Virus record (IMG/VR): IMGVR_UViG_3300031673_000017
Span: 1-64,000 of that record
DNA length: 64,000 nt
Reading direction: 5' to 3' (one strand)
Origin: a virus
Taxonomy: Duplodnaviria > Caudoviricetes
In this document: piece by piece, positions 1 through 64,000 of the stretch
Layout of the letters: every line of letters starts with the position of its first letter
Position numbering within the stretch: the first letter of the stretch is position 1
Made by a program: the position numbers and the translations under genes
Notes under the pieces: model-generated
What the model was told of the DNA's origin: nothing
The model's input: only the letters and a program-made list of their open reading frames with translations
Database searches by the model: none

Positions 1-3000
1 GTTCATAAGATGTTCCAGTTAATCCTGTAATTGTTTGCCTTAAAACATTATTTGCATCATAAAGTTTAATTGTATATGATGCTCCAAATTCTAAACTAAT
101 CCCACTATCTGAATGCTCCACTAAAGAATTCAACTGAATTGGGTTGGTCCTATCTCTATGATTCCAACTAATGGTAACTTTATTTCCATGAGCACCAGAA
201 GAGAAATAGGATGGATAACTATCACCATTAAACTTTAAATTTCCGGGCGGATATGGTCGAATCATTCGACTATTTAAAGCAGGGCTTTTAGTTTCAATTG
301 TTGCATCGCTTTCTGCTAAACTGCCACGAGCCGTACGCGACAATAGTTTTGTAGATGGTGTATTGCCATTGGTGTATTCTGTACCAATTTCGCCATAACT
401 TAATTCCATAAAGTAAATTATATCACCAGATAAATGAATTGCTGGAACTGTATCCAATACGCCTCTGGCCATAGTTACTTGATTATTGATTAAATCCGTA
501 GAAATAACTTTTACAATCTCTTCATTTATAATTGCATAAGTATTTATATCAACAGAATCTAAATCTGATTGGCTACTTAAATCAATAGTTGTATCTATCG
601 CATTTCTTAAAATGGCATTAGTCAAAACGCCAATAGGTGTAAACGAATTATTACCGACGCCTACATCTTCAAAATCATACAAAGCAGAAAGACGAGCTAA
701 TATATCATAATCAAAAGCATCTTCTGTTGGTTTTCCAGCTATTGTACATATAAAACAAGTATCATCATCTAACGCATCAACTAATGATGGTGAGCCTACT
801 ACATGATTACATAATGACCAATATGGTATTTCAATTAATCTTCTATTGATAATATCTATTGGATCATTAATAGAATCTGTCCATAATGTATCTGGTGCAT
901 CACCATATATTGTTTCTGCTGCTGAAAATGTATCTTCAACACAAGTCAAATAAACTTCATTTTTATCCAGACTCCCATAATTAGCATTTAAAACTCTTAT
1001 CACCATTTCAACAATTCCCAAATCTGACCATGATATCTTGAAAGTATTATTAGGTTTTAAATGAGACATTTTTCTCGTGCATTTTAACCGCATACCTGCT
1101 AACATGGATGTTACTAATTTTAATTCCCTCTCCGCTACATTATTAGCAAGTGTTGGATCACAAATTCCTTGATAATTAAGGATTTTTTCTATTACTGCCC
1201 CACCTTGTTTCTCCATTAATGCAATATCGCGGGCTTCACAAGAACGAGACTTATGTGCAAGTTTATCCCAAAATTGTACTGTAACTTGATCTACAATTTC
1301 ACCATAAGCTGAACGAGTAAACTCATCCAGATCCATTATATCATCCTCATTAAAAGTTTCTAAGTTTGCACCAGCATAGATTTCAAACATGAAATCACTA
1401 CCTGATACTTTAGTCCATGTTACAGCATCATCATTAGTTACTATATAAGATCCACCTGAAAAAGAACCATAAGTGTTAACTCTCCAGTTTAAAGTTCCAA
1501 CTCCTGTATTCGGATAAATTACAAGTGCATATTGAGTATTAACATTAAGAATTCCAGTTTTAGTAAAATTACAAACTACCCATGCAGCAGATGTTCCAAT
1601 ATTCGCAGTTTGTATATTACCTTCTGAAATGATAGCCCCATTTGGTTTACCATTTATATCAACTCTTTGTATTTCACATTTAGCATTTACTGTTTGACCT
1701 ATCAACGCCTTGAAAATCTTAATTTTACAATAAGCAGGTTGATACGTTCGTGATGTTGTAAATGTTTGAGCATATTGCTTATTTTGCGTTGGAGTTATAG
1801 TTGCTTGAGAATTATCACCAGTTATATAGCTATCATATGCTATTGAAAAATTATTATCTCTCGTTAAAGTAAGAATCCACTTTCCTGTTGCTAAATCTTG
1901 ATATAAAATTCCAGCAATATGATTTAAAATATCATCAATAAAATCTTCTACAGGAATGACTTGATCCCACTGTATTGATAGGCCAAAACCTTCTTCATAT
2001 AAAATATTTGCGGCTTCTTTCCAAGCATTATCATCAATATCTTCTGTTGCATCAAAACCTAAGCCCCATTCTTTATCAATTAAACATTCACGTATTATGT
2101 GTGCAGCGTTTAAATCATCCCCTGCTACTTCTCTTGGCCTTAATACAGCTTTTTCTTTGTACCACTGAACTTCGCCGCTAATTTGTTTGCTAACTCTTTT
2201 TAGTAAAAAACTCCACGGCTTTAAATATGGGCTTGTCCCAATATAAACTTGATTTAAAACTGCTCCCCAAAGACCACGAAATGCAGGTATATCAGTGTCG
2301 AGTCTTGCTGTGAGATAACTATTCTGCATTTGATCTGCCGCACCAAACATTAAATCGACATTACCAATTATACCGCCTTCACTTTTATCACCACCAAATA
2401 AATCATTATTAGAAATTGTAATCGTTGAATTAGGTGCACTCCCATCTTTTTTATAACACTTGAAAAGTATATCGTTAACACTAATTTCTTCAGCCCAAGT
2501 TACTCCACCATCAAGTGATGTAACTGCTGTACCGCCAGGATAATTAGTTCCGACACTGTCTGCATTAAAATTACAACCACCGTATCCGACTGTTGGATAC
2601 GGAAGAACGCTGAATATAAATGCATATTTTGTAGCGTCATCCAAAATTATTGGTGCATCAAATTCTACTTCTTTCCATTCAGCAAGACTTAACGAAGCCG
2701 GTTGTTCTATTATTGTATCGCCATCGAATGATCCATTTATTAAATCTGGTCCAGTTGGCATACCTAATACATCAGTCGCTCTTAGAGATACATATATGGT
2801 TCCTGGATACGCATTCCAATTTCTCCACACCATTAAGCTAATTGAATTTAAAGTATAAGAAGAAGTTGTTGTAAAAGTCTGTCCATATATTACTCCTGGT
2901 GATAAGCAGTATGATGTAACAATTGTTGTATGTGAATCTTTAAGAACATTAGAATGCGCCCACGCTACTTTTTCTCCAACCTTAATTTTTTCACAAGCAT

Positions 3001-3229
3001 CGATGTTTCCATGACCAGCAATCATGTGCATCCCTAATGAATACTTGTATCCAACAATTTGTTTCTTTTTACCCTTATATTTAACTGAAGAAAATGGATT
3101 TGAAGATATTTGAAATTCATATCCATTTCGTTTAACTTGAATTATACCCTTGTATTGTTTTAAATCAAAACCATCAAAACTACGGTCAAATTCAATATTG
3201 TTATTAAGTTTTTGCGGGAAGTAGTTCAT
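1..3229 (-). CDS. Tail-tip / central tail (host-specificity J-like) protein, C-terminus truncated by the window edge
   Basis: Absent from the ORF track because it runs off the window. Hand translation of most of the frame from the ATG at 3229 (1 nt after the upstream stop) found no stop: MNYFPQKL...KQIVGYKYSLGMHMIAGHGNIDACEKIKVGEKVAW...LFGGDKSEGGIIGNVDLMFG...IPAFRGLWGAVLNQVYIGTSPYLKPWSF...DLNAAHIIRECL...MIRPYPPGNLKFNG. These motifs are typical of siphovirus tail-tip proteins that follow DUF2163/BR0599 genes. Confidence 0.85.
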   Translation of the reverse strand, partial: MNYFPQKLNNNIEFDRSFDGFDLKQYKGIIQVKRNGYEFQISSNPFSSVKYKGKKKQIVGYKYSLGMHMIAGHGNIDACEKIKVGEKVAWAHSNVLKDSHTTIVTSYCLSPGVIYGQTFTTTSSYTLNSISLMVWRNWNAYPGTIYVSLRATDVLGMPTGPDLINGSFDGDTIIEQPASLSLAEWKEVEFDAPIILDDATKYAFIFSVLPYPTVGYGGCNFNADSVGTNYPGGTAVTSLDGGVTWAEEISVNDILFKCYKKDGSAPNSTITISNNDLFGGDKSEGGIIGNVDLMFGAADQMQNSYLTARLDTDIPAFRGLWGAVLNQVYIGTSPYLKPWSFLLKRVSKQISGEVQWYKEKAVLRPREVAGDDLNAAHIIRECLIDKEWGLGFDATEDIDDNAWKEAANILYEEGFGLSIQWDQVIPVEDFIDDILNHIAGILYQDLATGKWILTLTRDNNFSIAYDSYITGDNSQATITPTQNKQYAQTFTTSRTYQPAYCKIKIFKALIGQTVNAKCEIQRVDINGKPNGAIISEGNIQTANIGTSAAWVVCNFTKTGILNVNTQYALVIYPNTGVGTLNWRVNTYGSFSGGSYIVTNDDAVTWTKVSGSDFMFEIYAGANLETFNEDDIMDLDEFTRSAYGEIVDQVTVQFWDKLAHKSRSCEARDIALMEKQGGAVIEKILNYQGICDPTLANNVAERELKLVTSMLAGMRLKCTRKMSHLKPNNTFKISWSDLGIVEMVIRVLNANYGSLDKNEVYLTCVEDTFSAAETIYGDAPDTLWTDSINDPIDIINRRLIEIPYWSLCNHVVGSPSLVDALDDDTCFICTIAGKPTEDAFDYDILARLSALYDFEDVGVGNNSFTPIGVLTNAILRNAIDTTIDLSSQSDLDSVDINTYAIINEEIVKVISTDLINNQVTMARGVLDTVPAIHLSGDIIYFMELSYGEIGTEYTNGNTPSTKLLSRTARGSLAESDATIETKSPALNSRMIRPYPPGNLKFNGDSYPSYFSSGAHGNKVTISWNHRDRTNPIQLNSLVEHSDSGISLEFGASYTIKLYDANNVLRQTITGLTGTSYE

Positions 3230-3230
3230 A

Positions 3231-3638
3231 TTAAAAATTACTCTTCATAATATAAGCATGGGTTTTAAATCCCCATACTCTTTCTATAGCTTCTGGATTC
3301 CGTTCAGTTTCAAATCTTATTTCATGAATATTAAATTCTTTTATTGCCCATTGTTTAATCATATCGATAGCTATTTTACCATACCCTCTTCCACTTCCGG
3401 GTTTAGACCATGCTTGAGCAAGCCAAACATATTCTCTATTATCCATTAGCCAACTAATAGCGAATCCATGTATTTCATTATTCTCAAAAATAATAGCAAC
3501 AAAAATCTCTTCTGGAACTGCTACCATTATTTCAAAAAGTTCTTTAGCAATTATATCACGAGTAAAAGCACCATCTTCAGTAAAAAACTTGCGCAGATGT
3601 TTTATAATTGCTGGATCTCTGGCTCTTTTAATTTTCAT
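3231..3638 (-). CDS. GNAT-fold (acetyltransferase-like) protein in the tail-tip module
   Basis: IHGFAISW...YVWLAQAWSKPGSGRGYGKIAIDMIKQWA...IRFET...WGF follows the GNAT motif A pattern (x-R-G-x-G then a helix). Confidence 0.6.
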   Translation of the reverse strand: MKIKRARDPAIIKHLRKFFTEDGAFTRDIIAKELFEIMVAVPEEIFVAIIFENNEIHGFAISWLMDNREYVWLAQAWSKPGSGRGYGKIAIDMIKQWAIKEFNIHEIRFETERNPEAIERVWGFKTHAYIMKSNF

Positions 3639-3644
3639 TAGTTA

Positions 3645-3998
3645 TTAGCCCATTATCTGTGTTGCTTTTAAATGACCAAACCACACTACATTAGGGGCAG
3701 CAACGTATTTTTTTCCAAAAAGAACTTGAATAGGACGGCCCTCTTCTGCTGTTGGGATATCAAATTGTTCTAAAGTTACTGGCCTTAATTTAGCAGGTTG
3801 TTTTGGCTTTGGTGCTAATAGCATAGAAAGTGCTATCATTATAGCCACTTGTACTATAAAATTCAAAATTGCCAATTGAGGTGTACCATCTTCGACAACT
3901 GGTTTAGGACTTGTTAGTATGTCTAAGAATAATACTACTGCCAGTATTTGAAGCAATATTTTAAGCGGCTTAGATTTTATTTTTTTAAGTGTAAACAT
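3645..3998 (-). CDS. Small tail-tip assembly protein
   Basis: C-terminal FDIPTAEEGRPIQVLFGKKYVAAPNVVWFGHL motif and position between the BR0599-like and tail-tip genes; two hydrophobic N-terminal segments. Confidence 0.7.
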   Translation of the reverse strand: MFTLKKIKSKPLKILLQILAVVLFLDILTSPKPVVEDGTPQLAILNFIVQVAIMIALSMLLAPKPKQPAKLRPVTLEQFDIPTAEEGRPIQVLFGKKYVAAPNVVWFGHLKATQIMG

Positions 3999-4996
3999 TA
4001 CATTACAGCATCACCAGTAAATGGATTCTTATCTGGCAAATATGGCTGCCCTCCATAATTTAATTTATTTGCAAATTTATCTTTACAAGTTGCTTTTAAG
4101 TGATCACAACCTGCCCATGCCCTAAATGTATCTCCTGCTGAAATTGCTGATACAGATCTTGATATTTTTATTTCAGTGCCTGAATGATAGACAATCTTTT
4201 GTAAGCAGCTTCCATTGTCTGTTTTAAAAATACCGCCAAGGAACCATCCATCTGCTTTAGAGCTAAAAATGGTTGCGTCTATAGTCGTTCCGCTTATTGA
4301 ATTAATAGTTCCATCCACATAATATAATGGATTAGTTTTAGATATTGTGCACCAAGTAGAATAAAGTGCAAGGCCACAATTGCGTTGGAATTTTCGCATT
4401 AAGCCAAATCGTTTTAGACTGCTTATTTTTAGGCCTAATAATATAATAACTTTTTTAGATAGGAATTTTACACCTTGCAAATATCCTCTCCAATATGTTG
4501 CATAGGAATCAGCATGCCTCCTATATATTGTTAGCCTGACGGTTCCCTCTATTGGCTCACTAATAAAATTTCTGACAAATGGATTAGATAAATGCACTTC
4601 TACTTCTAATCTCGTCTTTAACGAGTTTAAATCTAATACAATATCACCTCTCTTAATTAATTCTGCAAGATATGTTCTACCGTCATGGACAATATTGTAA
4701 TCTGTACTTGTATAAGACCAAAACTCAGCCCCCTCATCTTTATCAAAAAGATAAAGTTCGACAGGCTGCCCATCTTGAACACTTTGCTCATCGAGAAGGT
4801 AATTCTCAAAAATAAATGTAACGCTGGATGAACTGGAGTTTCCAGAAACATTACAAGCTATAAGAATCCAGAAACTAAACAGACTATTAGCATCAGAAAT
4901 ACTGGAAATAGCTCCTTCTAATCCGAGTTGAGCGTTAAGATAACCATTAGCATTAGAGCCTTCATCAACAGAACTAATTATATTAACGTCCGCCAT
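3998..4996 (-). CDS. DUF2163 / phage BR0599-family baseplate hub protein with N-terminal repeat extension
   Basis: PVELYLF...WSYTSTDYNIVHDGRTYLAELIKRG...FQRNCGLALYSTWC...GWFLGG...AWAGCDHLKATCKDKFANKLNYGGQPYLPDKNPF; the first ~45 aa are two S/I/G repeat units. Confidence 0.85.
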   Translation of the reverse strand: MADVNIISSVDEGSNANGYLNAQLGLEGAISSISDANSLFSFWILIACNVSGNSSSSSVTFIFENYLLDEQSVQDGQPVELYLFDKDEGAEFWSYTSTDYNIVHDGRTYLAELIKRGDIVLDLNSLKTRLEVEVHLSNPFVRNFISEPIEGTVRLTIYRRHADSYATYWRGYLQGVKFLSKKVIILLGLKISSLKRFGLMRKFQRNCGLALYSTWCTISKTNPLYYVDGTINSISGTTIDATIFSSKADGWFLGGIFKTDNGSCLQKIVYHSGTEIKISRSVSAISAGDTFRAWAGCDHLKATCKDKFANKLNYGGQPYLPDKNPFTGDAVM

Positions 4997-7900
4997 TATG
5001 AACCCTCATAAAATTAGTTTTGCATTCATTTCTGTTAGCATATTGCCAATTTATTTGAATACTATCAGATGTTAGCCTACATTTATCGACAAAACAAATC
5101 TTACAGTCTCCGCTCACTACTGGGTTAGCTAAACCTAAATTAGTGTTAAAACTAATCCTTTCCTCATTAGCATCAATTTCAACAATAGCTTTAATCTTTC
5201 TTATAATTAAAACGCCTGTCGTCGTGAAGTAAAATCCAATATAAGTTCGTAGTGCGTTAAATCCCATGTTCGTAGCGAGTTTAATATTTTCAATTTTAAC
5301 AGATGTATCTGTTGTTTCAATATCATCTGTTTGTGTTACATCACTACGAAAAGTTGGAATAATAATTGTTTTTTGTCTCCCACTTAGAGAATGTAGAAAC
5401 TTCCTGAAATTCCAACAAGCAACTTTATTATCATTAAAAAACTTATGACTTTGAGATAAGAAATTAAAGTTGCTGCTACTCTCTACTTTAAAAATACCAG
5501 TTTCAAAATCTGTAATTAGAATATCGCCATCACTATCTTCAGAATGTGTATCATCCATAAATGCAGGCGTATCTAATACTTCATAACCATCATAAATTGT
5601 ATTTGGAACATAATCAGTAAACTCAACATTATTATAAACTGCAAAAGTTAAGTTGACAACAGATGTTTCTGAGTTATATCTTTCTTTTTTGCTTGATGCG
5701 ATTAAATATGCAGTTCTTACAGGCATAATATACTTAATACCAGTATAAGAATTTAACATCGAGTAACTTAAATTTAAATTGGAATCTGTTTTTGTATCAA
5801 TAACAACTACTTCATATTCAGTCGCTGACTTCCAAACCATAGCTTTACTATCGTTTCTAAAATCAGCGTTTGTCGTATCTATATTTTCTATAGATTCATC
5901 TTTAGCGTTAATATCTGCAGTATGCTCAACGTATTCTGACCATATTGGGAGTAACCAAGTCAATTTCTGCCATGTATGAATAATAGAGTCAAACCAAGTG
6001 TTTTCTTTATTAGTGTTTAAAATTAATCTCAAATTAAATAGTTGTCTTGGTGTCTGGCGTATTTTTATTCGCTGTTCCGATCCATCATAAGCATTTAATA
6101 TACTCGTCTTCCATTCTAACGTTTCAACAATACTATCTTGTGGCCTCCAGAATAAAGTCGCTGCTTCAAAATCCGGTACGATGGCTAAATAATTTGATGT
6201 ATCTGGGAGATTTGAAACTGCAGTTATTGAGCCAATTAAACTAATTAATTTTGCAACTCGTCCAAGAAAAGAAATTCCATTTGTACTGTTGCCTATTAAT
6301 TGTGTTAAAACATCTAAGAATCCAGAAGTGCTCGAAGTGCTCGCAATAAATCCAGTTAAATCAGTTAAAACATTTAATGAACTTAAAGATGCTGCAATTC
6401 CAGAAATTTCAACAATGCTACTTCCCATTCCAGGTTGAGAATCAAAAGAACATATAGCACCAGCGACTTCTGTAATAGAACTTATTATGTTTTTATCAAT
6501 ATTAGTTTCACTTACAGTGGAAGCCCCATTTGTACTTTCACCGATTAATTGATTTAAAACATTTAAGATTCCAGAAGTATTAGAAATGCTCGTAACAGAG
6601 CTTATTAAGTTGGTTAAAATATTTAATGAACCAACTGAACTTGTTATTATTGCAATAGAACCATTTAATTCGGACTCAAGATAACCAATAACATCTGCGA
6701 TTTCTGAAACATAACCATTTAATTCTAATTCGAGTTCTAATAAACCTATGGAGTTGGAAATCGCAACAGCGGAGCTTATTATCTCGACTTCAGCAGTTGA
6801 TAATAAAGAACCGATTATGCTGGAAATCGCAGTTGTAGAACTATTTAAACTTTGCTCAAGTTCTGAAGAACCTGTGATGTTGGAAATCGCAACAGCGTAG
6901 CTTATAAATTCTGATTCGAGTCCTAAAGAACCAATGATGTTGGAAATCGCAGCAGCTGAACTTATAAATTCTGATTCGAATTCTAAAGAACCTGTGATGT
7001 TGGAAATCGCAGCGGCTGCACTTATTAATTCTGATTCGAATTCTAAAGAACCAATGATGTTGGAAATAGCATCAGCGGAACTTATTAATTCTGATTCGAA
7101 TTCTAAAGAACCAATGATGTTGGAAATAGCATCAGCGGAACTTATTAAACTTTGTTCAAGTTCTAAAGAACCTGTGATGCTTATAGTTACAGCAACAGTT
7201 CCACTTATTGCCTTAGTTTCAAACTCTAAAGAACCAGCGACATTTGTCGTGGCTATAACAGAACTAATTATTTCAGATTCAAGTTCTAAAGTGCCTGATG
7301 CGGTTAATGTTGCTGTTGTAGAACCAACAATTTCTGTTTCTGCAAAACTTAAAGAACCTTCAGCACCAGAAACTCCTGCAGAAGAACCAACGAAAGGTAA
7401 TATAAAACCTGTTGCTATTTTTACGTAATCGACGTGGCTTATTTGGTTAGCAGTTGTCTGGCCATACTGAGCCAGAGATGTAAGTCCACCGGGAAAAACT
7501 GCTTCTTTACTACACGGAATAGCACTACCTACTTTTTCCCAGTTATGAGTAGAGTCCTTCAGGTACACATCACAAACACCATCACCATCACCAACCGACC
7601 CAAAAGTTACAAGAAATCTCCATATCTGCCATTCTGCACTTCCCCCCTGTTTGACTAAATCAGTCCCTACTTCAGTATAGCCGGAATCTGTGTCATTTAT
7701 AAACAGTCCGTCTGAACAGAATATTACGCTAAAATATTCATCCGCTTGGAAGCAATTAAGATTAAGAAAGTCGGCGTTGGCCCTTGTCCCAGCTACATCG
7801 TGGTAGGTTTTTATTTCATACGTAAAAGTATTAGGAAAACTGCCTATATCTCTGGCACGATAAGCGTAGTTTCCCAAACCTACAGAGCCGGAAACAAACT

Positions 7901-8006
7901 GGAATTGTCCTGCGGGGTTAACTGAACTCACGCCATTTCCAACATCCCCATCGGTCCAGTCGGAAATATCAGAACAATCTTCATCGAGTAAATCCCAAGT
8001 AGCCAT
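4983..8006 (-). CDS. Distal-tail (Dit-like) virion protein fused to an N-terminal lectin-like beta-sandwich and ~20 tandem 20-aa repeats
   Basis: C-terminal ~400 aa: LFWRPQDSIVETLEWKTSILNAYDGSEQRIKIRQTPR...WLLPIW...FLHSLSGRQKTIIIPTF...ICFVDKCRLTSDSIQINW. N-terminal ~200 aa aromatic beta domain ending ISHVDYVKI. Central ISSADAISNIIGSLEFESEL repeats. Confidence 0.75.
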   Translation of the reverse strand: MATWDLLDEDCSDISDWTDGDVGNGVSSVNPAGQFQFVSGSVGLGNYAYRARDIGSFPNTFTYEIKTYHDVAGTRANADFLNLNCFQADEYFSVIFCSDGLFINDTDSGYTEVGTDLVKQGGSAEWQIWRFLVTFGSVGDGDGVCDVYLKDSTHNWEKVGSAIPCSKEAVFPGGLTSLAQYGQTTANQISHVDYVKIATGFILPFVGSSAGVSGAEGSLSFAETEIVGSTTATLTASGTLELESEIISSVIATTNVAGSLEFETKAISGTVAVTISITGSLELEQSLISSADAISNIIGSLEFESELISSADAISNIIGSLEFESELISAAAAISNITGSLEFESEFISSAAAISNIIGSLGLESEFISYAVAISNITGSSELEQSLNSSTTAISSIIGSLLSTAEVEIISSAVAISNSIGLLELELELNGYVSEIADVIGYLESELNGSIAIITSSVGSLNILTNLISSVTSISNTSGILNVLNQLIGESTNGASTVSETNIDKNIISSITEVAGAICSFDSQPGMGSSIVEISGIAASLSSLNVLTDLTGFIASTSSTSGFLDVLTQLIGNSTNGISFLGRVAKLISLIGSITAVSNLPDTSNYLAIVPDFEAATLFWRPQDSIVETLEWKTSILNAYDGSEQRIKIRQTPRQLFNLRLILNTNKENTWFDSIIHTWQKLTWLLPIWSEYVEHTADINAKDESIENIDTTNADFRNDSKAMVWKSATEYEVVVIDTKTDSNLNLSYSMLNSYTGIKYIMPVRTAYLIASSKKERYNSETSVVNLTFAVYNNVEFTDYVPNTIYDGYEVLDTPAFMDDTHSEDSDGDILITDFETGIFKVESSSNFNFLSQSHKFFNDNKVACWNFRKFLHSLSGRQKTIIIPTFRSDVTQTDDIETTDTSVKIENIKLATNMGFNALRTYIGFYFTTTGVLIIRKIKAIVEIDANEERISFNTNLGLANPVVSGDCKICFVDKCRLTSDSIQINWQYANRNECKTNFMRVHNGGR
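6841..7200. repeat. 60-bp coding tandem repeat, 6 well-aligned units with degenerate copies on both sides
   Basis: Consecutive 60-nt lines align (cttattaattctgattcgaattctaaagaaccaatgatgttggaaatagcatcagcggaa); 7021-7080 and 7081-7140 are identical. Confidence 0.95.
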
Positions 8007-8076
8007 TTTAGTCCTTAACTATGTTCTATTCACTTTCAAACTAACCGGCGAATAATGAACAATTAACTTGATTATC

Positions 8077-9372
8077 TTAGCCTATACTTTCAGCCAATTG
8101 TTTTCTAACATCATCTAATTCTACTGGTTTCGGACGACGAATCCAATAGTGACATCTTGCGATGTGATTTCCGCTTCTTGCTGTTAGCTTGAATATACTT
8201 CGCAGATGTTTTCTTTGATATTGCTCCTCTTCGCTTCTACCCGCATCGCATACTATAACATGATCTGATACTTGCGACGCTATTTGAATTGCTGCCTCTT
8301 TTCCAATTCCACCTTTTAACTTTGGTTCAGGTCCATCAATGAAGCAAAGATCGAATTCTTTATGTCCTCGCGGATTATTGTCCGCGAAATTTATTGATGT
8401 TTTCAATTCTTCAGGAGTAGTATGGCCATCCCAAAGTTTAATAGTAAGATTATTTTTATCAGTGCATCTCGCTCTGATTATTTCTGCGTGATTTGGATTT
8501 GTTTCGTAACTTATTACTTCATTTTCTTCTGATAAAAGTAACGAAGAAAGCCCAGAACCAAATTCAAGAATTCGTAGTTGTTTATTTGTTTTAATTTTTT
8601 CAATCTGGTCATTAATAAAATGCCAGTCTTTCATTGTTATATGATAGTCACCCCAGAACATACCATATCTGGAATTAGATTTATCAAAGTAGTTAATAGA
8701 ATCCCAACTATCAAGTTCATTCCAACCAATAGTTTTATAATGTTCACATCGCCGATGTGTTGTAGTATAAACTTTAAATCCAGCACTCGTTGCTTTGCGA
8801 CAAAATGCAAAATCAGTTCCATAAGCTATTACACCATCTTCATCGAACTCGCAATGAAACGGAGCTTTTAATACTTCTAAAACTTTTCGCTTTATTAAAA
8901 TACAACCTGTCCCAACAATATCAACTTGGAGCATGTCAAACATATCATCCATAGCATTCAAATCTACAGCCATATACCCAACACCGTCAATATGTTTAAC
9001 ATAAGCTGTCCAAACCATTAAATCTCCTGGGCTTGCAACTAATGCAGGACTTCCAATAATGTCCATATTTGCTCTGACTAATTCACAAGGATTATGTAAT
9101 GGAACTACATCATCATCTATCATTAAAAGGAAATCGCAATTTGTTTTAAGAAATCGTTTCACTACCATATTACGATTACTTGAGATGGGATTAGCCCAAG
9201 TCTTCATTGGATTTTCCCAGATAAGTTCAATTCCTTCTGTTCTTCGCATTGCAGGGATAACTGTTGCAATAATTTCCCGCCTTAATTTTCCACTATTAAG
9301 AATTGCTAAATATACTTTTTGAGTTTTATTTGCAATGTTATTTTCGCCTTGGTTTATAATTTTATCCGCCAT
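8077..9372 (-). CDS. GT-A/GT2-like glycosyltransferase fused to a class I SAM methyltransferase
   Basis: N-half: SSNRNMVVKRFLKTNCDFLLMIDDDVVP...VDIVGTGCILIKRKVLE...GTDFAFCRKA. C-half: ILEFGSGLSS...FDLCFIDGP. Start placed at the ATG at 9372 (MADKII) after GAGGAG rather than the track start 9441. Confidence 0.8.
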   Translation of the reverse strand: MADKIINQGENNIANKTQKVYLAILNSGKLRREIIATVIPAMRRTEGIELIWENPMKTWANPISSNRNMVVKRFLKTNCDFLLMIDDDVVPLHNPCELVRANMDIIGSPALVASPGDLMVWTAYVKHIDGVGYMAVDLNAMDDMFDMLQVDIVGTGCILIKRKVLEVLKAPFHCEFDEDGVIAYGTDFAFCRKATSAGFKVYTTTHRRCEHYKTIGWNELDSWDSINYFDKSNSRYGMFWGDYHITMKDWHFINDQIEKIKTNKQLRILEFGSGLSSLLLSEENEVISYETNPNHAEIIRARCTDKNNLTIKLWDGHTTPEELKTSINFADNNPRGHKEFDLCFIDGPEPKLKGGIGKEAAIQIASQVSDHVIVCDAGRSEEEQYQRKHLRSIFKLTARSGNHIARCHYWIRRPKPVELDDVRKQLAESIG

Positions 9373-9448
9373 TTTAAGTCTCCTCATCAAAAAAGAATTT
9401 CGCCATACATACCCTGCCCATCGCCGCCAGGATACATACAATTAAAAA

Positions 9449-9859
9449 TTAGTCAAGGGTGATGTCCAAATCGCCAGTGTCAAACTTCGGTGTGTCGCCT
9501 GTCTGGACGCTTTTGCTTACGGTTAACGCACCATAAGCCAGCATATTTCCAACAGTCGCCGCATCACAAATTGCGAAGTCTGTAATCTTTCCCCAGCTTG
9601 TGGTTGCTTGCGGGAAAGTAATGGCCTGCGAATTCTCAGTTGCACCAGCACCAGCACAAGCGTCCCATGTTTGACAAATTACACGAGCATAACCACCACC
9701 ACTTGGCTCAGTGATTGTGGTTCCAGTCATAGTGTCTAAGACTGTCACTGTACAAAGTGCGACGTACTTGTCGGGCACTGCCATGGCGTTATTTCCAGCA
9801 CCTGTGCTAAAAATGTGTTGCAATAATGCACCTTCTAAATAATTACTAAAACTACCCAT
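9449..9859 (-). CDS. Small beta-rich tail-fibre-type structural protein (paralogue 1 of 3)
   Basis: MGSFSNYLEGALLQHIF...YVALCT...EPSGGGYARV...ITFPQATTSWGKITDFAICDAATVGNMLAYGAL...GDTPKFDTGDLDITLD; a family common in tail modules of environmental phages. Start after GAAAGGA. Confidence 0.7.
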   Translation of the reverse strand: MGSFSNYLEGALLQHIFSTGAGNNAMAVPDKYVALCTVTVLDTMTGTTITEPSGGGYARVICQTWDACAGAGATENSQAITFPQATTSWGKITDFAICDAATVGNMLAYGALTVSKSVQTGDTPKFDTGDLDITLD

Positions 9860-9918
9860 AATAAATCCTTTCAAAAGGAGGAATAAAATATTAAAGTCAC
9901 GTGACTGACTTTACAACA

Positions 9919-10473
9919 CTATATTAAATATTGTTCTAATTTTGTGATTCTGGTTTGCAATCTTTTTATTTCTGATTCTGTAGAGTGTGTATTTGATTTT
10001 CTTTTTCTTTCTTCCGAAAACTTTTTTCCTAAGTGGGCTTCTCTCATTTTCTTCTTTGTTTCTTCCGAAACGGGGCTGAATTTTTTCCCTTTAAGTGCTT
10101 GCCTTATTTTTTCCTTGTGCTCTTTTGAAAGAGGGTTTTTTCTGCCTCTTACATTTTCTTTTTGATTTTCAGTCCATTTATAGCCACTCACACCCTCGCC
10201 ACCATTTGTTAAATTATATCCATTAGGAACTAAAGAATCAAATTGCCTAATAAACTCAATTTCTTTTTGTTTTACTTCTTCGAGATTTGCAGTTCTAAAA
10301 ATAATCTGTGACTCAAAACATTCTTTTCCATATTTACGAATAGCATTATGAAAAGCTGATTTATCTTTAGCCCAACAATGAACATGCCATCGTCTTTTAG
10401 GATTTGCAGACCATCCAATATATGGCTTTCCAGTTACTAAACAAATATGAATATAAACATAATAATATTTCAT
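9919..10473 (-). mobile_element. Free-standing GIY-YIG homing endonuclease with NUMOD3-like repeats
   Basis: YYVYIHICLVTGKPYIGWS...FHNAIRKYG...EIEFIRQF...NGYNLTNGGEG, then SKEHKEKIRQALKGK / SEETKKKMREAHLGKKFSEE. Confidence 0.9.
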
Positions 10474-10477
10474 TTAA

Positions 10478-12805
10478 TTATCCAACAACATCTTGAATTT
10501 CATTAGCATTACGCCTCATTATATTTACTACGGTTCGTTCGCCATCACCAGTGCTTAAATATTCTTGAACCATCGAGTAATCCATCACGTTGATTATTTT
10601 TATTGGTGTCTTGCTGCTACCATTGTCGCCTTCAGTTCTTATACCAAGCCGTCCTTGATTGTCTCTTCCTAACGGCATTATTGCTTCTTTTCCGGCTTCT
10701 CCACCTAATCCAATCCCGCCGTTTGACATTGGAAAAATTGTAGGGCTTGCTAAAATATCGCCTTTTGCAAAAGGAACTATAGAGCCATTGCTAAATATAT
10801 TCCCCTTCGCACTTGCTCCCCATGTTCCTGCACCAGCACCAGCACCAGCACCAGCAGCACCAGCACCAGCACCAGCACCAAAAATACCAGCAATTCCGCC
10901 ACCAATACCTAACATTAATTTTACTGATTGGAGCATTAATTCTTGAGCAATCATATCTGCTGCAAGTTGTGCGAAAGATGCTCCAATACTTGCAAAAACT
11001 GAATCCATAGCATCACTGAGACTTTCACCTTCAGTAATCATGTTTTTAAAAGCAGAAGACAAACTTGCTTCTGTTGCATCACCAACACCACCAAGCCCAT
11101 CTAATATAGCCTTTTGCCTATCTGCTTCATATTCCAAAAGGTCATCATAATATCTTGTAGCATCTGATTTCTGAGCTTTTTGATATGCTAATGCTTCATC
11201 TGAAGCTATCTTCATTTCTGTATCAATTTCGCCCTTTTTAGCGGAATACCATTGGTCTAAAAGTTCTTTATCTTTGATGAATGTTGCGTAATCTTCCTTT
11301 TCGTAGTTAAGAAGTTTAAGCCGATTTTCATAACTGGCATTTCCCATCTCACCAAGATCATCATACATCCTTCGGTATGCTTCTGTTTGATCCCTTGCTG
11401 CCTGCTTAATTTTTTCTGCTTCTTCTGCTGCACCAGTGTCTACTTTCGCTGTTGGGATTTGTATAGGCCCAACAAATTCCTTTTCTGCTATATCTTTCAT
11501 TACTGATTTCTGAATTTTAGCAAATTCTTTAGCAGCGTTTACGAGATCGTCAGCCTCCTTTTTCCTACTTAGATTAAATTTTGTAATTATATCTGGCTCT
11601 TCAAGTTGGGCATTTATTTCAGCTTGTGCATTCTTTTGAGCATTGACCATCGATGTCCAACCAAATTTCCACTCTTTAGCAAGCAATGACATACCTTGAA
11701 GCCAAGTATTAACTTGCGGTGCGATTCCCTCACCCAAATCACGTTTGATACTAATCCATAACTCTCTGTTTTTAGCAAGTGCTATCTCAGTTGTAGCAGC
11801 ATTCTTTCGATATGCTATTTCTGCCAGCCCCGCAGCGTTCAATGCTTTTTTATGGTCACCAATTAAAGCTACTACGTTCTTTCTTGTAGCTTCTGATCCG
11901 AGAAGAGCACGAACATTAGGGAATATTGCTGCTGTCTCTTCAATAGTAGCGTTTGCAAGGAGTTGCATTGCTCCAGTCATGCCAATGGTACGCAACGTAT
12001 TTGAGTTTAATTCTAATCCGAATATCTTAGCAGCAGCAACTGCTTCTTTCGTGGGGCTAACAAATCCTGTAAGCATTGCCTTTAATGCAGTCATTGCCAT
12101 GTCTGCATTAATACCCATTCTCGTCATAGTCGCAATGGATGCTGAAACTTCTTCTAACGATAATCCGGCCGTCGCTGCGATAGCTACAACTTTTCCTATA
12201 GAGCCGCCTAATTCTGCAAAGGTTAATTTGCCACCTTTTACAGTAGCGAACAAAACATCACTTACCTTTGTAGCGTCCCCGGCTTCCATACCATAAGCAT
12301 TCATAACAGTTGTAAGTGTATCAGCAGCAACTGCTGTTGTAGTAAGGCCACCTATTGCTGCTTTAGATGCTGCTCTAAGAACACCTACAGCATCTGCTGC
12401 ACCAACAGATGCAGATAGAATATCATATAAACCTTTAGAGAGTGTTTCAGTTGTTTGCCCAAATTCAACTGCTAAACTTGCGAGCTGTGCTTTGTAACCA
12501 GGGAGAAAGTCCATCGTCTGATCATCGAGCATGGTTGAAATATTTGCAAGTTGTGTTTCAAAAGCTGCAAATTCTTTTACTGATGATACTGCAAATCTTA
12601 ATCCTTTATATACTGCAGCAAGTCCAACCATACCTACAGCGAAAGTCTTCATTTGTGTGCCGAGACTTTTGAAAGATTTCTCGTTAGACTTTACACCAAC
12701 ATCGACTTCTTTCGCACTGCGTTTAATTTTCTTAGCAGCATCGTCGAATTGTTTAGCTCCATATTGGGCACGGAGGGCGTTAATGGCAACATCAAGTGAA
12801 GGAAT
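10478..12805 (-). CDS. Tail tape measure protein (TP901-type core, lambda-like C-terminus), probable ATT start at 12805
   Basis: FETQLANISTML...TVKGGKLTFAELGGSIGKV core; C-terminal AKGNIF...PFAKG...GEAGKEAIMPL. The frame is open 51 codons upstream of the track ATG (12652), to ATT CCT TCA CTT GAT GTT GCC ATT AAC (IPSLDVAINA). Confidence 0.9.
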   Translation of the reverse strand: MPSLDVAINALRAQYGAKQFDDAAKKIKRSAKEVDVGVKSNEKSFKSLGTQMKTFAVGMVGLAAVYKGLRFAVSSVKEFAAFETQLANISTMLDDQTMDFLPGYKAQLASLAVEFGQTTETLSKGLYDILSASVGAADAVGVLRAASKAAIGGLTTTAVAADTLTTVMNAYGMEAGDATKVSDVLFATVKGGKLTFAELGGSIGKVVAIAATAGLSLEEVSASIATMTRMGINADMAMTALKAMLTGFVSPTKEAVAAAKIFGLELNSNTLRTIGMTGAMQLLANATIEETAAIFPNVRALLGSEATRKNVVALIGDHKKALNAAGLAEIAYRKNAATTEIALAKNRELWISIKRDLGEGIAPQVNTWLQGMSLLAKEWKFGWTSMVNAQKNAQAEINAQLEEPDIITKFNLSRKKEADDLVNAAKEFAKIQKSVMKDIAEKEFVGPIQIPTAKVDTGAAEEAEKIKQAARDQTEAYRRMYDDLGEMGNASYENRLKLLNYEKEDYATFIKDKELLDQWYSAKKGEIDTEMKIASDEALAYQKAQKSDATRYYDDLLEYEADRQKAILDGLGGVGDATEASLSSAFKNMITEGESLSDAMDSVFASIGASFAQLAADMIAQELMLQSVKLMLGIGGGIAGIFGAGAGAGAAGAGAGAGAGTWGASAKGNIFSNGSIVPFAKGDILASPTIFPMSNGGIGLGGEAGKEAIMPLGRDNQGRLGIRTEGDNGSSKTPIKIINVMDYSMVQEYLSTGDGERTVVNIMRRNANEIQDVVG
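10830..10880. repeat. (GCACCA)4-GCA-(GCACCA)4 microsatellite encoding a Gly-Ala run in the tape measure protein
   Basis: Read directly from the sequence; encodes GAGAGAGAAGAGAGAGA. Confidence 0.95.
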
Positions 12806-12823
12806 TTTAATAACCTACCTTTT

Positions 12824-13183
12824 CTAAATCTTTATATGTTTTTCTCGCATAAATTTAATATATTCTTCATCCATGATGCGAATAAAGTGGGCAACTTCTT
12901 GTCGCCTTTCGACATTAAAAATTCCATTTAAATTTAACCAAGATTCTATTTCAGAAAATAGAATATATCCATAGTTAGTTACACTTCTTAGGCCAGACTT
13001 TGTATTTATTACAATAATCTGATTGTTTCTTGATGAAGATAAAGCAGCAAAAGCATCCCAAATAAAAAGTAAATCATTATGTAGTTTTGGCTTTGGATGT
13101 TTCCCTTCTTTTCCAACTGCTTTCAACTTACTATACCAGACTCCCCACTCTATATTCCAGAGTAGGAAGTTTATTAGTTTTTT
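12824..13183 (-). CDS. Tail assembly chaperone, frameshifted C-terminal part (gpT-like)
   Basis: The -1 frame after the slippery site reads KKLINFLLWNIEWGVWYSKLKAVGKEGKHPKPKLH...IWDAFAALSSSR, continuous with track ORF 12824..13126. Confidence 0.75.
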   Translation of the reverse strand, partial: KKLINFLLWNIEWGVWYSKLKAVGKEGKHPKPKLHNDLLFIWDAFAALSSSRNNQIIVINTKSGLRSVTNYGYILFSEIESWLNLNGIFNVERRQEVAHFIRIMDEEYIKFMREKHIKI

Positions 13184-13578
13184 TCCGAGTCTTTAACTAA
13201 ATCTTTTTTATACTGGTCTGCATTTTCTGATATTGCAACGACGAAAGTATGAAAATCCTTCAACTCTGGATCTCTAAAAAATTCCATTGCTTTATCAGGA
13301 GAATACGGTATGGTTGCACCATTATTATCTTCAATATTTTTCCAATCTAAAAGAACAGTGTGTGCTCGCACTTCTAAAAGAACATCGGAGAGTTGTTCAA
13401 TTGTTAGTTTATCGCCTCTTATATCTTTCTTTTTTGGTTCAACAAGATTACGAAGTAGCTCTTGATATTTTGGGTTACGAGCACGAGCAATTTTTAACTT
13501 GATTCCTTCTGCGAAATCAACCCAAACTCCGCCTTCTTCTTTCTTAACATCTGTCTTAATACTTTCGATGTTCGCCAT
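13174..13578 (-). CDS. Tail assembly chaperone (gpG-like)
   Basis: Lies between tail tube and tape measure; EEGGVWVDF...LKIARARNPKY...VLLDWKNIED...IPYSPDKAMEFF. Confidence 0.85.
   Translation of the reverse strand: MANIESIKTDVKKEEGGVWVDFAEGIKLKIARARNPKYQELLRNLVEPKKKDIRGDKLTIEQLSDVLLEVRAHTVLLDWKNIEDNNGATIPYSPDKAMEFFRDPELKDFHTFVVAISENADQYKKDLVKDSEKN
13177..13183 (-). promoter_or_regulatory. Programmed -1 ribosomal frameshift heptamer A AAA AAC
   Basis: Minus strand TCG GAA AAA AAC TAA: an X XXY YYZ heptamer immediately before the chaperone stop codon, in the canonical position upstream of the tape measure gene. Confidence 0.8.
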
Positions 13579-13649
13579 TTTTAAGTCCTCCTCGAAATTG
13601 TTAATAATTAAAGTGTTATACTACTTTATTTTTAATATTCATGTAAGAA

Positions 13650-14873
13650 TTAAGCTATGCCTGTTAAACTACCAGCAAGTATTACTACAGCAGCAATGCT
13701 ACCTTCAAAATATTCTGAAACTGGGAATCTTGCAATACGAATTGATATTTTTTCAGTTGCATCCATATATGCATGGAACTCAAAATCACCAATAACATCA
13801 GTATTTATACCACCAGCATTTCTCGTCCCATCGATAATTTTAACAGATGGAAGTTCAATAACATAACCATTTCCATCTGCATCCCTCACAGCAAGAACTA
13901 TCGATGTAACATCCTGGTCTAAATATTTATCGAATAAATCTGCTGTTAATAAATGAAGTGATATTGATCCAGTTATCTCAACAGTTCCAAACCCCATACT
14001 CGCGACGCCGAGAGTTCCAACTTGTAATCTTGTTCTTAAATTATTATTAATGTTCAGCGAAAGACTAAGAATTGCAACGTCTTCTAAATTCTCTAAAATA
14101 TCTGTGACATGATTAGCCCCAGTCATTATTACTGAAGTAGTCTCGTCGTCATATCCACTTCCTGCAGAAGCTGTAAGCGATTCTTCAGCAGAACCCATAA
14201 AACCGAAATTTCCTTTTATGATTCCATCTGCTGGAATTTCCAACGACATTGTATTTATACTCATTCCTTTAAGTAATGATAAAACATTTGATATGTCTTT
14301 GAAATCTTTTTCAATATTGTAACTCACAAGAGTTATTCCATTAGTGATTTGTGAACCCATCTTAACTGTTATTGCACTGCCTGCAGCTTCAGTTACTAAA
14401 GTCCCATTCGCTAATACTAATTTAGCTGATGTCTTACTACTTATTTTAAAGAAGCCGTTATTGGCCGTGGTAGAAAATCCTGATACATAAATCCATTGAC
14501 CTGTTACAAAACTACCAAAACCACTACTGGAATCATTTAATGAATTATCAGTAGATGATACACTAATAGTTGAACTGTGTGTTATCCTAACTTCTGTTGA
14601 CCAGCCAGAATCATCAAGTAGTGCTGCTTTAAGAAAGTCGTCATGTGAACCATAACTCAATTCGAAATCAATGGCACCACTTGCACTTAATCCTATTCTT
14701 GCTACATCAGAAATTTGCCTATCACTGCGAATTTCTTCACTTATCGTTGTAGCCATATCTTGTTTCAACGATTCACTATTATATCTAAGAATTTGTAAAT
14801 TGGAACCTGTTTCTTTAACTCCAAAATCACCTTCTTCAACATAGGCTAATTGTACTCTGTTAGCATCAGACAT
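13650..14873 (-). CDS. Major tail tube protein with an inserted beta domain and one C-terminal repeat unit
   Basis: MSDANRVQLAYVEE...LRYNSESLKQ...SEEIRSDRQISD...SGAIDFELSYGSHDDFLKAAL...YNIEKDF...INTMSLEI...ITGSISLHL...YVIELPSVKI. Confidence 0.85.
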   Translation of the reverse strand: MSDANRVQLAYVEEGDFGVKETGSNLQILRYNSESLKQDMATTISEEIRSDRQISDVARIGLSASGAIDFELSYGSHDDFLKAALLDDSGWSTEVRITHSSTISVSSTDNSLNDSSSGFGSFVTGQWIYVSGFSTTANNGFFKISSKTSAKLVLANGTLVTEAAGSAITVKMGSQITNGITLVSYNIEKDFKDISNVLSLLKGMSINTMSLEIPADGIIKGNFGFMGSAEESLTASAGSGYDDETTSVIMTGANHVTDILENLEDVAILSLSLNINNNLRTRLQVGTLGVASMGFGTVEITGSISLHLLTADLFDKYLDQDVTSIVLAVRDADGNGYVIELPSVKIIDGTRNAGGINTDVIGDFEFHAYMDATEKISIRIARFPVSEYFEGSIAAVVILAGSLTGIA

Positions 14874-14931
14874 TTTTACGCTCCTTTTTTATTTTTTATT
14901 TGTGTTATTATTGTTTTTATTTTATTGGCTA

Positions 14932-15468
14932 TTAATTATTCCATAAATAACCAGTAACAGAATAAAGTTCAGAATCTGAGGAACCTTTTAATTCTGGTTG
15001 TGTGTCAAAAACACAAGTATTAGCTGTTGCAACAACACAGCTGCCGCCTAATCGCACTGTGTTCAATCTGATACAGGATATATCAGAAGCTTCTGTAATA
15101 GAACTAATTAAGTTCTGTTGCGAATCAAGATTACCATTAGCTATTCCAGAAACTGTTGTTATAGAACTAACTATTTCAGATAGGAGATCAAACCCACCAG
15201 AAACATCTGCTATTATAGCAGCTAATCCATTTAGTTCAGCTTCAAGTTCTAAAGCACCTGCTGAGTTTGCTGCTTCTGCTACTGAACTTATTAACGCTGT
15301 TGTCTCTCCGAGTATGCCTAAAAGTCCAGCAACACCCGCACTGTTAACAGCGGAAGCACCACCAAAATTAATGTAATTAGAATATGTACTTAGCCTATAA
15401 ATTGCATTTTCAACTTTTCTAATCGCGTCCACGATCATTTTAGCTATTTCGTTACGTTGGTCACCCAT
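14932..15468 (-). CDS. Stand-alone protein made mostly of the ~20-aa S/I/G repeat
   Basis: LISSVAEAANSAGALELEAELNGLAAIIADVSGGFDLLSEIVSSITTVSGIANGNLDSQQNLISSITEASDISC; same repeat as in 4983..8006 and 16334..17728. Confidence 0.7.
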   Translation of the reverse strand: MGDQRNEIAKMIVDAIRKVENAIYRLSTYSNYINFGGASAVNSAGVAGLLGILGETTALISSVAEAANSAGALELEAELNGLAAIIADVSGGFDLLSEIVSSITTVSGIANGNLDSQQNLISSITEASDISCIRLNTVRLGGSCVVATANTCVFDTQPELKGSSDSELYSVTGYLWNN

Positions 15469-15525
15469 TTTACGTCGCCTTTCTTATTTTTTGGTTTGTT
15501 TAATTTTTAAATTATTTCTTAAACT

Positions 15526-15921
15526 TTATTCATCATAATGAAATGGACATGTTACTGTCACTTGATAATTATCATCCACTCTTCCATTTTTAGCGATTCT
15601 CGGAACATTAAAAATAACTGAGTTATCAACATCTATTGACCTAAATGCAGTTGCTATTCTATCAGCAGCTACAAGAAGATTACTCATTCCTAATCCTACT
15701 TCTTGTTTAATTCTTACAGTTAAATTTCCGATATTACGATAGGAGTTTATACCTATTTCTTTTTGTTGTGAATCTCCAAAATCAATTAATACCTCACACC
15801 AAAGCCCAGATGTTGGGGTAGCACGTGGATCGTCGTCATAACGGACAACATATCCATAGACTACAGCAACAGCAGCAGCAAAATATGTATTAATAGAATT
15901 AGCTAAACTTTGAAAACCCAT
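15526..15921 (-). CDS. Tail terminator protein
   Basis: Position before the tail tube gene; VRYDD...WCEVLIDFGDSQQKEIG...YRNIGNLTVRI...YQVTVTCPFHYD. Confidence 0.7.
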   Translation of the reverse strand: MGFQSLANSINTYFAAAVAVVYGYVVRYDDDPRATPTSGLWCEVLIDFGDSQQKEIGINSYRNIGNLTVRIKQEVGLGMSNLLVAADRIATAFRSIDVDNSVIFNVPRIAKNGRVDDNYQVTVTCPFHYDE

Positions 15922-16328
15922 TATTTAATTCCTGATAGCCACGCTGCCATCTCTGTTAAAGTTATTTCTAAAAATCCTTCTGGATGCTGAGGACTTCTGC
16001 GAACATATTCTAAATATTCGATATATTCCAAATTATTGGTAATATGTACTAACGAAAATGGAGGTATTGTTGCTAATTTTGAAGCTCCACTATTGATAGC
16101 AAAATCAGCCATCGCACCTTCAGTACCTTCTACGATAAGAGATGAGTTTGCTGCTCTACCAATTTCAACTTGCCAGTTACCTCTTGCACGTCCTGTATCG
16201 ACCGGAGTTCTAAGAACTATTCTTTTTAATACTTCAAGACATACCTGCTTATAAAATTTATTCATGTCTCCATGAATTCTTTTGGATGCAACATCAAGTG
16301 CGACGTTAAAATTTATTAAGTTTGACAT
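15921..16328 (-). CDS. HK97 gp10-like tail completion / neck protein
   Basis: RTPVDTGRARGNWQVEIG...ITNNLEYIEYLE...PEGFLEITL. Confidence 0.85.
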   Translation of the reverse strand: MSNLINFNVALDVASKRIHGDMNKFYKQVCLEVLKRIVLRTPVDTGRARGNWQVEIGRAANSSLIVEGTEGAMADFAINSGASKLATIPPFSLVHITNNLEYIEYLEYVRRSPQHPEGFLEITLTEMAAWLSGIK

Positions 16329-16333
16329 TAGTT

Positions 16334-17728
16334 TTAGTCACCTGCTTCTACCTCAATAGTATAAAGTAAAATTCCGGTTGAATCTTTTATTTCAGTAATT
16401 CCAGTTACAGTCCATACTTTTGATGCTGAACCGATTATTAATTTCAATCCGACTTTGACATCAAAACGCAAATTATAATTAACGATTCCTGATAGCCCAT
16501 TACCCGATGTTATTAATTCTGCTGGCTTGTAACCTTCTCGATTTTTGTATATTGGAATTATTTTTACTGGAAAATCAACAACATGACTTAAAGTAGTTTT
16601 ATTAGTGCTTGGGTTAAAAGTAGCATCGGGATACGTTCGAACAATTGCGTCAATTCCTTTTCTCTGCAACATATCATACCATTTTTTAGCTGTTGTATTT
16701 TGGCGAAGATGATATAAAATATCTAAGTTGCCAGACGCACTACTTAAAACTACCGACGAGCTTATTAAATTTTGCTGTGCATCAAGAAATCCTATGACAC
16801 CAACAACTTCTGTAATATAACTTATTAAATTAGTTAAAACATCGAGAAAACTTAAAGATGCAGCGACACTTGGAATCTCAACGACATTGCTTCCAATGCC
16901 TGGTTGAGAATCAAGAGAGCTTACTGCCACTGATATTTCTGCTATAGAACTTACTAATTCTGAATCCAGTTCTAAATAACCAACAGTGCTTGCAACTTCT
17001 GAAATATTGCTGACCAATGTAAGCCATAAACTAAGAGAACCAGAAGTACCAGAGTTTACAGTTGCTTCTGAACGGACTAATGTAAACAAAAAATTAAATT
17101 CGCCTGTAACACCTGAAATTATATCTGTTGATCCACGAAGTACAACAGTAGTTGCTAACGTAAACATAGCCCCTGATATATAAGAATCTTCTGTTATTAT
17201 ACTTGCTAAGTATTTTTCATTTCTTAATGTCCCAGAAGTATTAGAAACAATTATTACTTCGCTTGCCACTGGAACAATTAAAGAGCCGTAAGCGTCAAAA
17301 ATTGTAAATGCTGAACCAGATCTACCCCATATTATGCCTTGAAGATCCTCTGTTTGATTTATAACTACTCTTATAAATCTGCCTGTTTTTGTCGTTGCCA
17401 ATTCTTCTACGAAAATTTCAGTATCTTGCCAAGATGATATGCCTGTTGCAACAGCAGATCCCCAATTACCATTCGTTTCAGAAACATAAATATCCACATC
17501 AATAGGATCAAAATCGCCAAAATAAGAACGTCCTTTGAATTTTGTTAGATTATAGAATTTACCATCGTTCTCACCAAGATCAACTACGAAAAAATGTATG
17601 CCACCATCATGGTCTGCATCGTGTTGCCAAACATCTGTTCCACCAAGAGCTTCTGAAAGCGTTCGCATATCATCAGAACCACAACTGCTCTCATAATTTG
17701 AACTATTTATTCCTAACCAGTCTGACAT
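16334..17728 (-). CDS. Head-closure (stopper)-like domain fused to an N-terminal discoidin/F5-8C-like domain and ~9 repeat units
   Basis: N-terminal WQH...FFVVDLGE...VDIYVSETNGNWG...GRFIRVVI; central repeats; C-terminal ~120 aa MLQRKGIDAIVRTY...FNPSTNK...VWTVTGITEIK...LLYTIEV, in the stopper position after the adaptor. Confidence 0.65.
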   Translation of the reverse strand: MSDWLGINSSNYESSCGSDDMRTLSEALGGTDVWQHDADHDGGIHFFVVDLGENDGKFYNLTKFKGRSYFGDFDPIDVDIYVSETNGNWGSAVATGISSWQDTEIFVEELATTKTGRFIRVVINQTEDLQGIIWGRSGSAFTIFDAYGSLIVPVASEVIIVSNTSGTLRNEKYLASIITEDSYISGAMFTLATTVVLRGSTDIISGVTGEFNFLFTLVRSEATVNSGTSGSLSLWLTLVSNISEVASTVGYLELDSELVSSIAEISVAVSSLDSQPGIGSNVVEIPSVAASLSFLDVLTNLISYITEVVGVIGFLDAQQNLISSSVVLSSASGNLDILYHLRQNTTAKKWYDMLQRKGIDAIVRTYPDATFNPSTNKTTLSHVVDFPVKIIPIYKNREGYKPAELITSGNGLSGIVNYNLRFDVKVGLKLIIGSASKVWTVTGITEIKDSTGILLYTIEVEAGD

Positions 17729-17943
17729 TAGTTAACCTTAAAGAATAAAATTAATAATGCGATGCCTAAATTAAACATTCCGGTTGCCCCTGCTGCTACG
17801 CAGACCAATGTTATTGCCCAATGATGTCGTAAATGATTGGTTTGATTAATAATCACAGTTCGCAATTTTTCTATAATTATAATGGACCGTTCCTCTTCTG
17901 TGAGATTTTTTAAGTCTTGATATTCTGGCAATGTATTTTCCAT
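17728..17943 (-). CDS. Small protein with a C-terminal transmembrane segment (possibly holin-like)
   Basis: Start MENTLP after GAGGT; C-terminal WAITLVCVAAGATGMFNLGIALLILFFK. Confidence 0.45.
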   Translation of the reverse strand: MENTLPEYQDLKNLTEEERSIIIIEKLRTVIINQTNHLRHHWAITLVCVAAGATGMFNLGIALLILFFKVN

Positions 17944-17944
17944 A

Positions 17945-18475
17945 TTAACCTCTTTCCAATTCAGTTGAACTAAACGAAGAGCCATTTATTATCCACCATG
18001 CAATTAGTTTCTCTGCAATGGTATATGTTTTTTCTGGGTTTTCTCCACTAACATATTCCCGTTCTTCTGTAATTGGGCCTATTACGTCTTTAGTCCTTTT
18101 TACTTTAGAATCATTTTGAAAATCTTCCAACAAAGTATCTCCTTCGATAACTTTTACAGCAAGATATGCACATGCTTGTTTTAGCTTTTCAGGTATTGTA
18201 TCTTCACTTATGTAATTATCATCTTCATCATACATCTCATAGCGTGGCCATTGAAGTCCTTGGTCTGCATCATATTTCCATCCGTCCCATGTATAATTAA
18301 GATCTAAATATCGAGTCGCTTGTCGAATAGCGTTCTCTTTTTCTGCTTGCGTTGCTGCTGTCCAATTTGCAGAATTACCGTAGTCTTCTGTTATTTGGTC
18401 TGCTTCAGAAACTTCAAGATAAGCATTTGAATCTGAATACGCTCCACCATCTTCTACTACGAATGTTGCTGTCAT
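17945..18475 (-). CDS. Head-tail adaptor (DnaT-like family)
   Basis: FVVEDG...SNAYLEVSEAD...AIRQATRYLD...WDGWK...QGLQWPR...IPEKLKQACAYLA...KDVIGPITEEREY. Confidence 0.85.
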   Translation of the reverse strand: MTATFVVEDGGAYSDSNAYLEVSEADQITEDYGNSANWTAATQAEKENAIRQATRYLDLNYTWDGWKYDADQGLQWPRYEMYDEDDNYISEDTIPEKLKQACAYLAVKVIEGDTLLEDFQNDSKVKRTKDVIGPITEEREYVSGENPEKTYTIAEKLIAWWIINGSSFSSTELERG

Positions 18476-18568
18476 TTTATCCTCGTATTATATGGTTATA
18501 ATTCCAGTGGACCGACTACCGCCGCCCACTAAATCTAATAAATAGATATTTTTAATAATTTATTTTAT

Positions 18569-18799
18569 TTACTCTGTTTGCTCTGCTTCAATTTCTTCAG
18601 CACTAAGTTGTTCTGCTGTTTCAATTTCGCCTTCAGTTTTTTCTTCGTCTGTTTTTGTGTCTTCAGTTTTTGTGTCGTCATTGGATTTTAAATCAACAAT
18701 ATCCCAACCTCGTTTGCAATAAAAATCTAATGCATTTCTCTTTGGAACTTTCAATTCTCTTTTATCCGCTTTATTTCTTATAGTAACTGCGTGTAACAT
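18569..18799 (-). CDS. Hypothetical small protein with an acidic tail, downstream of the coat gene
   Basis: MLHAVTIRNK...; start after GAAAGGA. Confidence 0.55.
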   Translation of the reverse strand: MLHAVTIRNKADKRELKVPKRNALDFYCKRGWDIVDLKSNDDTKTEDTKTDEEKTEGEIETAEQLSAEEIEAEQTE

Positions 18800-18830
18800 T
18801 TTTATCCTTTCAAAAATTATAATTACAACC

Positions 18831-18865
18831 AAAAAAAGTTAGTGGAAGCCTTAACCTCCACTAAC
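18831..18865 (-). terminator. Rho-independent terminator after the major capsid gene
   Basis: Minus strand GTTAGTGGAGG-TTAAGGC-TTCCACTAAC followed by TTTTTTT. Confidence 0.85.
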
Positions 18866-18925
18866 CTCTGAGGAGGACTACTACCTGGCGGCGATGCCCG
18901 GATTAAAACTAAATTAAATCAGATG

Positions 18926-20179
18926 TTACGGTGCACCAACGATTCGCATCGCAAGTTCTGGACGTACGAGGTCAGCACCATAAAGAATGTCGAATTCCCA
19001 GACTGTTTGTTTATGTTGTCTGGAAACTTCTAATCTAAGGATTAGCCCCGTGACTGGATCTTGCATTGTAAGCATCTGATTTCCCAATGCATACTGAGAA
19101 GAGTTAGCGAGCAATGGACGAGTCGCGAATGCAAACGCATCACGATGGAAAACCATATTAACCGCATGGCTATTAGCGATGGTTATGGTGTCACCTGCAG
19201 CACAAGTATGTTTCAACGCTGGCTGAAAATCAACTGGAACGCCTGCACCAGTATTTGTTAAAGTAACAGCGGCTGCTTCAGTAACAACATACGTCTGATC
19301 ATCTGGAACTAATGTATTGGCAATTTGAAAAATATCGCCTGGAACGATTGTTTTGGAATCGTTATCTGCATCAATCATACCAATGGTTGTAGCACCTAAA
19401 GCACAAGCACCACTTCCAACTGTGAGTTTAGAACGAGTTGCATCAAAAGCCGTTCCACATGTATGGTCTGGAACATGATCGTCTGCCACCCAGTCAATGC
19501 CATACTTTCTACCAATTTCACCTTCGATTTTTACAGCAGCAGACATAATTTTTTCTGCGTCACTGAATTGTGAAAGGTCAAGAGCATTAGCTTCAGCGTC
19601 AAAATTCAAAACACCTCTGCGATCAGTTCTCGGACAAAGTTGAATATTCAAAATTTTCTTTGCCCCTGTCGCAGCACTTACACCAGATGTCGGAGTTGTT
19701 CCAGTAGGTGCAAAAGGATCTACAAAAGCATCAACATTATTAGTGTTGCTGGAAAGAAATCCGTAGATGCCACGAGAAGTACCTTTATACTTGCTAAAAA
19801 TAAATTGGTTTACTTCGTTCGCTAAAGCTTTTACAGCTTCATTCATTTGCATCGGAAGAAAATTCTCATTAGCGTCGATTTCGCACAATTCACGATCTGT
19901 TAAACCGATGGGGTCATTTTGACGCCACTGGTCTAACGGAATCTGAACTTGTGTCGGCGTACACGAAACAGGAGTATCACCAGCCGGCTGAGCAAGAACT
20001 TCTTTAGTTGCTACAGCTACTGGAACAGGAACATCGATTGTCGTTCCTTTTTTCGCGGCTTCGACACTGTAATCACTATTTACAAGCCTCGGCATGAAAC
20101 AACGTTCTCGTAACGTCATTAATGCACGTGCCAAAATTATTGGCATTATATTACTTAATGAATTAATTTGAGTTGTCAT
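18926..20179 (-). CDS. Major capsid protein, P22 coat family
   Basis: ILARALMTLRERCFMPRLVNSDY...KKGTTIDVPVP...AVKALANEVN...NMVFHRDAFAFATRPL...EFDILYGADLVRPELAMRI. Confidence 0.92.
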   Translation of the reverse strand: MTTQINSLSNIMPIILARALMTLRERCFMPRLVNSDYSVEAAKKGTTIDVPVPVAVATKEVLAQPAGDTPVSCTPTQVQIPLDQWRQNDPIGLTDRELCEIDANENFLPMQMNEAVKALANEVNQFIFSKYKGTSRGIYGFLSSNTNNVDAFVDPFAPTGTTPTSGVSAATGAKKILNIQLCPRTDRRGVLNFDAEANALDLSQFSDAEKIMSAAVKIEGEIGRKYGIDWVADDHVPDHTCGTAFDATRSKLTVGSGACALGATTIGMIDADNDSKTIVPGDIFQIANTLVPDDQTYVVTEAAAVTLTNTGAGVPVDFQPALKHTCAAGDTITIANSHAVNMVFHRDAFAFATRPLLANSSQYALGNQMLTMQDPVTGLILRLEVSRQHKQTVWEFDILYGADLVRPELAMRIVGAP

Positions 20180-20220
20180 AAATTTCTACCTCTAATTTAA
20201 AAACGCTTTAGTTAAGAGGC

Positions 20221-20293
20221 TGAACATCCCGTTCACCCGCAGAATCCCTCTGCTACATCAAATCTAAACAATCTTTTATAGAATCCCTCTATA
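20221..20293 (-). promoter_or_regulatory. Three GGGAU-loop RNA hairpins in the scaffold-capsid intergenic leader
   Basis: Minus strand TATAGA-GGGAT-TCTATA (20277-20293), GCAGA-GGGAT-TCTGC (20239-20253) and TGAAC-GGGAT-GTTCA (20221-20235). Confidence 0.75.
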
Positions 20294-20328
20294 TAAATAT
20301 TGCCAATTAAACAGATGTATGTTTAATC

Positions 20329-21201
20329 TTATGCTTCCATATTAACCTTTGTTTTACCAGAAGCAATGTCCGCAAGATTTGCAGACATTCCTTTTGTATC
20401 TGACGCATTTACAACTTTACTATCTGTTTTCTTATGCGTCGTGTTACTGGTAGAATCAGTTTTTCCAGTTCCTGTAGAATTAGCACCAGAGAAGCAACCA
20501 GCGAAAGTATCTTGGCCTTTCATCTCTTGTACTAATTGCTCAATAGTCATATCATTTCCAGAATTATCACCGATTCTTGGCGTTCCATCCGCTTTTTGAA
20601 CCTCTGGCTTCCACTTCCCATGTGAATCTTTTACCATTACGACTTGATTTCTAACATGGGGCATTAAAACATTAACATTCCCGCCTTCTTTTGAAACAGC
20701 TTCAATTATTTTAGAAGTTACGACTGCTTCTTGAAGCTGGCTTTGGGAGTCTGTTAATTCACTTTCTAAACCAGTTATTTTAGTTGTATTTTGTTTTACA
20801 ACTTCATCTAACTTGGCTTGCATTTTCTGTTCTACTCGCCTCTCAGCTTCCTGAACTGCTTCCTTAACTTTTGTCTCACCATTCCAATTCTTTATTTCAT
20901 CAATTTTATCCAATGCAGACTTAGCAGCTTCTGCATCGATACCTTCATATTTCTTAAGAAATTCTTGGTGGCTTGTCTGAGCATTTTTAAATGCATCCTC
21001 TGATTTTTTAACTTCAGCCTGTAACGCTTTCTCACTCACTCGCAATTTCTCAACAGTACTTTTCAAACCAGATACATCTTCTAAACCTAAACCATCAACT
21101 TTTGTTACATCGAGAACAAATTTGCCGCCCTCTTCTGTATAATGTTCCTTAACTTTTTCATCTAATCCATCTAAACTTGTTCTAATCGCTTTAAGTGCCA
21201 T
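20329..21201 (-). CDS. Capsid scaffolding protein
   Basis: MALKAIRTSLDGLDEKVKEHYTEEGGKFVLDV...EDVSGLKSTVEKLR, long coiled coil, C-terminal FAGCFSGANSTGTG; directly upstream of the coat gene. Confidence 0.85.
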   Translation of the reverse strand: MALKAIRTSLDGLDEKVKEHYTEEGGKFVLDVTKVDGLGLEDVSGLKSTVEKLRVSEKALQAEVKKSEDAFKNAQTSHQEFLKKYEGIDAEAAKSALDKIDEIKNWNGETKVKEAVQEAERRVEQKMQAKLDEVVKQNTTKITGLESELTDSQSQLQEAVVTSKIIEAVSKEGGNVNVLMPHVRNQVVMVKDSHGKWKPEVQKADGTPRIGDNSGNDMTIEQLVQEMKGQDTFAGCFSGANSTGTGKTDSTSNTTHKKTDSKVVNASDTKGMSANLADIASGKTKVNMEA

Positions 21202-21238
21202 TTAGTTCTCCTCTAATTAAATTAATAAATTATTTTAT

Positions 21239-21370
21239 TTACTCAGTTACTTCTATAACTGTGACTTCACTTTCATCTCCAACGAATTCAAATTCATCTG
21301 AAGTTCCAACAAAACGTTGGCCTGCTTGTTCTTGTTCTTGCATTTCTTCTTTTGTTAATTCTTTAGCCAT
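21239..21370 (-). CDS. 43-aa acidic hypothetical protein (below the track threshold)
   Basis: Hand translation MAKELTKEEMQEQEQAGQRFVGTSDEFEFVGDESEVTVIEVTE; the start overlaps the upstream stop. Confidence 0.6.
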   Translation of the reverse strand: MAKELTKEEMQEQEQAGQRFVGTSDEFEFVGDESEVTVIEVTE

Positions 21371-21594
21371 TATAAAATCCTATCGAATAATATTCCATTA
21401 TCGCCTTTGAAATGACGGGTATGGTCAAATCCGCCGATAATGATCTTCTCAGGAATTCCATCTTTGAATGCTTTACATGTCGTCATATTATTATTTAGAT
21501 TTTTACATGCTAAGCACTGGATGGACATATCGATTTGTGCGTCTCCAATTATCCCGTCGCCATATGCTGGAACTATTACTTGTTCTGTTCTCAT
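21370..21594 (-). CDS. Small Cys/His protein downstream of the MuF toxin gene (candidate immunity or partner)
   Basis: QCLACKN...TCKAFKDGIPEKIIIGGFDHTRHFKGDNGILF; overlaps the MuF stop (ATGA). Confidence 0.6.
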   Translation of the reverse strand: MRTEQVIVPAYGDGIIGDAQIDMSIQCLACKNLNNNMTTCKAFKDGIPEKIIIGGFDHTRHFKGDNGILFDRIL

Positions 21595-23864
21595 TTTAAT
21601 AAGTCCTCAATATATTTCGTGCTTTCTGGGAAGAATTGTTTTAATTTATTCCCTACTGTTAGTGCCTGTTGCCCCTGCCCCATTAGTTCAGAGAATAAAT
21701 CAGCAAATGTTTCATCGCGTCCAGCAGAGCCTTCCTGCAAAAAGTACTTTAAGTCATTTTTAGTAATATCATTAGGTGTTAATTTAGCAATATCTTTTTT
21801 ATATGCTGCTTTGAAAAATTCTGAATCACTATAACTTACTTTTACTGAATGATTAAATCCGTGTCCTGTTTCATGATTTATAGTGTATTTCAACATTGTT
21901 TTAGATGGTTTATCGAATTTTTTTAATTTAGCTGAATACTTAGTTTCACTAATTGTAATGGTTTTGGTATTGATGTTGAACATCCCACCAGAGGAGTCCC
22001 ATGTTGCACCTTCTGACCAACCTCGTGGATGCTTTCCAGCTAATCTCGGATAAACTTCCGTTATCTTACTGCCATTTGTATATGAAACTCTGCTATCATT
22101 TAATGCTTTTTTAATTTTTTCTGGGTATGAATCTATTGTATCATTTATAATTTTATTAAATTCTTTTGAAGTTGTTTTAGTCGTAGTTATCCTGACTTTT
22201 GATGCTGTTACCGGAGGTGCTGATTTTAGTTGGGCTTGCTTTGTTATCTCAGTTAGATAAACTTTATTACCAACTATTTTATCAACTTTGAATGGTGTAC
22301 CTGCTTTGAAAAGAATTTCTTTTTCGATCCTACCAATTCCAGAATACTCTGCTATATCTCGACCTGATTTTCCTTTTATCTGTAATATAACGCCTTTTTT
22401 GTTGGCGAGTTCAGGGACAAGGCCCTTAGAAAATCCTTCTGCGATTCTTTCATCAGCCGAAGTTGATTGAAAACTTTTACTATTCCAAATACTGCCCTTT
22501 TTAAATTGTTGTAAAAATGCAGTTCTTTTAGATTCATTTCTGAATGCTAATCCACGATACGAAGTTCCATTATAACCATTCATTTTCTTAAGAATTTTTT
22601 CAACTTTGTTTGCCTCAACCAGTGCATCCGATATAGATGGTAATGGCATATCACTTCTTAAAGACTCTCCTAATTGTGCTTTAACAACATTTATATGATT
22701 ATTAAAAGACCAATCTTTTAATATTTTTTCATCTGATGATGTAAGTTTTAACCCCGTTCCTTTTGTTGGTATTGCTTTAACTTGCATCGGAGGTGCTGGT
22801 GCTAAATCAATTCCTTCACGTTTTGCAATTTGTTTTAATGTTAATGGCTTCATATCCTTGCCAACAAATTTATCTATGCTTAATCCTTTTCCAGAATCAT
22901 AAAGCTCTGCTCGTTTCTTCCCAAGAACTTTTACTTGAACTGATTTAGGTTGAGTCTTTAGCCACTGTTTGTAAGTCATCTTATCTGGAACTGCACCATT
23001 CATTGATGCTCGCGTCGCTGGTGGTGGATCTATAATTCCAAATTCTTGCCAAGATGGTGTAATAGGAATTACTGTACTTCTACAATTAAAATGTATTGGC
23101 GGTCGTGGTCCATCTCCAACATCGAATATTCTACCATCGTAGCCGATACATTCCATGCTTGTTCTATCATCTAAAGTAGAAATCCATTGCACTTTTCTAA
23201 TAATGTCCATATTTTTCTTAAATACTTCTTCTTTGGCTTGATGAACTACATTAGAAACGGCTGTGCGTGCGATATATTCTGCTTGCTTCCCCTTAAAATT
23301 TAATGCCTTATTAATACGTGCTCCAATAGCCGGTAAACTCTCGCCTGTCGCTATGCCAACTTTTATTTGTTTAGTCATGGCTATTCTTACAGCAGTGGAA
23401 TACCCTTTCATCCAAGTTCTGAGTTTCTTGCCGTCCATCGGACGCATCGTAACTAAATTTTTCAACACTTCGCTACTCGGCATTGCCATATCAATGTCAA
23501 TTGGAACAGTCTTAGATATTAAATCTTTATTCCAGTCAGCCTCGAATTTAGAGATATTAACGAGCCTATCAACTAATACATTCTCAGCTTTTACCATGCC
23601 AGCAGTTGAAATCTTCTGTGTTGCGGCAAGCATTCTTTTAAGTCGTTGTGCCGGAATTTTATTAATGCTTCCAAGTGTACTTAGATTTTCAACTCGGCCT
23701 AACTCATCTATTAACTTTTTATAGATCTGCGGAAATATTTTCTGTTTAAGAAAACGACTAATGAGTTTAGCCTCGCCCATCTTTAATTGTTCAAGATAAA
23801 CTGCATGACGAATATACCGTTGAAGCAACTTTTCATTTACAGTTGGTATGCGAATTTTGGCCAT
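21591..23864 (-). CDS. MuF / SPP1 gp7-like minor head protein with C-terminal ADP-ribosyltransferase and HExxH metallopeptidase domains
   Basis: MuF: YIARTAV...WISTLDDRTSMECIGYDG...PPIHFNCRS. ART: SYRGL...FQSTSAD...IEKEILF (R-STS-ExE). Peptidase: INHETGHGF...ETFADLF. Confidence 0.88.
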   Translation of the reverse strand: MAKIRIPTVNEKLLQRYIRHAVYLEQLKMGEAKLISRFLKQKIFPQIYKKLIDELGRVENLSTLGSINKIPAQRLKRMLAATQKISTAGMVKAENVLVDRLVNISKFEADWNKDLISKTVPIDIDMAMPSSEVLKNLVTMRPMDGKKLRTWMKGYSTAVRIAMTKQIKVGIATGESLPAIGARINKALNFKGKQAEYIARTAVSNVVHQAKEEVFKKNMDIIRKVQWISTLDDRTSMECIGYDGRIFDVGDGPRPPIHFNCRSTVIPITPSWQEFGIIDPPPATRASMNGAVPDKMTYKQWLKTQPKSVQVKVLGKKRAELYDSGKGLSIDKFVGKDMKPLTLKQIAKREGIDLAPAPPMQVKAIPTKGTGLKLTSSDEKILKDWSFNNHINVVKAQLGESLRSDMPLPSISDALVEANKVEKILKKMNGYNGTSYRGLAFRNESKRTAFLQQFKKGSIWNSKSFQSTSADERIAEGFSKGLVPELANKKGVILQIKGKSGRDIAEYSGIGRIEKEILFKAGTPFKVDKIVGNKVYLTEITKQAQLKSAPPVTASKVRITTTKTTSKEFNKIINDTIDSYPEKIKKALNDSRVSYTNGSKITEVYPRLAGKHPRGWSEGATWDSSGGMFNINTKTITISETKYSAKLKKFDKPSKTMLKYTINHETGHGFNHSVKVSYSDSEFFKAAYKKDIAKLTPNDITKNDLKYFLQEGSAGRDETFADLFSELMGQGQQALTVGNKLKQFFPESTKYIEDLLK

Positions 23865-23867
23865 TAC

Positions 23868-24125
23868 TCATCCTATTGTTACAATCAAAATCAAAGTTCT
23901 AAGTCCATCTTCAAAAATTATAAAGATATACTTCCCAGTGTACTTGAAAACAAAGTCTAAATCCCATACTTCAAATTCAAGATTTTTAAATTCTACTTCT
24001 TCTCTGCTTCTAAATGGTGACGGAGAATAAACTGATGCTTTAACCGAGTAGTATATTTCATTTTTAGCGATGTAAAATAATCTTTGATGGCCTATTTTAT
24101 CATATTTTATTTGCTCTACTTTCAT
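23868..24125 (-). CDS. Hypothetical protein
   Basis: Track ORF filling the gap upstream of MuF, with SD-like GCAGT/AGGC upstream. Confidence 0.5.
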   Translation of the reverse strand: MKVEQIKYDKIGHQRLFYIAKNEIYYSVKASVYSPSPFRSREEVEFKNLEFEVWDLDFVFKYTGKYIFIIFEDGLRTLILIVTIG

Positions 24126-24154
24126 CCATACTGCCTGCCACCCATAATAACTAA

Positions 24155-24700
24155 TTATCCAATCATCGGAGCAGAATCTGCATTTGCAACATTATCTATT
24201 TGATCCGATAGTGTTTTTAATGTATCATTATCTACACCACGAATTGCTGAAACTTTTCCATCAACAGCATCAACCTTACCATCAACTGTTGAAACTCCTG
24301 CGATAGCTGTGTCGACTTTTCCATCAACTGTCGAAACTCCAGCAATGGCTGTATCAACTTTTACATCTACGCCATCAACTTTACCATCTACTGCCACAAC
24401 ATCATCTCCTACAGAATCAATGTTGTGTGCGGTAACTGAATATTTTTTAACAACTTTTCCTGATTTTGTTACACTATCAATTAATACTGTCCACTCACCT
24501 TCAACATCAGGTGTGAAAGCTCCATAATAACGACCAGTCGTACCAATCTCTGTCATTACTACATCTGGAAAATTAATTGCATCGATAGCATGGCCTTCAT
24601 CATAAATTACCATTGTTACATCCAACAATCCAGTCTGTGCTTTTGTCGCTTGATAAGTTATTTCTATTGCTTGCCCAATTTTATATAAACCTTGTCCCAT
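24155..24700 (-). CDS. Ig-like domain plus heptad coiled-coil repeats (candidate head fibre or decoration protein)
   Basis: VVMTEIGTTGRYYGAFTPDVEGEWTVLI; VDGKVDTAIAGVST occurs twice within VDxKVD heptads. Confidence 0.55.
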   Translation of the reverse strand: MGQGLYKIGQAIEITYQATKAQTGLLDVTMVIYDEGHAIDAINFPDVVMTEIGTTGRYYGAFTPDVEGEWTVLIDSVTKSGKVVKKYSVTAHNIDSVGDDVVAVDGKVDGVDVKVDTAIAGVSTVDGKVDTAIAGVSTVDGKVDAVDGKVSAIRGVDNDTLKTLSDQIDNVANADSAPMIG

Positions 24701-24725
24701 AATACTTCCTTTCAGCCCATTTATT

Positions 24726-25112
24726 TTAACCTAATTTTGCATCTTGTTCTACTGTTAAAAATTTTGTTCCATATTTTGAATCCCACATATTTTGTGAGAT
24801 AACTTCAAATTCCATAAAAATTGGTTTTCCTAACGATCCAGCATCGTAGATATATAAAATTAATGGCCCCAATATACTCGTATCTGCAACTGTAACAGTT
24901 AAAAAATAACATCCAGCACAGTTAGGAATATCTGTCCATGTTCTTATTATAATATCTTGAACAGTTCCATTGGCTTTTACAATATAACGCCAATAATACC
25001 AACTAAGTAAAGCCCCATAAATAGGATTAAGTGGATCTGTTACCTTAATTTGTTTCGTCAACAAGACACCAACTCTTAAAATCTGTTGTGTATTTTGGCG
25101 TAACTCTTGCAC
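24726..25112 (-). CDS. Hypothetical beta-rich protein of the head module
   Basis: MQELRQNTQQILRVG...GCYFLTVTVADTSILGPLILYI; lies between portal and MuF. Confidence 0.55.
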   Translation of the reverse strand: MQELRQNTQQILRVGVLLTKQIKVTDPLNPIYGALLSWYYWRYIVKANGTVQDIIIRTWTDIPNCAGCYFLTVTVADTSILGPLILYIYDAGSLGKPIFMEFEVISQNMWDSKYGTKFLTVEQDAKLG

Positions 25113-25115
25113 TTA

Positions 25116-26594
25116 CTACTCCTCATCGTCTGGTTCTAATTCTAAATCTTCATCTTCGGTTCCTTGTTCCAAATCGTCTTCGGGCAATAAGTTTTTTAGG
25201 TCGTTTGCGTCTTCAGCTTCTGCTGCTCGTGCTTCTTCTTCAGCTTCCATGTCTAAAGAAAATACACCGCGTCGTTGTTCTTCCTTTAAGAATCTTTCCC
25301 TTGTTATTTCTCCAGCCTGCCTTATTTTTAATAATAAGTCTTTATCTGAATTTCCTATCACCATTGCTTCAAAATCACTATAAATATTTACATCCATATC
25401 TTCATTTGGTTGAATCTTTCGCCACTCACAAGCAAATGTTAATACTTGTTTCATTCCACGCTCTAACGCTCTAATCCAAGATTGCAGTTGACTGACCGTT
25501 CTACTCTCGTCGATACGTTCTGCAGTCGCAGTATTTGGAATAACTTTCATCAACGGCTGATTGCCAAGAACACGCATTTTATTTTCTGTGTCTTCAATAT
25601 CTTTAGCTCCAGCCTCTATAGATTTACCTGTATGCTCAACATACTTTAAATCAGCTTCCTTTTCAGAAGTTAAAATTGCCTTTGATGGCCCAATGTCTAA
25701 TGCCCCAGTCTTTACTATTTTATCAGGTAAACCTCTTCCAAATAGGAGACCAAAACGCGAGAATCTTAAAATATTTTTTTGGTCCGACGAACTTTGCCAA
25801 TGAGATAAATTCAACCAAGCAAGGTCTATCAACGGTGGCTCTGCAGTCATAAAACCAGTTTTATTTGCATAGATAGTCACTAATGGAATTTTATGGAATG
25901 AGTATGTTTTTTCAGCTATTCTATCATATTTATCTTCATTATCTGAATCTTGCTTATGAAGTTCAAAATTTTCTTTATTGTAAACATTAATGTAATTCGC
26001 TTCTATATCACCATAATCTCCATTAGGCTCTACAACAGTTTCTTTAAATCTTATTTGAGTTAATTCGACTGATTTAGATATTTTTTCTGATTGCCATCCA
26101 ATTAAACTTTTTGGTGATATATTTATTAAATAAACACGAACTCCAAGGCGTTTTTCGTCTGCCAATGTTAATTGTTTACCAGCTTCTATTTCAATCTCAC
26201 TATGATCAACAAGAATATGTGCTATGCCATATTCAATAAGATTAGTTAAAACCTCTTTGATAAATACATCTAATGGCTTATTATTACCATCAACATCATC
26301 TTCAAGATATGCAAGCTCTTCTGGCAATTCTGTTAATCTAACAGGATGTGTAAAAGGTTTATTTGATAATTTATTTAATGTATCTCTAAAACCATTATAT
26401 AATATTGAACGCCCAAGTCTTGTATCATATGCAGTTGCACTTTCACAAGTCTCTATAGGAAGCCATGTTTGGCCAGCTTTACGCATTGCAAGTGTTCCAC
26501 CAAGAAGATCGTGGATTAATTCCCAAAATTCTGACATAGTTTCATATCCCAAACATGGGACACTTACTGGAGATTTTTCTTTTTCTTCAGCCAT
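25116..26594 (-). CDS. Portal protein (DUF4055-type)
   Basis: WELIHDLLGGTLAMRKAGQTWLP...AYDTRLGRSILYN...YGIAHILVD...PPLIDLAWLNLSHWQSSSDQKNIL...DLKYVEHTG...GEITRERFLKEEQRRG. Confidence 0.9.
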   Translation of the reverse strand: MAEEKEKSPVSVPCLGYETMSEFWELIHDLLGGTLAMRKAGQTWLPIETCESATAYDTRLGRSILYNGFRDTLNKLSNKPFTHPVRLTELPEELAYLEDDVDGNNKPLDVFIKEVLTNLIEYGIAHILVDHSEIEIEAGKQLTLADEKRLGVRVYLINISPKSLIGWQSEKISKSVELTQIRFKETVVEPNGDYGDIEANYINVYNKENFELHKQDSDNEDKYDRIAEKTYSFHKIPLVTIYANKTGFMTAEPPLIDLAWLNLSHWQSSSDQKNILRFSRFGLLFGRGLPDKIVKTGALDIGPSKAILTSEKEADLKYVEHTGKSIEAGAKDIEDTENKMRVLGNQPLMKVIPNTATAERIDESRTVSQLQSWIRALERGMKQVLTFACEWRKIQPNEDMDVNIYSDFEAMVIGNSDKDLLLKIRQAGEITRERFLKEEQRRGVFSLDMEAEEEARAAEAEDANDLKNLLPEDDLEQGTEDEDLELEPDDEE

Positions 26595-26600
26595 TTATGA

Positions 26601-27965
26601 TTATGCTCCTATGCGTCCTATCGACGTTAGACAATTGTCTGAGTCCATATCTATTCCGATATAATTAATTCCAAGTTGTTCTGCAGCAACTAACATCGTT
26701 CCACTTCCGCAAAATGGGTCTAAAATTACTTGTTTATTTTCTTCTGTTGATGGCATTTTAATTAATGTTAAAAGATATTTTATTAAGTCCAACGGTTTAA
26801 CTGTCGGATGAACATTCCGAACGCAATCTTCTTTTACGCCTTTTATCTTATGCGTCTTAGAATCAAACCTTTCACATTTCGCACACTCTACAAAACCTCT
26901 TAAGCCAGCATCTTTTTCACTTCGTTTTGCTTTTGCACAATAAAAGAATCTTGATGCCCCACGAAATTGTTCCCGATAAATTTTACCTGGTGTTCCTATA
27001 CCAAATATTCCATCGCTATGTGTTGTTTTCTTTTCTCCGCCGCATTGACTAAGCTGCCCACTCTGCGAATCCATTATGCGAATAGGGCAATCAGGAATAC
27101 AAGCGTAAACTTCCTGTTCGTTTTTCGTTCCGATGCAAATGCAATCTGGTGAATGGCTTAGAATTATGTTGGATGGCCAACGTCCTTGATGATGTTGTGG
27201 GTTTTCGACCTTTTCACCACTTTTCTTTTCACCAGCATTCCATTGATAGCACCCACTCCTACTTGAACCAGCCCTACCTTCCACCATTATATCAGTTCCA
27301 ATTCGGCAACCATCAATATTCAAACCTGCGACGTTCCACTTTTTGGCGTTCTGTGCATAAGTTAAACCCTTTTCTAATGGCTTCATCGCTACGATGATTG
27401 GTTCGTGTGCTGGTTTTAATCCAGTTCCGTATCCTTCCCAAAGTTTTGCGTCGTCTGTTAGTGGTGTTTCTCCATCTACTAAATGTCCACCATCTTGTTC
27501 TGCCTTTTCAGTCCACGGCCTTGGGCTTAGATTTCCACCAGCAGCACCATGACTCGATTCAACCCAAACTTTTTCTCGTTCTACGCCAGATTCTTTATCG
27601 AGTTGTTTTGAGATATTACAAGATTTCGGAAAACCTTCACCATAAATCCAATCAATGTTGTCTTTGATTAAAAATCCAGCGTCTTCAATCGCACAAGCTA
27701 CTCTGTGAGATGTTCGTGTCCCGCCGAAGCAAAGTAAAAAGCTTCCAGGTTTACAAACTCGTAAAACTTCTTTCCAAAGTTCAACATTGTATGCTATACC
27801 TGATGCGTCCCACGCCTTACCCATGAAATTTAATTCGTATGGCGGGTCTGTAACAATTCCATCGAAAAAATTATCTGGAAATATCTTGAGTTTTTCTTCA
27901 CTTTTACCACAAATTATTTGGTTTAATTTAATTTCGTTTTTAATAATCTCGTCTTGCATCGCCAT
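26601..27965 (-). CDS. DNA N6-adenine/N4-cytosine methyltransferase (beta class)
   Basis: IVTDPPYEL (motif IV), LKPAHEPIIVAMKP, GRWPSNII, RFFYCAKA, HPTVKP, ILDPFCGSGT (motif I). Confidence 0.92.
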   Translation of the reverse strand: MAMQDEIIKNEIKLNQIICGKSEEKLKIFPDNFFDGIVTDPPYELNFMGKAWDASGIAYNVELWKEVLRVCKPGSFLLCFGGTRTSHRVACAIEDAGFLIKDNIDWIYGEGFPKSCNISKQLDKESGVEREKVWVESSHGAAGGNLSPRPWTEKAEQDGGHLVDGETPLTDDAKLWEGYGTGLKPAHEPIIVAMKPLEKGLTYAQNAKKWNVAGLNIDGCRIGTDIMVEGRAGSSRSGCYQWNAGEKKSGEKVENPQHHQGRWPSNIILSHSPDCICIGTKNEQEVYACIPDCPIRIMDSQSGQLSQCGGEKKTTHSDGIFGIGTPGKIYREQFRGASRFFYCAKAKRSEKDAGLRGFVECAKCERFDSKTHKIKGVKEDCVRNVHPTVKPLDLIKYLLTLIKMPSTEENKQVILDPFCGSGTMLVAAEQLGINYIGIDMDSDNCLTSIGRIGA

Positions 27966-27974
27966 GCCTTTGAG

Positions 27975-28664
27975 TTAATTAATAGTGTTGAGTGATTTTA
28001 TAAAATTAACAATTGTCTTCGCTGGTAGTACCAGGCCAAACCCGCCCATATAGCCTACAGCACTTCCTATGACTTCGCCATTTAAATTAAACACTGGGCC
28101 ACCTGAACTTCCAGGTTCGATAATTGCATCTGTTGGATATACCCCCATGATAAACGATGGATTAAGTGATGTTACTTCTTTACTTATAATGCCTGAAGAA
28201 ATAGTTTTTAACATTGAATGTGGATTGCTTATTATAAAAATAGCTTCTCCAACTCGTACATCTGCTGAAAACTTTACTTCTTTTGTGTCCTTTAATGCTA
28301 AAGGATTAACCTGTAATATTGCACATTCTTGGCCTAAGTCGGTTTTTACAACTGTTGCTATATATGATTTGCTTTCATTAACTAAAATAATAATTCTATT
28401 TAGCTTTGCGAGATGCCCTGCTGAATAGATATACCCCTTTTCTTTATTAATTACAAATCCTGTCGCACCGTGAGACTTAATCGATGATATGCCATCATCA
28501 GTTGTAAAAGATTCGCTCGCTAATAGTCTTACAACTGAATATTTATGCTCTGCATACAATCTGGGCAGATCTTGCAATGATGGGCGTTCTACGAGCTTTG
28601 AAGCTAAACTAAAAGATAAGAACATGCACATACATAAAATAAATACTGTAGTTTTAGCTTTCAT
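27975..28664 (-). CDS. Trypsin-like (S1C/HtrA-type) serine protease with a signal peptide and no PDZ domain
   Basis: GATGFVI...YSAGH...TDAIIEPGSSGGPVFNLNGEVIG; hydrophobic N-terminus. Confidence 0.85.
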   Translation of the reverse strand: MKAKTTVFILCMCMFLSFSLASKLVERPSLQDLPRLYAEHKYSVVRLLASESFTTDDGISSIKSHGATGFVINKEKGYIYSAGHLAKLNRIIILVNESKSYIATVVKTDLGQECAILQVNPLALKDTKEVKFSADVRVGEAIFIISNPHSMLKTISSGIISKEVTSLNPSFIMGVYPTDAIIEPGSSGGPVFNLNGEVIGSAVGYMGGFGLVLPAKTIVNFIKSLNTIN

Positions 28665-29289
28665 TGAATGTTACATCCTTTAATAAATATAAGTTGCATG
28701 ATTTAATTATATCGTGATTCCATGTCCACGCATTATGAGAATTATAAATACTTCTACATCTCATATAGAATGCTTCATCTAAATTCTTAAGCCCTAACCA
28801 CTTCTTATAAAATGCTTCTTCTATAACATCTGGAATAGTTTTGTGTGACCTATGATTGCTTTCTTCACAAATATCAGTTATTAGTAAATTTTTTACACAA
28901 TCGTTTTGTGAGACTATTTCAAATAACAACCTATGACTACCGTGGCCATACTCTCCACAAGGATTATGGGTTAAAATAAAATCAGGATTAATGTTTATTA
29001 CATCTTTTTCTATTTGAGTGTTTATATTACTAACAGCGTCGGTTAAAAGATAATTTGCCCTTCTTGTTGGTAAAGCGTAAAAATTATTGTCTTCTGATAG
29101 ACAGCTAACAAGATTTATATTTTCTTGTTTGCATACTTCCTGCAATGCAATCTTACGTCCTGGCCTACCTCTTGTTGAATCATCACAACAAATTATAAGG
29201 TGTTTTTCAAATTCATCGCTTTGAAAAATTGGCCATCCAAAAAGAACTTCGTCATCTGGATGGCAAAATATTCCTAATACTTTTTTCAT
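28654..29289 (-). CDS. PIG-L family deacetylase
   Basis: FCHPDDEVLFG...ILTHNPCGEYGHGSHR. Confidence 0.85.
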   Translation of the reverse strand: MKKVLGIFCHPDDEVLFGWPIFQSDEFEKHLIICCDDSTRGRPGRKIALQEVCKQENINLVSCLSEDNNFYALPTRRANYLLTDAVSNINTQIEKDVININPDFILTHNPCGEYGHGSHRLLFEIVSQNDCVKNLLITDICEESNHRSHKTIPDVIEEAFYKKWLGLKNLDEAFYMRCRSIYNSHNAWTWNHDIIKSCNLYLLKDVTFNES

Positions 29290-29290
29290 T

Positions 29291-29896
29291 TTATTTCCTA
29301 ATTAGGATTAGCAAATTAGCTTGACGGTTTTTGAAAAACAATTTATCAGACACTGATAAGATTTGTCCATCAGTAAACTTTTTGAACCCGTATTCACGCA
29401 TTCCAAAACATAGTATTGTTCCTTGCCTAATAATAGGCAACAACTTATCGATATAAAAACTAATTGGCCAATGAAAACCAATAGCATAGAAACTATATAC
29501 ACAATCAAAAATTGGCATTTGAGACAAGTCGTTCGATGCAGCATCAATACAAAATACTTTATCATTTTGAATTCCATTAGCAATACAATATTCTTTCGTT
29601 GCTGCTAATCTATTATAATAACCGCCGTCAGTTGACGAAGTCCCTGCAATTTGCTTATCCCCGCTATCACCGTCGAGCATGTAAAAATTCGTATTCTTCC
29701 AAGAAGGGTAATGTTTGAAAAACCCAACACTGACTCTGCCTATACCGCATCCAATTTCTAATATGTTCTTTGGATTTGTATTAGCCAAAAGTTTTTCGCA
29801 TATCTTAACTTCTTTTGGATTGTGATACTGCTCCTGCTTACCATTATATTGCAAGCCTACATACTTTAAACAGTTATTTGGTATTATTGCTTTCAT
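29291..29896 (-). CDS. Class I SAM-dependent methyltransferase
   Basis: ILEIGCGIGRVSV...FDCVYSFYAIGFHWP; start taken at MKAIIP just after the upstream stop. Confidence 0.8.
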   Translation of the reverse strand: MKAIIPNNCLKYVGLQYNGKQEQYHNPKEVKICEKLLANTNPKNILEIGCGIGRVSVGFFKHYPSWKNTNFYMLDGDSGDKQIAGTSSTDGGYYNRLAATKEYCIANGIQNDKVFCIDAASNDLSQMPIFDCVYSFYAIGFHWPISFYIDKLLPIIRQGTILCFGMREYGFKKFTDGQILSVSDKLFFKNRQANLLILIRK

Positions 29897-29897
29897 T

Positions 29898-30488
29898 CTA
29901 ATACCTTGTAAAAATAAAATACGAGCGAACACTTCCATCGTCTCGATTATCTTCTTTGTACCACATTAAATCTAATTCAAGCCACTCACATATTTGTTCT
30001 GGATTTATAATAACAGTATGCCCTCTTCTTGGACTCTTACGATGAACGTGTTGTAAAAATAATAGCCCATTCTTTTTTAATACTCGACATAACTCTTTAA
30101 TGCCCATATTAAAATGCTCTTCAGATAATGAATGGTCATACACTTCCCAAGCAAATATTACATCAATAAAGTTATCAGGAAATGATAGCGTTGCAAAATC
30201 ATTTTTTACTGCTAATACATGATTAGGGAGTTTACCCATCGCAGTAAATTCATTGCTTAATGAATCTACTAAAAATGAACACTCTGCTTTATTATACCAA
30301 TATAAAGCTCCACCTAATGCTCCACCACCAATGTCAATTGCTATTGTTGGTGCGTTACGTTTGAAATGATGCGAGCATACTTTATTGACATCAAAATAGT
30401 TGTATTTCTCCATTACATGTTCTAAATAAAAATTATCTGGATGTGCTGTCCAGTATTGTAATTCGAAATTTTTAGACCAATCGTTCAT
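29898..30488 (-). CDS. Class I SAM-dependent methyltransferase (type 11-like)
   Basis: AIDIGGGALGG...LSFPDNFIDVIFAWEVYDH...LCRVLKKNGLLFL. Confidence 0.82.
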   Translation of the reverse strand: MNDWSKNFELQYWTAHPDNFYLEHVMEKYNYFDVNKVCSHHFKRNAPTIAIDIGGGALGGALYWYNKAECSFLVDSLSNEFTAMGKLPNHVLAVKNDFATLSFPDNFIDVIFAWEVYDHSLSEEHFNMGIKELCRVLKKNGLLFLQHVHRKSPRRGHTVIINPEQICEWLELDLMWYKEDNRDDGSVRSYFIFTRY

Positions 30489-31188
30489 GATATTCCTTAA
30501 CTACTTGATGCCCACAATGTAAAACAATTGGCTTTTGATGCATATTATTTATGTCTTCAAGACAAACGCACCACGGATAAGGAAGCGGATATGGAACAAA
30601 GCCAGTCCTCTCTATAGTCTTCCATAAAAGCATTGGCATTCGCATAGGTGTTTGTTTTGAAATTTCACAATATATATCTATAAATTCTTTAACTCCAGAC
30701 TTACCCCAATTAATTTTGTTAACAAACATAATCGCACAATTCCAAGCAGTTGCTGAATAAAGTTCTGCGTTCCTTTCGTTTGCAGGGACATCAGAACCTA
30801 TCTTAGCATCTACACCAACAAAACATCTTGGATTAATTGGTAAACATAAGTTAAATCGATCAGCAAGTTCAAACCCTTCAAACACTCGCGAATCAACAAT
30901 TCGCATGTCATCGTCTAAGAAAAGAATTGATGAATAATTTACTAAGGTCAATCCATAAATTTGATAAAAGTTTTTGTTTCTATTCCCATATCGTGGATGT
31001 CCTATCCACATTGGCTCAACTTTTAAGAACTTAACATTATCATTGCCATACCTTAAGCTTTTATAGAAATCAGGAAAGTCACATAGAACTGAAATTGGAA
31101 GATCTGTAAATTTCCTAATATTACAGATAAGCCCATCAAGTTCTGCTACCCTATTATTAAAACAAGCTGTTACGATTCCTCTACTCAT
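30472..31188 (-). CDS. GT-A fold glycosyltransferase (GT8-like)
   Basis: NIRKFTDLPISV...ILFLDDDMRIV...WNCAIMFV...LPYPWC...IVLHCGH. Confidence 0.72.
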   Translation of the reverse strand: MSRGIVTACFNNRVAELDGLICNIRKFTDLPISVLCDFPDFYKSLRYGNDNVKFLKVEPMWIGHPRYGNRNKNFYQIYGLTLVNYSSILFLDDDMRIVDSRVFEGFELADRFNLCLPINPRCFVGVDAKIGSDVPANERNAELYSATAWNCAIMFVNKINWGKSGVKEFIDIYCEISKQTPMRMPMLLWKTIERTGFVPYPLPYPWCVCLEDINNMHQKPIVLHCGHQVVKEYHERLV

Positions 31189-31732
31189 ATTTATATACTC
31201 CAGTTATCTGTGCAGTAAATCCACTTGGGTCATCGTCGAATATACAATTCTTGTGTAAACTACCATAAAAATATTTAGCATGAAATGTTGAAAGAATTCT
31301 TTTTGCTTCCGCATATCTTATACGTTCAATATCGTCGAAAATAATAAACCCGTTTGGCTTAATATGTTTTATGGCTTCTCTTAAACATTCAACTCTATGC
31401 CGTCCATCGATAATTATTACGTCGAATTGATTATGCATAGTGCTGCATATACTTTTTACATAATCATCTATCGGGCAAATTTGTTTGAAGATTAAACGGA
31501 AGTTGTTACAATCAGCCATGTATCCCGAAGTAGTATCAAACCACTTTCGCTGATGCTCGACAGAGTAAATAAATTTTACCCTATACGCAAACCATTGCGT
31601 CGATGCTCCTGAACCCCATTCAAAAACAACCATATCTTTATTTAGAATCGACTCAATATACTCTTTTGCTCCTGGCATAAAGCATGGATTTTGTTTTTGA
31701 ATCATTTTATATTCCTTATAAAGAAGGCCCAC
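31181..31732 (-). CDS. Class I SAM-dependent methyltransferase
   Basis: VFEWGSGASTQWF...SVEH...FDVIIIDGRHRVECL...IKPNGFIIFDD. Confidence 0.85.
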   Translation of the reverse strand: MGLLYKEYKMIQKQNPCFMPGAKEYIESILNKDMVVFEWGSGASTQWFAYRVKFIYSVEHQRKWFDTTSGYMADCNNFRLIFKQICPIDDYVKSICSTMHNQFDVIIIDGRHRVECLREAIKHIKPNGFIIFDDIERIRYAEAKRILSTFHAKYFYGSLHKNCIFDDDPSGFTAQITGVYKYE

Positions 31733-31774
31733 CAGTGTTTCGCATTACCATAAATAAGAGGCGTGGTGGGCATG

Positions 31775-33235
31775 TTAGCCTAACATGCCATCTAAGAGCA
31801 ATTCTTTTAATCGTGACTTGAGATGTAATACTGCAACGCTTTTTTCGTTATAAGCAGCCATTAATAGCCTTTTGCCGATTGCAGTTCCAGGACCATCTGC
31901 ATGCGGACAATAATTATAATTAGGCCCCACATCGATAATCTTAACACCAAACTTATTTAGTATCTCGTCTTTACAAAACCAACAACAGCATAAAATATCT
32001 TGATCTATATACCAATCATTTCCTTCATGTTTAAATAACGCTTGCCACTCAACAAGTTCTTTCCATGTTCTGCTTAATACTTGACTTGTAAGAAAACTTA
32101 AAAAGCTTTTTACTTTGTCATTTACTCTGAACATCACCACTCCGCCGTTTATCGGATACTGATATTTATATGGCCTGGTTGTTACTGCTATGTCGAAGTC
32201 TTGTTCAAAAGCTGTAAATGGATCTTTAAGATAATATAAGTCAGCATCTGCTGAGATAACTTTTGAGCCATCTGGCAAGCTTTTAATAAACCTATATTGG
32301 CTGGTAACTTTAGAGCCCATTCTTCCAATGGTGACTTCTTCAGGTATAACATATTGTGTTAATACATTTAACCCATAATTTTTAACTTTGTCGCTAAATA
32401 CTATTTTATTACAACCTGATACTTCAGCTAATGTAGATAAACTTTTTGTCATTAACATATCATTAAAGCCATAATCAGTTATTAAGCAATATCTATCATC
32501 TGAATTGTTGCAAAACAAAAGTGGAAGAAACTTCTCTTTTAGAACTTGGTTTTTAAGTTCACGTAAATTTTTATTGCTGTGCGAAACATTATAAACTGTG
32601 TCGCCAGTAGTCGCTAATGGTGTAATCCAATTCATGTTCCTCGATACTGTTATAATTGGAACATTATTCTTTTTACATAGAATCGAAAACCATAAGTCTC
32701 GCATGTAAACTATAGGAAAATCTTGTAGCGTAGGCTTTATTGTCGATGAATGAAATGCAACTGTTCCACAAGCTGCTTGATCTACTTGTTCATCTTCAGA
32801 TACCCAACATGAGAAGCCATAAACATTACGACATTGAAAATAACTCTCGACTGGCTGTGATATATTTGCAGCATGAACAGTTACTACTGCTTTGCGATTA
32901 TACTTCTCAATGCATATTATTAACTTTTCAACATAATCTGCAGGATAATTTAAATCATCATCGAGTGTAAAATAATAACTACTTTGGCCGTTCGTCTTTT
33001 CGACCATATTTTCTGCGTCAACTAAATTCCAAATCGAATCGTGAGCATATTCATTTTCTGAATTAAGATGAGCGTGTATTTTACTTTTTTCTGAAATCCA
33101 ATCTGGGATTTCGTTATACCAATTTAATACAACATGGATTTTGTCGACTTGACCAATAATCGAGTCGATAGCCATTCTTAATTGTTGTTCGCGTTCTTTA
33201 ACTGTTGCAATAAACGCAATTACTTTATCCCTCAT
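31775..33235 (-). CDS. Two-domain glycosyltransferase (GT2-like plus nucleotide-diphospho-sugar transferase-like)
   Basis: N: LRMAIDSIIGQVDKIHVVLN...YFTLDDDLNYPADYV...WFSIL. C: ISADADLYYLKDPF...FDIAVTTR...INGGVVMF...DQDIL...YNY...VLHLKS. Confidence 0.82.
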   Translation of the reverse strand: MRDKVIAFIATVKEREQQLRMAIDSIIGQVDKIHVVLNWYNEIPDWISEKSKIHAHLNSENEYAHDSIWNLVDAENMVEKTNGQSSYYFTLDDDLNYPADYVEKLIICIEKYNRKAVVTVHAANISQPVESYFQCRNVYGFSCWVSEDEQVDQAACGTVAFHSSTIKPTLQDFPIVYMRDLWFSILCKKNNVPIITVSRNMNWITPLATTGDTVYNVSHSNKNLRELKNQVLKEKFLPLLFCNNSDDRYCLITDYGFNDMLMTKSLSTLAEVSGCNKIVFSDKVKNYGLNVLTQYVIPEEVTIGRMGSKVTSQYRFIKSLPDGSKVISADADLYYLKDPFTAFEQDFDIAVTTRPYKYQYPINGGVVMFRVNDKVKSFLSFLTSQVLSRTWKELVEWQALFKHEGNDWYIDQDILCCCWFCKDEILNKFGVKIIDVGPNYNYCPHADGPGTAIGKRLLMAAYNEKSVAVLHLKSRLKELLLDGMLG

Positions 33236-33385
33236 TTGGTTCGCCGCCTTTCGAAAGATTGTTAAATAAATTATAAAATTGCTGGGCTTTTGATAGCTTT
33301 AGTTATTTTTATAGCATTAGCCTTAACTGTCACTATCATTAGCCCATGTATTATATATTAAACCGCTTTAATAAAGTCCTCAGCT

Positions 33386-34057
33386 TTATATAGCTACTTT
33401 TACCACTGCCACTGCAGCTTGTGTATCAGTATCTTGTTTTGCGTTTAAAAATGTTTTTAGGGCTTTTAACATAGCTACTTCTTTATCATCAGACGTATTT
33501 TTGTACTCATCCATAAATACTTGAACGCCTTTTACAAGTTGTATGAATTGTTTATCTTTAACTGAAATCTCTTCTAATGTTTTGCCTGTTGCTGATGCTA
33601 AAGCTTTTTCCATTTCTGGGGGGGTTATATCGCCGGGGCGTTTACGCATTAAGCCCAACAACCCAGTAAGGCCACCAACTCCGAGTAATCCAAAACCCAT
33701 GGACGCTATTCCGTTTTCACCAAACCATACTTCTTCTCTTTGTTGTGCAGCAACATAATTATTCGCTACAATTTTCTTATGCGTGCTATATGATAGATCG
33801 TTCTTTTCAATCATATGCTGCAAGCTCTGCTGAATTATATTGTATGCTGAATCAACATCAGTCTTAAGTTTTTCAGCCCAGACCATATTTTGTTTCCACC
33901 ACCCTGTATAGTCATTTGCATCTGCTACTCCGGCATCAGCCACATACTTAACAGCATTTTGGTTAATTTCAGCATAAGTCACATAATGCGATAATGCAGC
34001 ACAACCAATACATAGCATAATAAATATTATTGATATTAATACTAATAAACGCTTCAT
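33386..34057 (-). CDS. Predicted lipoprotein / membrane protein
   Basis: MKRLLVLISIIFIMLCIG-C lipobox-like signal and an internal hydrophobic segment GIASMGFGLLGVGGLTGLLGLM. Confidence 0.55.
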   Translation of the reverse strand: MKRLLVLISIIFIMLCIGCAALSHYVTYAEINQNAVKYVADAGVADANDYTGWWKQNMVWAEKLKTDVDSAYNIIQQSLQHMIEKNDLSYSTHKKIVANNYVAAQQREEVWFGENGIASMGFGLLGVGGLTGLLGLMRKRPGDITPPEMEKALASATGKTLEEISVKDKQFIQLVKGVQVFMDEYKNTSDDKEVAMLKALKTFLNAKQDTDTQAAVAVVKVAI

Positions 34058-34184
34058 TTTGTTCTCCTCAATAAATAACAGTTAATATTATTACGCCAAT
34101 CATTATAAACCAGAAAATTATACCAACTAATCTATTTGCTGTTTTTTGGTTCATTTTAATTTCTTTCCGTTGGCCTCGTTCGAC

Positions 34185-36384
34185 TTAGACTATTCCAAGT
34201 GTTTGTAATTGCCCAAGAACCAATACTTCTTCTTGATTCTTTGAGATTATTTCCATGTCTAATACTTCAGAACTTTGCCACGCACCACCAAGTTCACAGA
34301 TTCCACAGCCATCACTAAGTTTAAGCATCGAATTTTCACTTCCACGTTTGAACTTAAAAACCCAACCTACTGGCACATCACATAATCTCATTGGAATAAC
34401 TTCTTTGTCTTTACTAATGTCAATGTTCATGATTTGTCTCCTCAATTTAATTTAGTTCGCCGTTTAGTTTATTTATTTAACATACTTGAGCATCTTTCGC
34501 AATTAGGTAAACCGTCTTTGAAAAATTCACAACCACCAGTACATCCTGCAGTTTCTATGGTTTCATCAGGTGCTGAGCCGTTTCTGCATATTTCTGAATC
34601 TTTAAGTATTCCAGCATATAAATCTGAATATTTAAACATTTTAATCGCTCTCTAATACACGCATGCCTTCGACAGTTTTGCCTTTGTTGGCTACTTTTAA
34701 TAGACTTTCAAGATGCTCTATTTCATCCTTTGCCAAAATTTCTGCTGCTTTTTGTGCGGCTTTCAATCTCTTAGGATTATTAAGAATAACGCTTGCTCTT
34801 ACTAATGCAAGTGCATCGCTTTCTGCTTCGTATTGTGCATCAGTTTTTTCAATTACTTGTGGCATTTTATTTCCTCTTATTATTAGGAATTAAACATAAA
34901 TTTTCTTGTCTAACAAATGAGCATTTAAAGATGAAAATTATTCGCGTTCCGGCACGATTAAATCATGGTTTCACGCTAACCTAATTCTCATCACTTAAAG
35001 CTCGTCGTTCTTGTATCGTTAATTGGTTAAAATGTTTTCTTGGATTTCCACAACAATTATTTGAACAACAACACGGAGTTGCTATAACCATTCCTGATTG
35101 TCTTGGAGTATGTTTAATCTCATGACCAAACCAATAGAGTTTTCTGGTCTTCTGCAATCTTCTATAATGATGTCTCCGCGTTGCTGAGTTCATTTTACTT
35201 ATTCTTTTCAAAACACTCTTCACAACAACATCCTATTGAGTGATTGTTATGATTTTTTGGTTGTTTATCTTCAGGCCATGGTATTACTTGTGCTATACAT
35301 GGATCTTTTATAGATTCTATCGCAGCTATTTCTTCCTGCTTTATTTGAATTTCTTTTTCAACAATTAATGGGTTTAAAATAAATCCAGTTATTTTCCAAG
35401 ATCCTTCATTCTCTACATGCTTAAAACTTAGTTCTAACTTTGTCAATATTTCAATCTGAACTCCACTTTTCAAAGTGAATATGTTTTTATAATAATGCGT
35501 TAATTCTTGTTTTGATTCTAAATCTTGTTCTGGCATCGCTTTGTCCCCACCATTATTTTACAATTTAGCAAACATCTACTAATATCTTTACAATAAAACA
35601 CAATGCTAAAAGAAATATTAGAAAATCTAAATTTCCAAAGCCATATATTGGATCATCTAAGACTTCTAATATTTTTAACCACTTTCTCATTTAATTCCAC
35701 TCTTACACATCACAGCGTTTGAACTGTTGTACTTGTTTGTAGTTTCATAATGCAGTTTTTCTTTATTGCGTCTATATCTTGACTAATGGTTTTGTTCTGT
35801 TTATTTTACAAGTTTTATCCATGATTTAGGTATATTGAGTGTGCCCATAATATCTTGTTTACCATATCCTTGAGTATGAGACACGATTACAAAGTCATCT
35901 TTAACACCAACGAATAATGCATTGGTTCTACACCTTGATTTGTCTGCCAATTCCATAGCAGCATCAATAGTCGTCCAACTGTCTTCAGTAAAGGCATCAA
36001 TCCATTCGATATATATCTTGTCTCCAAGTTTTTTACTTCTTAGGCGTCTGCTGCTGTTTACATCCACCGCTCTAATTCCGTTATTAACGCATCATCTGTT
36101 ATCTTAACTACTTTACCAGTATAATGGCCAGATGATATTTCTTTACTATCTTCCATTGTGTCTGGAAACGTAGATGGGTCAAAATCTTCTTCTGTTGACT
36201 TATTCATATACATAGCAGCATTAAGTTGCGTCATATTTCTATTTGCCCGATGCTCAGATGCAAAGCGAATATGCTTTTGTAATTTTACTTTATCTGCCCG
36301 CTGCTTTTTATTTCTTTGTTTCTTAGATGCTTTCAATTTTTTGAACTCCTCGTCTCTCGGCTCGTGTCGCCTTGTCCGTCCCAT
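34185..36384 (-). other. Run of short hypothetical genes (34185-34445, 34641-34865, 34981-35223, 35195-35536, 35801-36067, 36058-36384, plus smaller ORFs)
   Basis: Tightly packed minus-strand ORFs, often with SD-like sites; no family recognised with confidence. Confidence 0.6.
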
Positions 36385-36402
36385 GTTAAAGTCCTGCCTT
36401 TA

Positions 36403-37950
36403 CTATATCATAATACTTTCACTTGATAGCGTTTCCGCTTCTGTTAAATTTTCGATGTTATCATCTTTTCTATGTTTATTTTCAATGTCTTGCGCTGATT
36501 CTCCTTTTCTTGGAAAATCGCGAAGTTTATGTTTTAATGCTGCTTGTGCTGCTTTCTTAAATTTTCTGTCGCCGTGGAAATAAATATATCTATGCTTTCT
36601 TGACGATTGTTCGAAATAAATTCTATCTCCATATTTAGCTTGTAACTTCTCCCTCATATTCTCCTGCCCTTTAAACTCTGCTAAAATAGTGAGTTCATGG
36701 GCATTCTCTCTTCCGCGTAATTTAAGAGCTTTATGCGTTGTGCTTAATCCTGTATAAACAAAATTCGTGGCTTGATAGACGCAGCCAACATGGTCTTGAG
36801 CCATGTCTGCAAAACTAACTATTATTTTATTCTTTGGAAGCATCTTTATACTTCGCCCAACTAATAAGCTCGCTTCGTTCTTTCTGTTATACTTTAAGCA
36901 TAACCTTGTTAGCTCTATGATGTTTGGCTCAAAAAGTACTCCTGCTATATTGACCCTCAATGGCATACTACTCGTTTCGCCGTATGTTACAACACCGCAT
37001 AATTCATCTTCGTAAAATAAACCGAATGGATAGCTCATCATCGGCATGCGTTTTGCATAATGAATATGCAATAAATACGGTTCACATTCTTGTCTCGTTA
37101 TTCTTTTAACGCAATACTTCTCAGATTGCATTGTACTTTCAAAATCGGGATGCCGGAATCGAACCGGCCCTTCCCCACTGGTGGTGGGGCGTTTCGCCCT
37201 TGAAACCTCTCCCGTATGTGGCAGAATTATATCGTCAAAATCTGCACTTGATATTGTCTCTGCTGACTCACAATTGGAAACATTATCTAATTTGCTAAAT
37301 TTATTCTCTAACTCTTTAATGCTATTTATTCCTTTAGGATAGTCTCGAATCTTATATGTCAATGCTAACATAATTCGTTTCTTAAATTTCCTATCACCAT
37401 GAAGATAAATGTATCTATGCTTCCTTGAATTATCTTCTCTAAATAAATCGTCTCCATACTTCTCACGAAGTTTATCAGTTCTGTTTGGAACGCCTCTAAA
37501 CTCATCCAATAATGTTATGTTATGTAAATGTTCTTTACCTCTTACTTTCCACACACTACCTTTTGTGCTTAAACCAGTGTATAAAAAGTTAGTTGCTTGA
37601 TAGACATATCCAACATGATCCTGCTCTGAATCAGCGTAGCTAACAATTAATTTATTTTTAGGTAAAAGTTTTATACTACGTCCGACGAGAATACTCGCTT
37701 CGTTTTTTCTATTATATTTCAAACAAAGACGATTTAATTCAATTACATATCGCTCATTTTCGTCCCCTGCTATAAATCTTCTGAGTGTTGAACTTGGTGG
37801 CGTTCCGTAAGTTACTACACCACACAACTCTTTGTCTTCACTTGTAAATAAGCCGAATGCCCATGTAATGCTCGGCCATCGATGTGCATAATGGATTCCT
37901 AATATGTACGTCTCGCATTCTTTTCTGGTTATTTGTTTAACAGTGTACAT
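36403..37950 (-). CDS. Mom-like DNA adenine-modification protein, two fused domains
   Basis: Two homologous halves: ITRKECETYILGIHYAHR...LCGVVTYG...IELNRLCL...NEASILVGRSIKLL...VSYADSEQDHVGYVYQATNFLYTG and ITRQECEPYLLHIHYAKR...IELTRLCL...VSFADMAQDHVGCVYQATNFVYTG. Confidence 0.85.
   Translation of the reverse strand: MYTVKQITRKECETYILGIHYAHRWPSITWAFGLFTSEDKELCGVVTYGTPPSSTLRRFIAGDENERYVIELNRLCLKYNRKNEASILVGRSIKLLPKNKLIVSYADSEQDHVGYVYQATNFLYTGLSTKGSVWKVRGKEHLHNITLLDEFRGVPNRTDKLREKYGDDLFREDNSRKHRYIYLHGDRKFKKRIMLALTYKIRDYPKGINSIKELENKFSKLDNVSNCESAETISSADFDDIILPHTGEVSRAKRPTTSGEGPVRFRHPDFESTMQSEKYCVKRITRQECEPYLLHIHYAKRMPMMSYPFGLFYEDELCGVVTYGETSSMPLRVNIAGVLFEPNIIELTRLCLKYNRKNEASLLVGRSIKMLPKNKIIVSFADMAQDHVGCVYQATNFVYTGLSTTHKALKLRGRENAHELTILAEFKGQENMREKLQAKYGDRIYFEQSSRKHRYIYFHGDRKFKKAAQAALKHKLRDFPRKGESAQDIENKHRKDDNIENLTEAETLSSESIMI
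37144..37215 (-). tRNA. tRNA-Gly-like cloverleaf (anticodon ACC), non-canonical, inside the Mom-Mom coding linker
   Basis: ACGGGAG-AG-GTTT-CAAGGGCG-AAAC-G-CCCCA-CCACCAG-TGGGG-AAGG-GCCGG-TTCGATT-CCGGC-ATCCCGA-T. D, anticodon and T stems pair fully; the acceptor has 5 of 7 pairs; no CCA is encoded. Confidence 0.7.
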
Positions 37951-38018
37951 AGCATCTCAGTTTATATTTGCACATGAAAGCTTACAAAAGCACGAGGTAT
38001 TGTGACAAAATTAAACCA

Positions 38019-38720
38019 TCAGATTAAAATATCGTTACTATTTAGTTGTTCTGCTACATCACAAACATTAAAATTATCGATGTTACTTTGAAGCAAGAAT
38101 CGTTTCTTCATCTTCTTATCGAGAATGTACAGAAATCTATACTGAAATTCTTTAGTAATATGTTTGATTCCTTTATAACGTTCTTTAATTATGCTCCACG
38201 TTCGACCACCCGTTTGATGGTAAATAGTAATTGGATGAATTCGCTCCCCATCGGGCATTATGTAAAAGTCAACGTTTACTTTTCCAATTTTAATTGCATT
38301 AGAGGCTTTGTAAATTGTACCGTAGTTCCCAACTGATCCGTCTGCATAAGTTATAACAAATTTAATTCTTTTATGAACTTGTCTAAGATATGACCTCAAT
38401 AAACTTATTACTTGTGTCTCTGAGAATTTTGGTAGCTCGTCGCTTAACCACATTCTATCGAATTCACAAAAGTTTCCTTTCATTATTAGACTCGAAATGG
38501 TATGCTTTTCTTTTGGTTTAATCCCATAGCCTAATTGTAAGAATCCTTTTCCATTATTTACTAAGAAACTTAAGAATCTATTCTTAGTTGCTTTATGTGA
38601 ATAATGATACTTAATAACAAGTTCATCGACTATTGTGCTTGGTGTTTCGATTATCCAATAACTGCCATTGCTAATTCCAATTGGCTTTTTGGTAATTGTT
38701 GAATAGATTAAAGATTTCAT
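38019..38720 (-). CDS. Mom-like protein (third, more divergent domain)
   Basis: VDELVIKYHYSHK...LQLGYG...CEFDRMWLSDELPKFSETQVIS...FVITYADGSVGNYGTIYKASN...QYRFLYIL. Confidence 0.78.
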   Translation of the reverse strand: MKSLIYSTITKKPIGISNGSYWIIETPSTIVDELVIKYHYSHKATKNRFLSFLVNNGKGFLQLGYGIKPKEKHTISSLIMKGNFCEFDRMWLSDELPKFSETQVISLLRSYLRQVHKRIKFVITYADGSVGNYGTIYKASNAIKIGKVNVDFYIMPDGERIHPITIYHQTGGRTWSIIKERYKGIKHITKEFQYRFLYILDKKMKKRFLLQSNIDNFNVCDVAEQLNSNDILI

Positions 38721-38729
38721 AGCATTATC

Positions 38730-38996
38730 TTATTTTCTTGAGCACTTCTCTTTATCTTCTTTGTACTCTTCCCTTTCTTCTTCGCTGAGTTGTGCTAAGA
38801 AGTCGTAACCAAATTTTGTTCCATATTCTTCAGCACCAATGCTGCGTGTATCTGCTTCAATATCGATAATAGGTATTTCTTCTAAGTCCATCGTGTTTAA
38901 TTTTTGTTTTACGAATTTACGAACTCTACGATGGGCTTTACTTTTATCAATGCTATTAGTCATAACATGCATTGGGAATCTTCTACTTCTGCTCAT
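38730..38996 (-). CDS. Small hypothetical protein with a basic N-terminus and an acidic C-terminus
   Basis: MSRSRRFPMHVM...KAHRRVRKFVKQKL...; track ORF. Confidence 0.55.
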   Translation of the reverse strand: MSRSRRFPMHVMTNSIDKSKAHRRVRKFVKQKLNTMDLEEIPIIDIEADTRSIGAEEYGTKFGYDFLAQLSEEEREEYKEDKEKCSRK

Positions 38997-39121
38997 TATT
39001 TTCCTCTTTTAGCTTTGCCCGTGCTTTACATGCTATACACATACGCTTTGTTGGCTGATGTATCTCACAGCCACAACACTGATATGCTACTATCGGATTG
39101 TCGTAGTTTTTAACTTTCATG

Positions 39122-40474
39122 TTAAACATCATGACTTGAAAACGTTGCACCACCACCAAATGGATATTCGCGAAACATTTTATATCCCCATCCATCTGAT
39201 ATATGGGTTAATAAACTTTTAATATCTGACTTTTGAATAGAGCCATCATCGTCGCAAGTAACGCCTTCAAAATCTCGTATAAGAAACTTACATTTTTTAT
39301 CGATAATCGTTCCGATGTAACCATCAGCCGCTATGAGCCTACTATTAACTGAATTAATTCTTACACGAACCAGCGGATTTGATTTCTTGTATTTCTTTTC
39401 GCAATTCCATATACTATTAAACTTAGCATCTATGATGTCCCAATCGCTTCCTCTTACTGCTGAGCTTTGCTTAGCTCCACCAGTAGCATCCCCATAAAGA
39501 CGGACATAACCTCTATGTATTTTAGACCATCGCTCTATTAATAAATCGCAAAGCTTTTCTGTATTGCTATCTTGCTGTAAAAATATTTCGTCGATAGCAC
39601 AACTTACTAATCCACGATTCTCTCCTTGATTACGCTTTATTAACCATTTAGGTGCTGGAAGTTCTTGTGATATTACACAGTTTCCTGGAACTCTATTAAA
39701 GTCAAAACAAAAGTCTAATGGATAACTTGGATTGTATAACACCCTTTCGTCTTTTGGAGGACAATTTAATTCATTATTGAACGCATAATATGTTCGGCCT
39801 TTAAATGAAACAAACTCACCGCCATACTCTTGGTTATAAGTTAATGTATCAGAGTCTGCACGAGCTTTTTCTGCTTCTTCTGGATTTATTTCATTAGTAT
39901 GCCATGAGAAAATGTCCCAGTCTTCTTTATCTTTTACATCTTCCGCAAGTTGGAAGTAATGATTTCTACCTTCTGGAACTCCAATTAAATCAGCCCATCC
40001 AGGACGACCTAATGTTGATAATGCTGGTCTTATGTTTTGTCCCCATACTGTTGGCTTAAAGTTTCCAAACTCGTCACCAACAAATCCATCTAATGGTGGG
40101 CCTTCTATTCTTTCTGGTTTATCAAGCCCAAGAACTTCAATAGTAGAGCCATTAAACAGTTTTACTTTTCGAAATGAAATTGATATAGAGCGAAGGCCAT
40201 CATACAATGCCCATCTCGGAACCATTGCAATAGTATCATCCCAGAAAATATCGACAGCTTGGCGATGTGTAGGAGCACCAAATACAAATCGGCCTTGTGG
40301 TAGTTGAAACTCAAAAGCTCTTATAATTAATCTTCGCTTTGCAATTTCTGTCTTACCACCACGTCTTCCAGCATGAGCAATATTAAATCTTGTTTGTGAT
40401 TTAACATATCGTTGCTGTTCAGCATGGTCTTTTAATGGAGTCCATCGAGGTGTGATTGCTTCAGTTACTAACAT
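39122..40474 (-). CDS. terL: Terminase large subunit
   Basis: Walker A AHAGRRGGKTE, Walker B LDGFVGDEFG, LIGVPEGRNHYF, nuclease DFCFDFN...YGDATG...HISDGWGY. Confidence 0.92.
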   Translation of the reverse strand: MLVTEAITPRWTPLKDHAEQQRYVKSQTRFNIAHAGRRGGKTEIAKRRLIIRAFEFQLPQGRFVFGAPTHRQAVDIFWDDTIAMVPRWALYDGLRSISISFRKVKLFNGSTIEVLGLDKPERIEGPPLDGFVGDEFGNFKPTVWGQNIRPALSTLGRPGWADLIGVPEGRNHYFQLAEDVKDKEDWDIFSWHTNEINPEEAEKARADSDTLTYNQEYGGEFVSFKGRTYYAFNNELNCPPKDERVLYNPSYPLDFCFDFNRVPGNCVISQELPAPKWLIKRNQGENRGLVSCAIDEIFLQQDSNTEKLCDLLIERWSKIHRGYVRLYGDATGGAKQSSAVRGSDWDIIDAKFNSIWNCEKKYKKSNPLVRVRINSVNSRLIAADGYIGTIIDKKCKFLIRDFEGVTCDDDGSIQKSDIKSLLTHISDGWGYKMFREYPFGGGATFSSHDV

Positions 40475-40650
40475 TAATTAAGATCTCAAACGAACTCGTA
40501 TTGGTAAATTTAAAATATACCATAAGCGTTTAATTAATGACTTCTTTTTGTTTTTTAGGTTTGATATTTTATAAGCGGTGTTTTGTGTTAATTGTCCTTT
40601 GCCCGCCATTGATACTTCTGCCATCTTATATCCTCGCTCATTTATTTATA

Positions 40651-41310
40651 TTATTCGCCGTAGTCACATTCATCGTCTAATCGATCCCTGTCACTTTGTA
40701 TAGATTTTTCTGCTTCTTCTATTTCTATTTTTAATCGCTTAGCACGAGCTAATTTTAAATCATTTTCTACTTGTTTTTCTTCTTCTGCTGAATTTTCATT
40801 TTTATCTGAATTTTCAACATTCTCAGTATCTTTTGGTATTTCTTTAGATTCTTCTACCTTTTGTTCATTCTTTGCAAAACATGTTCCATCTGTCTTTTCG
40901 CGTGCATTAATTAAAAACTCACGAATTAATGTAGCACGCTCTTCGAGACTTTCAGTTTCAGCCACATTAGCTAAGCCTAAAAGGTGTGTTAGCTGTGCAT
41001 CTGCTGATAAGATGTTTTTTGTTTTTTCATTAGGATTCGCCATTAATCGACGAAGACGCATTATGCTCTCTGCAATATAATTCCCTTTCTCGATCTGTTG
41101 AGCAAGTTTATATAACTTCTTAAGTGCTTTTACTCTTATTTTTCCACAAGTTATATAATCTATTCTCGGAAAGTAAACATCGAGCATCTTATTTATTTCT
41201 GTTAAACTGTATCCAAATGCCCACTTCTCAGCGTAGAACTCTACTGCTTCTTCTAAATTAGCAATATCTGTCCATCCGTAATATGACTTTTCTTTTCCTT
41301 TGTTTGCCAT
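40651..41310 (-). CDS. Candidate terminase small subunit
   Basis: Position upstream of terL; helical N-terminal domain, ILSADAQLTHLLGL oligomerisation-like segment, charged tail. Confidence 0.45.
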   Translation of the reverse strand: MANKGKEKSYYGWTDIANLEEAVEFYAEKWAFGYSLTEINKMLDVYFPRIDYITCGKIRVKALKKLYKLAQQIEKGNYIAESIMRLRRLMANPNEKTKNILSADAQLTHLLGLANVAETESLEERATLIREFLINAREKTDGTCFAKNEQKVEESKEIPKDTENVENSDKNENSAEEEKQVENDLKLARAKRLKIEIEEAEKSIQSDRDRLDDECDYGE

Positions 41311-41318
41311 AGTTTCTC

Positions 41319-41984
41319 TTAATCATCATTTGTTGTTTCAAATTCGAGCCTTGCGAGTTGTTCGTTCAATACTAATATTTCACGCATATTTTTTGTTTTT
41401 GCTAATTTTATCTTCAATTGCTCTTTCAGCTCAATTTTATCTAATGAATTTATAAATGTATTATCTTCCATTGTTGCTGATCTGATTTCTTCAACTTCAT
41501 CAATATATTCATTTAAACTTAGATACTCCCTTGGATCTAATGCACGGTCAAAAAAATTAACGACATACGTAGAAATTCCTAATAGTTTAGCTAATTCATT
41601 ATCAGACATCTTTCGACCACGTTCTTTATAATGCGTATCTCGTGGTTTTAAGATTTTATTGATTAAACTTTCAGGTGTATTGATAATAACACTTCTGTGT
41701 TTTGCATGAAATAATTCATCTTTTACAACTCTCCGCAAATGTGCCTTAAAAGAATGCTCTGGCCCAGAACGATCTCTCTTAAACCATGAATGTACTGCTA
41801 AGACTAAAGCAAAATTCGCTATAGCCCTAATATCATCGTCGATAACATTGCCAATACTGATAAAGCTATTTAAACATTTCAATATAGCTGGAATTAGTTT
41901 TATATTATCTTCAACAAATTGTTTTTCTGCAGACGATAATTTCCAATTTCTTTTACCCATAATGCACGCCTTGCTATTATACAC
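41319..41984 (-). CDS. Sigma70-family RNA polymerase sigma factor-like protein (regions 2-3; region 4 apparently missing)
   Basis: VEDNIKLIPAILK...DIRAIANFALVLAVHSW...SFKAHLRRVVKDELF...INTP...SDNELAKLLGIS...YLSLNEYI. Confidence 0.65.
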   Translation of the reverse strand: MYNSKACIMGKRNWKLSSAEKQFVEDNIKLIPAILKCLNSFISIGNVIDDDIRAIANFALVLAVHSWFKRDRSGPEHSFKAHLRRVVKDELFHAKHRSVIINTPESLINKILKPRDTHYKERGRKMSDNELAKLLGISTYVVNFFDRALDPREYLSLNEYIDEVEEIRSATMEDNTFINSLDKIELKEQLKIKLAKTKNMREILVLNEQLARLEFETTNDD

Positions 41985-42198
41985 ACGTCCAAATTTTCGG
42001 AAAAAACGAGATAAATCTTTTCATTTTGTGAAAATTTATTTTATGCATCGTAAGTGTAGTGTTTATAGAGACTTACAACAACAGAAATTTCGCCTGTAAA
42101 GAACTCTTCTTGGACAATAAATCTGGCTACCAGCTATATTGGGCTAATAACAGCGATTTCTAAATAACAGCAGGTTTTCACAACTTAAATTAAAGTTT

Positions 42199-42564
42199 TC
42201 AATAGTTCCAATCATCATCATCAGAAATTTCACCATCATAAATTTCATCGTCAACATATTCATCTGAACACTCATCACAATCTGTATCGCCAGAAAAATC
42301 TTCTGGATAATAGTAATCATCTTCGTCTTCCAAGTCAATTTCTTCATCATTTAATTCTGCAAGCTCTGCTTCGAATGCATCTTTTCCATCAGAATTTAAT
42401 AATTCTCCCTCTATCCATTCCATAGCACGAGGATGGCAATCAACCGCACCATCTAATTCGTTATTTAAAGCTTTTTCTACTGTGTCCTTCCAAAACTGGA
42501 AGTATCTTTTAAATTCTGCTTGATTTAAACCAGAATTGTTAAAACAATCACTACACTTACTCAT
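42199..42564 (-). CDS. Hypothetical protein with a very acidic C-terminus
   Basis: Track ORF with SD GAGAGGA; D/E-rich tail. Confidence 0.6.
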   Translation of the reverse strand: MSKCSDCFNNSGLNQAEFKRYFQFWKDTVEKALNNELDGAVDCHPRAMEWIEGELLNSDGKDAFEAELAELNDEEIDLEDEDDYYYPEDFSGDTDCDECSDEYVDDEIYDGEISDDDDWNY

Positions 42565-42597
42565 TTTATGTCCTCTCGTTTTAAATTAACATAAGCG

Positions 42598-42650
42598 ATT
42601 TGTCTACATACATATAGACAAATTTTGAAATAAGTCCACATATATGTGGA
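42598..42650. promoter_or_regulatory. Two adjacent inverted repeats (operator-like)
   Basis: ATTTGTCTA-N8-TAGACAAAT (42598-42623) and the perfect 16-bp palindrome TCCACATATATGTGGA (42635-42650). Confidence 0.6.
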
Positions 42651-42900
42651 TAAATCATCCATTCTTAAGAAAGTAGATTATTTCTTGCTCTTCAATGTGT
42701 TTTCTAAATGGGCAGACTTGACAAATCTTAGCTTTCTTTCTTCTTTGAATTCTACAGTTTCTATAGAACCAGCTTTTAAAATCTATTTTTATGTCTTTCA
42801 TATTTCGTTTCTCGTTTTACTTTCATTTCTTATTTTACTTTTTATATTAGATATTAGATATTTTATATGTTTTCCAAAAGATTCACGCTACTTTTAAAAC

Positions 42901-43476
42901 AAAATGGGAATGATTTGGGAATGGATTAATTTTTAACTCGCGAAGGCTTAGATTATCGACGCTCGTTTTCTATAAATTTCATAAATTTTTTATAAATCAA
43001 AATATGTCTTGATCGGTACACGTGGTATTTTCTGCAAAATCTATTATCCTTCTAATTAAAATATGTGTTTTTACCACGTCGTATGATCAGTTAAATTCTG
43101 CTTTTCATTCCTTGTTTTGGGTTTGCCCGACTCCACTCCCTCTAATTTTCCCATCCATTCCCAAATCATTCCCAAATCATTCCCATTTCATGCAGCCATT
43201 TGGGAATGGATTATCGCGTGTTTTACTATCGCCAATTGCGTTTTCACCTATCCATTCCCACATTCCCATTTGTGGACTACATCATGGTGTACAATGGGAT
43301 ATTATTCAAACAACTGAAAACAAGATGATCACAGTGTGATCGCTATTGATCTGGTTTTAATTTGGGAATGTGGGAATGGATCGAGAAAATCGCAACGGAC
43401 GTAGCAAAAAATCGCGATAATCCATTCCCATATTACCTATTAAAATGGGAATGATTCGGGAATGAAATGGGAATGG
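42901..43476. repeat. GGGAAT-repeat region containing a ~320-bp imperfect palindrome (candidate replication origin)
   Basis: 14 GGGAAT/ATTCCC hexamers; three nested inverted block pairs share one axis at 43315/43316. Confidence 0.85.
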
Positions 43477-45768
43477 CTAAAACTCATCACCCTGTACCTG
43501 GTTTATCGCTGAAATTATACCAGAAGTTCCTTTTTTTCGCAGTCCAATCCAACATTTTACAGTTTTCCATCCATCTATTCCAGTTTTTGTATTTGAAATT
43601 TTCAAACATACAGTTCCACGACTAATTCCATCTATAGATTCCAATGCCATGTAAAATTTTGATAATGAAAGTGGTGTTATCCCTTCTACTTCACAATATT
43701 TATTATAATAAGTTTTAACATCCTCAAGACAAGTATTCCATTTAATATTATCATCTGCTGAATTTATATCAAAATATGTTCTCGCAAATTCTTTAACTGG
43801 ATTTCCACCGCCTTCAAACCGTTTTCTTATTTCATACGATGATTTTGGCTCTATAAATCCACATTGTTCAGCAAGTTTATTACCAGCATCTAATGCTTTA
43901 TTAAATAATCCAGCAAGTTCTGGCAGCCAAGTAGCTAAAATGTCAGGAATCATGTCGACACCACGCACATAAGTGTGTGGAAAATTAAGAAACTTAAATC
44001 TATTTGATAGAGCATTTGAAAACTCCTGGATTTCAGGCGGCTGATTTCCAGCTATAATTATCTGGCATGCAAGTTTTCTACTCCAAATCTCTCCATTTTT
44101 CTTTTCTATTCTAATTGGAATTCCACATGGAATGCTTTTTAGATTTTCAACAATACTTCCATCTTGTAAATCTCTTTTTGTAAGATTTAAATCATCGCTT
44201 ATTAATAATTTAGCGTTTCTGGCTCGATATAATTCAAATGGCCGCCCAATTTTGCTTAGACTCAATGCTTCACAATTATCATACCCAATAAAATGACGCA
44301 TTAACTCTAATATTTGGGTTTTTCCAGAATCTGATTCACCAATCATACAAAGAACAGATTTATATATAAATGTGTTTTTCATATAGTAATTAAGAAACTG
44401 GAGTAGCATGTCAATGGACTCATTATCATTATTCCATTGATTAGCAAATGCTTTATCTATTTTTGGACATTTTGCACTTTCATCATAATCGAATGGTAAA
44501 GCGTTCATTGCAATACAAGCATCCATATTTCTTGGAAATACGCAGCGTTCTGGAACATAAAAATTTGTGCTTTTCAATAAAACAATATCTGCAGGCTCAT
44601 ACTGCTGCAATTTTGTTGACATGTGGAATGGATTAAAAATTGGCATTGATGGATGTTCTAAAATATCTAAATCTATCTTTAATTCTCCAGATTTTAATAT
44701 CATTTCTGTAAGACTTGGTGTAGGTTTAAATAATTCTTGACCATCTTTAGATTTCTTATTAAAACTTAAACCAAAGAATTCTGTCATACTATTTAATAGC
44801 CTATTCTTAGATACTATTTTAAATAATAGTGTTTTCATATCGCCTTTAAGCCAATCACCATCATAAAAATGAAGTGGACCTTCCTCTGGTGGATGATAAG
44901 TCTCATACCATTCTTCAAATGCAGGACGTGGATCATAATGTTCAAATGATAAACCAGTTACTTTTCCATCTTTTATTTGTTGTCGAACGGATGCAAGTGG
45001 GAACCACTCTTCTGATTTTTGCACTAATTCTAAAAGTTGTTCTATAGTTCCACCAGCTTCGATCCAATCAGTAACATCTCCGCCTTTTTTCAAATTCGGT
45101 AATAATAATATTTTTACACTTGAGCTTTTGCCATATCTGTCATGAGCGGCAAGAAGTGCTTTTGTTTCGCCACCTGGGTCATTGTCTTGTAACACAACAA
45201 CAGGTCTATGATCTAATGGAGTTGTATCTGTTTCTCCCCAGTTGTTCCACAGTGCTGAAGTTGCCGTCAGCCCTTTATATTTAAGATTACGGGCATCTTT
45301 AGAACCTTCACATAAGAATATAATATCACTTTCTTTTGTTTGTGCTACATCATATAAATTATAGAGAATTAAGCCTATGCCTTTTACATCCCATATCCAT
45401 TCCTCTTTCTTTTTACCTGGACGCCTAACTCTAAATCTATTTAGTGCTGTTTTATCATATTTAACTTCTTGGAATAGAAGATCGGCGTCTAAGTTTATGA
45501 AATCGAAAAGAGCTACTATTTTTGGTGTTGGGTATAAATCAGCAAGTTTAATTCCGATAGATGCACAAATATCTGAGCATGCACAGCCAGCATGGCAATG
45601 TAGTGTAATTTTACCATCATCTTCTAATTTTATCCATAGACTCAGCCGTGCATCCCCATGGCATGGGCACAAACCCATAAAGGAATGTTCTCCTTTTTCT
45701 TCCTTGCCTTGTATCTTCTTAACAACAGCATCAAAACGTTTAATATCTTCAGGCTTAATCATAATCAT
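43477..45768 (-). CDS. Primase-helicase (Zn finger, TOPRIM, P4/D5-type SF3 helicase)
   Basis: GLCPCHGD...LHCHAGC; FLCEGSKD...LQDNDPGG; IGESDSGKTQI (Walker A), LLISDD (Walker B), IIIAGN. Confidence 0.9.
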   Translation of the reverse strand: MIMIKPEDIKRFDAVVKKIQGKEEKGEHSFMGLCPCHGDARLSLWIKLEDDGKITLHCHAGCACSDICASIGIKLADLYPTPKIVALFDFINLDADLLFQEVKYDKTALNRFRVRRPGKKKEEWIWDVKGIGLILYNLYDVAQTKESDIIFLCEGSKDARNLKYKGLTATSALWNNWGETDTTPLDHRPVVVLQDNDPGGETKALLAAHDRYGKSSSVKILLLPNLKKGGDVTDWIEAGGTIEQLLELVQKSEEWFPLASVRQQIKDGKVTGLSFEHYDPRPAFEEWYETYHPPEEGPLHFYDGDWLKGDMKTLLFKIVSKNRLLNSMTEFFGLSFNKKSKDGQELFKPTPSLTEMILKSGELKIDLDILEHPSMPIFNPFHMSTKLQQYEPADIVLLKSTNFYVPERCVFPRNMDACIAMNALPFDYDESAKCPKIDKAFANQWNNDNESIDMLLQFLNYYMKNTFIYKSVLCMIGESDSGKTQILELMRHFIGYDNCEALSLSKIGRPFELYRARNAKLLISDDLNLTKRDLQDGSIVENLKSIPCGIPIRIEKKNGEIWSRKLACQIIIAGNQPPEIQEFSNALSNRFKFLNFPHTYVRGVDMIPDILATWLPELAGLFNKALDAGNKLAEQCGFIEPKSSYEIRKRFEGGGNPVKEFARTYFDINSADDNIKWNTCLEDVKTYYNKYCEVEGITPLSLSKFYMALESIDGISRGTVCLKISNTKTGIDGWKTVKCWIGLRKKGTSGIISAINQVQGDEF

Positions 45769-45813
45769 CCAATATAATCTAAGTCGTTATCGTTTAATAC
45801 TCTCAATTATAAA

Positions 45814-46317
45814 CTATTCATTAACTACACCATTATTATCACCGTAATTCTTTAATTGGTAGCACATTTCATCATACGCATTTTCTCTTGTGACTTGTGC
45901 TGGGTCATCTTTTAATCTATCAGAAAAATGCTCTCGTGTTTCTACGTTAAGATGTAATTCATTAACAATTGTTTTGTAGATGTTCTCCCATATAGCAGCT
46001 ATGTTTTTGTCTGGATGCGTATATCCAATGACTTCAGAAGCATGCATAAGATGGGCAACGAAATGAATCGGGCAGTGGTCTATATGATCATCAACAAACG
46101 ATACACACGCATTCATTAAATTTTCTGGATTCGGACGACGAGCGTTAAACGAGCCTTTTGTCATTGCTGACTTAATGCAAGCAGAGCGAATGCCTCTTAC
46201 GAGAACTTTCGCAGGGCCTTCTGATAGAATGCCATCGCAATTTCTAATACAACTAATTAAAACACCTTGTTGCATCCATTGCAAATCATTAAACCATCTC
46301 TTAAGTGAACTACTCAT
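45814..46317 (-). CDS. Conserved phage hypothetical protein
   Basis: QQGVLISCIRNCDG...HFVAHLMHASEVIGYTHP...LHLNVET. Confidence 0.55.
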   Translation of the reverse strand: MSSSLKRWFNDLQWMQQGVLISCIRNCDGILSEGPAKVLVRGIRSACIKSAMTKGSFNARRPNPENLMNACVSFVDDHIDHCPIHFVAHLMHASEVIGYTHPDKNIAAIWENIYKTIVNELHLNVETREHFSDRLKDDPAQVTRENAYDEMCYQLKNYGDNNGVVNE

Positions 46318-46319
46318 AA

Positions 46320-46754
46320 TTATAATACTCCATCTTTCTGAATAATAACAGGAAATTTAATACTCTTTGCCAGACAAATTTCAATCATCAATTTACAATT
46401 AACCATCATCTCTTCAGGAAGACTATCGACGTGCCACGCTTGTAGCACTTCATCTTCTACTTGAGTAAATGGAATATATGCATCTTTACAAAAAGCACGA
46501 TATATAAACACAGTTCCACCATCACACAACATCGTTATTACATGTTCAAAACCAGCACCGTCCATTTTTGTTTCTTCGCAACATTCACGAACTATAGCTT
46601 CGTTAGGCGTCTCACTTAAACCGCCTAATTTATCGCCAACTTTTCCACCTATGCCATTCCAATGTCCAGCCTGCCACTCTGGTCGTTTCTTTTGAATTAA
46701 TAAAACCTCGTCGCGATGCCTATTAAATATAAATCCTAACACGTAATGTTTCAT
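46320..46754 (-). CDS. Nudix hydrolase
   Basis: VLLIQKKRPEWQAGHWNGIGGKV...ETPNEAIVRECCEET. Confidence 0.88.
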   Translation of the reverse strand: MKHYVLGFIFNRHRDEVLLIQKKRPEWQAGHWNGIGGKVGDKLGGLSETPNEAIVRECCEETKMDGAGFEHVITMLCDGGTVFIYRAFCKDAYIPFTQVEDEVLQAWHVDSLPEEMMVNCKLMIEICLAKSIKFPVIIQKDGVL

Positions 46755-46991
46755 TTAATATTCCTTCTTATATATAAAAATTTTAAGTGGCTGCAATGGC
46801 TCATTAAAAGTTAACAAAGACAAGCCTATGTTGAATCCGAATAAAATTTTAATTCTTTCTTTTAAAGTAGGTTTCCAAACAGAAATAATTTCTCCTTTAT
46901 GCCCTATAATTTTTTTAACAGGCAATGGTATATATTCAGGCTGATCTTTAGCAAATATACAGTTATAACCTTTAAATTTTATTGGTTTCAT
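46755..46991 (-). CDS. Conserved phage hypothetical protein
   Basis: MKPIKF...FAKDQPEYIPLP...ISVWKPTLKERIKILF. Confidence 0.6.
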   Translation of the reverse strand: MKPIKFKGYNCIFAKDQPEYIPLPVKKIIGHKGEIISVWKPTLKERIKILFGFNIGLSLLTFNEPLQPLKIFIYKKEY

Positions 46992-46992
46992 T

Positions 46993-47481
46993 TTATAACC
47001 CTTTCATTGGTTTTGAAACAATTGGCTTAGGAGTTTCATAATAAACTATAAACGTCGGCTTCTTAGCTTTCTTAGCCTTATTAATAGTGTCTTCAGTTCC
47101 ACGAGATTTACCATCCCAGAAAGCGAGCACCACGTCACAAGCATCAACTATTAACTGGTTTCTTATAAATCCTGCAGCCTTTCCATGAGCATCCCAATCA
47201 GGCTTAAAAATAGTCGGTTCAGTGAGTTCCCATACACTTGCAAATGTAGCACCTAATCTATCTGCACCTTTGGCACCACCAGATATAATTTCAACATCAG
47301 GAATAGCAAATTCATCGTTTTGATTCGATCTCATAAACATCGCTATATATTCTGCCATAAGATCTATATCATTAAAATCTCTTCCACCTACAATTGCTAA
47401 TTTCATCTTATACTTCCTTATTTTATTACAACATTTCATCACCCTCTCATCATCTCCTATCATATCACTATACTTTCCCAT
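46993..47481 (-). CDS. SLOG-superfamily (DUF2493/YspA-like) protein
   Basis: LAIVGGRDFND...IISGGAKGAD...DWDAHGKAAGFIRNQLIVD...AFWDGKSRGT. Confidence 0.85.
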   Translation of the reverse strand: MGKYSDMIGDDERVMKCCNKIRKYKMKLAIVGGRDFNDIDLMAEYIAMFMRSNQNDEFAIPDVEIISGGAKGADRLGATFASVWELTEPTIFKPDWDAHGKAAGFIRNQLIVDACDVVLAFWDGKSRGTEDTINKAKKAKKPTFIVYYETPKPIVSKPMKGL

Positions 47482-47509
47482 ATTAACAGCCTTTCAATAT
47501 TAATTTAAT

Positions 47510-48769
47510 TTAACCATAAACCCAAGCAATCCAATCAGAATAGCCCATCGGCGTTCGTTTCATAGCACATTCAGCATCGAGGTAGAGTCGATAGTCGAAC
47601 GCCTTTTTTAACTCGATGAACTTCTTTCTTTCATCTTGGTAACACTTCCGACAATACTCTGGTGCCCAATCTTTATCTGCTAACAATGTTATAGATGGAA
47701 CTTTTAATAAGTTCGCTTCTCTTAATTTTAAGCACGAGCCACATTTATCTGACATGCTCATATTTAAATCCATTTCATCAAGCACTTCTTTAACAGCAGG
47801 TATATTCCATACACCACTCCAAGCAATATTCGAATGACATTTTGCTCCAGGAACTTCGCAATTACATATAGCTTTCGGCTCATCAAGCATCGTTCTATCA
47901 ACGTTCGAATCCATCAGACCACCGTTATTCTTAAAATCTTCATCTACCAACTTTTGTCGTTCTTCTCCCATAGCTTCAGCTTTTAATAATTCATTAAATT
48001 CATCGTAAGTAATTTTTGGTTGAGCAAGCCAAGGAGCACAAACTATCCCATCATCTTCATTTATTTCTGTCATCATCTTTTCGATGTCATCTTCATTTTT
48101 CATAGTATTTAATTTATCTAATTCTTTCTTCAAATATTCAGTATCCATAATCACACCGTCGATTCTACCATCAGGCATCTCTTTAATATTAGCAACATCA
48201 AAACCAGCAATGCATCTAAAGTTTGCGATAGTTCGTCCATCTTTTGTTTGTAAAGTATATCCAGTTTTATATTTAGCCCATTGGATAATGCCAGTTAATT
48301 CTTCTGCATCATTGCCTCGCGTTTCAATTTTACATCTCATAGTATCGCCAGAATGAATATCATTGCCGTCTCTATCACAAAGGCCTATGAATTTTCGTTC
48401 GTCAAAATCAAGTAATAACTCTTCTTTTAATCTCAAATATTTTCTGTTGAGGTCGTATTTTATATTTACTAATTTATTGAAATTATTAGTTATATTGGAA
48501 AGTTGTTGGTTAAGGACTTCATTGCTACATTTTACTAAAGTAAGCCCTTTTTTCATATAGTTATTCTCTTCTGTAAGATTGTACCATTCACCAGCATCTT
48601 TAAGGCGTAGATTCGTTAATGCACTTTCAAGTTGTTTAACTTTTAATTTTAGTCCAGCTTTTTCGTTCATATCATGGCTCAAAGCAACATTAGAGGCCAT
48701 TAAACTATCTAATTGTTTCTTTTTACCAAAAATACGGCTGTTAATTAATATTCTAAATAATTTTCTCAT
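47510..48769 (-). CDS. Hypothetical coiled-coil protein with a central YopX-like segment
   Basis: FIGLCDRDGNDIHSGDTM...GIIQW...; N-terminal coiled coil; C-terminal Cys pairs. Confidence 0.5.
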   Translation of the reverse strand: MRKLFRILINSRIFGKKKQLDSLMASNVALSHDMNEKAGLKLKVKQLESALTNLRLKDAGEWYNLTEENNYMKKGLTLVKCSNEVLNQQLSNITNNFNKLVNIKYDLNRKYLRLKEELLLDFDERKFIGLCDRDGNDIHSGDTMRCKIETRGNDAEELTGIIQWAKYKTGYTLQTKDGRTIANFRCIAGFDVANIKEMPDGRIDGVIMDTEYLKKELDKLNTMKNEDDIEKMMTEINEDDGIVCAPWLAQPKITYDEFNELLKAEAMGEERQKLVDEDFKNNGGLMDSNVDRTMLDEPKAICNCEVPGAKCHSNIAWSGVWNIPAVKEVLDEMDLNMSMSDKCGSCLKLREANLLKVPSITLLADKDWAPEYCRKCYQDERKKFIELKKAFDYRLYLDAECAMKRTPMGYSDWIAWVYG

Positions 48770-48794
48770 TTTCTCATTTTCTCCTCAATTACAT

Positions 48795-49190
48795 TTAATA
48801 ACATTTATTTAATTCTAATTCAACAAGAATATCGAGCAACGAACGTAACTCATCAAACGTCTTAATGACTTCACCTTGAAAGTTTTCAAGCGTATATTTA
48901 TATCCACACCAACTATATACTCCACCACCATCTAATTCAACACACCTTAAAACATAAACAGGCGTTCTTCTCAACTCTATCTTTGCAGCAACGCTACGTT
49001 GTAATATACTCGCTTCATACTTCTCGCATTTCAATTCTAAGAATCCCTTCCACCTACGATGAATTACTTGCAAATCCGGCCATCCAGATTTTTGCATTCT
49101 ATGACCATGAAAATTCATAACAAACGCAGTTTGTTTCTCTAACTGTTTTATTACTTTTGATTGAAAACCATTTTTACCTGTCTCTTTCAT
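48795..49190 (-). CDS. VRR-NUC / resolvase-like PD-(D/E)XK nuclease
   Basis: FQSKVIKQL...QKSGWPDLQVI...FLELK...ILQR. Confidence 0.75.
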   Translation of the reverse strand: MKETGKNGFQSKVIKQLEKQTAFVMNFHGHRMQKSGWPDLQVIHRRWKGFLELKCEKYEASILQRSVAAKIELRRTPVYVLRCVELDGGGVYSWCGYKYTLENFQGEVIKTFDELRSLLDILVELELNKCY

Positions 49191-49343
49191 TTTACACCTT
49201 TTAAATATTCATCCAGTTAATAACTTTTGGAATTATTATACCAGCACATACTAACATTATAAATGTTACAATAAAAAGAAGAAATTCCATCCAATTCCAA
49301 TATAACCACATTATAATTTTCTTTTGAAATTTATGTTTGCTTT

Positions 49344-49706
49344 TCATTTCATCTCCTTTATTAACGCTTGTAAAAAATAAGCGTATGCCTCTTCAGAAGC
49401 ATCTGTTAAATTTAAACCTCTATCCTGGAGACACCAGTGGACTGCATGAAAACACTCATGAGCAAGTAACTCAAAACTATGATTACTGAGCCAAATCACA
49501 CTAATCCAAATACCATCTTTTTTATAAACTTCAAAAGTTCCTTTAACAGATGGCCCTTTATCTGGAGCTTTTTGATCAAACTCTCCTTTAACTAATCGAT
49601 TATATTTCTCACGGCTTCCTCGGAACCAATATAAATTAATTCCAAAAAGATCCATATAATAATGATTAAATTTCATATTTGCAGTCTTGTGCTTATTTCT
49701 TGACAT
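49344..49706 (-). CDS. Small HExxH protein
   Basis: LLAHECFHAVHW...EEAYAY. Confidence 0.6.
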   Translation of the reverse strand: MSRNKHKTANMKFNHYYMDLFGINLYWFRGSREKYNRLVKGEFDQKAPDKGPSVKGTFEVYKKDGIWISVIWLSNHSFELLAHECFHAVHWCLQDRGLNLTDASEEAYAYFLQALIKEMK

Positions 49707-50070
49707 TTAATTTCTTTCTTTTGAAATATCTTCCTTTATAAATAGGCCCACATTTCTTTATCGTTGCATCCTCTTCAAGAATCTCAACTGTAATGCGAAT
49801 CATATCTTGAGACATATCTTTAACTTTTAACTTATGTAAACAAGGAAAGTTTTTTATAGTCAACAACCCTTCCAGTTTATCTGCACCTAACCATTTGTTA
49901 AGTCTCGAATATAAGCTAAAACAGCCATACCACCGTTGGATGAAAAATTCTTTAGAACTTTTATTTTTAAGTTTATTTTCTTTCATTCAATTCCTTTCTC
50001 CCTAATGTTGTAATAGAGAAATATTCATCGTCACAAACACCAAATTTCCAACCAGAACTTACCATCAAGC

Positions 50071-50622
50071 CTAATTTACTAACTTCCGCATATCTGATGA
50101 GTCACCACAATACTGATTATTAGCAGCACGATGTACTGTATGATCAAGTATAGCTAATTGATTTTCCATAATATCTACAATATCACCATCAACACAACAT
50201 TTACGAACAATCATTAAGAGTTTGCCTAACATGTTCAACCTACTTTTGTATTTACATTTTGAACAATTACAAACCCCCCAGTAATTATCGTGGTGATAAT
50301 TTCCTTCAATTAATTCTTTTGTTAAAGTTTGTATCAACATTTTACGTAAATCTGGATTTTGAAATTTAACATATAGAATATCAGACATTATGCTAACTTT
50401 TATCTGCTCCCAGTCTTTACGCAATAAGACACTGCGTCCTCTTCTTTTAGCCTCTTTACAAGATTGCGTTGTTCGTATGCGTTCTTGAACAATAGGATTA
50501 ATGCTTTTCATAGCTTGAAAAGCATGCTCGACAGACGGCCAGATTCTTTTATCATACAACATATCAAGCCGATAAAAATTACTCAAGAATTCATATTTAC
50601 CAGTAAACGATGTTATTTTCAT
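50071..50622 (-). CDS. NADAR (YbiA-like) family protein
   Basis: FLSNFY...WPSVEHAFQAMK...DWEQIKVSIM...KFQNPDL...LIEGN..HDNYWG...NMLGKLLM. Confidence 0.88.
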   Translation of the reverse strand: MKITSFTGKYEFLSNFYRLDMLYDKRIWPSVEHAFQAMKSINPIVQERIRTTQSCKEAKRRGRSVLLRKDWEQIKVSIMSDILYVKFQNPDLRKMLIQTLTKELIEGNYHHDNYWGVCNCSKCKYKSRLNMLGKLLMIVRKCCVDGDIVDIMENQLAILDHTVHRAANNQYCGDSSDMRKLVN

Positions 50623-51327
50623 CTTATCTCCTATTATTTTCCCATCTTATTTTATTATCATAACAACCTGTGTCACTATTATACACAGATCTTTTAATTG
50701 TTTGTCTTGCTGTACATCCACTTCTATGGCATGTTCGAACTCCCCAGTCTATTTTAAATCGTGGCCATGCAACATTTCTATCTAAAAAATATGCTGTATA
50801 CCAGTGATGCATCCCAAGCCAACAAAGAATCTTGTCGGTCGTGTCCCATATTGTCCAGAAGTCTTTCTTTAACCATCTCTTAATTATACCATTCATTATT
50901 CATCTTCCTTACAAGTTCTATTTTTGTATCCATCGTATGTTATAAAAGGACAATTATGGCCATAGTCGCCAAGTTCACATAACCTACAAGGCCCTCTTGG
51001 ACATTCCACTTTTTGTTTTAACTTGTATCTTCGTTCTATCCACAATCCACGAATAAGCACAAAGATTACAACTAAGCCTATTATATATTTAATCATAATA
51101 CATCCAATTCTTTAATTAAGTATTTGCGTATAATGCATTAACGCAATAAACACCAACGTAAGTATTAAAAATAAAAACGCTCTTAGCACTCTTCTCCACT
51201 GAGTTAATAGCATCTTCCAACCTATTTTAGCAAATCGATCGGCGAGCAGCCACAAAACTATCAGCATAGCAACTTTTAATAAATCAAATATTATGACCAT
51301 TATCTTCTTCTCTTTTCAATATCGATA

Positions 51328-52428
51328 TTAATTCTCAGCGTCTGTTGCTTGTTTTTTAATTTCAGTTCTAAATTCATAGTCAGGCATTGAACTACCTTTT
51401 GGATTTTTAATAACTCCACATTCAGCCAGATGTGGCTCCACAACGCATCGACATTCGTCATTAGTGCACATGTGAAATACTGCAGCGACATCTCTAATAA
51501 TCTTACCATCCATGGCTACACAATTGTCACATGTTAAATTATCAAGCGTTGTTATTACTTTATACTGCTGGCCAATAGATTTGTTTCTCTCCGACAACCA
51601 TTTAGAGTATTTATCCGGAACTCGTTCACAAGTTAATTCAGTGCCAACATAATATGAATACGCTGTCATTACTTCAGCATTTTCGAGTTTAGCTTGTAGT
51701 GCATTACACCTTTCTTCTGCATCTTTGAGTTTAGTTTCAAGTTGCTCAATCTGCTCAAAGTATTTTCCACTCTCATTCTCTAAATCATGATTTCTGTCCC
51801 AAGCAACTTCCCATTCTTTAGTTAATTTTTCAACTTGTTTTTGAAATCTCTGATTAGAACCATTTAAATTATTAATTAGATTTAATAGATTCTCTTCATT
51901 ATGTGCGAGTTCATCACGTACTTGTTTCAGCTTAAAAACACTATCACGCACAATCTCTATTTCTTCTTCTATCTTCAATTTACGATTTTCTAAATCAACT
52001 GCTTCTTTAATTGCACCAGCAGCAATTTCTTTGAGTTCATCACGTTCTTGTTTCAACTTAAAAACACTATCACGCACAATCTCTATTTGTTCATTCATTC
52101 TACCAGTACATTTATTTTTGCCAGATAGAACGTCTGCAATTAATCTTGTAGCTTCCCAAGCTCCATACTTCTCACCACGCCACCACGCAGGATGTGCAGC
52201 ATCTGTTCCGTCCCATTGTGGATCGTCTCGCAACTTTATTAGAATAAGGCCATATCTTCTAATAAATATCTGTTCAGCTAAAGACATAACTTGTCCGTAG
52301 CCTTCTAACCAATCAAGAACCTCGATGGTTGATATTTCTTCTGCTGTCGCGTTCTTAATCCAAATTTCTTGAATTGGGCTTTCCTTAGCGACACAATTAA
52401 CACAATCGCAATCATTTTTATGTTTCAT
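51328..52428 (-). CDS. Coiled-coil hypothetical protein with an internal duplication and a C-terminal MuF-like Cys motif
   Basis: IEIVRDSVFKLKQ(E/V)RDEL occurs twice; C-terminal TTLDNLTCDNCVAMDGKI...HMC...CRCVVEP. Confidence 0.55.
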   Translation of the reverse strand: MKHKNDCDCVNCVAKESPIQEIWIKNATAEEISTIEVLDWLEGYGQVMSLAEQIFIRRYGLILIKLRDDPQWDGTDAAHPAWWRGEKYGAWEATRLIADVLSGKNKCTGRMNEQIEIVRDSVFKLKQERDELKEIAAGAIKEAVDLENRKLKIEEEIEIVRDSVFKLKQVRDELAHNEENLLNLINNLNGSNQRFQKQVEKLTKEWEVAWDRNHDLENESGKYFEQIEQLETKLKDAEERCNALQAKLENAEVMTAYSYYVGTELTCERVPDKYSKWLSERNKSIGQQYKVITTLDNLTCDNCVAMDGKIIRDVAAVFHMCTNDECRCVVEPHLAECGVIKNPKGSSMPDYEFRTEIKKQATDAEN

Positions 52429-53405
52429 TATTACCTCTTAGTGAATTTCATCTTCATTAAGCTCTAAATCAGATTCTGGAGCCCACTCAATTGGTGGATC
52501 AAAATCTAATTTGGCATCATTTAAAATTTGTACTGCTCTACGAAAACGGTCCATTGCATCTTGACTTGCACCTTCCATTATCGCCTCCGACTCTTATGTA
52601 TTTTAGCCATGCGCTTTTTGGTTAATTCATTAGACATTTCATCCACAGGCGTAGGTTGTTTTATCGCAGTAGGCCCATTGTTATCTTCATATTGTTTTCT
52701 CATGTAGTCGTTATGAGCATCAGCGACTATCACTCCAGCAACGAGAATATTTTCAGCCAGACATTTTTCACCAAAAGGTCGCACACAAAGAAGCATCTTT
52801 AGATGTTCATCTTCATTAACAAAATAAGGACACTTCCTACAATATGGCTGATACCATTTGCCAACTACATTCTTAATTATTTCGAGTTTATCAATAGTAT
52901 CTACTTCTTGTTCAATCGCTTCAACTATAACTTCAGCAGCATCTGTAATTTTATGTTCTGGTTTTGCACTTGAAAAATTTACATTTCCCATTATTATTTC
53001 TCCACTAAATTATAAGCCTTGTTACAACCATCAGCACATGGGGTTCTATTGCACCACAGCCAACACAACCATGCTGTACGTCCATCATCAAGAATTACTG
53101 GATACCAAGCAAACCATTTCTTTAAAGAATTATTACATTTATTATCTTCTTTGTAAGTAGTTCCCCAAATCATATTTTACCACGTCCTCTCATCTGTATA
53201 AATAAATTCATTTTTCCAATTTGGATTCATATCTGCTTGCTTATAATGAAAATGTTTACAAGCAAAAGTTTGTAACCCTATTATTTCTTTTATATCTCTC
53301 ATGCAAACATAGCCTCTTGGAAAGCTATCATAAATACAATAGCGACACTCACCACAATGAGCTTGTACTTTAAGAAATGATTTGCTTTTAGGTATTTTAT
53401 CCATT

Positions 53406-53723
53406 TTAAACCATATCACCTTCAAATATTATTTTTAATTCGCCTATTGGAAAAGAGTATGAATAACCAATTTCAATAATAGGCATAGGTTTATAACGCT
53501 TAATATTACGTTTAGCATATTGTCTGCCGCCTACACGTTCACTACATAAAGCAAAATGAGTGATCTTTCCCCAGTCTGACTGAACTGTATTAAAAACGAC
53601 AAGATTACTATTAGATATACTATAATTTTTGTTAAAAGTCCATTGCTTTACAATAGCACGTGCGTAATCAGATTTTTTAACTTCACCATCTTTATTAAAT
53701 AATGCGACATAACAATTAGCCAT
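53406..53723 (-). CDS. Paralogue 2 of the small tail-fibre-type protein
   Basis: YVALF...DYARA...NSNLVVF...DWGKITHFALC...GYSYSFPIGELKI aligns with 9449..9859; start MANCY after GAGGAG. Confidence 0.65.
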   Translation of the reverse strand: MANCYVALFNKDGEVKKSDYARAIVKQWTFNKNYSISNSNLVVFNTVQSDWGKITHFALCSERVGGRQYAKRNIKRYKPMPIIEIGYSYSFPIGELKIIFEGDMV

Positions 53724-54648
53724 CAGTTCTCCTCTTAACTTTAATTTTCTGTACAATAATCTTACTCATAAGACACGTTGAATTATGCTGGCAATATCTT
53801 TGTCCAAATTCGTAATCTTTTGCGTATTTTAAGTTTACAACATCATAAGGACATTGAATTATTTTTCCGCCGATGAAATAATTGGCAAAGTTGCATTTTC
53901 TATTACTACAATTACCAGAAACAATATCATTGATGACACTTTCGAAGACACCACGTTTACTTATATGAATTTCCATATTACCAGTATATCTCCATAGAAA
54001 AGCATGCACAAGCTCCTTGTAATCTATTACGTTCATTGACCCAGAGGTTATTAAATCCATTTCATTCTTAAAAAAGTCAGCATTATTATCCAGATACCTA
54101 TAACTGGAAATGAAGAACGTTTTGCAGCCTATACCCTCAGCTTCGTCTGCAACTCTTTTTAGTTCACTAAGAGTTGTGTTCCCGCCGATCATAAAATTTA
54201 TATCAACTTCCCCGTTTAGTCTTAGATAGGCACTGACAGGACGGCGTAGTGATTCGAACGGTTTGTCTCCATCGGAAAGACAATCTACAGAGACACGAAT
54301 TTTGGCACCGTGAAAATCTTTTGGAACATATTGACCAAGATACAATCCATTTGTGTATATTGTAGTCTTCAAACCTTTGTCAAAATTATGGTTGCACATT
54401 TGATTGATTTGTCTATGCAGCAACGGCTCGCCACCGAGTATATTTATTTGTCTTGCACCTTTACTTCTTGTTTCAGCAATTGCCAATTTATATTCTGACA
54501 TTGACATATAGGCATCATCAGTTTCATTCATTGCTCTTATTGCAAAACACCCTTTACATTGCAAGTTGCATTTATTAGTAATGTAAATTTGCAGCGTCGG
54601 TCGCCGATTGACATTATAAGGTTCATATTTATCCCATGGAAATCTCAT
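53716..54648 (-). CDS. Radical SAM protein
   Basis: ITNKCNLQCKGCF (CX3CX2C), ILGGEPLLH, IYTNG. Confidence 0.9.
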   Translation of the reverse strand: MRFPWDKYEPYNVNRRPTLQIYITNKCNLQCKGCFAIRAMNETDDAYMSMSEYKLAIAETRSKGARQINILGGEPLLHRQINQMCNHNFDKGLKTTIYTNGLYLGQYVPKDFHGAKIRVSVDCLSDGDKPFESLRRPVSAYLRLNGEVDINFMIGGNTTLSELKRVADEAEGIGCKTFFISSYRYLDNNADFFKNEMDLITSGSMNVIDYKELVHAFLWRYTGNMEIHISKRGVFESVINDIVSGNCSNRKCNFANYFIGGKIIQCPYDVVNLKYAKDYEFGQRYCQHNSTCLMSKIIVQKIKVKRRTDG

Positions 54649-55334
54649 TTTGGCTCCTTAATTTATTAACCCAAATTAAATCACATTCATCTATTAAACC
54701 TGCTTCGAGCATCTCTTCGTTAGTCAAATGCTTATTACATTCAAACCATATCTTATTCATTTTTTCTAATTCAATATTCAAGGAATCATATACCATACCA
54801 GCCATTACCAGTCTCCTATCTCAAGATCTAATTGCTTATTTCTTTCTTCTATTTCTTTAAGTTCTGTTATCTTCATTTGTATTGCAAATAAAAGTTCGAT
54901 TGAGCGATTTGCAATCACTCCATTTACAAAAATAGTTAAAAATTGTACTGCAGCAACAGCAGGCAGTACAACGGTAGTCGATAAAAGATTTGTTTCAACA
55001 ATTACATCTTTCGTCTCCCATATAACAACGTCATTGCACCAAATGCCAGCAGGCTTTCCATTACACCAAGTTATAACAATTTTTTCACTCATGTTATTTA
55101 TCTTCATCTTTATTTTGATGTTTAAGCTTTGAAACTAAAATAGTAGTTTGTTCTCTGCTAAATATATTCATAATAATAGCTGTGCCACCATTACTGGCTA
55201 AATCTACAACAATCCAATCACGTCTTATGTTATCGTCCCATCCTATTACCTCGACAAGATCGTTTATTTTTAATTTAGTATCATTATCTTTTGTCATTTC
55301 AAATACTCCAGTTTCACAATATTTTTAAATGTTT

Positions 55335-55640
55335 TTATTTAATCTGTTTAATTTTTCTCTTCTCTTTCATAATGTAATGAACCATCATCATAACCCATAT
55401 TACATTCATAATAACAATAAGTAAACCACCAATTAAACTTGCCCATTGTCTCAAGAATGGATAATAATACATGTTCCAAAATCCCCACAAAGTAAAATAA
55501 CCAGTAGCTATAAAACTAACACCTCTAACCTTCTTATCTTTGTGGAGTTTTAAACAATGTAGCATAACAAATATTCCACCACAGAGTTCGAATAATCCAT
55601 TTATATTATCTTGCCACATTATCCCGCCCTCATATTGCAT
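55335..55640 (-). CDS. PQ-loop / SemiSWEET-like three-TM membrane protein
   Basis: KLHKDKKVRGVSF...FTLWGFWNMYYY, with three hydrophobic helices. Confidence 0.6.
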   Translation of the reverse strand: MQYEGGIMWQDNINGLFELCGGIFVMLHCLKLHKDKKVRGVSFIATGYFTLWGFWNMYYYPFLRQWASLIGGLLIVIMNVIWVMMMVHYIMKEKRKIKQIK

Positions 55641-56338
55641 TCAGTTTTAGGAACGTCGCACCAATTACATTCTTTTTGACTTGGAACTTTTCGACAATCG
55701 ACTTCATCACCAACAATTTTTTTAATCACATCCCAGATGGCTTGCTTTAAACTCTCATCATCTGCCGCACATGCTGGAATATCAACGTTAGGAACTCCAT
55801 TTTTATATACGATGCAACCATTAAATTTCAATTCTTTATATTTTTCTATTGCTTTTGGCAATAGCATCATATAAAGGGCCACCTGAACGTGGTCACTGGT
55901 CTTGCAACTTCCAGTCTTGCAATCCTCAACCAATGCAATTGGATGCATTTTTCCAGATATATGTTCATCTTCATCCTCGCCAATAGCGACGATGTCAGCT
56001 TTTCCTGAAATAATTATATCATTTTTTAATTTAAGAATCAATTCCCCATAATATTTAGGCTCATGATGTATATAATTGCCTGCTTTTATTTCAAGCCTAA
56101 AAGAATTTTGATCTTCGATAAAAACAGTAAATCCAAGACGCTCTAATGCATCCACACGGCTCCGCAATAATTGTGTATGGGCTATATTCCATTTAGCCAA
56201 GTTAAAATCACCAGATAATTTGTCGTAAGTAAAATGGCATTTAAACCAATACTTCCAAAAACAATGGTCTTCACCGGCAACCAACTTCGAAATCCATGAT
56301 GGCCAAACAAATACTTTATCTCTCTTTTCTTTTGGCAT
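55619..56338 (-). CDS. PD-(D/E)XK exonuclease (Cas4/RecB-like)
   Basis: ISGKADIV...VEDCKTG...HVQVALY...C-terminal ECNWCD. Confidence 0.78.
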   Translation of the reverse strand: MPKEKRDKVFVWPSWISKLVAGEDHCFWKYWFKCHFTYDKLSGDFNLAKWNIAHTQLLRSRVDALERLGFTVFIEDQNSFRLEIKAGNYIHHEPKYYGELILKLKNDIIISGKADIVAIGEDEDEHISGKMHPIALVEDCKTGSCKTSDHVQVALYMMLLPKAIEKYKELKFNGCIVYKNGVPNVDIPACAADDESLKQAIWDVIKKIVGDEVDCRKVPSQKECNWCDVPKTECNMRAG

Positions 56339-56763
56339 TATGATTCTCCACTTTCTTTTTACGTTCTTCTTTTAATTGATTCAAGAAATCAATAATATCA
56401 CTTAAACATCCACTATTAAAAATAGTTTTTTCGTTTGGATAAAAACAATATTGTCTCCGTCTCCCAAACCATTTTATTTCTCCAATAAGCCCTTCGCCTC
56501 TTTTACTAATAATCCACCAGACTTGAGTTGTTCGTTTAGAGTATTGCTCAGTCTTGTCTTCAAAGCGAATATATTTATATTCAGTTTTCATTTTAATCCT
56601 TCTAATTAGCTATTTTTAGCTATTTCACCAAGGCTATAATTACTCGCATATCCAGAGATCGCTCGTGTATGGGCCTCCAGCAGCCTCGTTTGCAGCCAGC
56701 AATAGCTGTATTTAGTTGATTTGCTTATTAGCTCAAATTAGTATATAATCGAAAATAAAGCCA

Positions 56764-57210
56764 TTATACAGCACTTTCATTATTTATAAGTTCATAGTCT
56801 TCAGATGAACAATGTGGACATAGACAATAATCACTACGTTCTACAAATTCAGAAGCTTTAAATATCTTACCACATTTGCATCGATATAAATCCTCAGCCT
56901 TTCCGTTAGCACGAGCATCTAACTGAGACACAGATCCATTCTCTTCACGTTTCAATTTCTCATATGGAACTACGACTGCATTATAAAATTCATCTGCTAT
57001 GCAATTCAGAATCCCGTGTGCGTCATTAACGATATCATACTTTTTGGTTAATGATTTTATTTTTCGCATTTGTTCAATGCACCAAAGATGTATCAGTCTT
57101 GTGCAGCAGTAATTTATTCTTCCGCGAACGCGAAATTGACCACATAATTCCCATAATTTATTTATAAGTGGGTCTAATTCATCTCTTTCTTTTTGTGTAA
57201 TATATGGCAT
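56764..57210 (-). CDS. Conserved phage protein with a C-terminal zinc ribbon
   Basis: MPYITQKER...GRINY...NDAHGILNC...EFYNAVVVPYEKLKREENG; CKCG...CPHC. Confidence 0.6.
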   Translation of the reverse strand: MPYITQKERDELDPLINKLWELCGQFRVRGRINYCCTRLIHLWCIEQMRKIKSLTKKYDIVNDAHGILNCIADEFYNAVVVPYEKLKREENGSVSQLDARANGKAEDLYRCKCGKIFKASEFVERSDYCLCPHCSSEDYELINNESAV

Positions 57211-58127
57211 TTTAATTCTCCTTATTAATAGTTTAATTTAATAATTAGTTCTAACGCAGAGTTACGTTGAATACGTATTCGACAAATTTTATTACAACTT
57301 TTTATAGTACCAACTTTAAAATCACATTTTGTAGCATCAATTGTATTTCCGTATTTCTCAATAAATTCTCCGATTCTTGGGCAATAAAATAGATATGTAA
57401 TAGGGTCTGTTTTAGTTCCAATTCCAAGTCGCCCAATTTTATATGGTAAGCCATCTCCAGTAGTATCATTTCGCATTTTTATTAATTTCTCAAGTTTGTG
57501 TTTACTACCATTTATTCCATTGCTATGAAATTCTTTCTTTTCTTCATCAGTCATTTTTCTCCATTTTGCGTCGCACAAACAACCATATAATCCACACTTA
57601 TCGCAAATAGCAGCACCACATTGTCCATCCCAACCATCAAGACGCTCAACCCAATGATGGTCACACGACTCTCTTTCCTTTTTACTTTTATTAGGAAACT
57701 CCATGTGTTCAAGTGCAGTTATTAACTGTTTTTCAATCATAGCCCATTGAACTGTCTTTGGGACATCATCGTGTAAGTGTTGTTGGTAATTTTCAATTCC
57801 AAGTTTAATATTGGAAGCCAGTTGCTTTAATTCTTCACTACGAGCGTCAAGACTACTGGTGCTTTCATCAAATAGAAACTCGGCTAAAAATTCTGATAAT
57901 TTTTTCATTTTAATTCCCCTTGTGAAACTCTTATATAATCACCTTCGCATGAAGTCTCAATCATTAATAGCCAACCATAATCCATCTCAGGATTGTAAAT
58001 TTCTTCTTTTAAACCATCATAATTACTATAATATTCTTGAGCATTTTGTCTCGCGAAGTTAAACGCGGCAACTAAATCAGTAAAATTACTAATTTCTGGA
58101 TCACAATGCCTATCTTTAATTAATACG

Positions 58128-58601
58128 TTATAAATTATCATCATGCACTCCCGATTTTGGTTTACCGGCTTCGAGCCATTCTCTTAGTTTTAGGTGCCGT
58201 GTCTGTGGCTCAATGGAATTTCCTGACAAAAGTAAAACAGTTGGATAATCAATATAATCAAAATATGCAACCATGTCTTCAGTTGTAAGCCCAGAATCTT
58301 TTTTCGTAACTAAATGTCCATCAGCAGCAGCACCAAGTTTAGATTCTATCCACATTGAAATCTTGACACCAAACACAGAGCCTAACATCGTTCCAAGACA
58401 ATATGGAACAAAGAATAAGAAGGTCATATCGGCTTTTACCAATTGCCGAAAGGTGATAAACCATATAGTATTACTGAAGAAAGCAGCAATAAGATGATAC
58501 TTCATGTTGTTCCTATTTCTGCTTCTACTTACTATGCTGAAACTTATATTTTGCACAAAAGACAGAAATAAAATTGTCAGCATTGCTATTATTGTAGTCA
58601 T
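58128..58601 (-). CDS. Small three-TM membrane protein
   Basis: Three hydrophobic segments in the first 90 aa. Confidence 0.55.
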   Translation of the reverse strand: MTTIIAMLTILFLSFVQNISFSIVSRSRNRNNMKYHLIAAFFSNTIWFITFRQLVKADMTFLFFVPYCLGTMLGSVFGVKISMWIESKLGAAADGHLVTKKDSGLTTEDMVAYFDYIDYPTVLLLSGNSIEPQTRHLKLREWLEAGKPKSGVHDDNL

Positions 58602-58634
58602 TTATTCTCCTCTTAAATAATTTATTAATTTGGC

Positions 58635-58997
58635 TTATACATTCTGTTCTTTTAATTCTTGATATCCTTCCTCACCATAATAAATCGGAACACCATATTT
58701 TTTAGCTGTTATTAATTCTTTAGCAGTTCCTTTGCTCTCTTCCCATCCTGGGACAACAAACATTATATGAGCGACTTGTAAAAATGGTTGGCTGTTGTCG
58801 AAAACATCACCGTAATTCAATTTACCATCAATAACAGACAACAATAAATCATTTCCAGGAACGAAAATAGCATAACCTAACTTACGAATTTTTTCAGCCC
58901 AGACATTCATTGCATGAATATTTTTACAATATTGATTCGCATCAGCATTTAATGCACCAGCTATATACGCAATTTTTCTTTTTGGCTCTGGTCTCAT
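58635..58997 (-). CDS. Nucleoside 2-deoxyribosyltransferase-like (DUF4406-type) protein
   Basis: AYIAGAL...GYAIFVP...IMFVVPGWEESKGTAKELITAKKYGVPIYY. Confidence 0.7.
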   Translation of the reverse strand: MRPEPKRKIAYIAGALNADANQYCKNIHAMNVWAEKIRKLGYAIFVPGNDLLLSVIDGKLNYGDVFDNSQPFLQVAHIMFVVPGWEESKGTAKELITAKKYGVPIYYGEEGYQELKEQNV

Positions 58998-59026
58998 TTT
59001 AATCCTTTGATTTAATTTTATTTTTC

Positions 59027-59413
59027 TTATTTATTTGGTTTTGTTTTCTTAACTTTTTTGGCTTTCGCTGTTCTTTGTTCAAGTAACAGTACATGCATCA
59101 TACCCATTGTATTAAACAACTCAGCACAAAGTGATTCAATAAATTCTTCTCTATCTATATCAAATAAAAACCCATCATTAATTAACCAAGTAGCCACAAA
59201 GTGCCTAAATTTAGATTCCATATATGTTTGTTTTGTGAATCCTTTCTTCCAATTACCTTCATCTCTGTGCCCGCCATCTACTTGAGCATTATGTTTTAAC
59301 ATAAACTCACCATAGCGTTGAATTACAATTGGACTTAATCCTCTTGCATAATTTATTTTGCCTTCGTCTGTATCCCTAATTGCACCTGTCTTGAATTTTC
59401 TCATTTTAGCCAT
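59027..59413 (-). CDS. dATP/dGTP diphosphohydrolase-like (DUF5664-type) protein
   Basis: RKFKTGAIRDTDEGK...SPIVIQRYGEFM...NWKKG...SKFRH...LFN. Confidence 0.72.
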   Translation of the reverse strand: MAKMRKFKTGAIRDTDEGKINYARGLSPIVIQRYGEFMLKHNAQVDGGHRDEGNWKKGFTKQTYMESKFRHFVATWLINDGFLFDIDREEFIESLCAELFNTMGMMHVLLLEQRTAKAKKVKKTKPNK

Positions 59414-59483
59414 TAGTTATTCCTTATAAGCATCATTTATCAAATCACTGTGTTCTTTAATTAAATCTTTATAACCAATTTAA

Positions 59484-59567
59484 TGGCCGAGGTGAGAGTC
59501 GAACTCACACACCTATAAAGATATTGGATCTTAAATCCAATGCGTCTGCCAATTCCGCCACTCGGCC
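59484..59567 (-). tRNA. tRNA-Leu(UAA)
   Basis: GGCCGAG-TGGCGGAATTGGCAGACGC-ATTGGA-TTTAAGA-TCCAAT, long variable arm, GTGAG-TTCGACT-CTCAC-CTCGGCC-A; CCA not encoded. Confidence 0.93.
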
Positions 59568-59582
59568 ATGATTTATTTTAAT

Positions 59583-60992
59583 TTACCCCATTATTTTTCC
59601 AGAGTAATTGTCGATATTAACTTGGAAACGAGCGATGGGGCCGGCAGTCTTATCCCAAATGAAAGCTAATCCAGCTCGTTTTTGCCAATTATAACTATGA
59701 ATTCTATGCCATTCATTTGGCGGGGTTAATCCTGGCAAAAACTCTATACTCACTCCTTGTTCTTCAAACATGTGCGGCTTACCAGAACCTTTTCGATGTT
59801 GGTCGCCACAATGAAATTCACAGTACCGAGCGTTTTCCCACACGCCATTTAAGCGATTTTCATTAGCCATTAATGCAGCGAGACGAACTTGTTGCTTAAT
59901 ACTATGGCCATGTTCAAATCCAATTAAATTTACACCAAAATTGTGGAATTTAAATGGAGACATGCTGGCATCCATAGTAAAGTTTTCATTACTGTGATAG
60001 TATGCATTAAGGATTCTACCAAGAGCCACTTCAGAAGAATGAGCATGGTTTCCTGGAACTGATATTACTTTTACAGGAGCAACTTGTAACATTTTATCTA
60101 CAAGTGCTAAACCTAATAATTCTCCACGAAGGAATGTATTTTTCCATGCATCCCCTTCTGGCTGTGGAGTTCCAGCAGTAGTCGTACCAAATGGAGTATC
60201 AGTATGCAAGAAATCATTCCCAATTGCAAATACTATTCTCTCAAATGGTCCATGAACTTTAGTCAGCCTAATTAATTCATCTAATATTTCTACGGTCATT
60301 ATTTCAGCTTCATCTGGAGTCCAGTTTATATCCGCTGCTGGCTTATAACACCTAAGCCCTAAATGTAAATCGAAGAGTGAAATTTCAAGTTCTCTACTTC
60401 TGTTTATTGAATTTCCATCAGCATCTTTTAATTTACATCTTTTTATAACAGGCACAATCGGTGAAGCAGCTTTTATTTTTTCATATAAAGTATTAAGTGC
60501 ATCTACTGCTGGAGATACACGTTTAAGCCAAACCTTTACTTGGTAATTTGTAAAAGTTTCGCATTGCCCAGTGCCAGTCTTTATACCACCTACAGTTACT
60601 TCCCAAGAATTTATAACTGAACGTTCTACTTCCCAGACATCCATGTCAACTTCTGATATTTTTAATAATTCTTCAACTGTCTTTATATCTAACGACCGTG
60701 TTGTTACGACGCCTGTCGTTTCTTTGAAATCTTTTATGACTTCTTCGCCTTGATATGCTTTGGCTTTGGATTTTGATTTATCTGGGCATTTTTTAGCAGT
60801 ATCCATACATTTTCGATATTCTTCATACGTTTTCTTTAAACTTGAGTTACGTTCTATCAATCTTTCTATTGTACGATCTGATACTTTATTTCTGGCACAA
60901 AAAGTGCGTTTAATAAATGTTCCTGCTTTGATTTCTTGACGAATTTTATTTCTTAACTCTGCTTTTTGTTTTGTTGTTAAAGTCTTGGCCAT
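59583..60992 (-). CDS. Calcineurin-like metallophosphoesterase with an N-terminal HTH-like region
   Basis: SLFDLHLG, GNDFLH, VPGNH, GFEHGH, HCGDQH motifs. Confidence 0.85.
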   Translation of the reverse strand: MAKTLTTKQKAELRNKIRQEIKAGTFIKRTFCARNKVSDRTIERLIERNSSLKKTYEEYRKCMDTAKKCPDKSKSKAKAYQGEEVIKDFKETTGVVTTRSLDIKTVEELLKISEVDMDVWEVERSVINSWEVTVGGIKTGTGQCETFTNYQVKVWLKRVSPAVDALNTLYEKIKAASPIVPVIKRCKLKDADGNSINRSRELEISLFDLHLGLRCYKPAADINWTPDEAEIMTVEILDELIRLTKVHGPFERIVFAIGNDFLHTDTPFGTTTAGTPQPEGDAWKNTFLRGELLGLALVDKMLQVAPVKVISVPGNHAHSSEVALGRILNAYYHSNENFTMDASMSPFKFHNFGVNLIGFEHGHSIKQQVRLAALMANENRLNGVWENARYCEFHCGDQHRKGSGKPHMFEEQGVSIEFLPGLTPPNEWHRIHSYNWQKRAGLAFIWDKTAGPIARFQVNIDNYSGKIMG

Positions 60993-61044
60993 CTTTAATT
61001 CTCCTTTTAATTTTAATTTCCGAGTTTTAATTTATTTATTTTAA

Positions 61045-61311
61045 TTATTCACCATCTCCTCTGCTAATACTTCCAGGCTCGCCATCATGAATACCGCCGC
61101 CATTACCTTCTTTTGCTTTTTGATTTATGTAAGCAATGCTTCGATAAAAACCATCTCCTTTGAAAATAACACTTACATTTCTGCTTGGAAGCAACTGTAA
61201 TTTTCTTCGTTTACATTTTGGACATTTTTTTCTTGGGCTATCTTTTATACTATGAACGATTTCTAACTTTGCATTGCAAGATGAACACTTATATTCATAA
61301 CAAGGACTCAT
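61045..61311 (-). CDS. FmdB-family zinc-ribbon protein
   Basis: PCYEYKCSSC...HSIKD...CPKC...VIFKGDGFY. Confidence 0.85.
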   Translation of the reverse strand: MSPCYEYKCSSCNAKLEIVHSIKDSPRKKCPKCKRRKLQLLPSRNVSVIFKGDGFYRSIAYINQKAKEGNGGGIHDGEPGSISRGDGE

Positions 61312-61313
61312 TT

Positions 61314-61850
61314 TTATTCCTCCCTTTTAATAGAAGTTTTTAATCTTGAAATTCTCCATTTCAATACTGTTTTAGCATCCTTCATTGGATTATTTTCATT
61401 ATTGCGTTCAATTAATTTAGAATGGTCGATAACAGCTTCTTGCATATTTTTTAACGCTTGTCCTGTACGTTTACCTGATGCATTTTTATTCCCAAGATTA
61501 GCCTCACTAAGAATCTTTCTTACATCTTCAGAAACTTTATGCCCTAAAGCACTTTTAAGCCCTAAAACTCCTCCGCCACCATCGGCAAGATTATAGCCGT
61601 TAGGGTGTTTGCTTCTATAAGAAAGAATCGCTGCTTTTTCAACAATATCTGCTTCATTTTTACTAATAGCTTCCCAAAGAAATTCTAATTTAAAATCACT
61701 CATATCATATTTACGAAAAGCTCTCCCAATAAGATTACCAGAGCTAATATGCCTACTAATTCTGGCTCTAATTCTTTGGCAAGTTTGACCTATATACGAT
61801 TTGTTATTTTTAAGACAAATTATCCTGTATATTACGATTTTCCGTTTTAT
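61314..61850 (-). mobile_element. Free-standing GIY-YIG homing endonuclease, probable ATA start at 61850
   Basis: The frame extends 49 codons upstream of the track ATG and restores the catalytic motif: (M)KRKIVIYRIICLKNNKSYIGQT...RAFRKYDMSDFKLEFL...NGYNLADGGGG. Confidence 0.8.
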
Positions 61851-62170
61851 AACATCTCCCTTCTTAATTTTAAATATTTTTGTAAGTCTTCATGATTACC
61901 AGTTTTTTCGCATTTCTTTCGTGCGTCTTCTAATACGGTATTATCACGCAAGTCTAAAATAAAACGAATCCCCATTGCAGCGAGTTCAGCAGCTTCTTGA
62001 CATGCATTTAGGATATTATTCGCTTTTATTTCATCTTTAAATTCTTCAAACTCTTCGAGAACAACACCTAAGCCTTCGTGTGGATTATGGAAACTGTTAA
62101 ACTTTTCCTGTGCTCGTGTAAGTTCTTTTAAAACTAATTGTACAACTTCTTCTGTTGTTATCTTAGGCAT
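61847..62170 (-). CDS. MazG-like all-alpha NTP pyrophosphohydrolase
   Basis: ELTRAQEKF...HEGLGVVLEEFEEFKDEI...QEAAELAAMGIRF. Confidence 0.72.
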   Translation of the reverse strand: MPKITTEEVVQLVLKELTRAQEKFNSFHNPHEGLGVVLEEFEEFKDEIKANNILNACQEAAELAAMGIRFILDLRDNTVLEDARKKCEKTGNHEDLQKYLKLRREML

Positions 62171-62171
62171 T

Positions 62172-62528
62172 TTACTCCCTATCTAATAATGCACTTAATT
62201 CTATGTTCATTCGATTAGGCTCAAACCATATCTGAATACCTTCACTAACCGACACTCGCTCTGTTAATTTACCAGTAGCTAAAATATTTCCATCATGCAA
62301 CGAATCAAAGATACCAAAATGAGTTATTGTTCCCCAACTATTTAATGCTATTGGAAATTGAATTGCATCAATATTAGTTGCCATATCTCCATTTACGAAT
62401 AAATCACCAGGCCCCATCTCAATTCGATGGTAGTTTGTACTTTCTCGCTGAACCTCAACTAAACCAAATGTTGGAATTCCTGCCAATAATCCTCTTAGTA
62501 ATCCAATATAAATATAATTCATAGCCAC
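62172..62528 (-). CDS. Paralogue 3 of the small tail-fibre-type protein
   Basis: YIYIGLL...EV...NYHRI...TNIDAIQFPIALNSWGTITHFGIFDSLHDGNILATGKL...VSEG. Confidence 0.75.
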   Translation of the reverse strand: MAMNYIYIGLLRGLLAGIPTFGLVEVQRESTNYHRIEMGPGDLFVNGDMATNIDAIQFPIALNSWGTITHFGIFDSLHDGNILATGKLTERVSVSEGIQIWFEPNRMNIELSALLDRE

Positions 62529-62545
62529 TCCATTAATCTATCTGT

Positions 62546-62818
62546 TTAACTAATATCATTTTCTGCTAATAATTTTTTAAGATAATCTACTTCACGTCCA
62601 AGTGATTCAATATCAAGCAAGCTATATTTTATACAAACTCGTAAATAGCTTATTGTTTCTTGTAATGAATCTTTATTTTTTGTTGTATGTTTTACATTGA
62701 CATTATCTGTTAATTGCTTAGGTTTTAACTTAGGTACCTTTTGAAATAATTCTACCAAAGCTTCAAGCTGATCTTTTACTTCTTTACGGCTTAACTTCTT
62801 TTGTGGTTCATCTTTCAT
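62546..62818 (-). CDS. Hypothetical protein
   Basis: Start MKDEP overlaps the exonuclease stop (TAATG), after GAGGA. Confidence 0.55.
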   Translation of the reverse strand: MKDEPQKKLSRKEVKDQLEALVELFQKVPKLKPKQLTDNVNVKHTTKNKDSLQETISYLRVCIKYSLLDIESLGREVDYLKKLLAENDIS

Positions 62819-63702
62819 TAAAAATCCTCGTCTTCTCTTATAACAGCCTCTGTTCCACCGCATTCTTTACAAAGATTTAACGACTGAATTTCCATTCTTT
62901 CTAACCACTCTTTTATCTTATCAGGTTGCCAATTTTTCTTATTGACGACAATATCTTTTGTGGTATTTAGCGTCACTAATTTAAGGTTGCGATCAAATTT
63001 TCCAGAATTATAATGTTCTTCTAATGCAAATACTTCTTTAGTAGAGAATAGTTCATAGTTTGATATTTCATTTGGCTTATAACCATTAATTATCGCAGAT
63101 GCAATTAAATTACAGCGAACTCTATTAGCACCTTTTATATTATCGTGTCCTCCAACAAAGGCATAATAAATTGCTAATTGATTTGGCATTAGCCCATGAT
63201 ATTTTTCCTTTACATGTGAAATAGTCCATGGTTGTTTTCTCCACGCGAAATTTTTGACTTGTATAACACGAAATGGTTTCCCCCTAACGAGTTGAAGTAA
63301 ATCATTATCACCAGAATAAATAATAACAGGTTCAGTTTTACAATATTTTTCAGTTAGGCTTGCAATGATATCGTCTGCTTCAAGTTCATCATTAAAAGCT
63401 GTATCAGCAACCATAGAAATTAATTTTTTAAATCCATTTACACGTTCTGGTGTTAGAAAACTATGTGCATCTTTAGCACGCTTTACCTTACGGTCAGCCT
63501 TATATTCAGAGTCTATTTTATAACGAAAATTGTTTCTGCCCTCCCAACAAATTATAATTTCATCGTTAAAGAATTTTCTAATGGCTTCGAGACTTTTTAG
63601 AAAGCCATATTCCATCCCTGTTAGCCGTCCATCTCTTGTTACAAGATCTGGTAGCTTATAATTTGCTCTATACAATTGCATGAATCCGTCGAGGAGTATC
63701 AT
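62818..63702 (-). CDS. 5'-3' exonuclease (Pol I N-terminal / flap endonuclease family)
   Basis: ILLDG...LYRANY...EYGFLKSL...IICWEG...EYKADR...ELEADDIIASL...IYSGDNDLLQLV. Confidence 0.9.
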   Translation of the reverse strand: MILLDGFMQLYRANYKLPDLVTRDGRLTGMEYGFLKSLEAIRKFFNDEIIICWEGRNNFRYKIDSEYKADRKVKRAKDAHSFLTPERVNGFKKLISMVADTAFNDELEADDIIASLTEKYCKTEPVIIYSGDNDLLQLVRGKPFRVIQVKNFAWRKQPWTISHVKEKYHGLMPNQLAIYYAFVGGHDNIKGANRVRCNLIASAIINGYKPNEISNYELFSTKEVFALEEHYNSGKFDRNLKLVTLNTTKDIVVNKKNWQPDKIKEWLERMEIQSLNLCKECGGTEAVIREDEDF

Positions 63703-64000
63703 TTATCAACCCTTAAAATTTCATTGGCATAGGAAGTGTTCACTATGACTATCACTATTAATTATAATCTCGAAACTTAATCTTCCTGTACAGCTTTTAA
63801 TTTAGCATAACATTCTCTGGCTCTACGATTCTTTTCTAATCTTTTCTGCTCCTTTAGTTTAGCATTAATCTCTTTACATTCATCAGCATTTCATATCATA
63901 TTCAATCGCAAAAGTTCTTTGTAGAATGCAACAGGTTTAAACTCATAGTTATAAACTAAATTACTACAGTGAAAATTAGAATCAACCATCAGTCCTGGGC

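Follow-up and report, generated by a model that had tools for sequence, protein, structure and literature searches.

A 20-residue repeat on five virion genes of an uncultured siphophage points to probable rope-and-bead fibres at several sites of the particle

In the virion genes of this phage one repeat of about 20 residues is attached to five different proteins, which raises the question of what a single short unit could do at so many positions of the same particle. The window, by which the whole analysed stretch of 64,000 nucleotides is meant, contains a virion module that is best read as belonging to a siphophage, uncultured and equipped with a tail tip of the GTA/JBD30 type, and its initial annotation had proposed that the units complete the fold of a small beta protein encoded in the same module, yielding beaded fibres that end in binding domains. 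Fibres of this kind, named rope-and-bead fibres, were first solved in 2023 for GP4, as far as this report is described in the works citing it (Zheng et al., J Mol Biol 2023, cited in PMC13730344 and PMC12609058). In the literature, such fibres were found for three podophages as well as for Bas63 and Sf14, which are felixounavirus myophages; every one of these phages has a single rope type, carrying 2-11 dimers. In the chain-like fibres of the podophages GP4, VP1 and A1002, bead dimers wrap the rope strand (PMC13730344). Judged by analogy with these systems, the phage described here is likely to build chain-like fibres too, and to do so at several sites per particle.

The unit comprises 20 residues with the consensus L-x5-[LI]-x-[GS]-[ST]-[IV]-x-A-x-S-x-[IV]-x-G-x, and its register in a position-specific score matrix agrees with the pattern L-x-(S/G)-S-x4-S-x3-G-x-L reported initially. 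A window-only matrix was made from three rope proteins (the Dit-like protein, the stopper fusion and the stand-alone protein), and a second, family-wide matrix was used to rescore weak units and the tail tube C-terminus; iterative HMMER searches with single units stalled at 13 hits, whereby near-identical units dominated and neighbouring units were merged. Using the window-only matrix, no unit of at least 12 bits was found outside the named proteins within 16,457 positions of the other minus-strand ORFs, a number of positions for which 0.35 such matches are expected by chance, and shuffled sequences yielded almost no units. The odd positions of the family matrix are hydrophobic or small, hence the unit reads as an extended strand with one face buried. 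The periodicity is documented by a lag-20 autocorrelation of 3.64 for the Dit rope and, on the DNA level, by a 60/120-bp period at 6721-7179 identified with Tandem Repeats Finder. The plus-strand ORF at 6934-7428 is a mere mirror image of the repeat, and a scan for promoters and terminators revealed sites to be no commoner than in shuffles. No Pfam family covers the repeat, as in the 57 rope proteins scanned Pfam recognised head domains only or nothing. Searching with the rope profile identified 481 proteins among 1.84 billion representatives; the same profile matched no PDB sequence at E up to 10, so that the unit cannot be linked by sequence to any solved rope. The Dit rope region alone gave noise only against the PDB and no tblastn match in 50,697 phage records, and a megablast comparison of the module with phages was likewise without match.

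The occurrence of the repeat on five virion genes was borne out, all of them located on the minus strand at the positions annotated before (Table 1), with matrix scores far above chance. For the Dit-like protein about 20 units had been noted and 20 were counted: 18 of these score at least 21 bits and two weaker ones lie in register when the window-only matrix is used, and with the family-wide matrix 20 of 20 reach at least 11.7 bits. Likewise, the approximately nine units of the stopper fusion were recovered as nine, namely six strong and three weak ones in register (window-only matrix), none of which falls below 9.1 bits when the family matrix is applied. The ropes of both proteins are colinear homologues with 35% identity over 215 residues (E 5.5e-29). 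The stand-alone gene does possess the repeat, but the seven or so units ascribed to it were somewhat too many, since four strong units were identified and the one further unit (residue 154, 8.1 bits) is at the chance level; homologues of this protein are found at the same position in three related loci (L085, L086 and L088).

Table 1. Features of the putative rope-and-bead module; residue numbers refer to the respective protein.
Feature	Coordinates	Strand	Basis or remark
Bead protein, 136 aa, Gp80 family (PF23140)	9449..9859	minus	Pfam, PDB 8JOU
Glycosyltransferase with methyltransferase-like C-terminal half	8077..9441	minus	adjoins bead gene
Distal head of Dit fibre, residues 1-198	7413..8006	minus	probable LamG/concanavalin-like lectin fold
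Dit rope, residues 199-603, 20 tandem 20-aa docking units	6198..7412	minus	score-matrix scans
Ring-forming Dit core, residues 604-1007	4983..6197	minus	phmmer vs PDB, PHROG
Distal head of neck fibre, residues 1-147	17288..17728	minus	discoidin-like (F5/8 type C)
Neck rope, residues 148-334, 9 units	16727..17287	minus	score-matrix scans
Head-closure (Hc1, stopper) domain, residues 341-464	16334..16708	minus	gene position, stand-alone homologues
Stand-alone rope protein, 178 aa	14932..15468	minus	conserved N-terminal ~40 aa, 4-5 units (residues 53-133), C-terminal tail
Two units at hub N-terminus	4880..4996	minus	BR0599/DUF2163 hub (upper baseplate), gene 3998-4996
One unit at tail tube C-terminus, residues 383-407	13653..13727	minus	gene 13650-14873

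The units at the hub and at the tube were assigned by their score and position. At the hub N-terminus the two expected units were found with 17.3 and 15.2 bits, and, as the solved hub homologues 8VJH_D and JBD30 8RK3_g begin at residue 66-70 of the present hub, its first ~65 residues constitute an extension, which is kept in the related locus L002. The single unit described for the tube falls past the Phage_tube_2 domain (residues 5-368) and was found as well, its score depending on the matrix: 8.3 bits with the window-only matrix, which equals chance level, and 16.4 bits with the family-wide matrix. A reading that we regard as less probable, albeit one of some weight, holds that rope and bead apply to the Dit, neck and stand-alone proteins and that the hub and tube matches arose by chance or have a different role, for instance in tube-tube contacts. 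Single units are statistically weak, the tube unit most visibly so when scored from the window, and beads on a tube protein occur in no solved example; yet the family matrix ranks the tube unit first among the 16,457 positions that all other minus-strand ORFs offer, shuffles always stay below 16 bits, five tube homologues possess a unit at the same C-terminal spot (11.8-20.1 bits) despite a diverged sequence, and the retained hub extension is missing from the solved homologues.

Next to the ropes, the domains at both of their ends were characterized. The distal head of the Dit-like protein has no sequence match in Pfam or the PDB; in the ESM Atlas a putative LamG domain protein is among its nearest clusters (scores 0.95-0.97), as is a sialidase-like CBM, and this lead, coming from a language-model search and not from alignment, suggests that the head probably possesses a LamG/concanavalin-like lectin fold. 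Among 57 other rope proteins, 11 carry Laminin_G_3. The Dit core was found by phmmer to match the JBD30 distal tail protein gp49 (8RK3_U, E 1.9e-27), aligning to gp49 residues 184-544, i.e., to gp49 domains III-VI, and further matches were obtained with 8VJH_B, 'Distal tail protein' (E 1.9e-11), and phrog_1082 (E 2e-82); going by these alignments, the core is homologous to gp49 and holds its tandem beta-sandwich ring domains. The distal head of the neck protein matches Pfam F5_F8_type_C with E 1.4e-4 and 22.4 bits, which is under the cut-off of 28.2, and homologous heads exist in three rope proteins (P0231, P0158 and P0166). The stopper fusion gene sits between the adaptor Ad1 and the tail-completion gene Neck1, and its core was assigned transitively as a putative head-closure Hc1 domain, through the stand-alone homologues P0123 and P0122, which are 62-68% identical and for which phrog_161 'head closure Hc1' was found with E-values of 5e-6 and 9e-4. 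For the Hc1-like domain itself, AF2 yielded a model of too low a confidence (mean pLDDT 46.5) to allow a fold search. The rope would be anchored to the virion by this arrangement, sharing one reading frame with the Dit core and the Hc1-type domain and being present on hub and tube as well.

The candidate bead was identified by profile comparison as a clear member of the Gp80 family, the match having an E of 3e-33 and 115.3 bits at a cut-off of 27 and covering positions 2-128 of the 128 in the profile. To the same Pfam family belongs gp80, the bead of fiber I from the Ralstonia podophage GP4 (8JOU), whose chain a was matched by the single bead sequence with phmmer at E 3.2e-7 and by a profile of 61 homologues at E 4.9e-17 over chain residues 1-136. 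In total, 311 bead homologues were found. The virion module holds one bead gene and two short paralogues locate elsewhere, a difference to the Pseudomonas podophage A1002, which has two bead proteins that are both part of the fibre. Adjoining the bead gene is a gene which matches Glyco_tranf_2_3 at E 3e-4, under the cut-off, and which is found directly after the Gp80 homologue in six relatives (L001, L002, L003, L005, L006 and L010). Its product is a possible modifier of the fibres, a role that we infer. This conserved arrangement and the richness of the units in Ser and Thr would also suit a mucin-like stalk, in which the repeats are mainly flexible linkers glycosylated by the neighbouring enzyme and bead binding is secondary or absent. 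We consider such a stalk very improbable, as neither a strict 20-residue period nor the conserved Leu, Gly and Ala positions and the alternating hydrophobic positions, which persist across distant phages, are expected of a mere linker, and as the homology of the bead and a natural rope-Gp80 fusion (see below) favour docking; moreover, glycosylation and docking are compatible, since the enzyme could modify the beads.

Rope and Gp80 bead genes occur together in related viral contigs. The co-occurrence that the initial annotation had proposed to examine was found from both sides, whereby truncated contigs limit the following counts: 23 of 80 viral loci picked by the bead encode an ORF with at least two units, the closest of them holding 10-16 units, often in the gene directly after the bead gene, and an independent sample, picked by the Ad1 adaptor and comprising 26 loci with no less than 9 kb of downstream sequence, yielded five with tandem units. 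In four of these five the bead gene is inside the locus, and in the fifth (L094) it is on the same contig, ~110 bp past the point where the locus was cut; tandem units are missing from all of the remaining 16 bead-less Ad1 loci (0/16). Five bead-positive Ad1 loci lack matrix hits, and each of them encodes a protein of ~590 aa with a 42-aa period. Direct linkage is given by the natural fusion P0222, in which a rope is followed by a Gp80 domain (E 8e-30). For the rope protein P0153 the related-locus search yielded two loci, for P0137 and P0155 none. In the GP4-like phage RPZH3 and the myophage PVJ1 the gene just after the bead gene shows a lag-20 period, in RPZH3 thus resembling the present ropes, and as the family matrix detects no units in either genome, the likeness is one of periodicity only.

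A complex predicted from four beads and Dit residues 281-340 reached an ipSAE of 0.52 (runs 0.50, 0.58 and 0.52) with at least 90% of the contacts agreeing between runs, and the best of three controls gave 0.01. Of 80 solved complexes 58 pass the ipSAE mark applied, as do 2 of 110 mismatched pairs, and values of up to 0.60 came from just 7 of the 80 solved complexes and from both passing mismatches. Together with the bead the rope partner attains a pLDDT of at least 58, as compared to 27 when the bead is swapped for another protein. As like complexes have already been solved, the pass may reflect likeness; the prediction lends weak support to the view that the rope may bind the bead physically. 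Least probable of all the readings is that the repeats fold on their own, as a trimeric beta-helix or solenoid forming a fibre shaft, with the Gp80-like protein being an unrelated virion or head decoration, for although Gly/Ser/Thr/Val-rich repeats are common in such shafts, PHROG labels the bead family 'head protein' and the rope profile is without PDB match, the 60-residue rope piece next to an unrelated partner and the whole stand-alone protein (AF2 alone, mean pLDDT 35, no confident fold, alignment of 4 sequences) provide negatives, if weak ones, one or two terminal units as in hub, tube and the protein P0121 cannot form a solenoid, co-occurrence and the rope-Gp80 fusion would be left unexplained, and homologous beads have been solved on ropes.

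The proposal that units complete the fold of the small protein is hence supported by Gp80 membership, the solved relatives and co-occurrence, whereby we infer, by analogy, physical binding as such, one dimer per unit, the copy numbers and the adsorption function. The suggested mechanism assumes that the rope strand completes the open beta-sandwiches of the beads, with roughly one bead dimer per 20-residue unit, a picture modelled on the solved relatives. The 20 units between the LamG-like head and the Dit ring domain would then form long baseplate fibres, probably three in number provided that Dit forms a trimer like that of JBD30, and the nine units between the discoidin-like head and the head-closure protein would form neck fibres. 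The stand-alone protein would add 4-5 units and the hub N-terminus two, and with one unit on every tube subunit the tail would be decorated; a single unit per subunit speaks for decoration and not for a fibre. The lectin-type heads are suggested to probably bind host surface glycans, and to do so reversibly.

Each solved system shares part of this layout. In GP4, as described in the works citing its structure, a fibre carries five dimers and a separate rope protein is interlocked with an Ig-like neck collar, whereas in the present siphophage a rope comprises up to 20 units, Dit, Hc1, hub and tube serve as its fusion partners, and lectin-type heads form the ends. In A1002, gp40/gp41 dimers sit on the nozzle-rope gp39, each dimer forming an augmented beta-sheet with the rope (PMC13730344); as in the present phage a core tail protein bears the rope, which ends in a globular domain (Ig-like in A1002), and the main segment of the A1002 fiber-dock, with 226 residues for most of 11 dimers, corresponds by rough division to ~20 residues per dimer, but this podophage has a single rope type, located on the nozzle. 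In the collar-whisker of Bas63 and Sf14, dimers are arranged bead-like on a rope that completes their incomplete sandwiches (PMC12609058). This rope extends a neck protein at its N-terminus, as in the present neck protein, but carries two dimers only, is anchored by an extra Ig-like collar protein and not by Hc1, and has no distal binding domain, these phages being myophages. A counterpart for the baseplate is the siphophage JBD30, whose Dit gp49 wraps three gp47/gp48 heterodimers with its N-terminal loop to build the baseplate arms (8RK3; PMC11445458). By sequence, its Dit core and its upper baseplate (hub) protein are homologous to the present ones, its dimer-forming genes also lie between tape measure and Dit, and in both a Dit N-terminal extension holds, or would hold, dimers; JBD30 differs by accommodating its three dimers on a 74-residue loop without 20-residue repeat and without lectin head. 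A Gp80 profile search of the PDB matched 8JOU only and no JBD30 chain, hence gp47/gp48 are not detectable relatives of the bead. The comparison drawn initially with the neck fibres of the Anabaena myophage A-1(L) turned out to be superficial. These gp82-gp81-gp80 fibres consist of gp81 trimers that are joined head to tail via N-terminal hairpins and have no threading rope (PMC10966104), and a fibre of this type was rejected by its description, given a Gp80-family bead and a rope repeat; the likeness concerns the bead-chain look, the neck anchor and a distal carbohydrate-binding module, and A-1(L) 'gp80' has only the name in common with GP4 gp80.

New in the present locus are the layout, siphophage ropes on Dit, stopper, hub and tube, the lectin-type tips and the movement of ropes among neck proteins. 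The locus suggests that the same bead family serves siphophages and that ropes are placed at four or five virion sites of one phage. If this holds true, the unit would be a general, transferable docking tag, with the repeat number setting fibre length and a swappable lectin-type head setting specificity; for phage biology this would provide a testable model for adding reversible glycan binding to a tail, and for engineering a short peptide with which a defined dimer might be brought to selected sites on the virion. More tentatively, and with doubts prevailing, the unit can be envisaged as a portable tag for docking that evolution attaches wherever a virion protein has an exposed terminus, whereby Gp80 dimers at every tube subunit would give the whole non-contractile tail a non-covalent bead coat, possibly glycosylated by the neighbouring transferase, beside the lectin-tipped neck and baseplate fibres. 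To our knowledge, a bead coat along the tail is absent from solved siphophages.

Among close relatives the distribution of ropes suggests that they are exchanged among Dit, head-closure and terminator proteins, and between neck proteins their movement can be observed: the Hc1-rope fusion is retained in L085, whereas L086, L091 and L088 possess a bare Hc1 and carry the rope on a duplicated terminator instead, and P0121 consists of Hc1 and two units.

The 20-residue repeat constitutes a genuine family. A score matrix of register L-E-x-E-x-x-L-I-S-S-x-x-A-I-S-N-I-x-G-S detected 20 units in residues 199-603 of the Dit-like protein (18 strong ones and two weak ones that keep the register), 6 strong and 3 weak ones in the neck protein, 4 strong ones in the stand-alone rope (a rope being a run of tandem units) and two at the hub N-terminus, whereby shuffles gave a chance level of 0.35 matches at ≥12 bits per 16,457 positions and no unit of ≥12 bits was found in the remaining minus-strand ORFs of the window. 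A family-wide matrix, derived from 86 units of the window and ten related loci, scored all 20 Dit and all 9 neck units. The counts of the initial annotation (about 20, about 9 and two for Dit, neck and hub) hence stand, while for the stand-alone gene the repeat was recovered but not the number of about seven. The Dit and neck ropes are colinear homologues (E 5.5e-29). A plus-strand ORF (6934-7428, 164 aa) with a 20-residue repeat of its own was rejected as a gene, as it is the Dit rope read in antisense.

The small protein of the same module, here termed the bead, matches Pfam PF23140 'Podophage GP4 fiber I protein gp80' over its full length (E 3e-33) as well as the solved chain 8JOU_a. Rope-and-bead fibres are a kind already known from GP4 (2023), Bas63 (2025) and A1002 (2026). 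In GP4, a separate rope protein is described as linking five gp80 dimers (cited in PMC13730344 and PMC12609058). In Bas63, whisker dimers surround the N-terminal rope of the collar protein 'like beads on a string', their incomplete sandwiches being completed by the rope (PMC12609058), and in A1002 the dimers each make an augmented beta-sheet with a rope which ends in an Ig-like domain, whereby the main segment of the fiber-dock domain comprises 226 residues, about 20 per dimer (PMC13730344). Strand complementation, as initially proposed, is thus the mechanism solved in relatives of the bead family (Bas63, A1002), and by analogy the bead of the window probably binds its units likewise. The comparison with A-1(L) had to be abandoned, as its neck fibre differs in consisting of gp81 trimers joined head to tail without a threading rope (PMC10966104). 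In the literature searched, neither a siphophage with a Gp80-type system nor a phage carrying ropes at more than one place on the virion is described, nor are units on tube or hub or a rope of 20 units tipped by a lectin-type domain.

The repeat goes with the bead, for which five lines of evidence agree, i.e., two locus samples, a profile search, distant phages and complex prediction. ORFs with two or more units were found in 23 of 80 viral loci fetched by bead alignment, whereby the closest relatives possess ORFs of 10-16 units and in more distant loci the repeat protein is encoded directly after the bead gene. Independently, 80 loci were fetched with the Ad1 adaptor, and those that extended 9 kb or more downstream (26) were used. 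Tandem units occur in five of these, four of which also carry the bead gene, and in the fifth (L094) it lies about 110 bp past the locus cut on the same contig. The co-occurrence, initially suggested as a check, was borne out; the other 16 bead-less loci of this sample revealed no tandem units. The remaining five loci, from more distant phages and bead-positive but devoid of matrix matches, each encode, 1-2.5 kb upstream of their bead gene, a protein of about 590 aa with a 42-residue period, and its N-terminal repeat, made of two 21-residue halves, is probably a divergent rope type. The unit profile identified 481 proteins among 1.84 billion representatives, the usual layout among the best 150 being a globular head of 150-400 residues, 8-40 units and a short tail or structural domain. 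Of 57 matched proteins scanned, 11 contain Laminin_G_3 and in one (P0222) a Gp80 domain (E 8e-30) comes after the rope, other domains being LamG_2, beta-helix, F5/8 type C, CBM_4_9 and C1q. For two distant phages, the GP4-like RPZH3 and the myophage PVJ1, 20 residues is the best internal period of the gene that comes next after that of the bead.

The multimer prediction suggested initially, carried out with four beads and Dit residues 281-340, gave an ipSAE of 0.52, as against 0.01 for the highest-scoring of three controls, and thereby passed a mark that most solved complexes (58 of 80) but few mismatches (2 of 110) attain; scores of at most 0.60 were obtained for only 7 of those 80 complexes and both passing mismatches, and the result was rated as weak support. 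As like complexes are already solved, the pass may reflect likeness to these. The runs share at least 90% of contacts, and the partner pLDDT was at least 58 with the bead and 27 with the bead replaced. Were the repeats instead a self-folding beta-helical shaft, they should fold on their own, yet no confident fold was obtained for a rope piece of 60 residues or for the complete stand-alone rope when alone, both being weak negatives. As a further, unlikely alternative, the repeats would be a glycosylated linker; the glycosyltransferase/methyltransferase-like product is a possible modifier of the beads or of the ropes, which are rich in Ser/Thr. Most likely, bead dimers dock on every unit, and its alternating hydrophobic face would sit in the bead groove. 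About three fibres of 20 dimers would emerge at the baseplate and about six of 9 dimers at the neck, copy numbers taken from the Dit trimer and stopper hexamer of JBD30 (PMC11445458), next to short beaded pieces at the hub and possibly one dimer per tube subunit, and the lectin-type heads would bind glycans reversibly.

The C-terminal 400 residues of the Dit-like protein match gp49, the distal tail protein of JBD30 (8RK3_U, E 1.9e-27), covering its ring-forming domains III-VI, and also 8VJH_B 'Distal tail protein'. The nearest siphophage parallel to a Dit-anchored rope are the JBD30 baseplate arms, where the N-terminal Dit loop wraps the arms of three gp47/gp48 heterodimers encoded between tape measure and Dit (PMC11445458); in a PDB search the Gp80 profile matched none of the JBD30 chains. 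Stand-alone homologues (118-168 aa) exist for the C-terminal 124 residues of the neck protein, and as a match to phrog_161 'head closure Hc1' was obtained for two of these and the gene lies between Ad1 and Neck1, its identity as a stopper fusion is supported; the AF2 model of the Hc1-like domain was too poor to inform on its fold. Of the initial idea that repeats join a core structural domain to a lectin-like head, the core domains thus stand (Dit; Hc1 supported), whereas the heads are indicated by a weak F5/8 type C match and a language-model lead to LamG-like proteins, both being consistent with domains found on other ropes. Among relatives, ropes transfer between neck proteins. The related locus L085 retains the Hc1 fusion (661 aa), whereas L086, L091 and L088 possess a bare Hc1 and, next to a normal terminator, a duplicated paralogue of it that carries a rope of 11-12 units. 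In L086 and L088 the two paralogues lie side by side with the long rope ahead of the fused one, and the neck fibre is anchored by the duplicated terminator instead of Hc1. Likewise, P0121 is an Hc1 with two units, while P0131 and P0232 possess an N-terminal terminator domain instead.

The hub protein matches 8VJH_D and JBD30 8RK3_g from its residue 66-70 onward, hence its two units reside in a clade-specific N-terminal extension, which is also present in L002. A third rival, that the tube and hub units are chance matches, is the least improbable of the three, though not favoured. Against it, the C-terminal 25 residues of the tube protein, the single unit claimed there, are the top match elsewhere in the window with the family-wide matrix (16.4 bits, with no shuffled sequence at ≥16) and the unit is kept at this C-terminal place in five tube homologues despite diverged sequence.

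The window is part of one 76,669-bp contig of about 34% G+C with all genes on the minus strand, and the siphophage virion module spans 2-23,864. The bead gene directly follows the tape measure in L001 and L002, whereas an endonuclease gene intervenes in the window. The glycosyltransferase/methyltransferase-like gene directly follows the bead gene also in L001, L002, L003, L005, L006 and L010, and the place of the 85-aa protein is kept in L085, L086 and L091. GTA-type tail modules carry a cell-wall peptidase at the place between hub and large tail protein.

Features of the window, in transcription order of the virion module, and of related loci
Feature	Position	Strand	Remark
Major capsid protein	18926-20179	-	first in module
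Adaptor Ad1	17945-18475	-	after major capsid protein
85-aa protein	17728-17985	-	between Ad1 and Hc1 fusion; hydrophobic C-terminus
Neck protein (Hc1 fusion), 464 aa	16334-17728	-	then tail-completion protein Neck1, tail terminator
Stand-alone rope, 178 aa	14932-15468	-	between tail terminator and tail tube
Tail tube	13650-14873	-	Phage_tube_2; chaperones and tape measure next
GIY-YIG/NUMOD3 homing endonuclease	9919-10473	-	Pfam GIY-YIG E 3.5e-8; between tape measure and bead
Bead, 136 aa	9449-9859	-	after endonuclease
Glycosyltransferase, methyltransferase-like C-terminal half	8077-9441	-	directly after bead
Dit-like protein, 1007 aa	4983-8006	-	after glycosyltransferase
BR0599 hub	3998-4996	-	then two small genes, large Phage-tail_3 protein
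GNAT acetyltransferase	3231-3638	-	Pfam Acetyltransf_1 E 8.7e-6; between hub and Phage-tail_3 protein
Short Gp80-family gene, 116 aa	53406-53756	-	32.7 bits (Pfam cut-off 27)
Short Gp80-family gene, 118 aa	62172-62528	-	48.5 bits (Pfam cut-off 27)
L086 rope-terminator, 1123 aa	3095-6463		
L086 bare terminator, 134 aa	6454-6855		
L088 rope-terminator, 573 aa	604-2322		
L088 bare terminator, 134 aa	2313-2714		
42-residue-period protein, L124	16204-17952		~590 aa
42-residue-period protein, L126	16592-18373		~590 aa
42-residue-period protein, L138	15272-17053		~590 aa
42-residue-period protein, L139	16585-18336		~590 aa
42-residue-period protein, L140	16561-18345		~590 aa

For the two short Gp80-family proteins, the alignment to the profile begins no earlier than about position 26 or 43, hence their N-terminal part seems to be missing. 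As A1002 possesses two bead types, they are possible candidates for alternative beads. Both genes sit among early and replication genes.

Follow-up and report, generated by a model that had tools for sequence, protein, structure and literature searches.

A tRNA-Gly-like RNA encoded in frame within the linker of a phage Mom-Mom fusion

The Mom protein of phage Mu (family PF25680; PDB 8bv8) was recognized as a tRNA-dependent DNA aminoacyl-transferase as late as 2026: it uses Gly-tRNAGly as its donor, works with each of the three E. coli isoacceptors and does not accept Gly-tRNAAla, and the phage is assumed to scavenge this donor from the host (Silva et al. 2026, PMC13219725). No tRNA gene in or beside mom genes is mentioned in that study. 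In the ssrA islands of Dehalococcoides, a 76-bp tRNA-Gly-like 'pseudo-tRNA' had been described within the first 150 bp of a mom homologue, at a time when the tRNA dependence of Mom was unknown, and it was assigned no function (McMurdie et al. 2011, PMC3146451). Outside DNA modification, non-proteogenic tRNAGly isoacceptors of Staphylococcus aureus feed FmhB/FemAB, and the GlyRS determinants are given as G1-C72, C2-G70 (as printed there), U73, C35 and C36 (Rietmeyer et al. 2020, PMC7826273).

Here, a locus of an uncultured phage was analysed in a 64,000-nucleotide stretch of DNA (hereafter the window; positions 1 to 64,000 of the IMG/VR record IMGVR_UViG_3300031673_000017, Caudoviricetes). Mu, with its single Mom domain, depends on the tRNAGly of its host, whereas the phage of the window has two fused Mom domains with a tRNA-Gly-like RNA encoded between them. 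The features of the locus are as follows.

38019..38720, minus strand: third, more distant Mom paralogue, 233 aa (PF25680, 133 bits)
36403..37950, minus strand: Mom-Mom ORF, 515 aa, from the ORF list (PF25680, 255.6 bits, in two stretches)
37333..37947, minus strand: Mom domain 1 (PF25680, 135.4 bits)
37216..37332, minus strand: AT-rich C-terminal tail of Mom domain 1, which reads without a stop codon into the RNA
37144..37215, minus strand: tRNA-Gly-like RNA, 72 nt (ARAGORN tRNA-Gly(acc) call; cloverleaf as minimum-energy fold; covariation with relatives)
37129..37143, minus strand: U-rich 12-nt trailer UUUGAAAGUACA after U73, then ATG (Met274)
36511..37116, minus strand: Mom domain 2 (PF25680, 128.3 bits)

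The ORF runs in the order Mom domain 1, tail, tRNA-coded linker and Mom domain 2, and the Pfam cut-off for the Mom family PF25680 is 27.1 bits. By alignment to 8bv8 and homologues, read by eye, equivalents of H58/Y59, R111, S124, D149 and Y159 of Mu Mom were recognized in both domains, whereas the window clade does not conserve R151; the motifs IHYAKR, ELTRLCL, RKNEAS, FAD and VYQATNF are common to both domains. The uninterrupted fusion was also found in the related viral contigs L001 and L002 and in the homologue P0003, and the stand-alone homologue P0008 stops (...DFNDLII, then the stop codon) at the point matching the end of the domain 1 tail. Directly upstream of the RNA, the window, L001 and L002 differ in length by +6 and +9 nt, which preserves the reading frame into the RNA. 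The second Met that the sequence-only reading had noted downstream of the RNA is the ATG at 37131-37129, 12 nt after U73 and the ancestral start of Mom domain 2; it is kept in L001, P0003 and P0004 and is ATA in L002, and thus is present in four of five variants, and no clear Shine-Dalgarno motif precedes it. The third Mom paralogue adjoins the fusion upstream in the same orientation, and is present in L002 and absent in L001. AlphaFold prediction of the fusion from a five-row alignment gave a poor model (mean pLDDT 42.7), in which the RNA-coded linker had the lowest pLDDT (22-27) and no predicted secondary structure, which is weak evidence. Searches of cultured phages found no match to the locus at the DNA level and, at the protein level, 275 single-Mom-domain records and no Mom-Mom fusion, and metagenome and genome scans with the fusion alignment returned only the L001 contig again and single-domain Moms without tRNAs.

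ARAGORN called a tRNA-Gly(acc) at 37144..37215 on the minus strand, which is the coding strand of the ORF, and together with the minimum-energy fold this confirmed the 72-nt cloverleaf that had been proposed from the sequence alone at the junction of the two Mom domains. The 5′-end of the RNA coincides with a codon boundary, and the RNA spans codons 246-269 of the 515-aa fusion; these codons read TGEVSRAKRPTTSGEGPVRFRHPD, as had been reported, and the alternative-frame reading, ...HQWGRAGSIPASR, was also reproduced. The cloverleaf was the minimum-energy fold both of the isolated 72 nt (-31.4 kcal/mol) and within 231 nt of mRNA context, with a weak single-sequence z-score of -1.85. All four arms, G18G19 and a canonical T-loop UUCGAUU are present. 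Every previously claimed identity feature was found, namely C2-G71 and G3-C70 in the acceptor, C35 and C36 in the anticodon loop CCACCAG (C33, A34, C35, C36; anticodon ACC) and U73, and so was every claimed departure: A8, C14 and C33 in place of the usual U8/A14 and U33, an acceptor stem of five pairs with the mismatches A1.A72 and G7.A66, and no encoded CCA. An ordinary tRNA-Leu(UAA) of the same phage is also without CCA (trailer UUA), so the lack of CCA is normal for this phage. Five contigs on record encode this 515-aa protein without any difference, the ACC-coding Thr-Thr included, which rules out a one-off read error as the source of C33/A34. The RNA has a GC content of 64%, against 34.8% genome-wide, and is the sole non-repeat GC island of at least 0.6 in the 76.7-kb genome; the other GC island, at 10795-10905, was rejected as a second RNA because it is a simple (GCACCA)n repeat. 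The window RNA was not reported at the gathering threshold of the canonical tRNA model Rfam RF00005 (curated threshold, 29 bits), and at a loose threshold only tRNA-Sec was listed, at 18.5 bits. A promoter and terminator scan returned no candidate above the chance level and placed no terminator close to the RNA. An attP-type tRNA fragment was also considered and rejected, since the cloverleaf is complete and is surrounded by the coding sequence of an enzyme, and since the ORF list has no integrase-like entry in 35000-39500.

The same in-frame element was found in L001 and L002, with anticodon UCC and U33, and these two RNAs scored 34.7 and 31.7 bits against RF00005, both above the 29-bit threshold. 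Among the three loci, all eight substitutions at paired positions make up four compensatory pairs and none breaks a pair, and the probability that eight variable columns fall into four pairs by chance is 7.9e-5. Some of these compensatory changes alter amino acids (P/L with R/Q; P/H with G/V). Moreover, identity over the three codon positions was near-flat in the RNA codons (0.875/0.81/0.775), against 0.83-0.86/0.90-0.94/0.55-0.61 in the Mom domains. The compensatory pairs, the amino-acid-altering changes and the near-flat codon-position identity show that the RNA, and not the linker peptide, is under selection. The 1:72 and 7:66 mismatches and A8/C14 are themselves conserved in the window clade, and P0004 apparently carries a G.A mismatch at 50:62, as inferred from its peptide. 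DNA pattern scans for the 5′ half of the clade's RNA matched only L001, L002 and the contig of a further locus, L088.

To survey Mom genes more widely, ~310 Mom loci with ~1.6 Mb of surrounding DNA were sampled, using ARAGORN and covariance models built in this analysis, of which R1 was made from the window clade alone and R2 with L088 added. R1 found both L088 copies at 61.2 bits, R2 found L214 at 38.3 bits, and R3 found L310 at 65.4 bits and L306 at 28.5 bits; the window RNA scored 87-100 bits with R1-R3 by construction, being in the training alignments. In L088 the RNA occurs twice, in the 5′ codons of each of two Mom genes in tandem and read in the same frame both times; these copies have a G1-C72 pair, U73 and a CCA that is part of the encoded sequence. 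In L214/L242, L243, L310, L306 and L313 the copies are free-standing, with 3-71 nt between the Mom stop and the RNA, and those of L306 and L313 stand at the head of an ordinary tRNA gene cluster; CCA is encoded in four family members (L088, L243, L306 and L313). In the alignment of eight distinct sequences, 94% of the cells are paired and both partners vary at 16 of the 21 pairs, and none of 500 shuffles reached the observed values, although the alignments were fitted to the model structure and the pair counts are somewhat inflated. C2-G71, C35, C36, A37 and U73 are invariant across these sequences; base 34 is U or A, even between the near-identical copies L243 and L242, and base 33 is U, C or A, with A33 and anticodon ACC in L310. 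Outside the window clade, ARAGORN called no tRNA-Gly at the sampled loci; the ordinary tRNAs that it reported had the specificities Arg, Ala, Thr, Met, Gln, Leu, Trp, Asn, His and Pro, with one more of undetermined type, while all the non-canonical model matches were Gly-type, on the same strand, and in or at most 71 nt after a Mom ORF.

The association is sparse: about nine of the ~310 loci carry such an RNA and ~97% do not. At the 78 Mom loci closest to the window clade, ARAGORN and R1 found no tRNA-Gly, and from these alone a clade-specific element would have been concluded; more distant Mom clades then gave members. No such RNA was found in the relatives of P0036 (N-terminal GFKS). The Mom-associated type can be defined as a cloverleaf (~70-76 nt; NCC anticodon; U73) encoded on the coding strand of a Mom ORF, either within it or directly next to it, and the window RNA fits this definition. 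These results demonstrated that the RNA structure and the Gly identity features are under selection, that deformed tRNA-Gly look-alikes travel with Mom genes, and that the link recurs across distant Mom clades. The prediction that Gly-like cloverleaves with compensatory changes would be enriched near homologues of Mom was borne out, if sparsely, and the use of Gly-tRNA(Gly) by Mom proved correct (PMC13219725), but the occurrence of a GSIP T-arm peptide in many Mom homologues was not supported, as any GS[INST]P was present in only one of 156 sampled Mom relatives (150 library representatives and six close homologues).

With the Dehalococcoides element, the window RNA shares a conserved tRNA-Gly-like cloverleaf inside a Mom-family coding sequence, on the coding strand, although the two sequences were not directly compared; L088 has the same 5′-embedded layout as that element, and its RNA is homologous to the window RNA. 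In Dehalococcoides, the gene around the element is a single-domain mom of a bacterial integrative island and the element occupies its 5′-end, whereas the window RNA lies in a phage Mom-Mom linker and has no CCA, no 1:72 pair and an ACC/C33 loop. Thus a tRNA-Gly-like RNA inside a mom homologue has been known since 2011, and what is new is its place in the linker of a tandem Mom fusion. The likeness to S. aureus is one of concept and offered as an analogy: an extra tRNAGly that keeps the GlyRS determinants, binds EF-Tu weakly and serves a GNAT-fold aminoacyl-transferase outside translation. The staphylococcal tRNAGly species, however, are cellular, restricted to the staphylococcal lineage and encoded by free-standing genes, and their acceptor is a peptidoglycan precursor, not DNA; their evasion of EF-Tu has been shown, whereas that of the window RNA, which keeps G18G19, is only inferred.

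The best explanation that we can offer, to which we give an even chance of being right, is that the 72 nt are an RNA gene inside a protein gene, whose product is a non-decoding, private glycyl donor for Mom; its processing, CCA addition, charging, use by Mom and exclusion from translation are all inferred. The mom transcript would fold locally into the cloverleaf, and some transcripts would be cut by RNase P before A1 and by an RNase Z-type enzyme after U73 in the U-rich trailer. The host CCA-adding enzyme would then complete the 3′-end, GlyRS would charge the RNA via C2-G71, G3-C70, U73, C35 and C36, and the Mom domains would transfer the glycine onto N6 of adenine in phage DNA. tRNA-like modules in longer transcripts are cut by RNase P/Z in mascRNA from MALAT1, mitochondrial tRNA punctuation and tufB-type tRNA-mRNA operons, and the window RNA resembles these as a tRNA-shaped module that may be releasable by tRNA-processing enzymes; to our knowledge, none of them is translated in frame or has an amino-acid identity matched to the enzyme encoded around it. 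Uncut transcripts would be read through to give a covalent Mom-Mom pair, in which the 24 residues coded by the RNA would serve merely as a linker; Mu Mom is active as a dimer. Each transcript would thereby choose between the enzyme and its glycyl carrier, and cutting would leave a stop-less first-half message and a second-half message with a short leader; the earlier proposal that excision splits the fused mRNA is compatible with the data, although no processing data exist. The 1:72 and 7:66 mismatches and A8/C14, and here C33/A34, are proposed to keep the RNA off EF-Tu and the ribosome, so that it would serve Mom only. The whole proposition, that the same 72 nt both code for the linker and, when excised, yield a non-decoding tRNA-Gly charged by host GlyRS and used only by the Mom-Mom enzyme, is put forward tentatively, at somewhat short of an even chance.

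The features that never change in the family are GlyRS identity elements listed in PMC7826273, and on sequence grounds the invariant Gly identity bases with a free wobble base would fit charging without decoding. Several counterpoints bear on the donor reading. In the window clade the RNA lies inside an ORF that requires read-through, so each excision would destroy a message and leave domain 1 stop-less, and L002 has no start codon for domain 2. The clade has also lost the 1:72 pair, which is among the GlyRS determinants, as well as the CCA present in the genes of relatives. Nor is the RNA required for Mom chemistry, since Mu Mom works with host tRNA.

The same layout could instead reflect a tRNA mimic acting in cis in the mom mRNA, at which cleavage by RNase P/Z, or binding of GlyRS or Mom, limits or splits the expression of a potentially toxic enzyme; a cut would leave the domain 1 message without a stop codon and the domain 2 message with a short leader, and the released RNA would have no role. 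The in-frame position of the RNA in the window clade and L088, which makes processing and translation mutually exclusive, speaks for it, as do Met274, kept in four of five variants 12 nt after U73, the lack of a Shine-Dalgarno motif at the Mom genes here when 47 of 70 long ORFs have one, and the missing CCA and 1:72 pair of the window clade; Mu mom is also toxic and tightly controlled (PMC3378877). Free-standing copies after Mom stops, however, including one heading a tRNA cluster, could not split a Mom ORF, four family members encode CCA, and a mere cleavage signal would need no invariant C35, C36 and U73, so we consider a purely cis-acting mimic unlikely. An ordinary phage tRNA-Gly(UCC) that supplements GGA decoding and sits between or inside Mom genes by chance seems improbable. 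In its favour, the copies of L001 and L002, which have U33 and UCC, exceed the Rfam tRNA threshold, GGA accounts for 375 of the 1057 Gly codons in the phage's long ORFs, more than any other, and the RNA adjoins ordinary tRNA genes in L306 and L313; yet the window copy has C33 and A34, L310 has A33 with ACC, even near-identical copies can differ at base 34 (U or A), the clade conserves its 1:72 and 7:66 mismatches together with A8/C14, the D- and T-loops of L088, L214, L310 and L306 are deformed, and the Mom link is recurrent across distant clades.

There remains the possibility of a decaying tRNA pseudogene or mere peptide linker, formed when the first Mom stop was lost and an old intergenic tRNA-Gly became spacer protein. 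The window copy is indeed the most degenerate of its clade, the domain 1 tail ends where the stand-alone homologue stops, and the linker is the lowest-confidence, unstructured part of a poor AlphaFold model. This reading is nevertheless disfavoured and very improbable, as the clade shows four compensatory and no pair-breaking changes, the enzyme domains conserve their third codon positions less well than the RNA codons do, amino-acid changes follow the RNA pairing, and the RNA has stayed a GC island although the genome has only 35% GC; the option of a decaying relic, raised in the sequence-only reading, was rejected on the compensatory changes and the RNA-like codon-position conservation.

If the donor reading is true, the window RNA would be the second natural dedicated 'non-proteogenic' tRNAGly, after that of staphylococcal cell-wall synthesis, and a rare RNA gene overprinted in frame on a protein gene, and the 'pseudo-tRNA' annotation unexplained since 2011 would gain an explanation. 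It bears on how a phage could supply DNA hypermodification without EF-Tu competition or independently of the host tRNA set. In practice, tRNA finders miss such RNAs, whose codons can be mistaken for ordinary protein linkers; ARAGORN missed the L088, L214, L310 and L306 copies because of their deformed D- and T-loops.

The IMG/VR virus record whose bases 1-64,000 form the window is 76,669 bp in total, with a GC content of 34.8% and a CheckV completeness of 100%. Its genes for Mom, a DNA-modifying enzyme, and their surroundings are arranged as follows.

39122-40474, minus strand: large terminase, upstream of the Mom genes
No coordinates given, minus strand: small ORF between the terminase and the 233-aa Mom paralogue
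38019-38720, minus strand: 233-aa Mom paralogue, directly upstream of the 515-aa ORF
36403-37950, minus strand: 515-aa Mom-Mom ORF with two complete Pfam Mom domains (PF25680, 255.6 bits)
37144-37215, minus strand: tRNA-Gly(ACC) called by ARAGORN, corresponding to codons 246-269 of the 515-aa ORF on the coding strand

The first base of the tRNA-Gly-like RNA is the first base of a codon, and an ATG lies 12 nt past the 3′ end of the RNA. The sequence details listed in the sequence-only reading were all present in the window DNA: the acceptor stem has five pairs, C2-G71 and G3-C70 among them, and the mismatches A1.A72 and G7.A66; A8, C14, G18G19 and a canonical T-loop follow, the anticodon loop is CCACCAG, and U73 is present with no encoded CCA. 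The cloverleaf is the minimum-energy fold both in isolation and in a 231 nt context, and the 72-nt RNA, at 64% GC against 25-43% in the remainder of the gene, is the sole non-repeat GC island this strong in the whole genome. By itself the window copy is weak, with a fold z-score of -1.85, and it did not reach the Rfam tRNA threshold. The other GC island, at 10795-10905, is a (GCACCA)n simple repeat within ORF 10478-12652(-), whose 724-aa product would contain a Gly/Ala-rich stretch. The phage has a single canonical tRNA, an ordinary tRNA-Leu(UAA) that lies between genes at 59483-59568(-) and scores 58.4 bits in Rfam. As in the tRNA-Gly-like element, CCA is not encoded there and the trailer is UUA, so the absent CCA is no argument against processing.

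Two related IMG/VR contigs, L001 and L002, carry an unbroken Mom-Mom fusion (82% and 77% protein identity) with the element in the same position, where ARAGORN called tRNA-Gly(UCC); against the Rfam tRNA threshold of 29 bits these two copies scored 34.7 and 31.7. The exact window protein is on record from five contigs, and two variants known as protein only, P0003 and P0004, share its linker peptide. When the three DNA copies are aligned, 16 of the 72 columns are variable; eight of these lie in Watson-Crick pairs and account for precisely four compensatory double changes, 6:67 (A-U to G-C), 29:41 (C-G to A-U), 31:39 (A-U to G-C) and 51:63 (C-G to U-A), with no pair broken; the chance probability of placing eight variable columns into four pairs is 7.9e-5. 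Several are non-synonymous (P/L with R/Q; P/H with G/V), indicating that the peptide follows the RNA. Codon-position identity is flat over the RNA codons (0.875/0.81/0.775), whereas both Mom domains have the typical protein pattern (0.83-0.86/0.90-0.94/0.55-0.61). The compensated pairs and this flat conservation led us to reject both a mere linker and the decaying relic that the sequence-only reading had allowed for, and we retain only a very slight residual probability for a relic. C33 and A34 of the window copy are the derived state, since the anticodon codon is Ser (UCN) in four of the five variants. In P0004 (310 aa; from a 2.4 kb Logan contig) Mom domain 1 is almost wholly lost, but domain 2 remains together with the tail and the linker encoded by the RNA; pair 50:62 of its T-stem would be a G.A mismatch, as inferred from the peptide alone.

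The frame is open through the RNA in all five variants, with length differences of +6 and +9 nt 5′ of it. The domain 2 Met of the other variants is ATA in L002, so that domain 2 can be made there only as a fusion. The stand-alone protein P0008, related to domain 2, terminates with ...DFNDLII and a stop, matching the point where the domain 1 tail (...DFDDIIL) enters the RNA, and the simplest history would be mom, tRNA-like RNA and mom in series, followed by loss of the first stop codon. A covalent Mom-Mom pair is plausible by analogy, because the Mom protein of phage Mu dimerises and its monomeric mutant W48A keeps only residual activity. Equivalents of Mu Mom H58/Y59, R111, S124, D149 and Y159 are kept in both domains, in an alignment read by eye.

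Beyond this clade, no Gly-like element was detected by ARAGORN or by R1, a covariance model from the window-clade copies, in the 78 Mom loci closest to it. A mom homologue of Dehalococcoides islands and of a deep-sea fosmid had been described as carrying a conserved 76-bp tRNA-Gly-like 'pseudo-tRNA' within its first 150 bp (McMurdie et al., 2011; PMC3146451). P0112, a Mom relative from the library search, has an N-terminal AGEVSKK...VQVSNPAP similar to the window linker peptide, and among its relatives is L088, an 86-kb phage contig (IMGVR_UViG_3300032069_000005) with two tandem Mom genes, an identical leader at the start of each, and a match to R1 in the same reading frame (61.2 bits); the leader RNA has G1-C72, U73 and an encoded CCA. 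At L088:2462-4450 the leader is identical over ~140 nt and the tandem genes themselves are diverged, as if leader and RNA had recently been duplicated, or spread by gene conversion, before two different Mom bodies. With L088 added to the model (R2), a free-standing copy with anticodon ACC was matched in contig L214, 3 nt past the stop codon of its Mu-like Mom gene, and model R3, run on 80 relatives of that Mom, gave more copies 3-71 nt past the Mom gene in L243, L310, L306 and L313. Those at L306:2258-2573 and L313:934-1250 are deformed tRNA-Gly(UCC)-like RNAs with encoded CCA, 29-71 nt past the gene; clustered ordinary tRNA genes (Thr, Asn, His, or Thr, His, Pro) follow immediately. None of the distant copies, these two included, was called by ARAGORN; in ~1.6 Mb near Mom loci its ordinary tRNAs were all non-Gly, plus one of undetermined type. 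Across eight distinct sequences 94% of cells are paired and both sides changed in 16 of 21 pairs, values matched by no shuffle, in an alignment that was fitted to the model and is hence biased towards structure. The enrichment of Gly-like cloverleaves near Mom proposed earlier was thus borne out by compensated copies in or after Mom genes. About 9 of ~310 sampled loci carry the RNA, none of them among the nearest 78; in the loci sampled, the association is genuine and confined to Mom genes, but infrequent.

Throughout the family C2-G71, C35, C36, A37 and U73 are invariant, whereas position 34 is U or A, position 33 is U, C or A, the D- and T-loops are deformed in several members, and CCA is encoded in four. 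The GlyRS identity elements are listed as G1-C72, C2-G70 (as printed there), U73, C35 and C36 (PMC7826273). The free-standing copies L242:1909-1983 and L243:2259-2333 are nearly the same and follow Mom genes of 98% identity; they differ only in base 34 (ACC vs UCC) and the 3′ trailer (CGA vs CCA). To our knowledge, anticodon ACC is essentially unused by bacteria. Judged from this comparison, the fixed positions are the GlyRS identity elements and the free ones the requirements of the ribosome; an ordinary decoding tRNA is disfavoured and considered improbable.

The premise of the sequence-only reading that Gly-tRNA(Gly) is the donor for Mom is confirmed by a 2026 study, in which all three E. 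coli isoacceptors were accepted and Gly-tRNAAla was rejected (PMC13219725). We prefer, with about as much trust as doubt, to regard the RNA as a glycyl carrier that serves Mom alone and does not decode; its processing, charging and use by Mom are inferred. tRNA-processing enzymes would free it from part of the mom transcripts, and uncut transcripts would give the fused enzyme. A purely cis-regulatory or cleavage element is supported by the in-frame position, the retained Met274 (the ATG at the ancestral start of domain 2) and the absence of a Shine-Dalgarno motif at both Mom-gene starts (37951-37975 and 38721-38745, minus strand; ATGCT precedes each), a motif that precedes 47 of 70 long phage ORFs against a background of 4%; it fits poorly, however, with free-standing, CCA-bearing relatives and fixed identity bases, and we consider it unlikely as the sole role. 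The carrier and cis-regulatory roles could coexist, and the remaining probability belongs to roles not yet thought of. The window-clade RNA may be less efficient or differently used than its relatives, because the 1:72 pair and CCA are lost and excision costs a message.

Known in outline are the mom-embedded tRNA-Gly-like RNA (2011, no function given), the tRNA dependence of Mom (2026) and the dedicated tRNAGly species of staphylococci. The 2026 paper makes no mention of tRNA-Gly-like RNAs in or beside mom genes, and no paper connecting the embedded RNA with the tRNA dependence of Mom was found in the literature. What is new is the place of the RNA at the linker of a Mom-Mom fusion, together with its ACC/C33 loop. 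At L070:4190-5417, two adjacent overlapping Mom paralogues of 210 aa each lack the RNA, so tandem Mom genes exist without it. A fusion architecture distinct from Mom-Mom was observed in P0005, P0006, P0007 and P0011 (~420-430 aa), in which the Mom domain has an N-terminal Cys-rich region and an HNH-like motif (...HIDHxxPL...NLQPLW).
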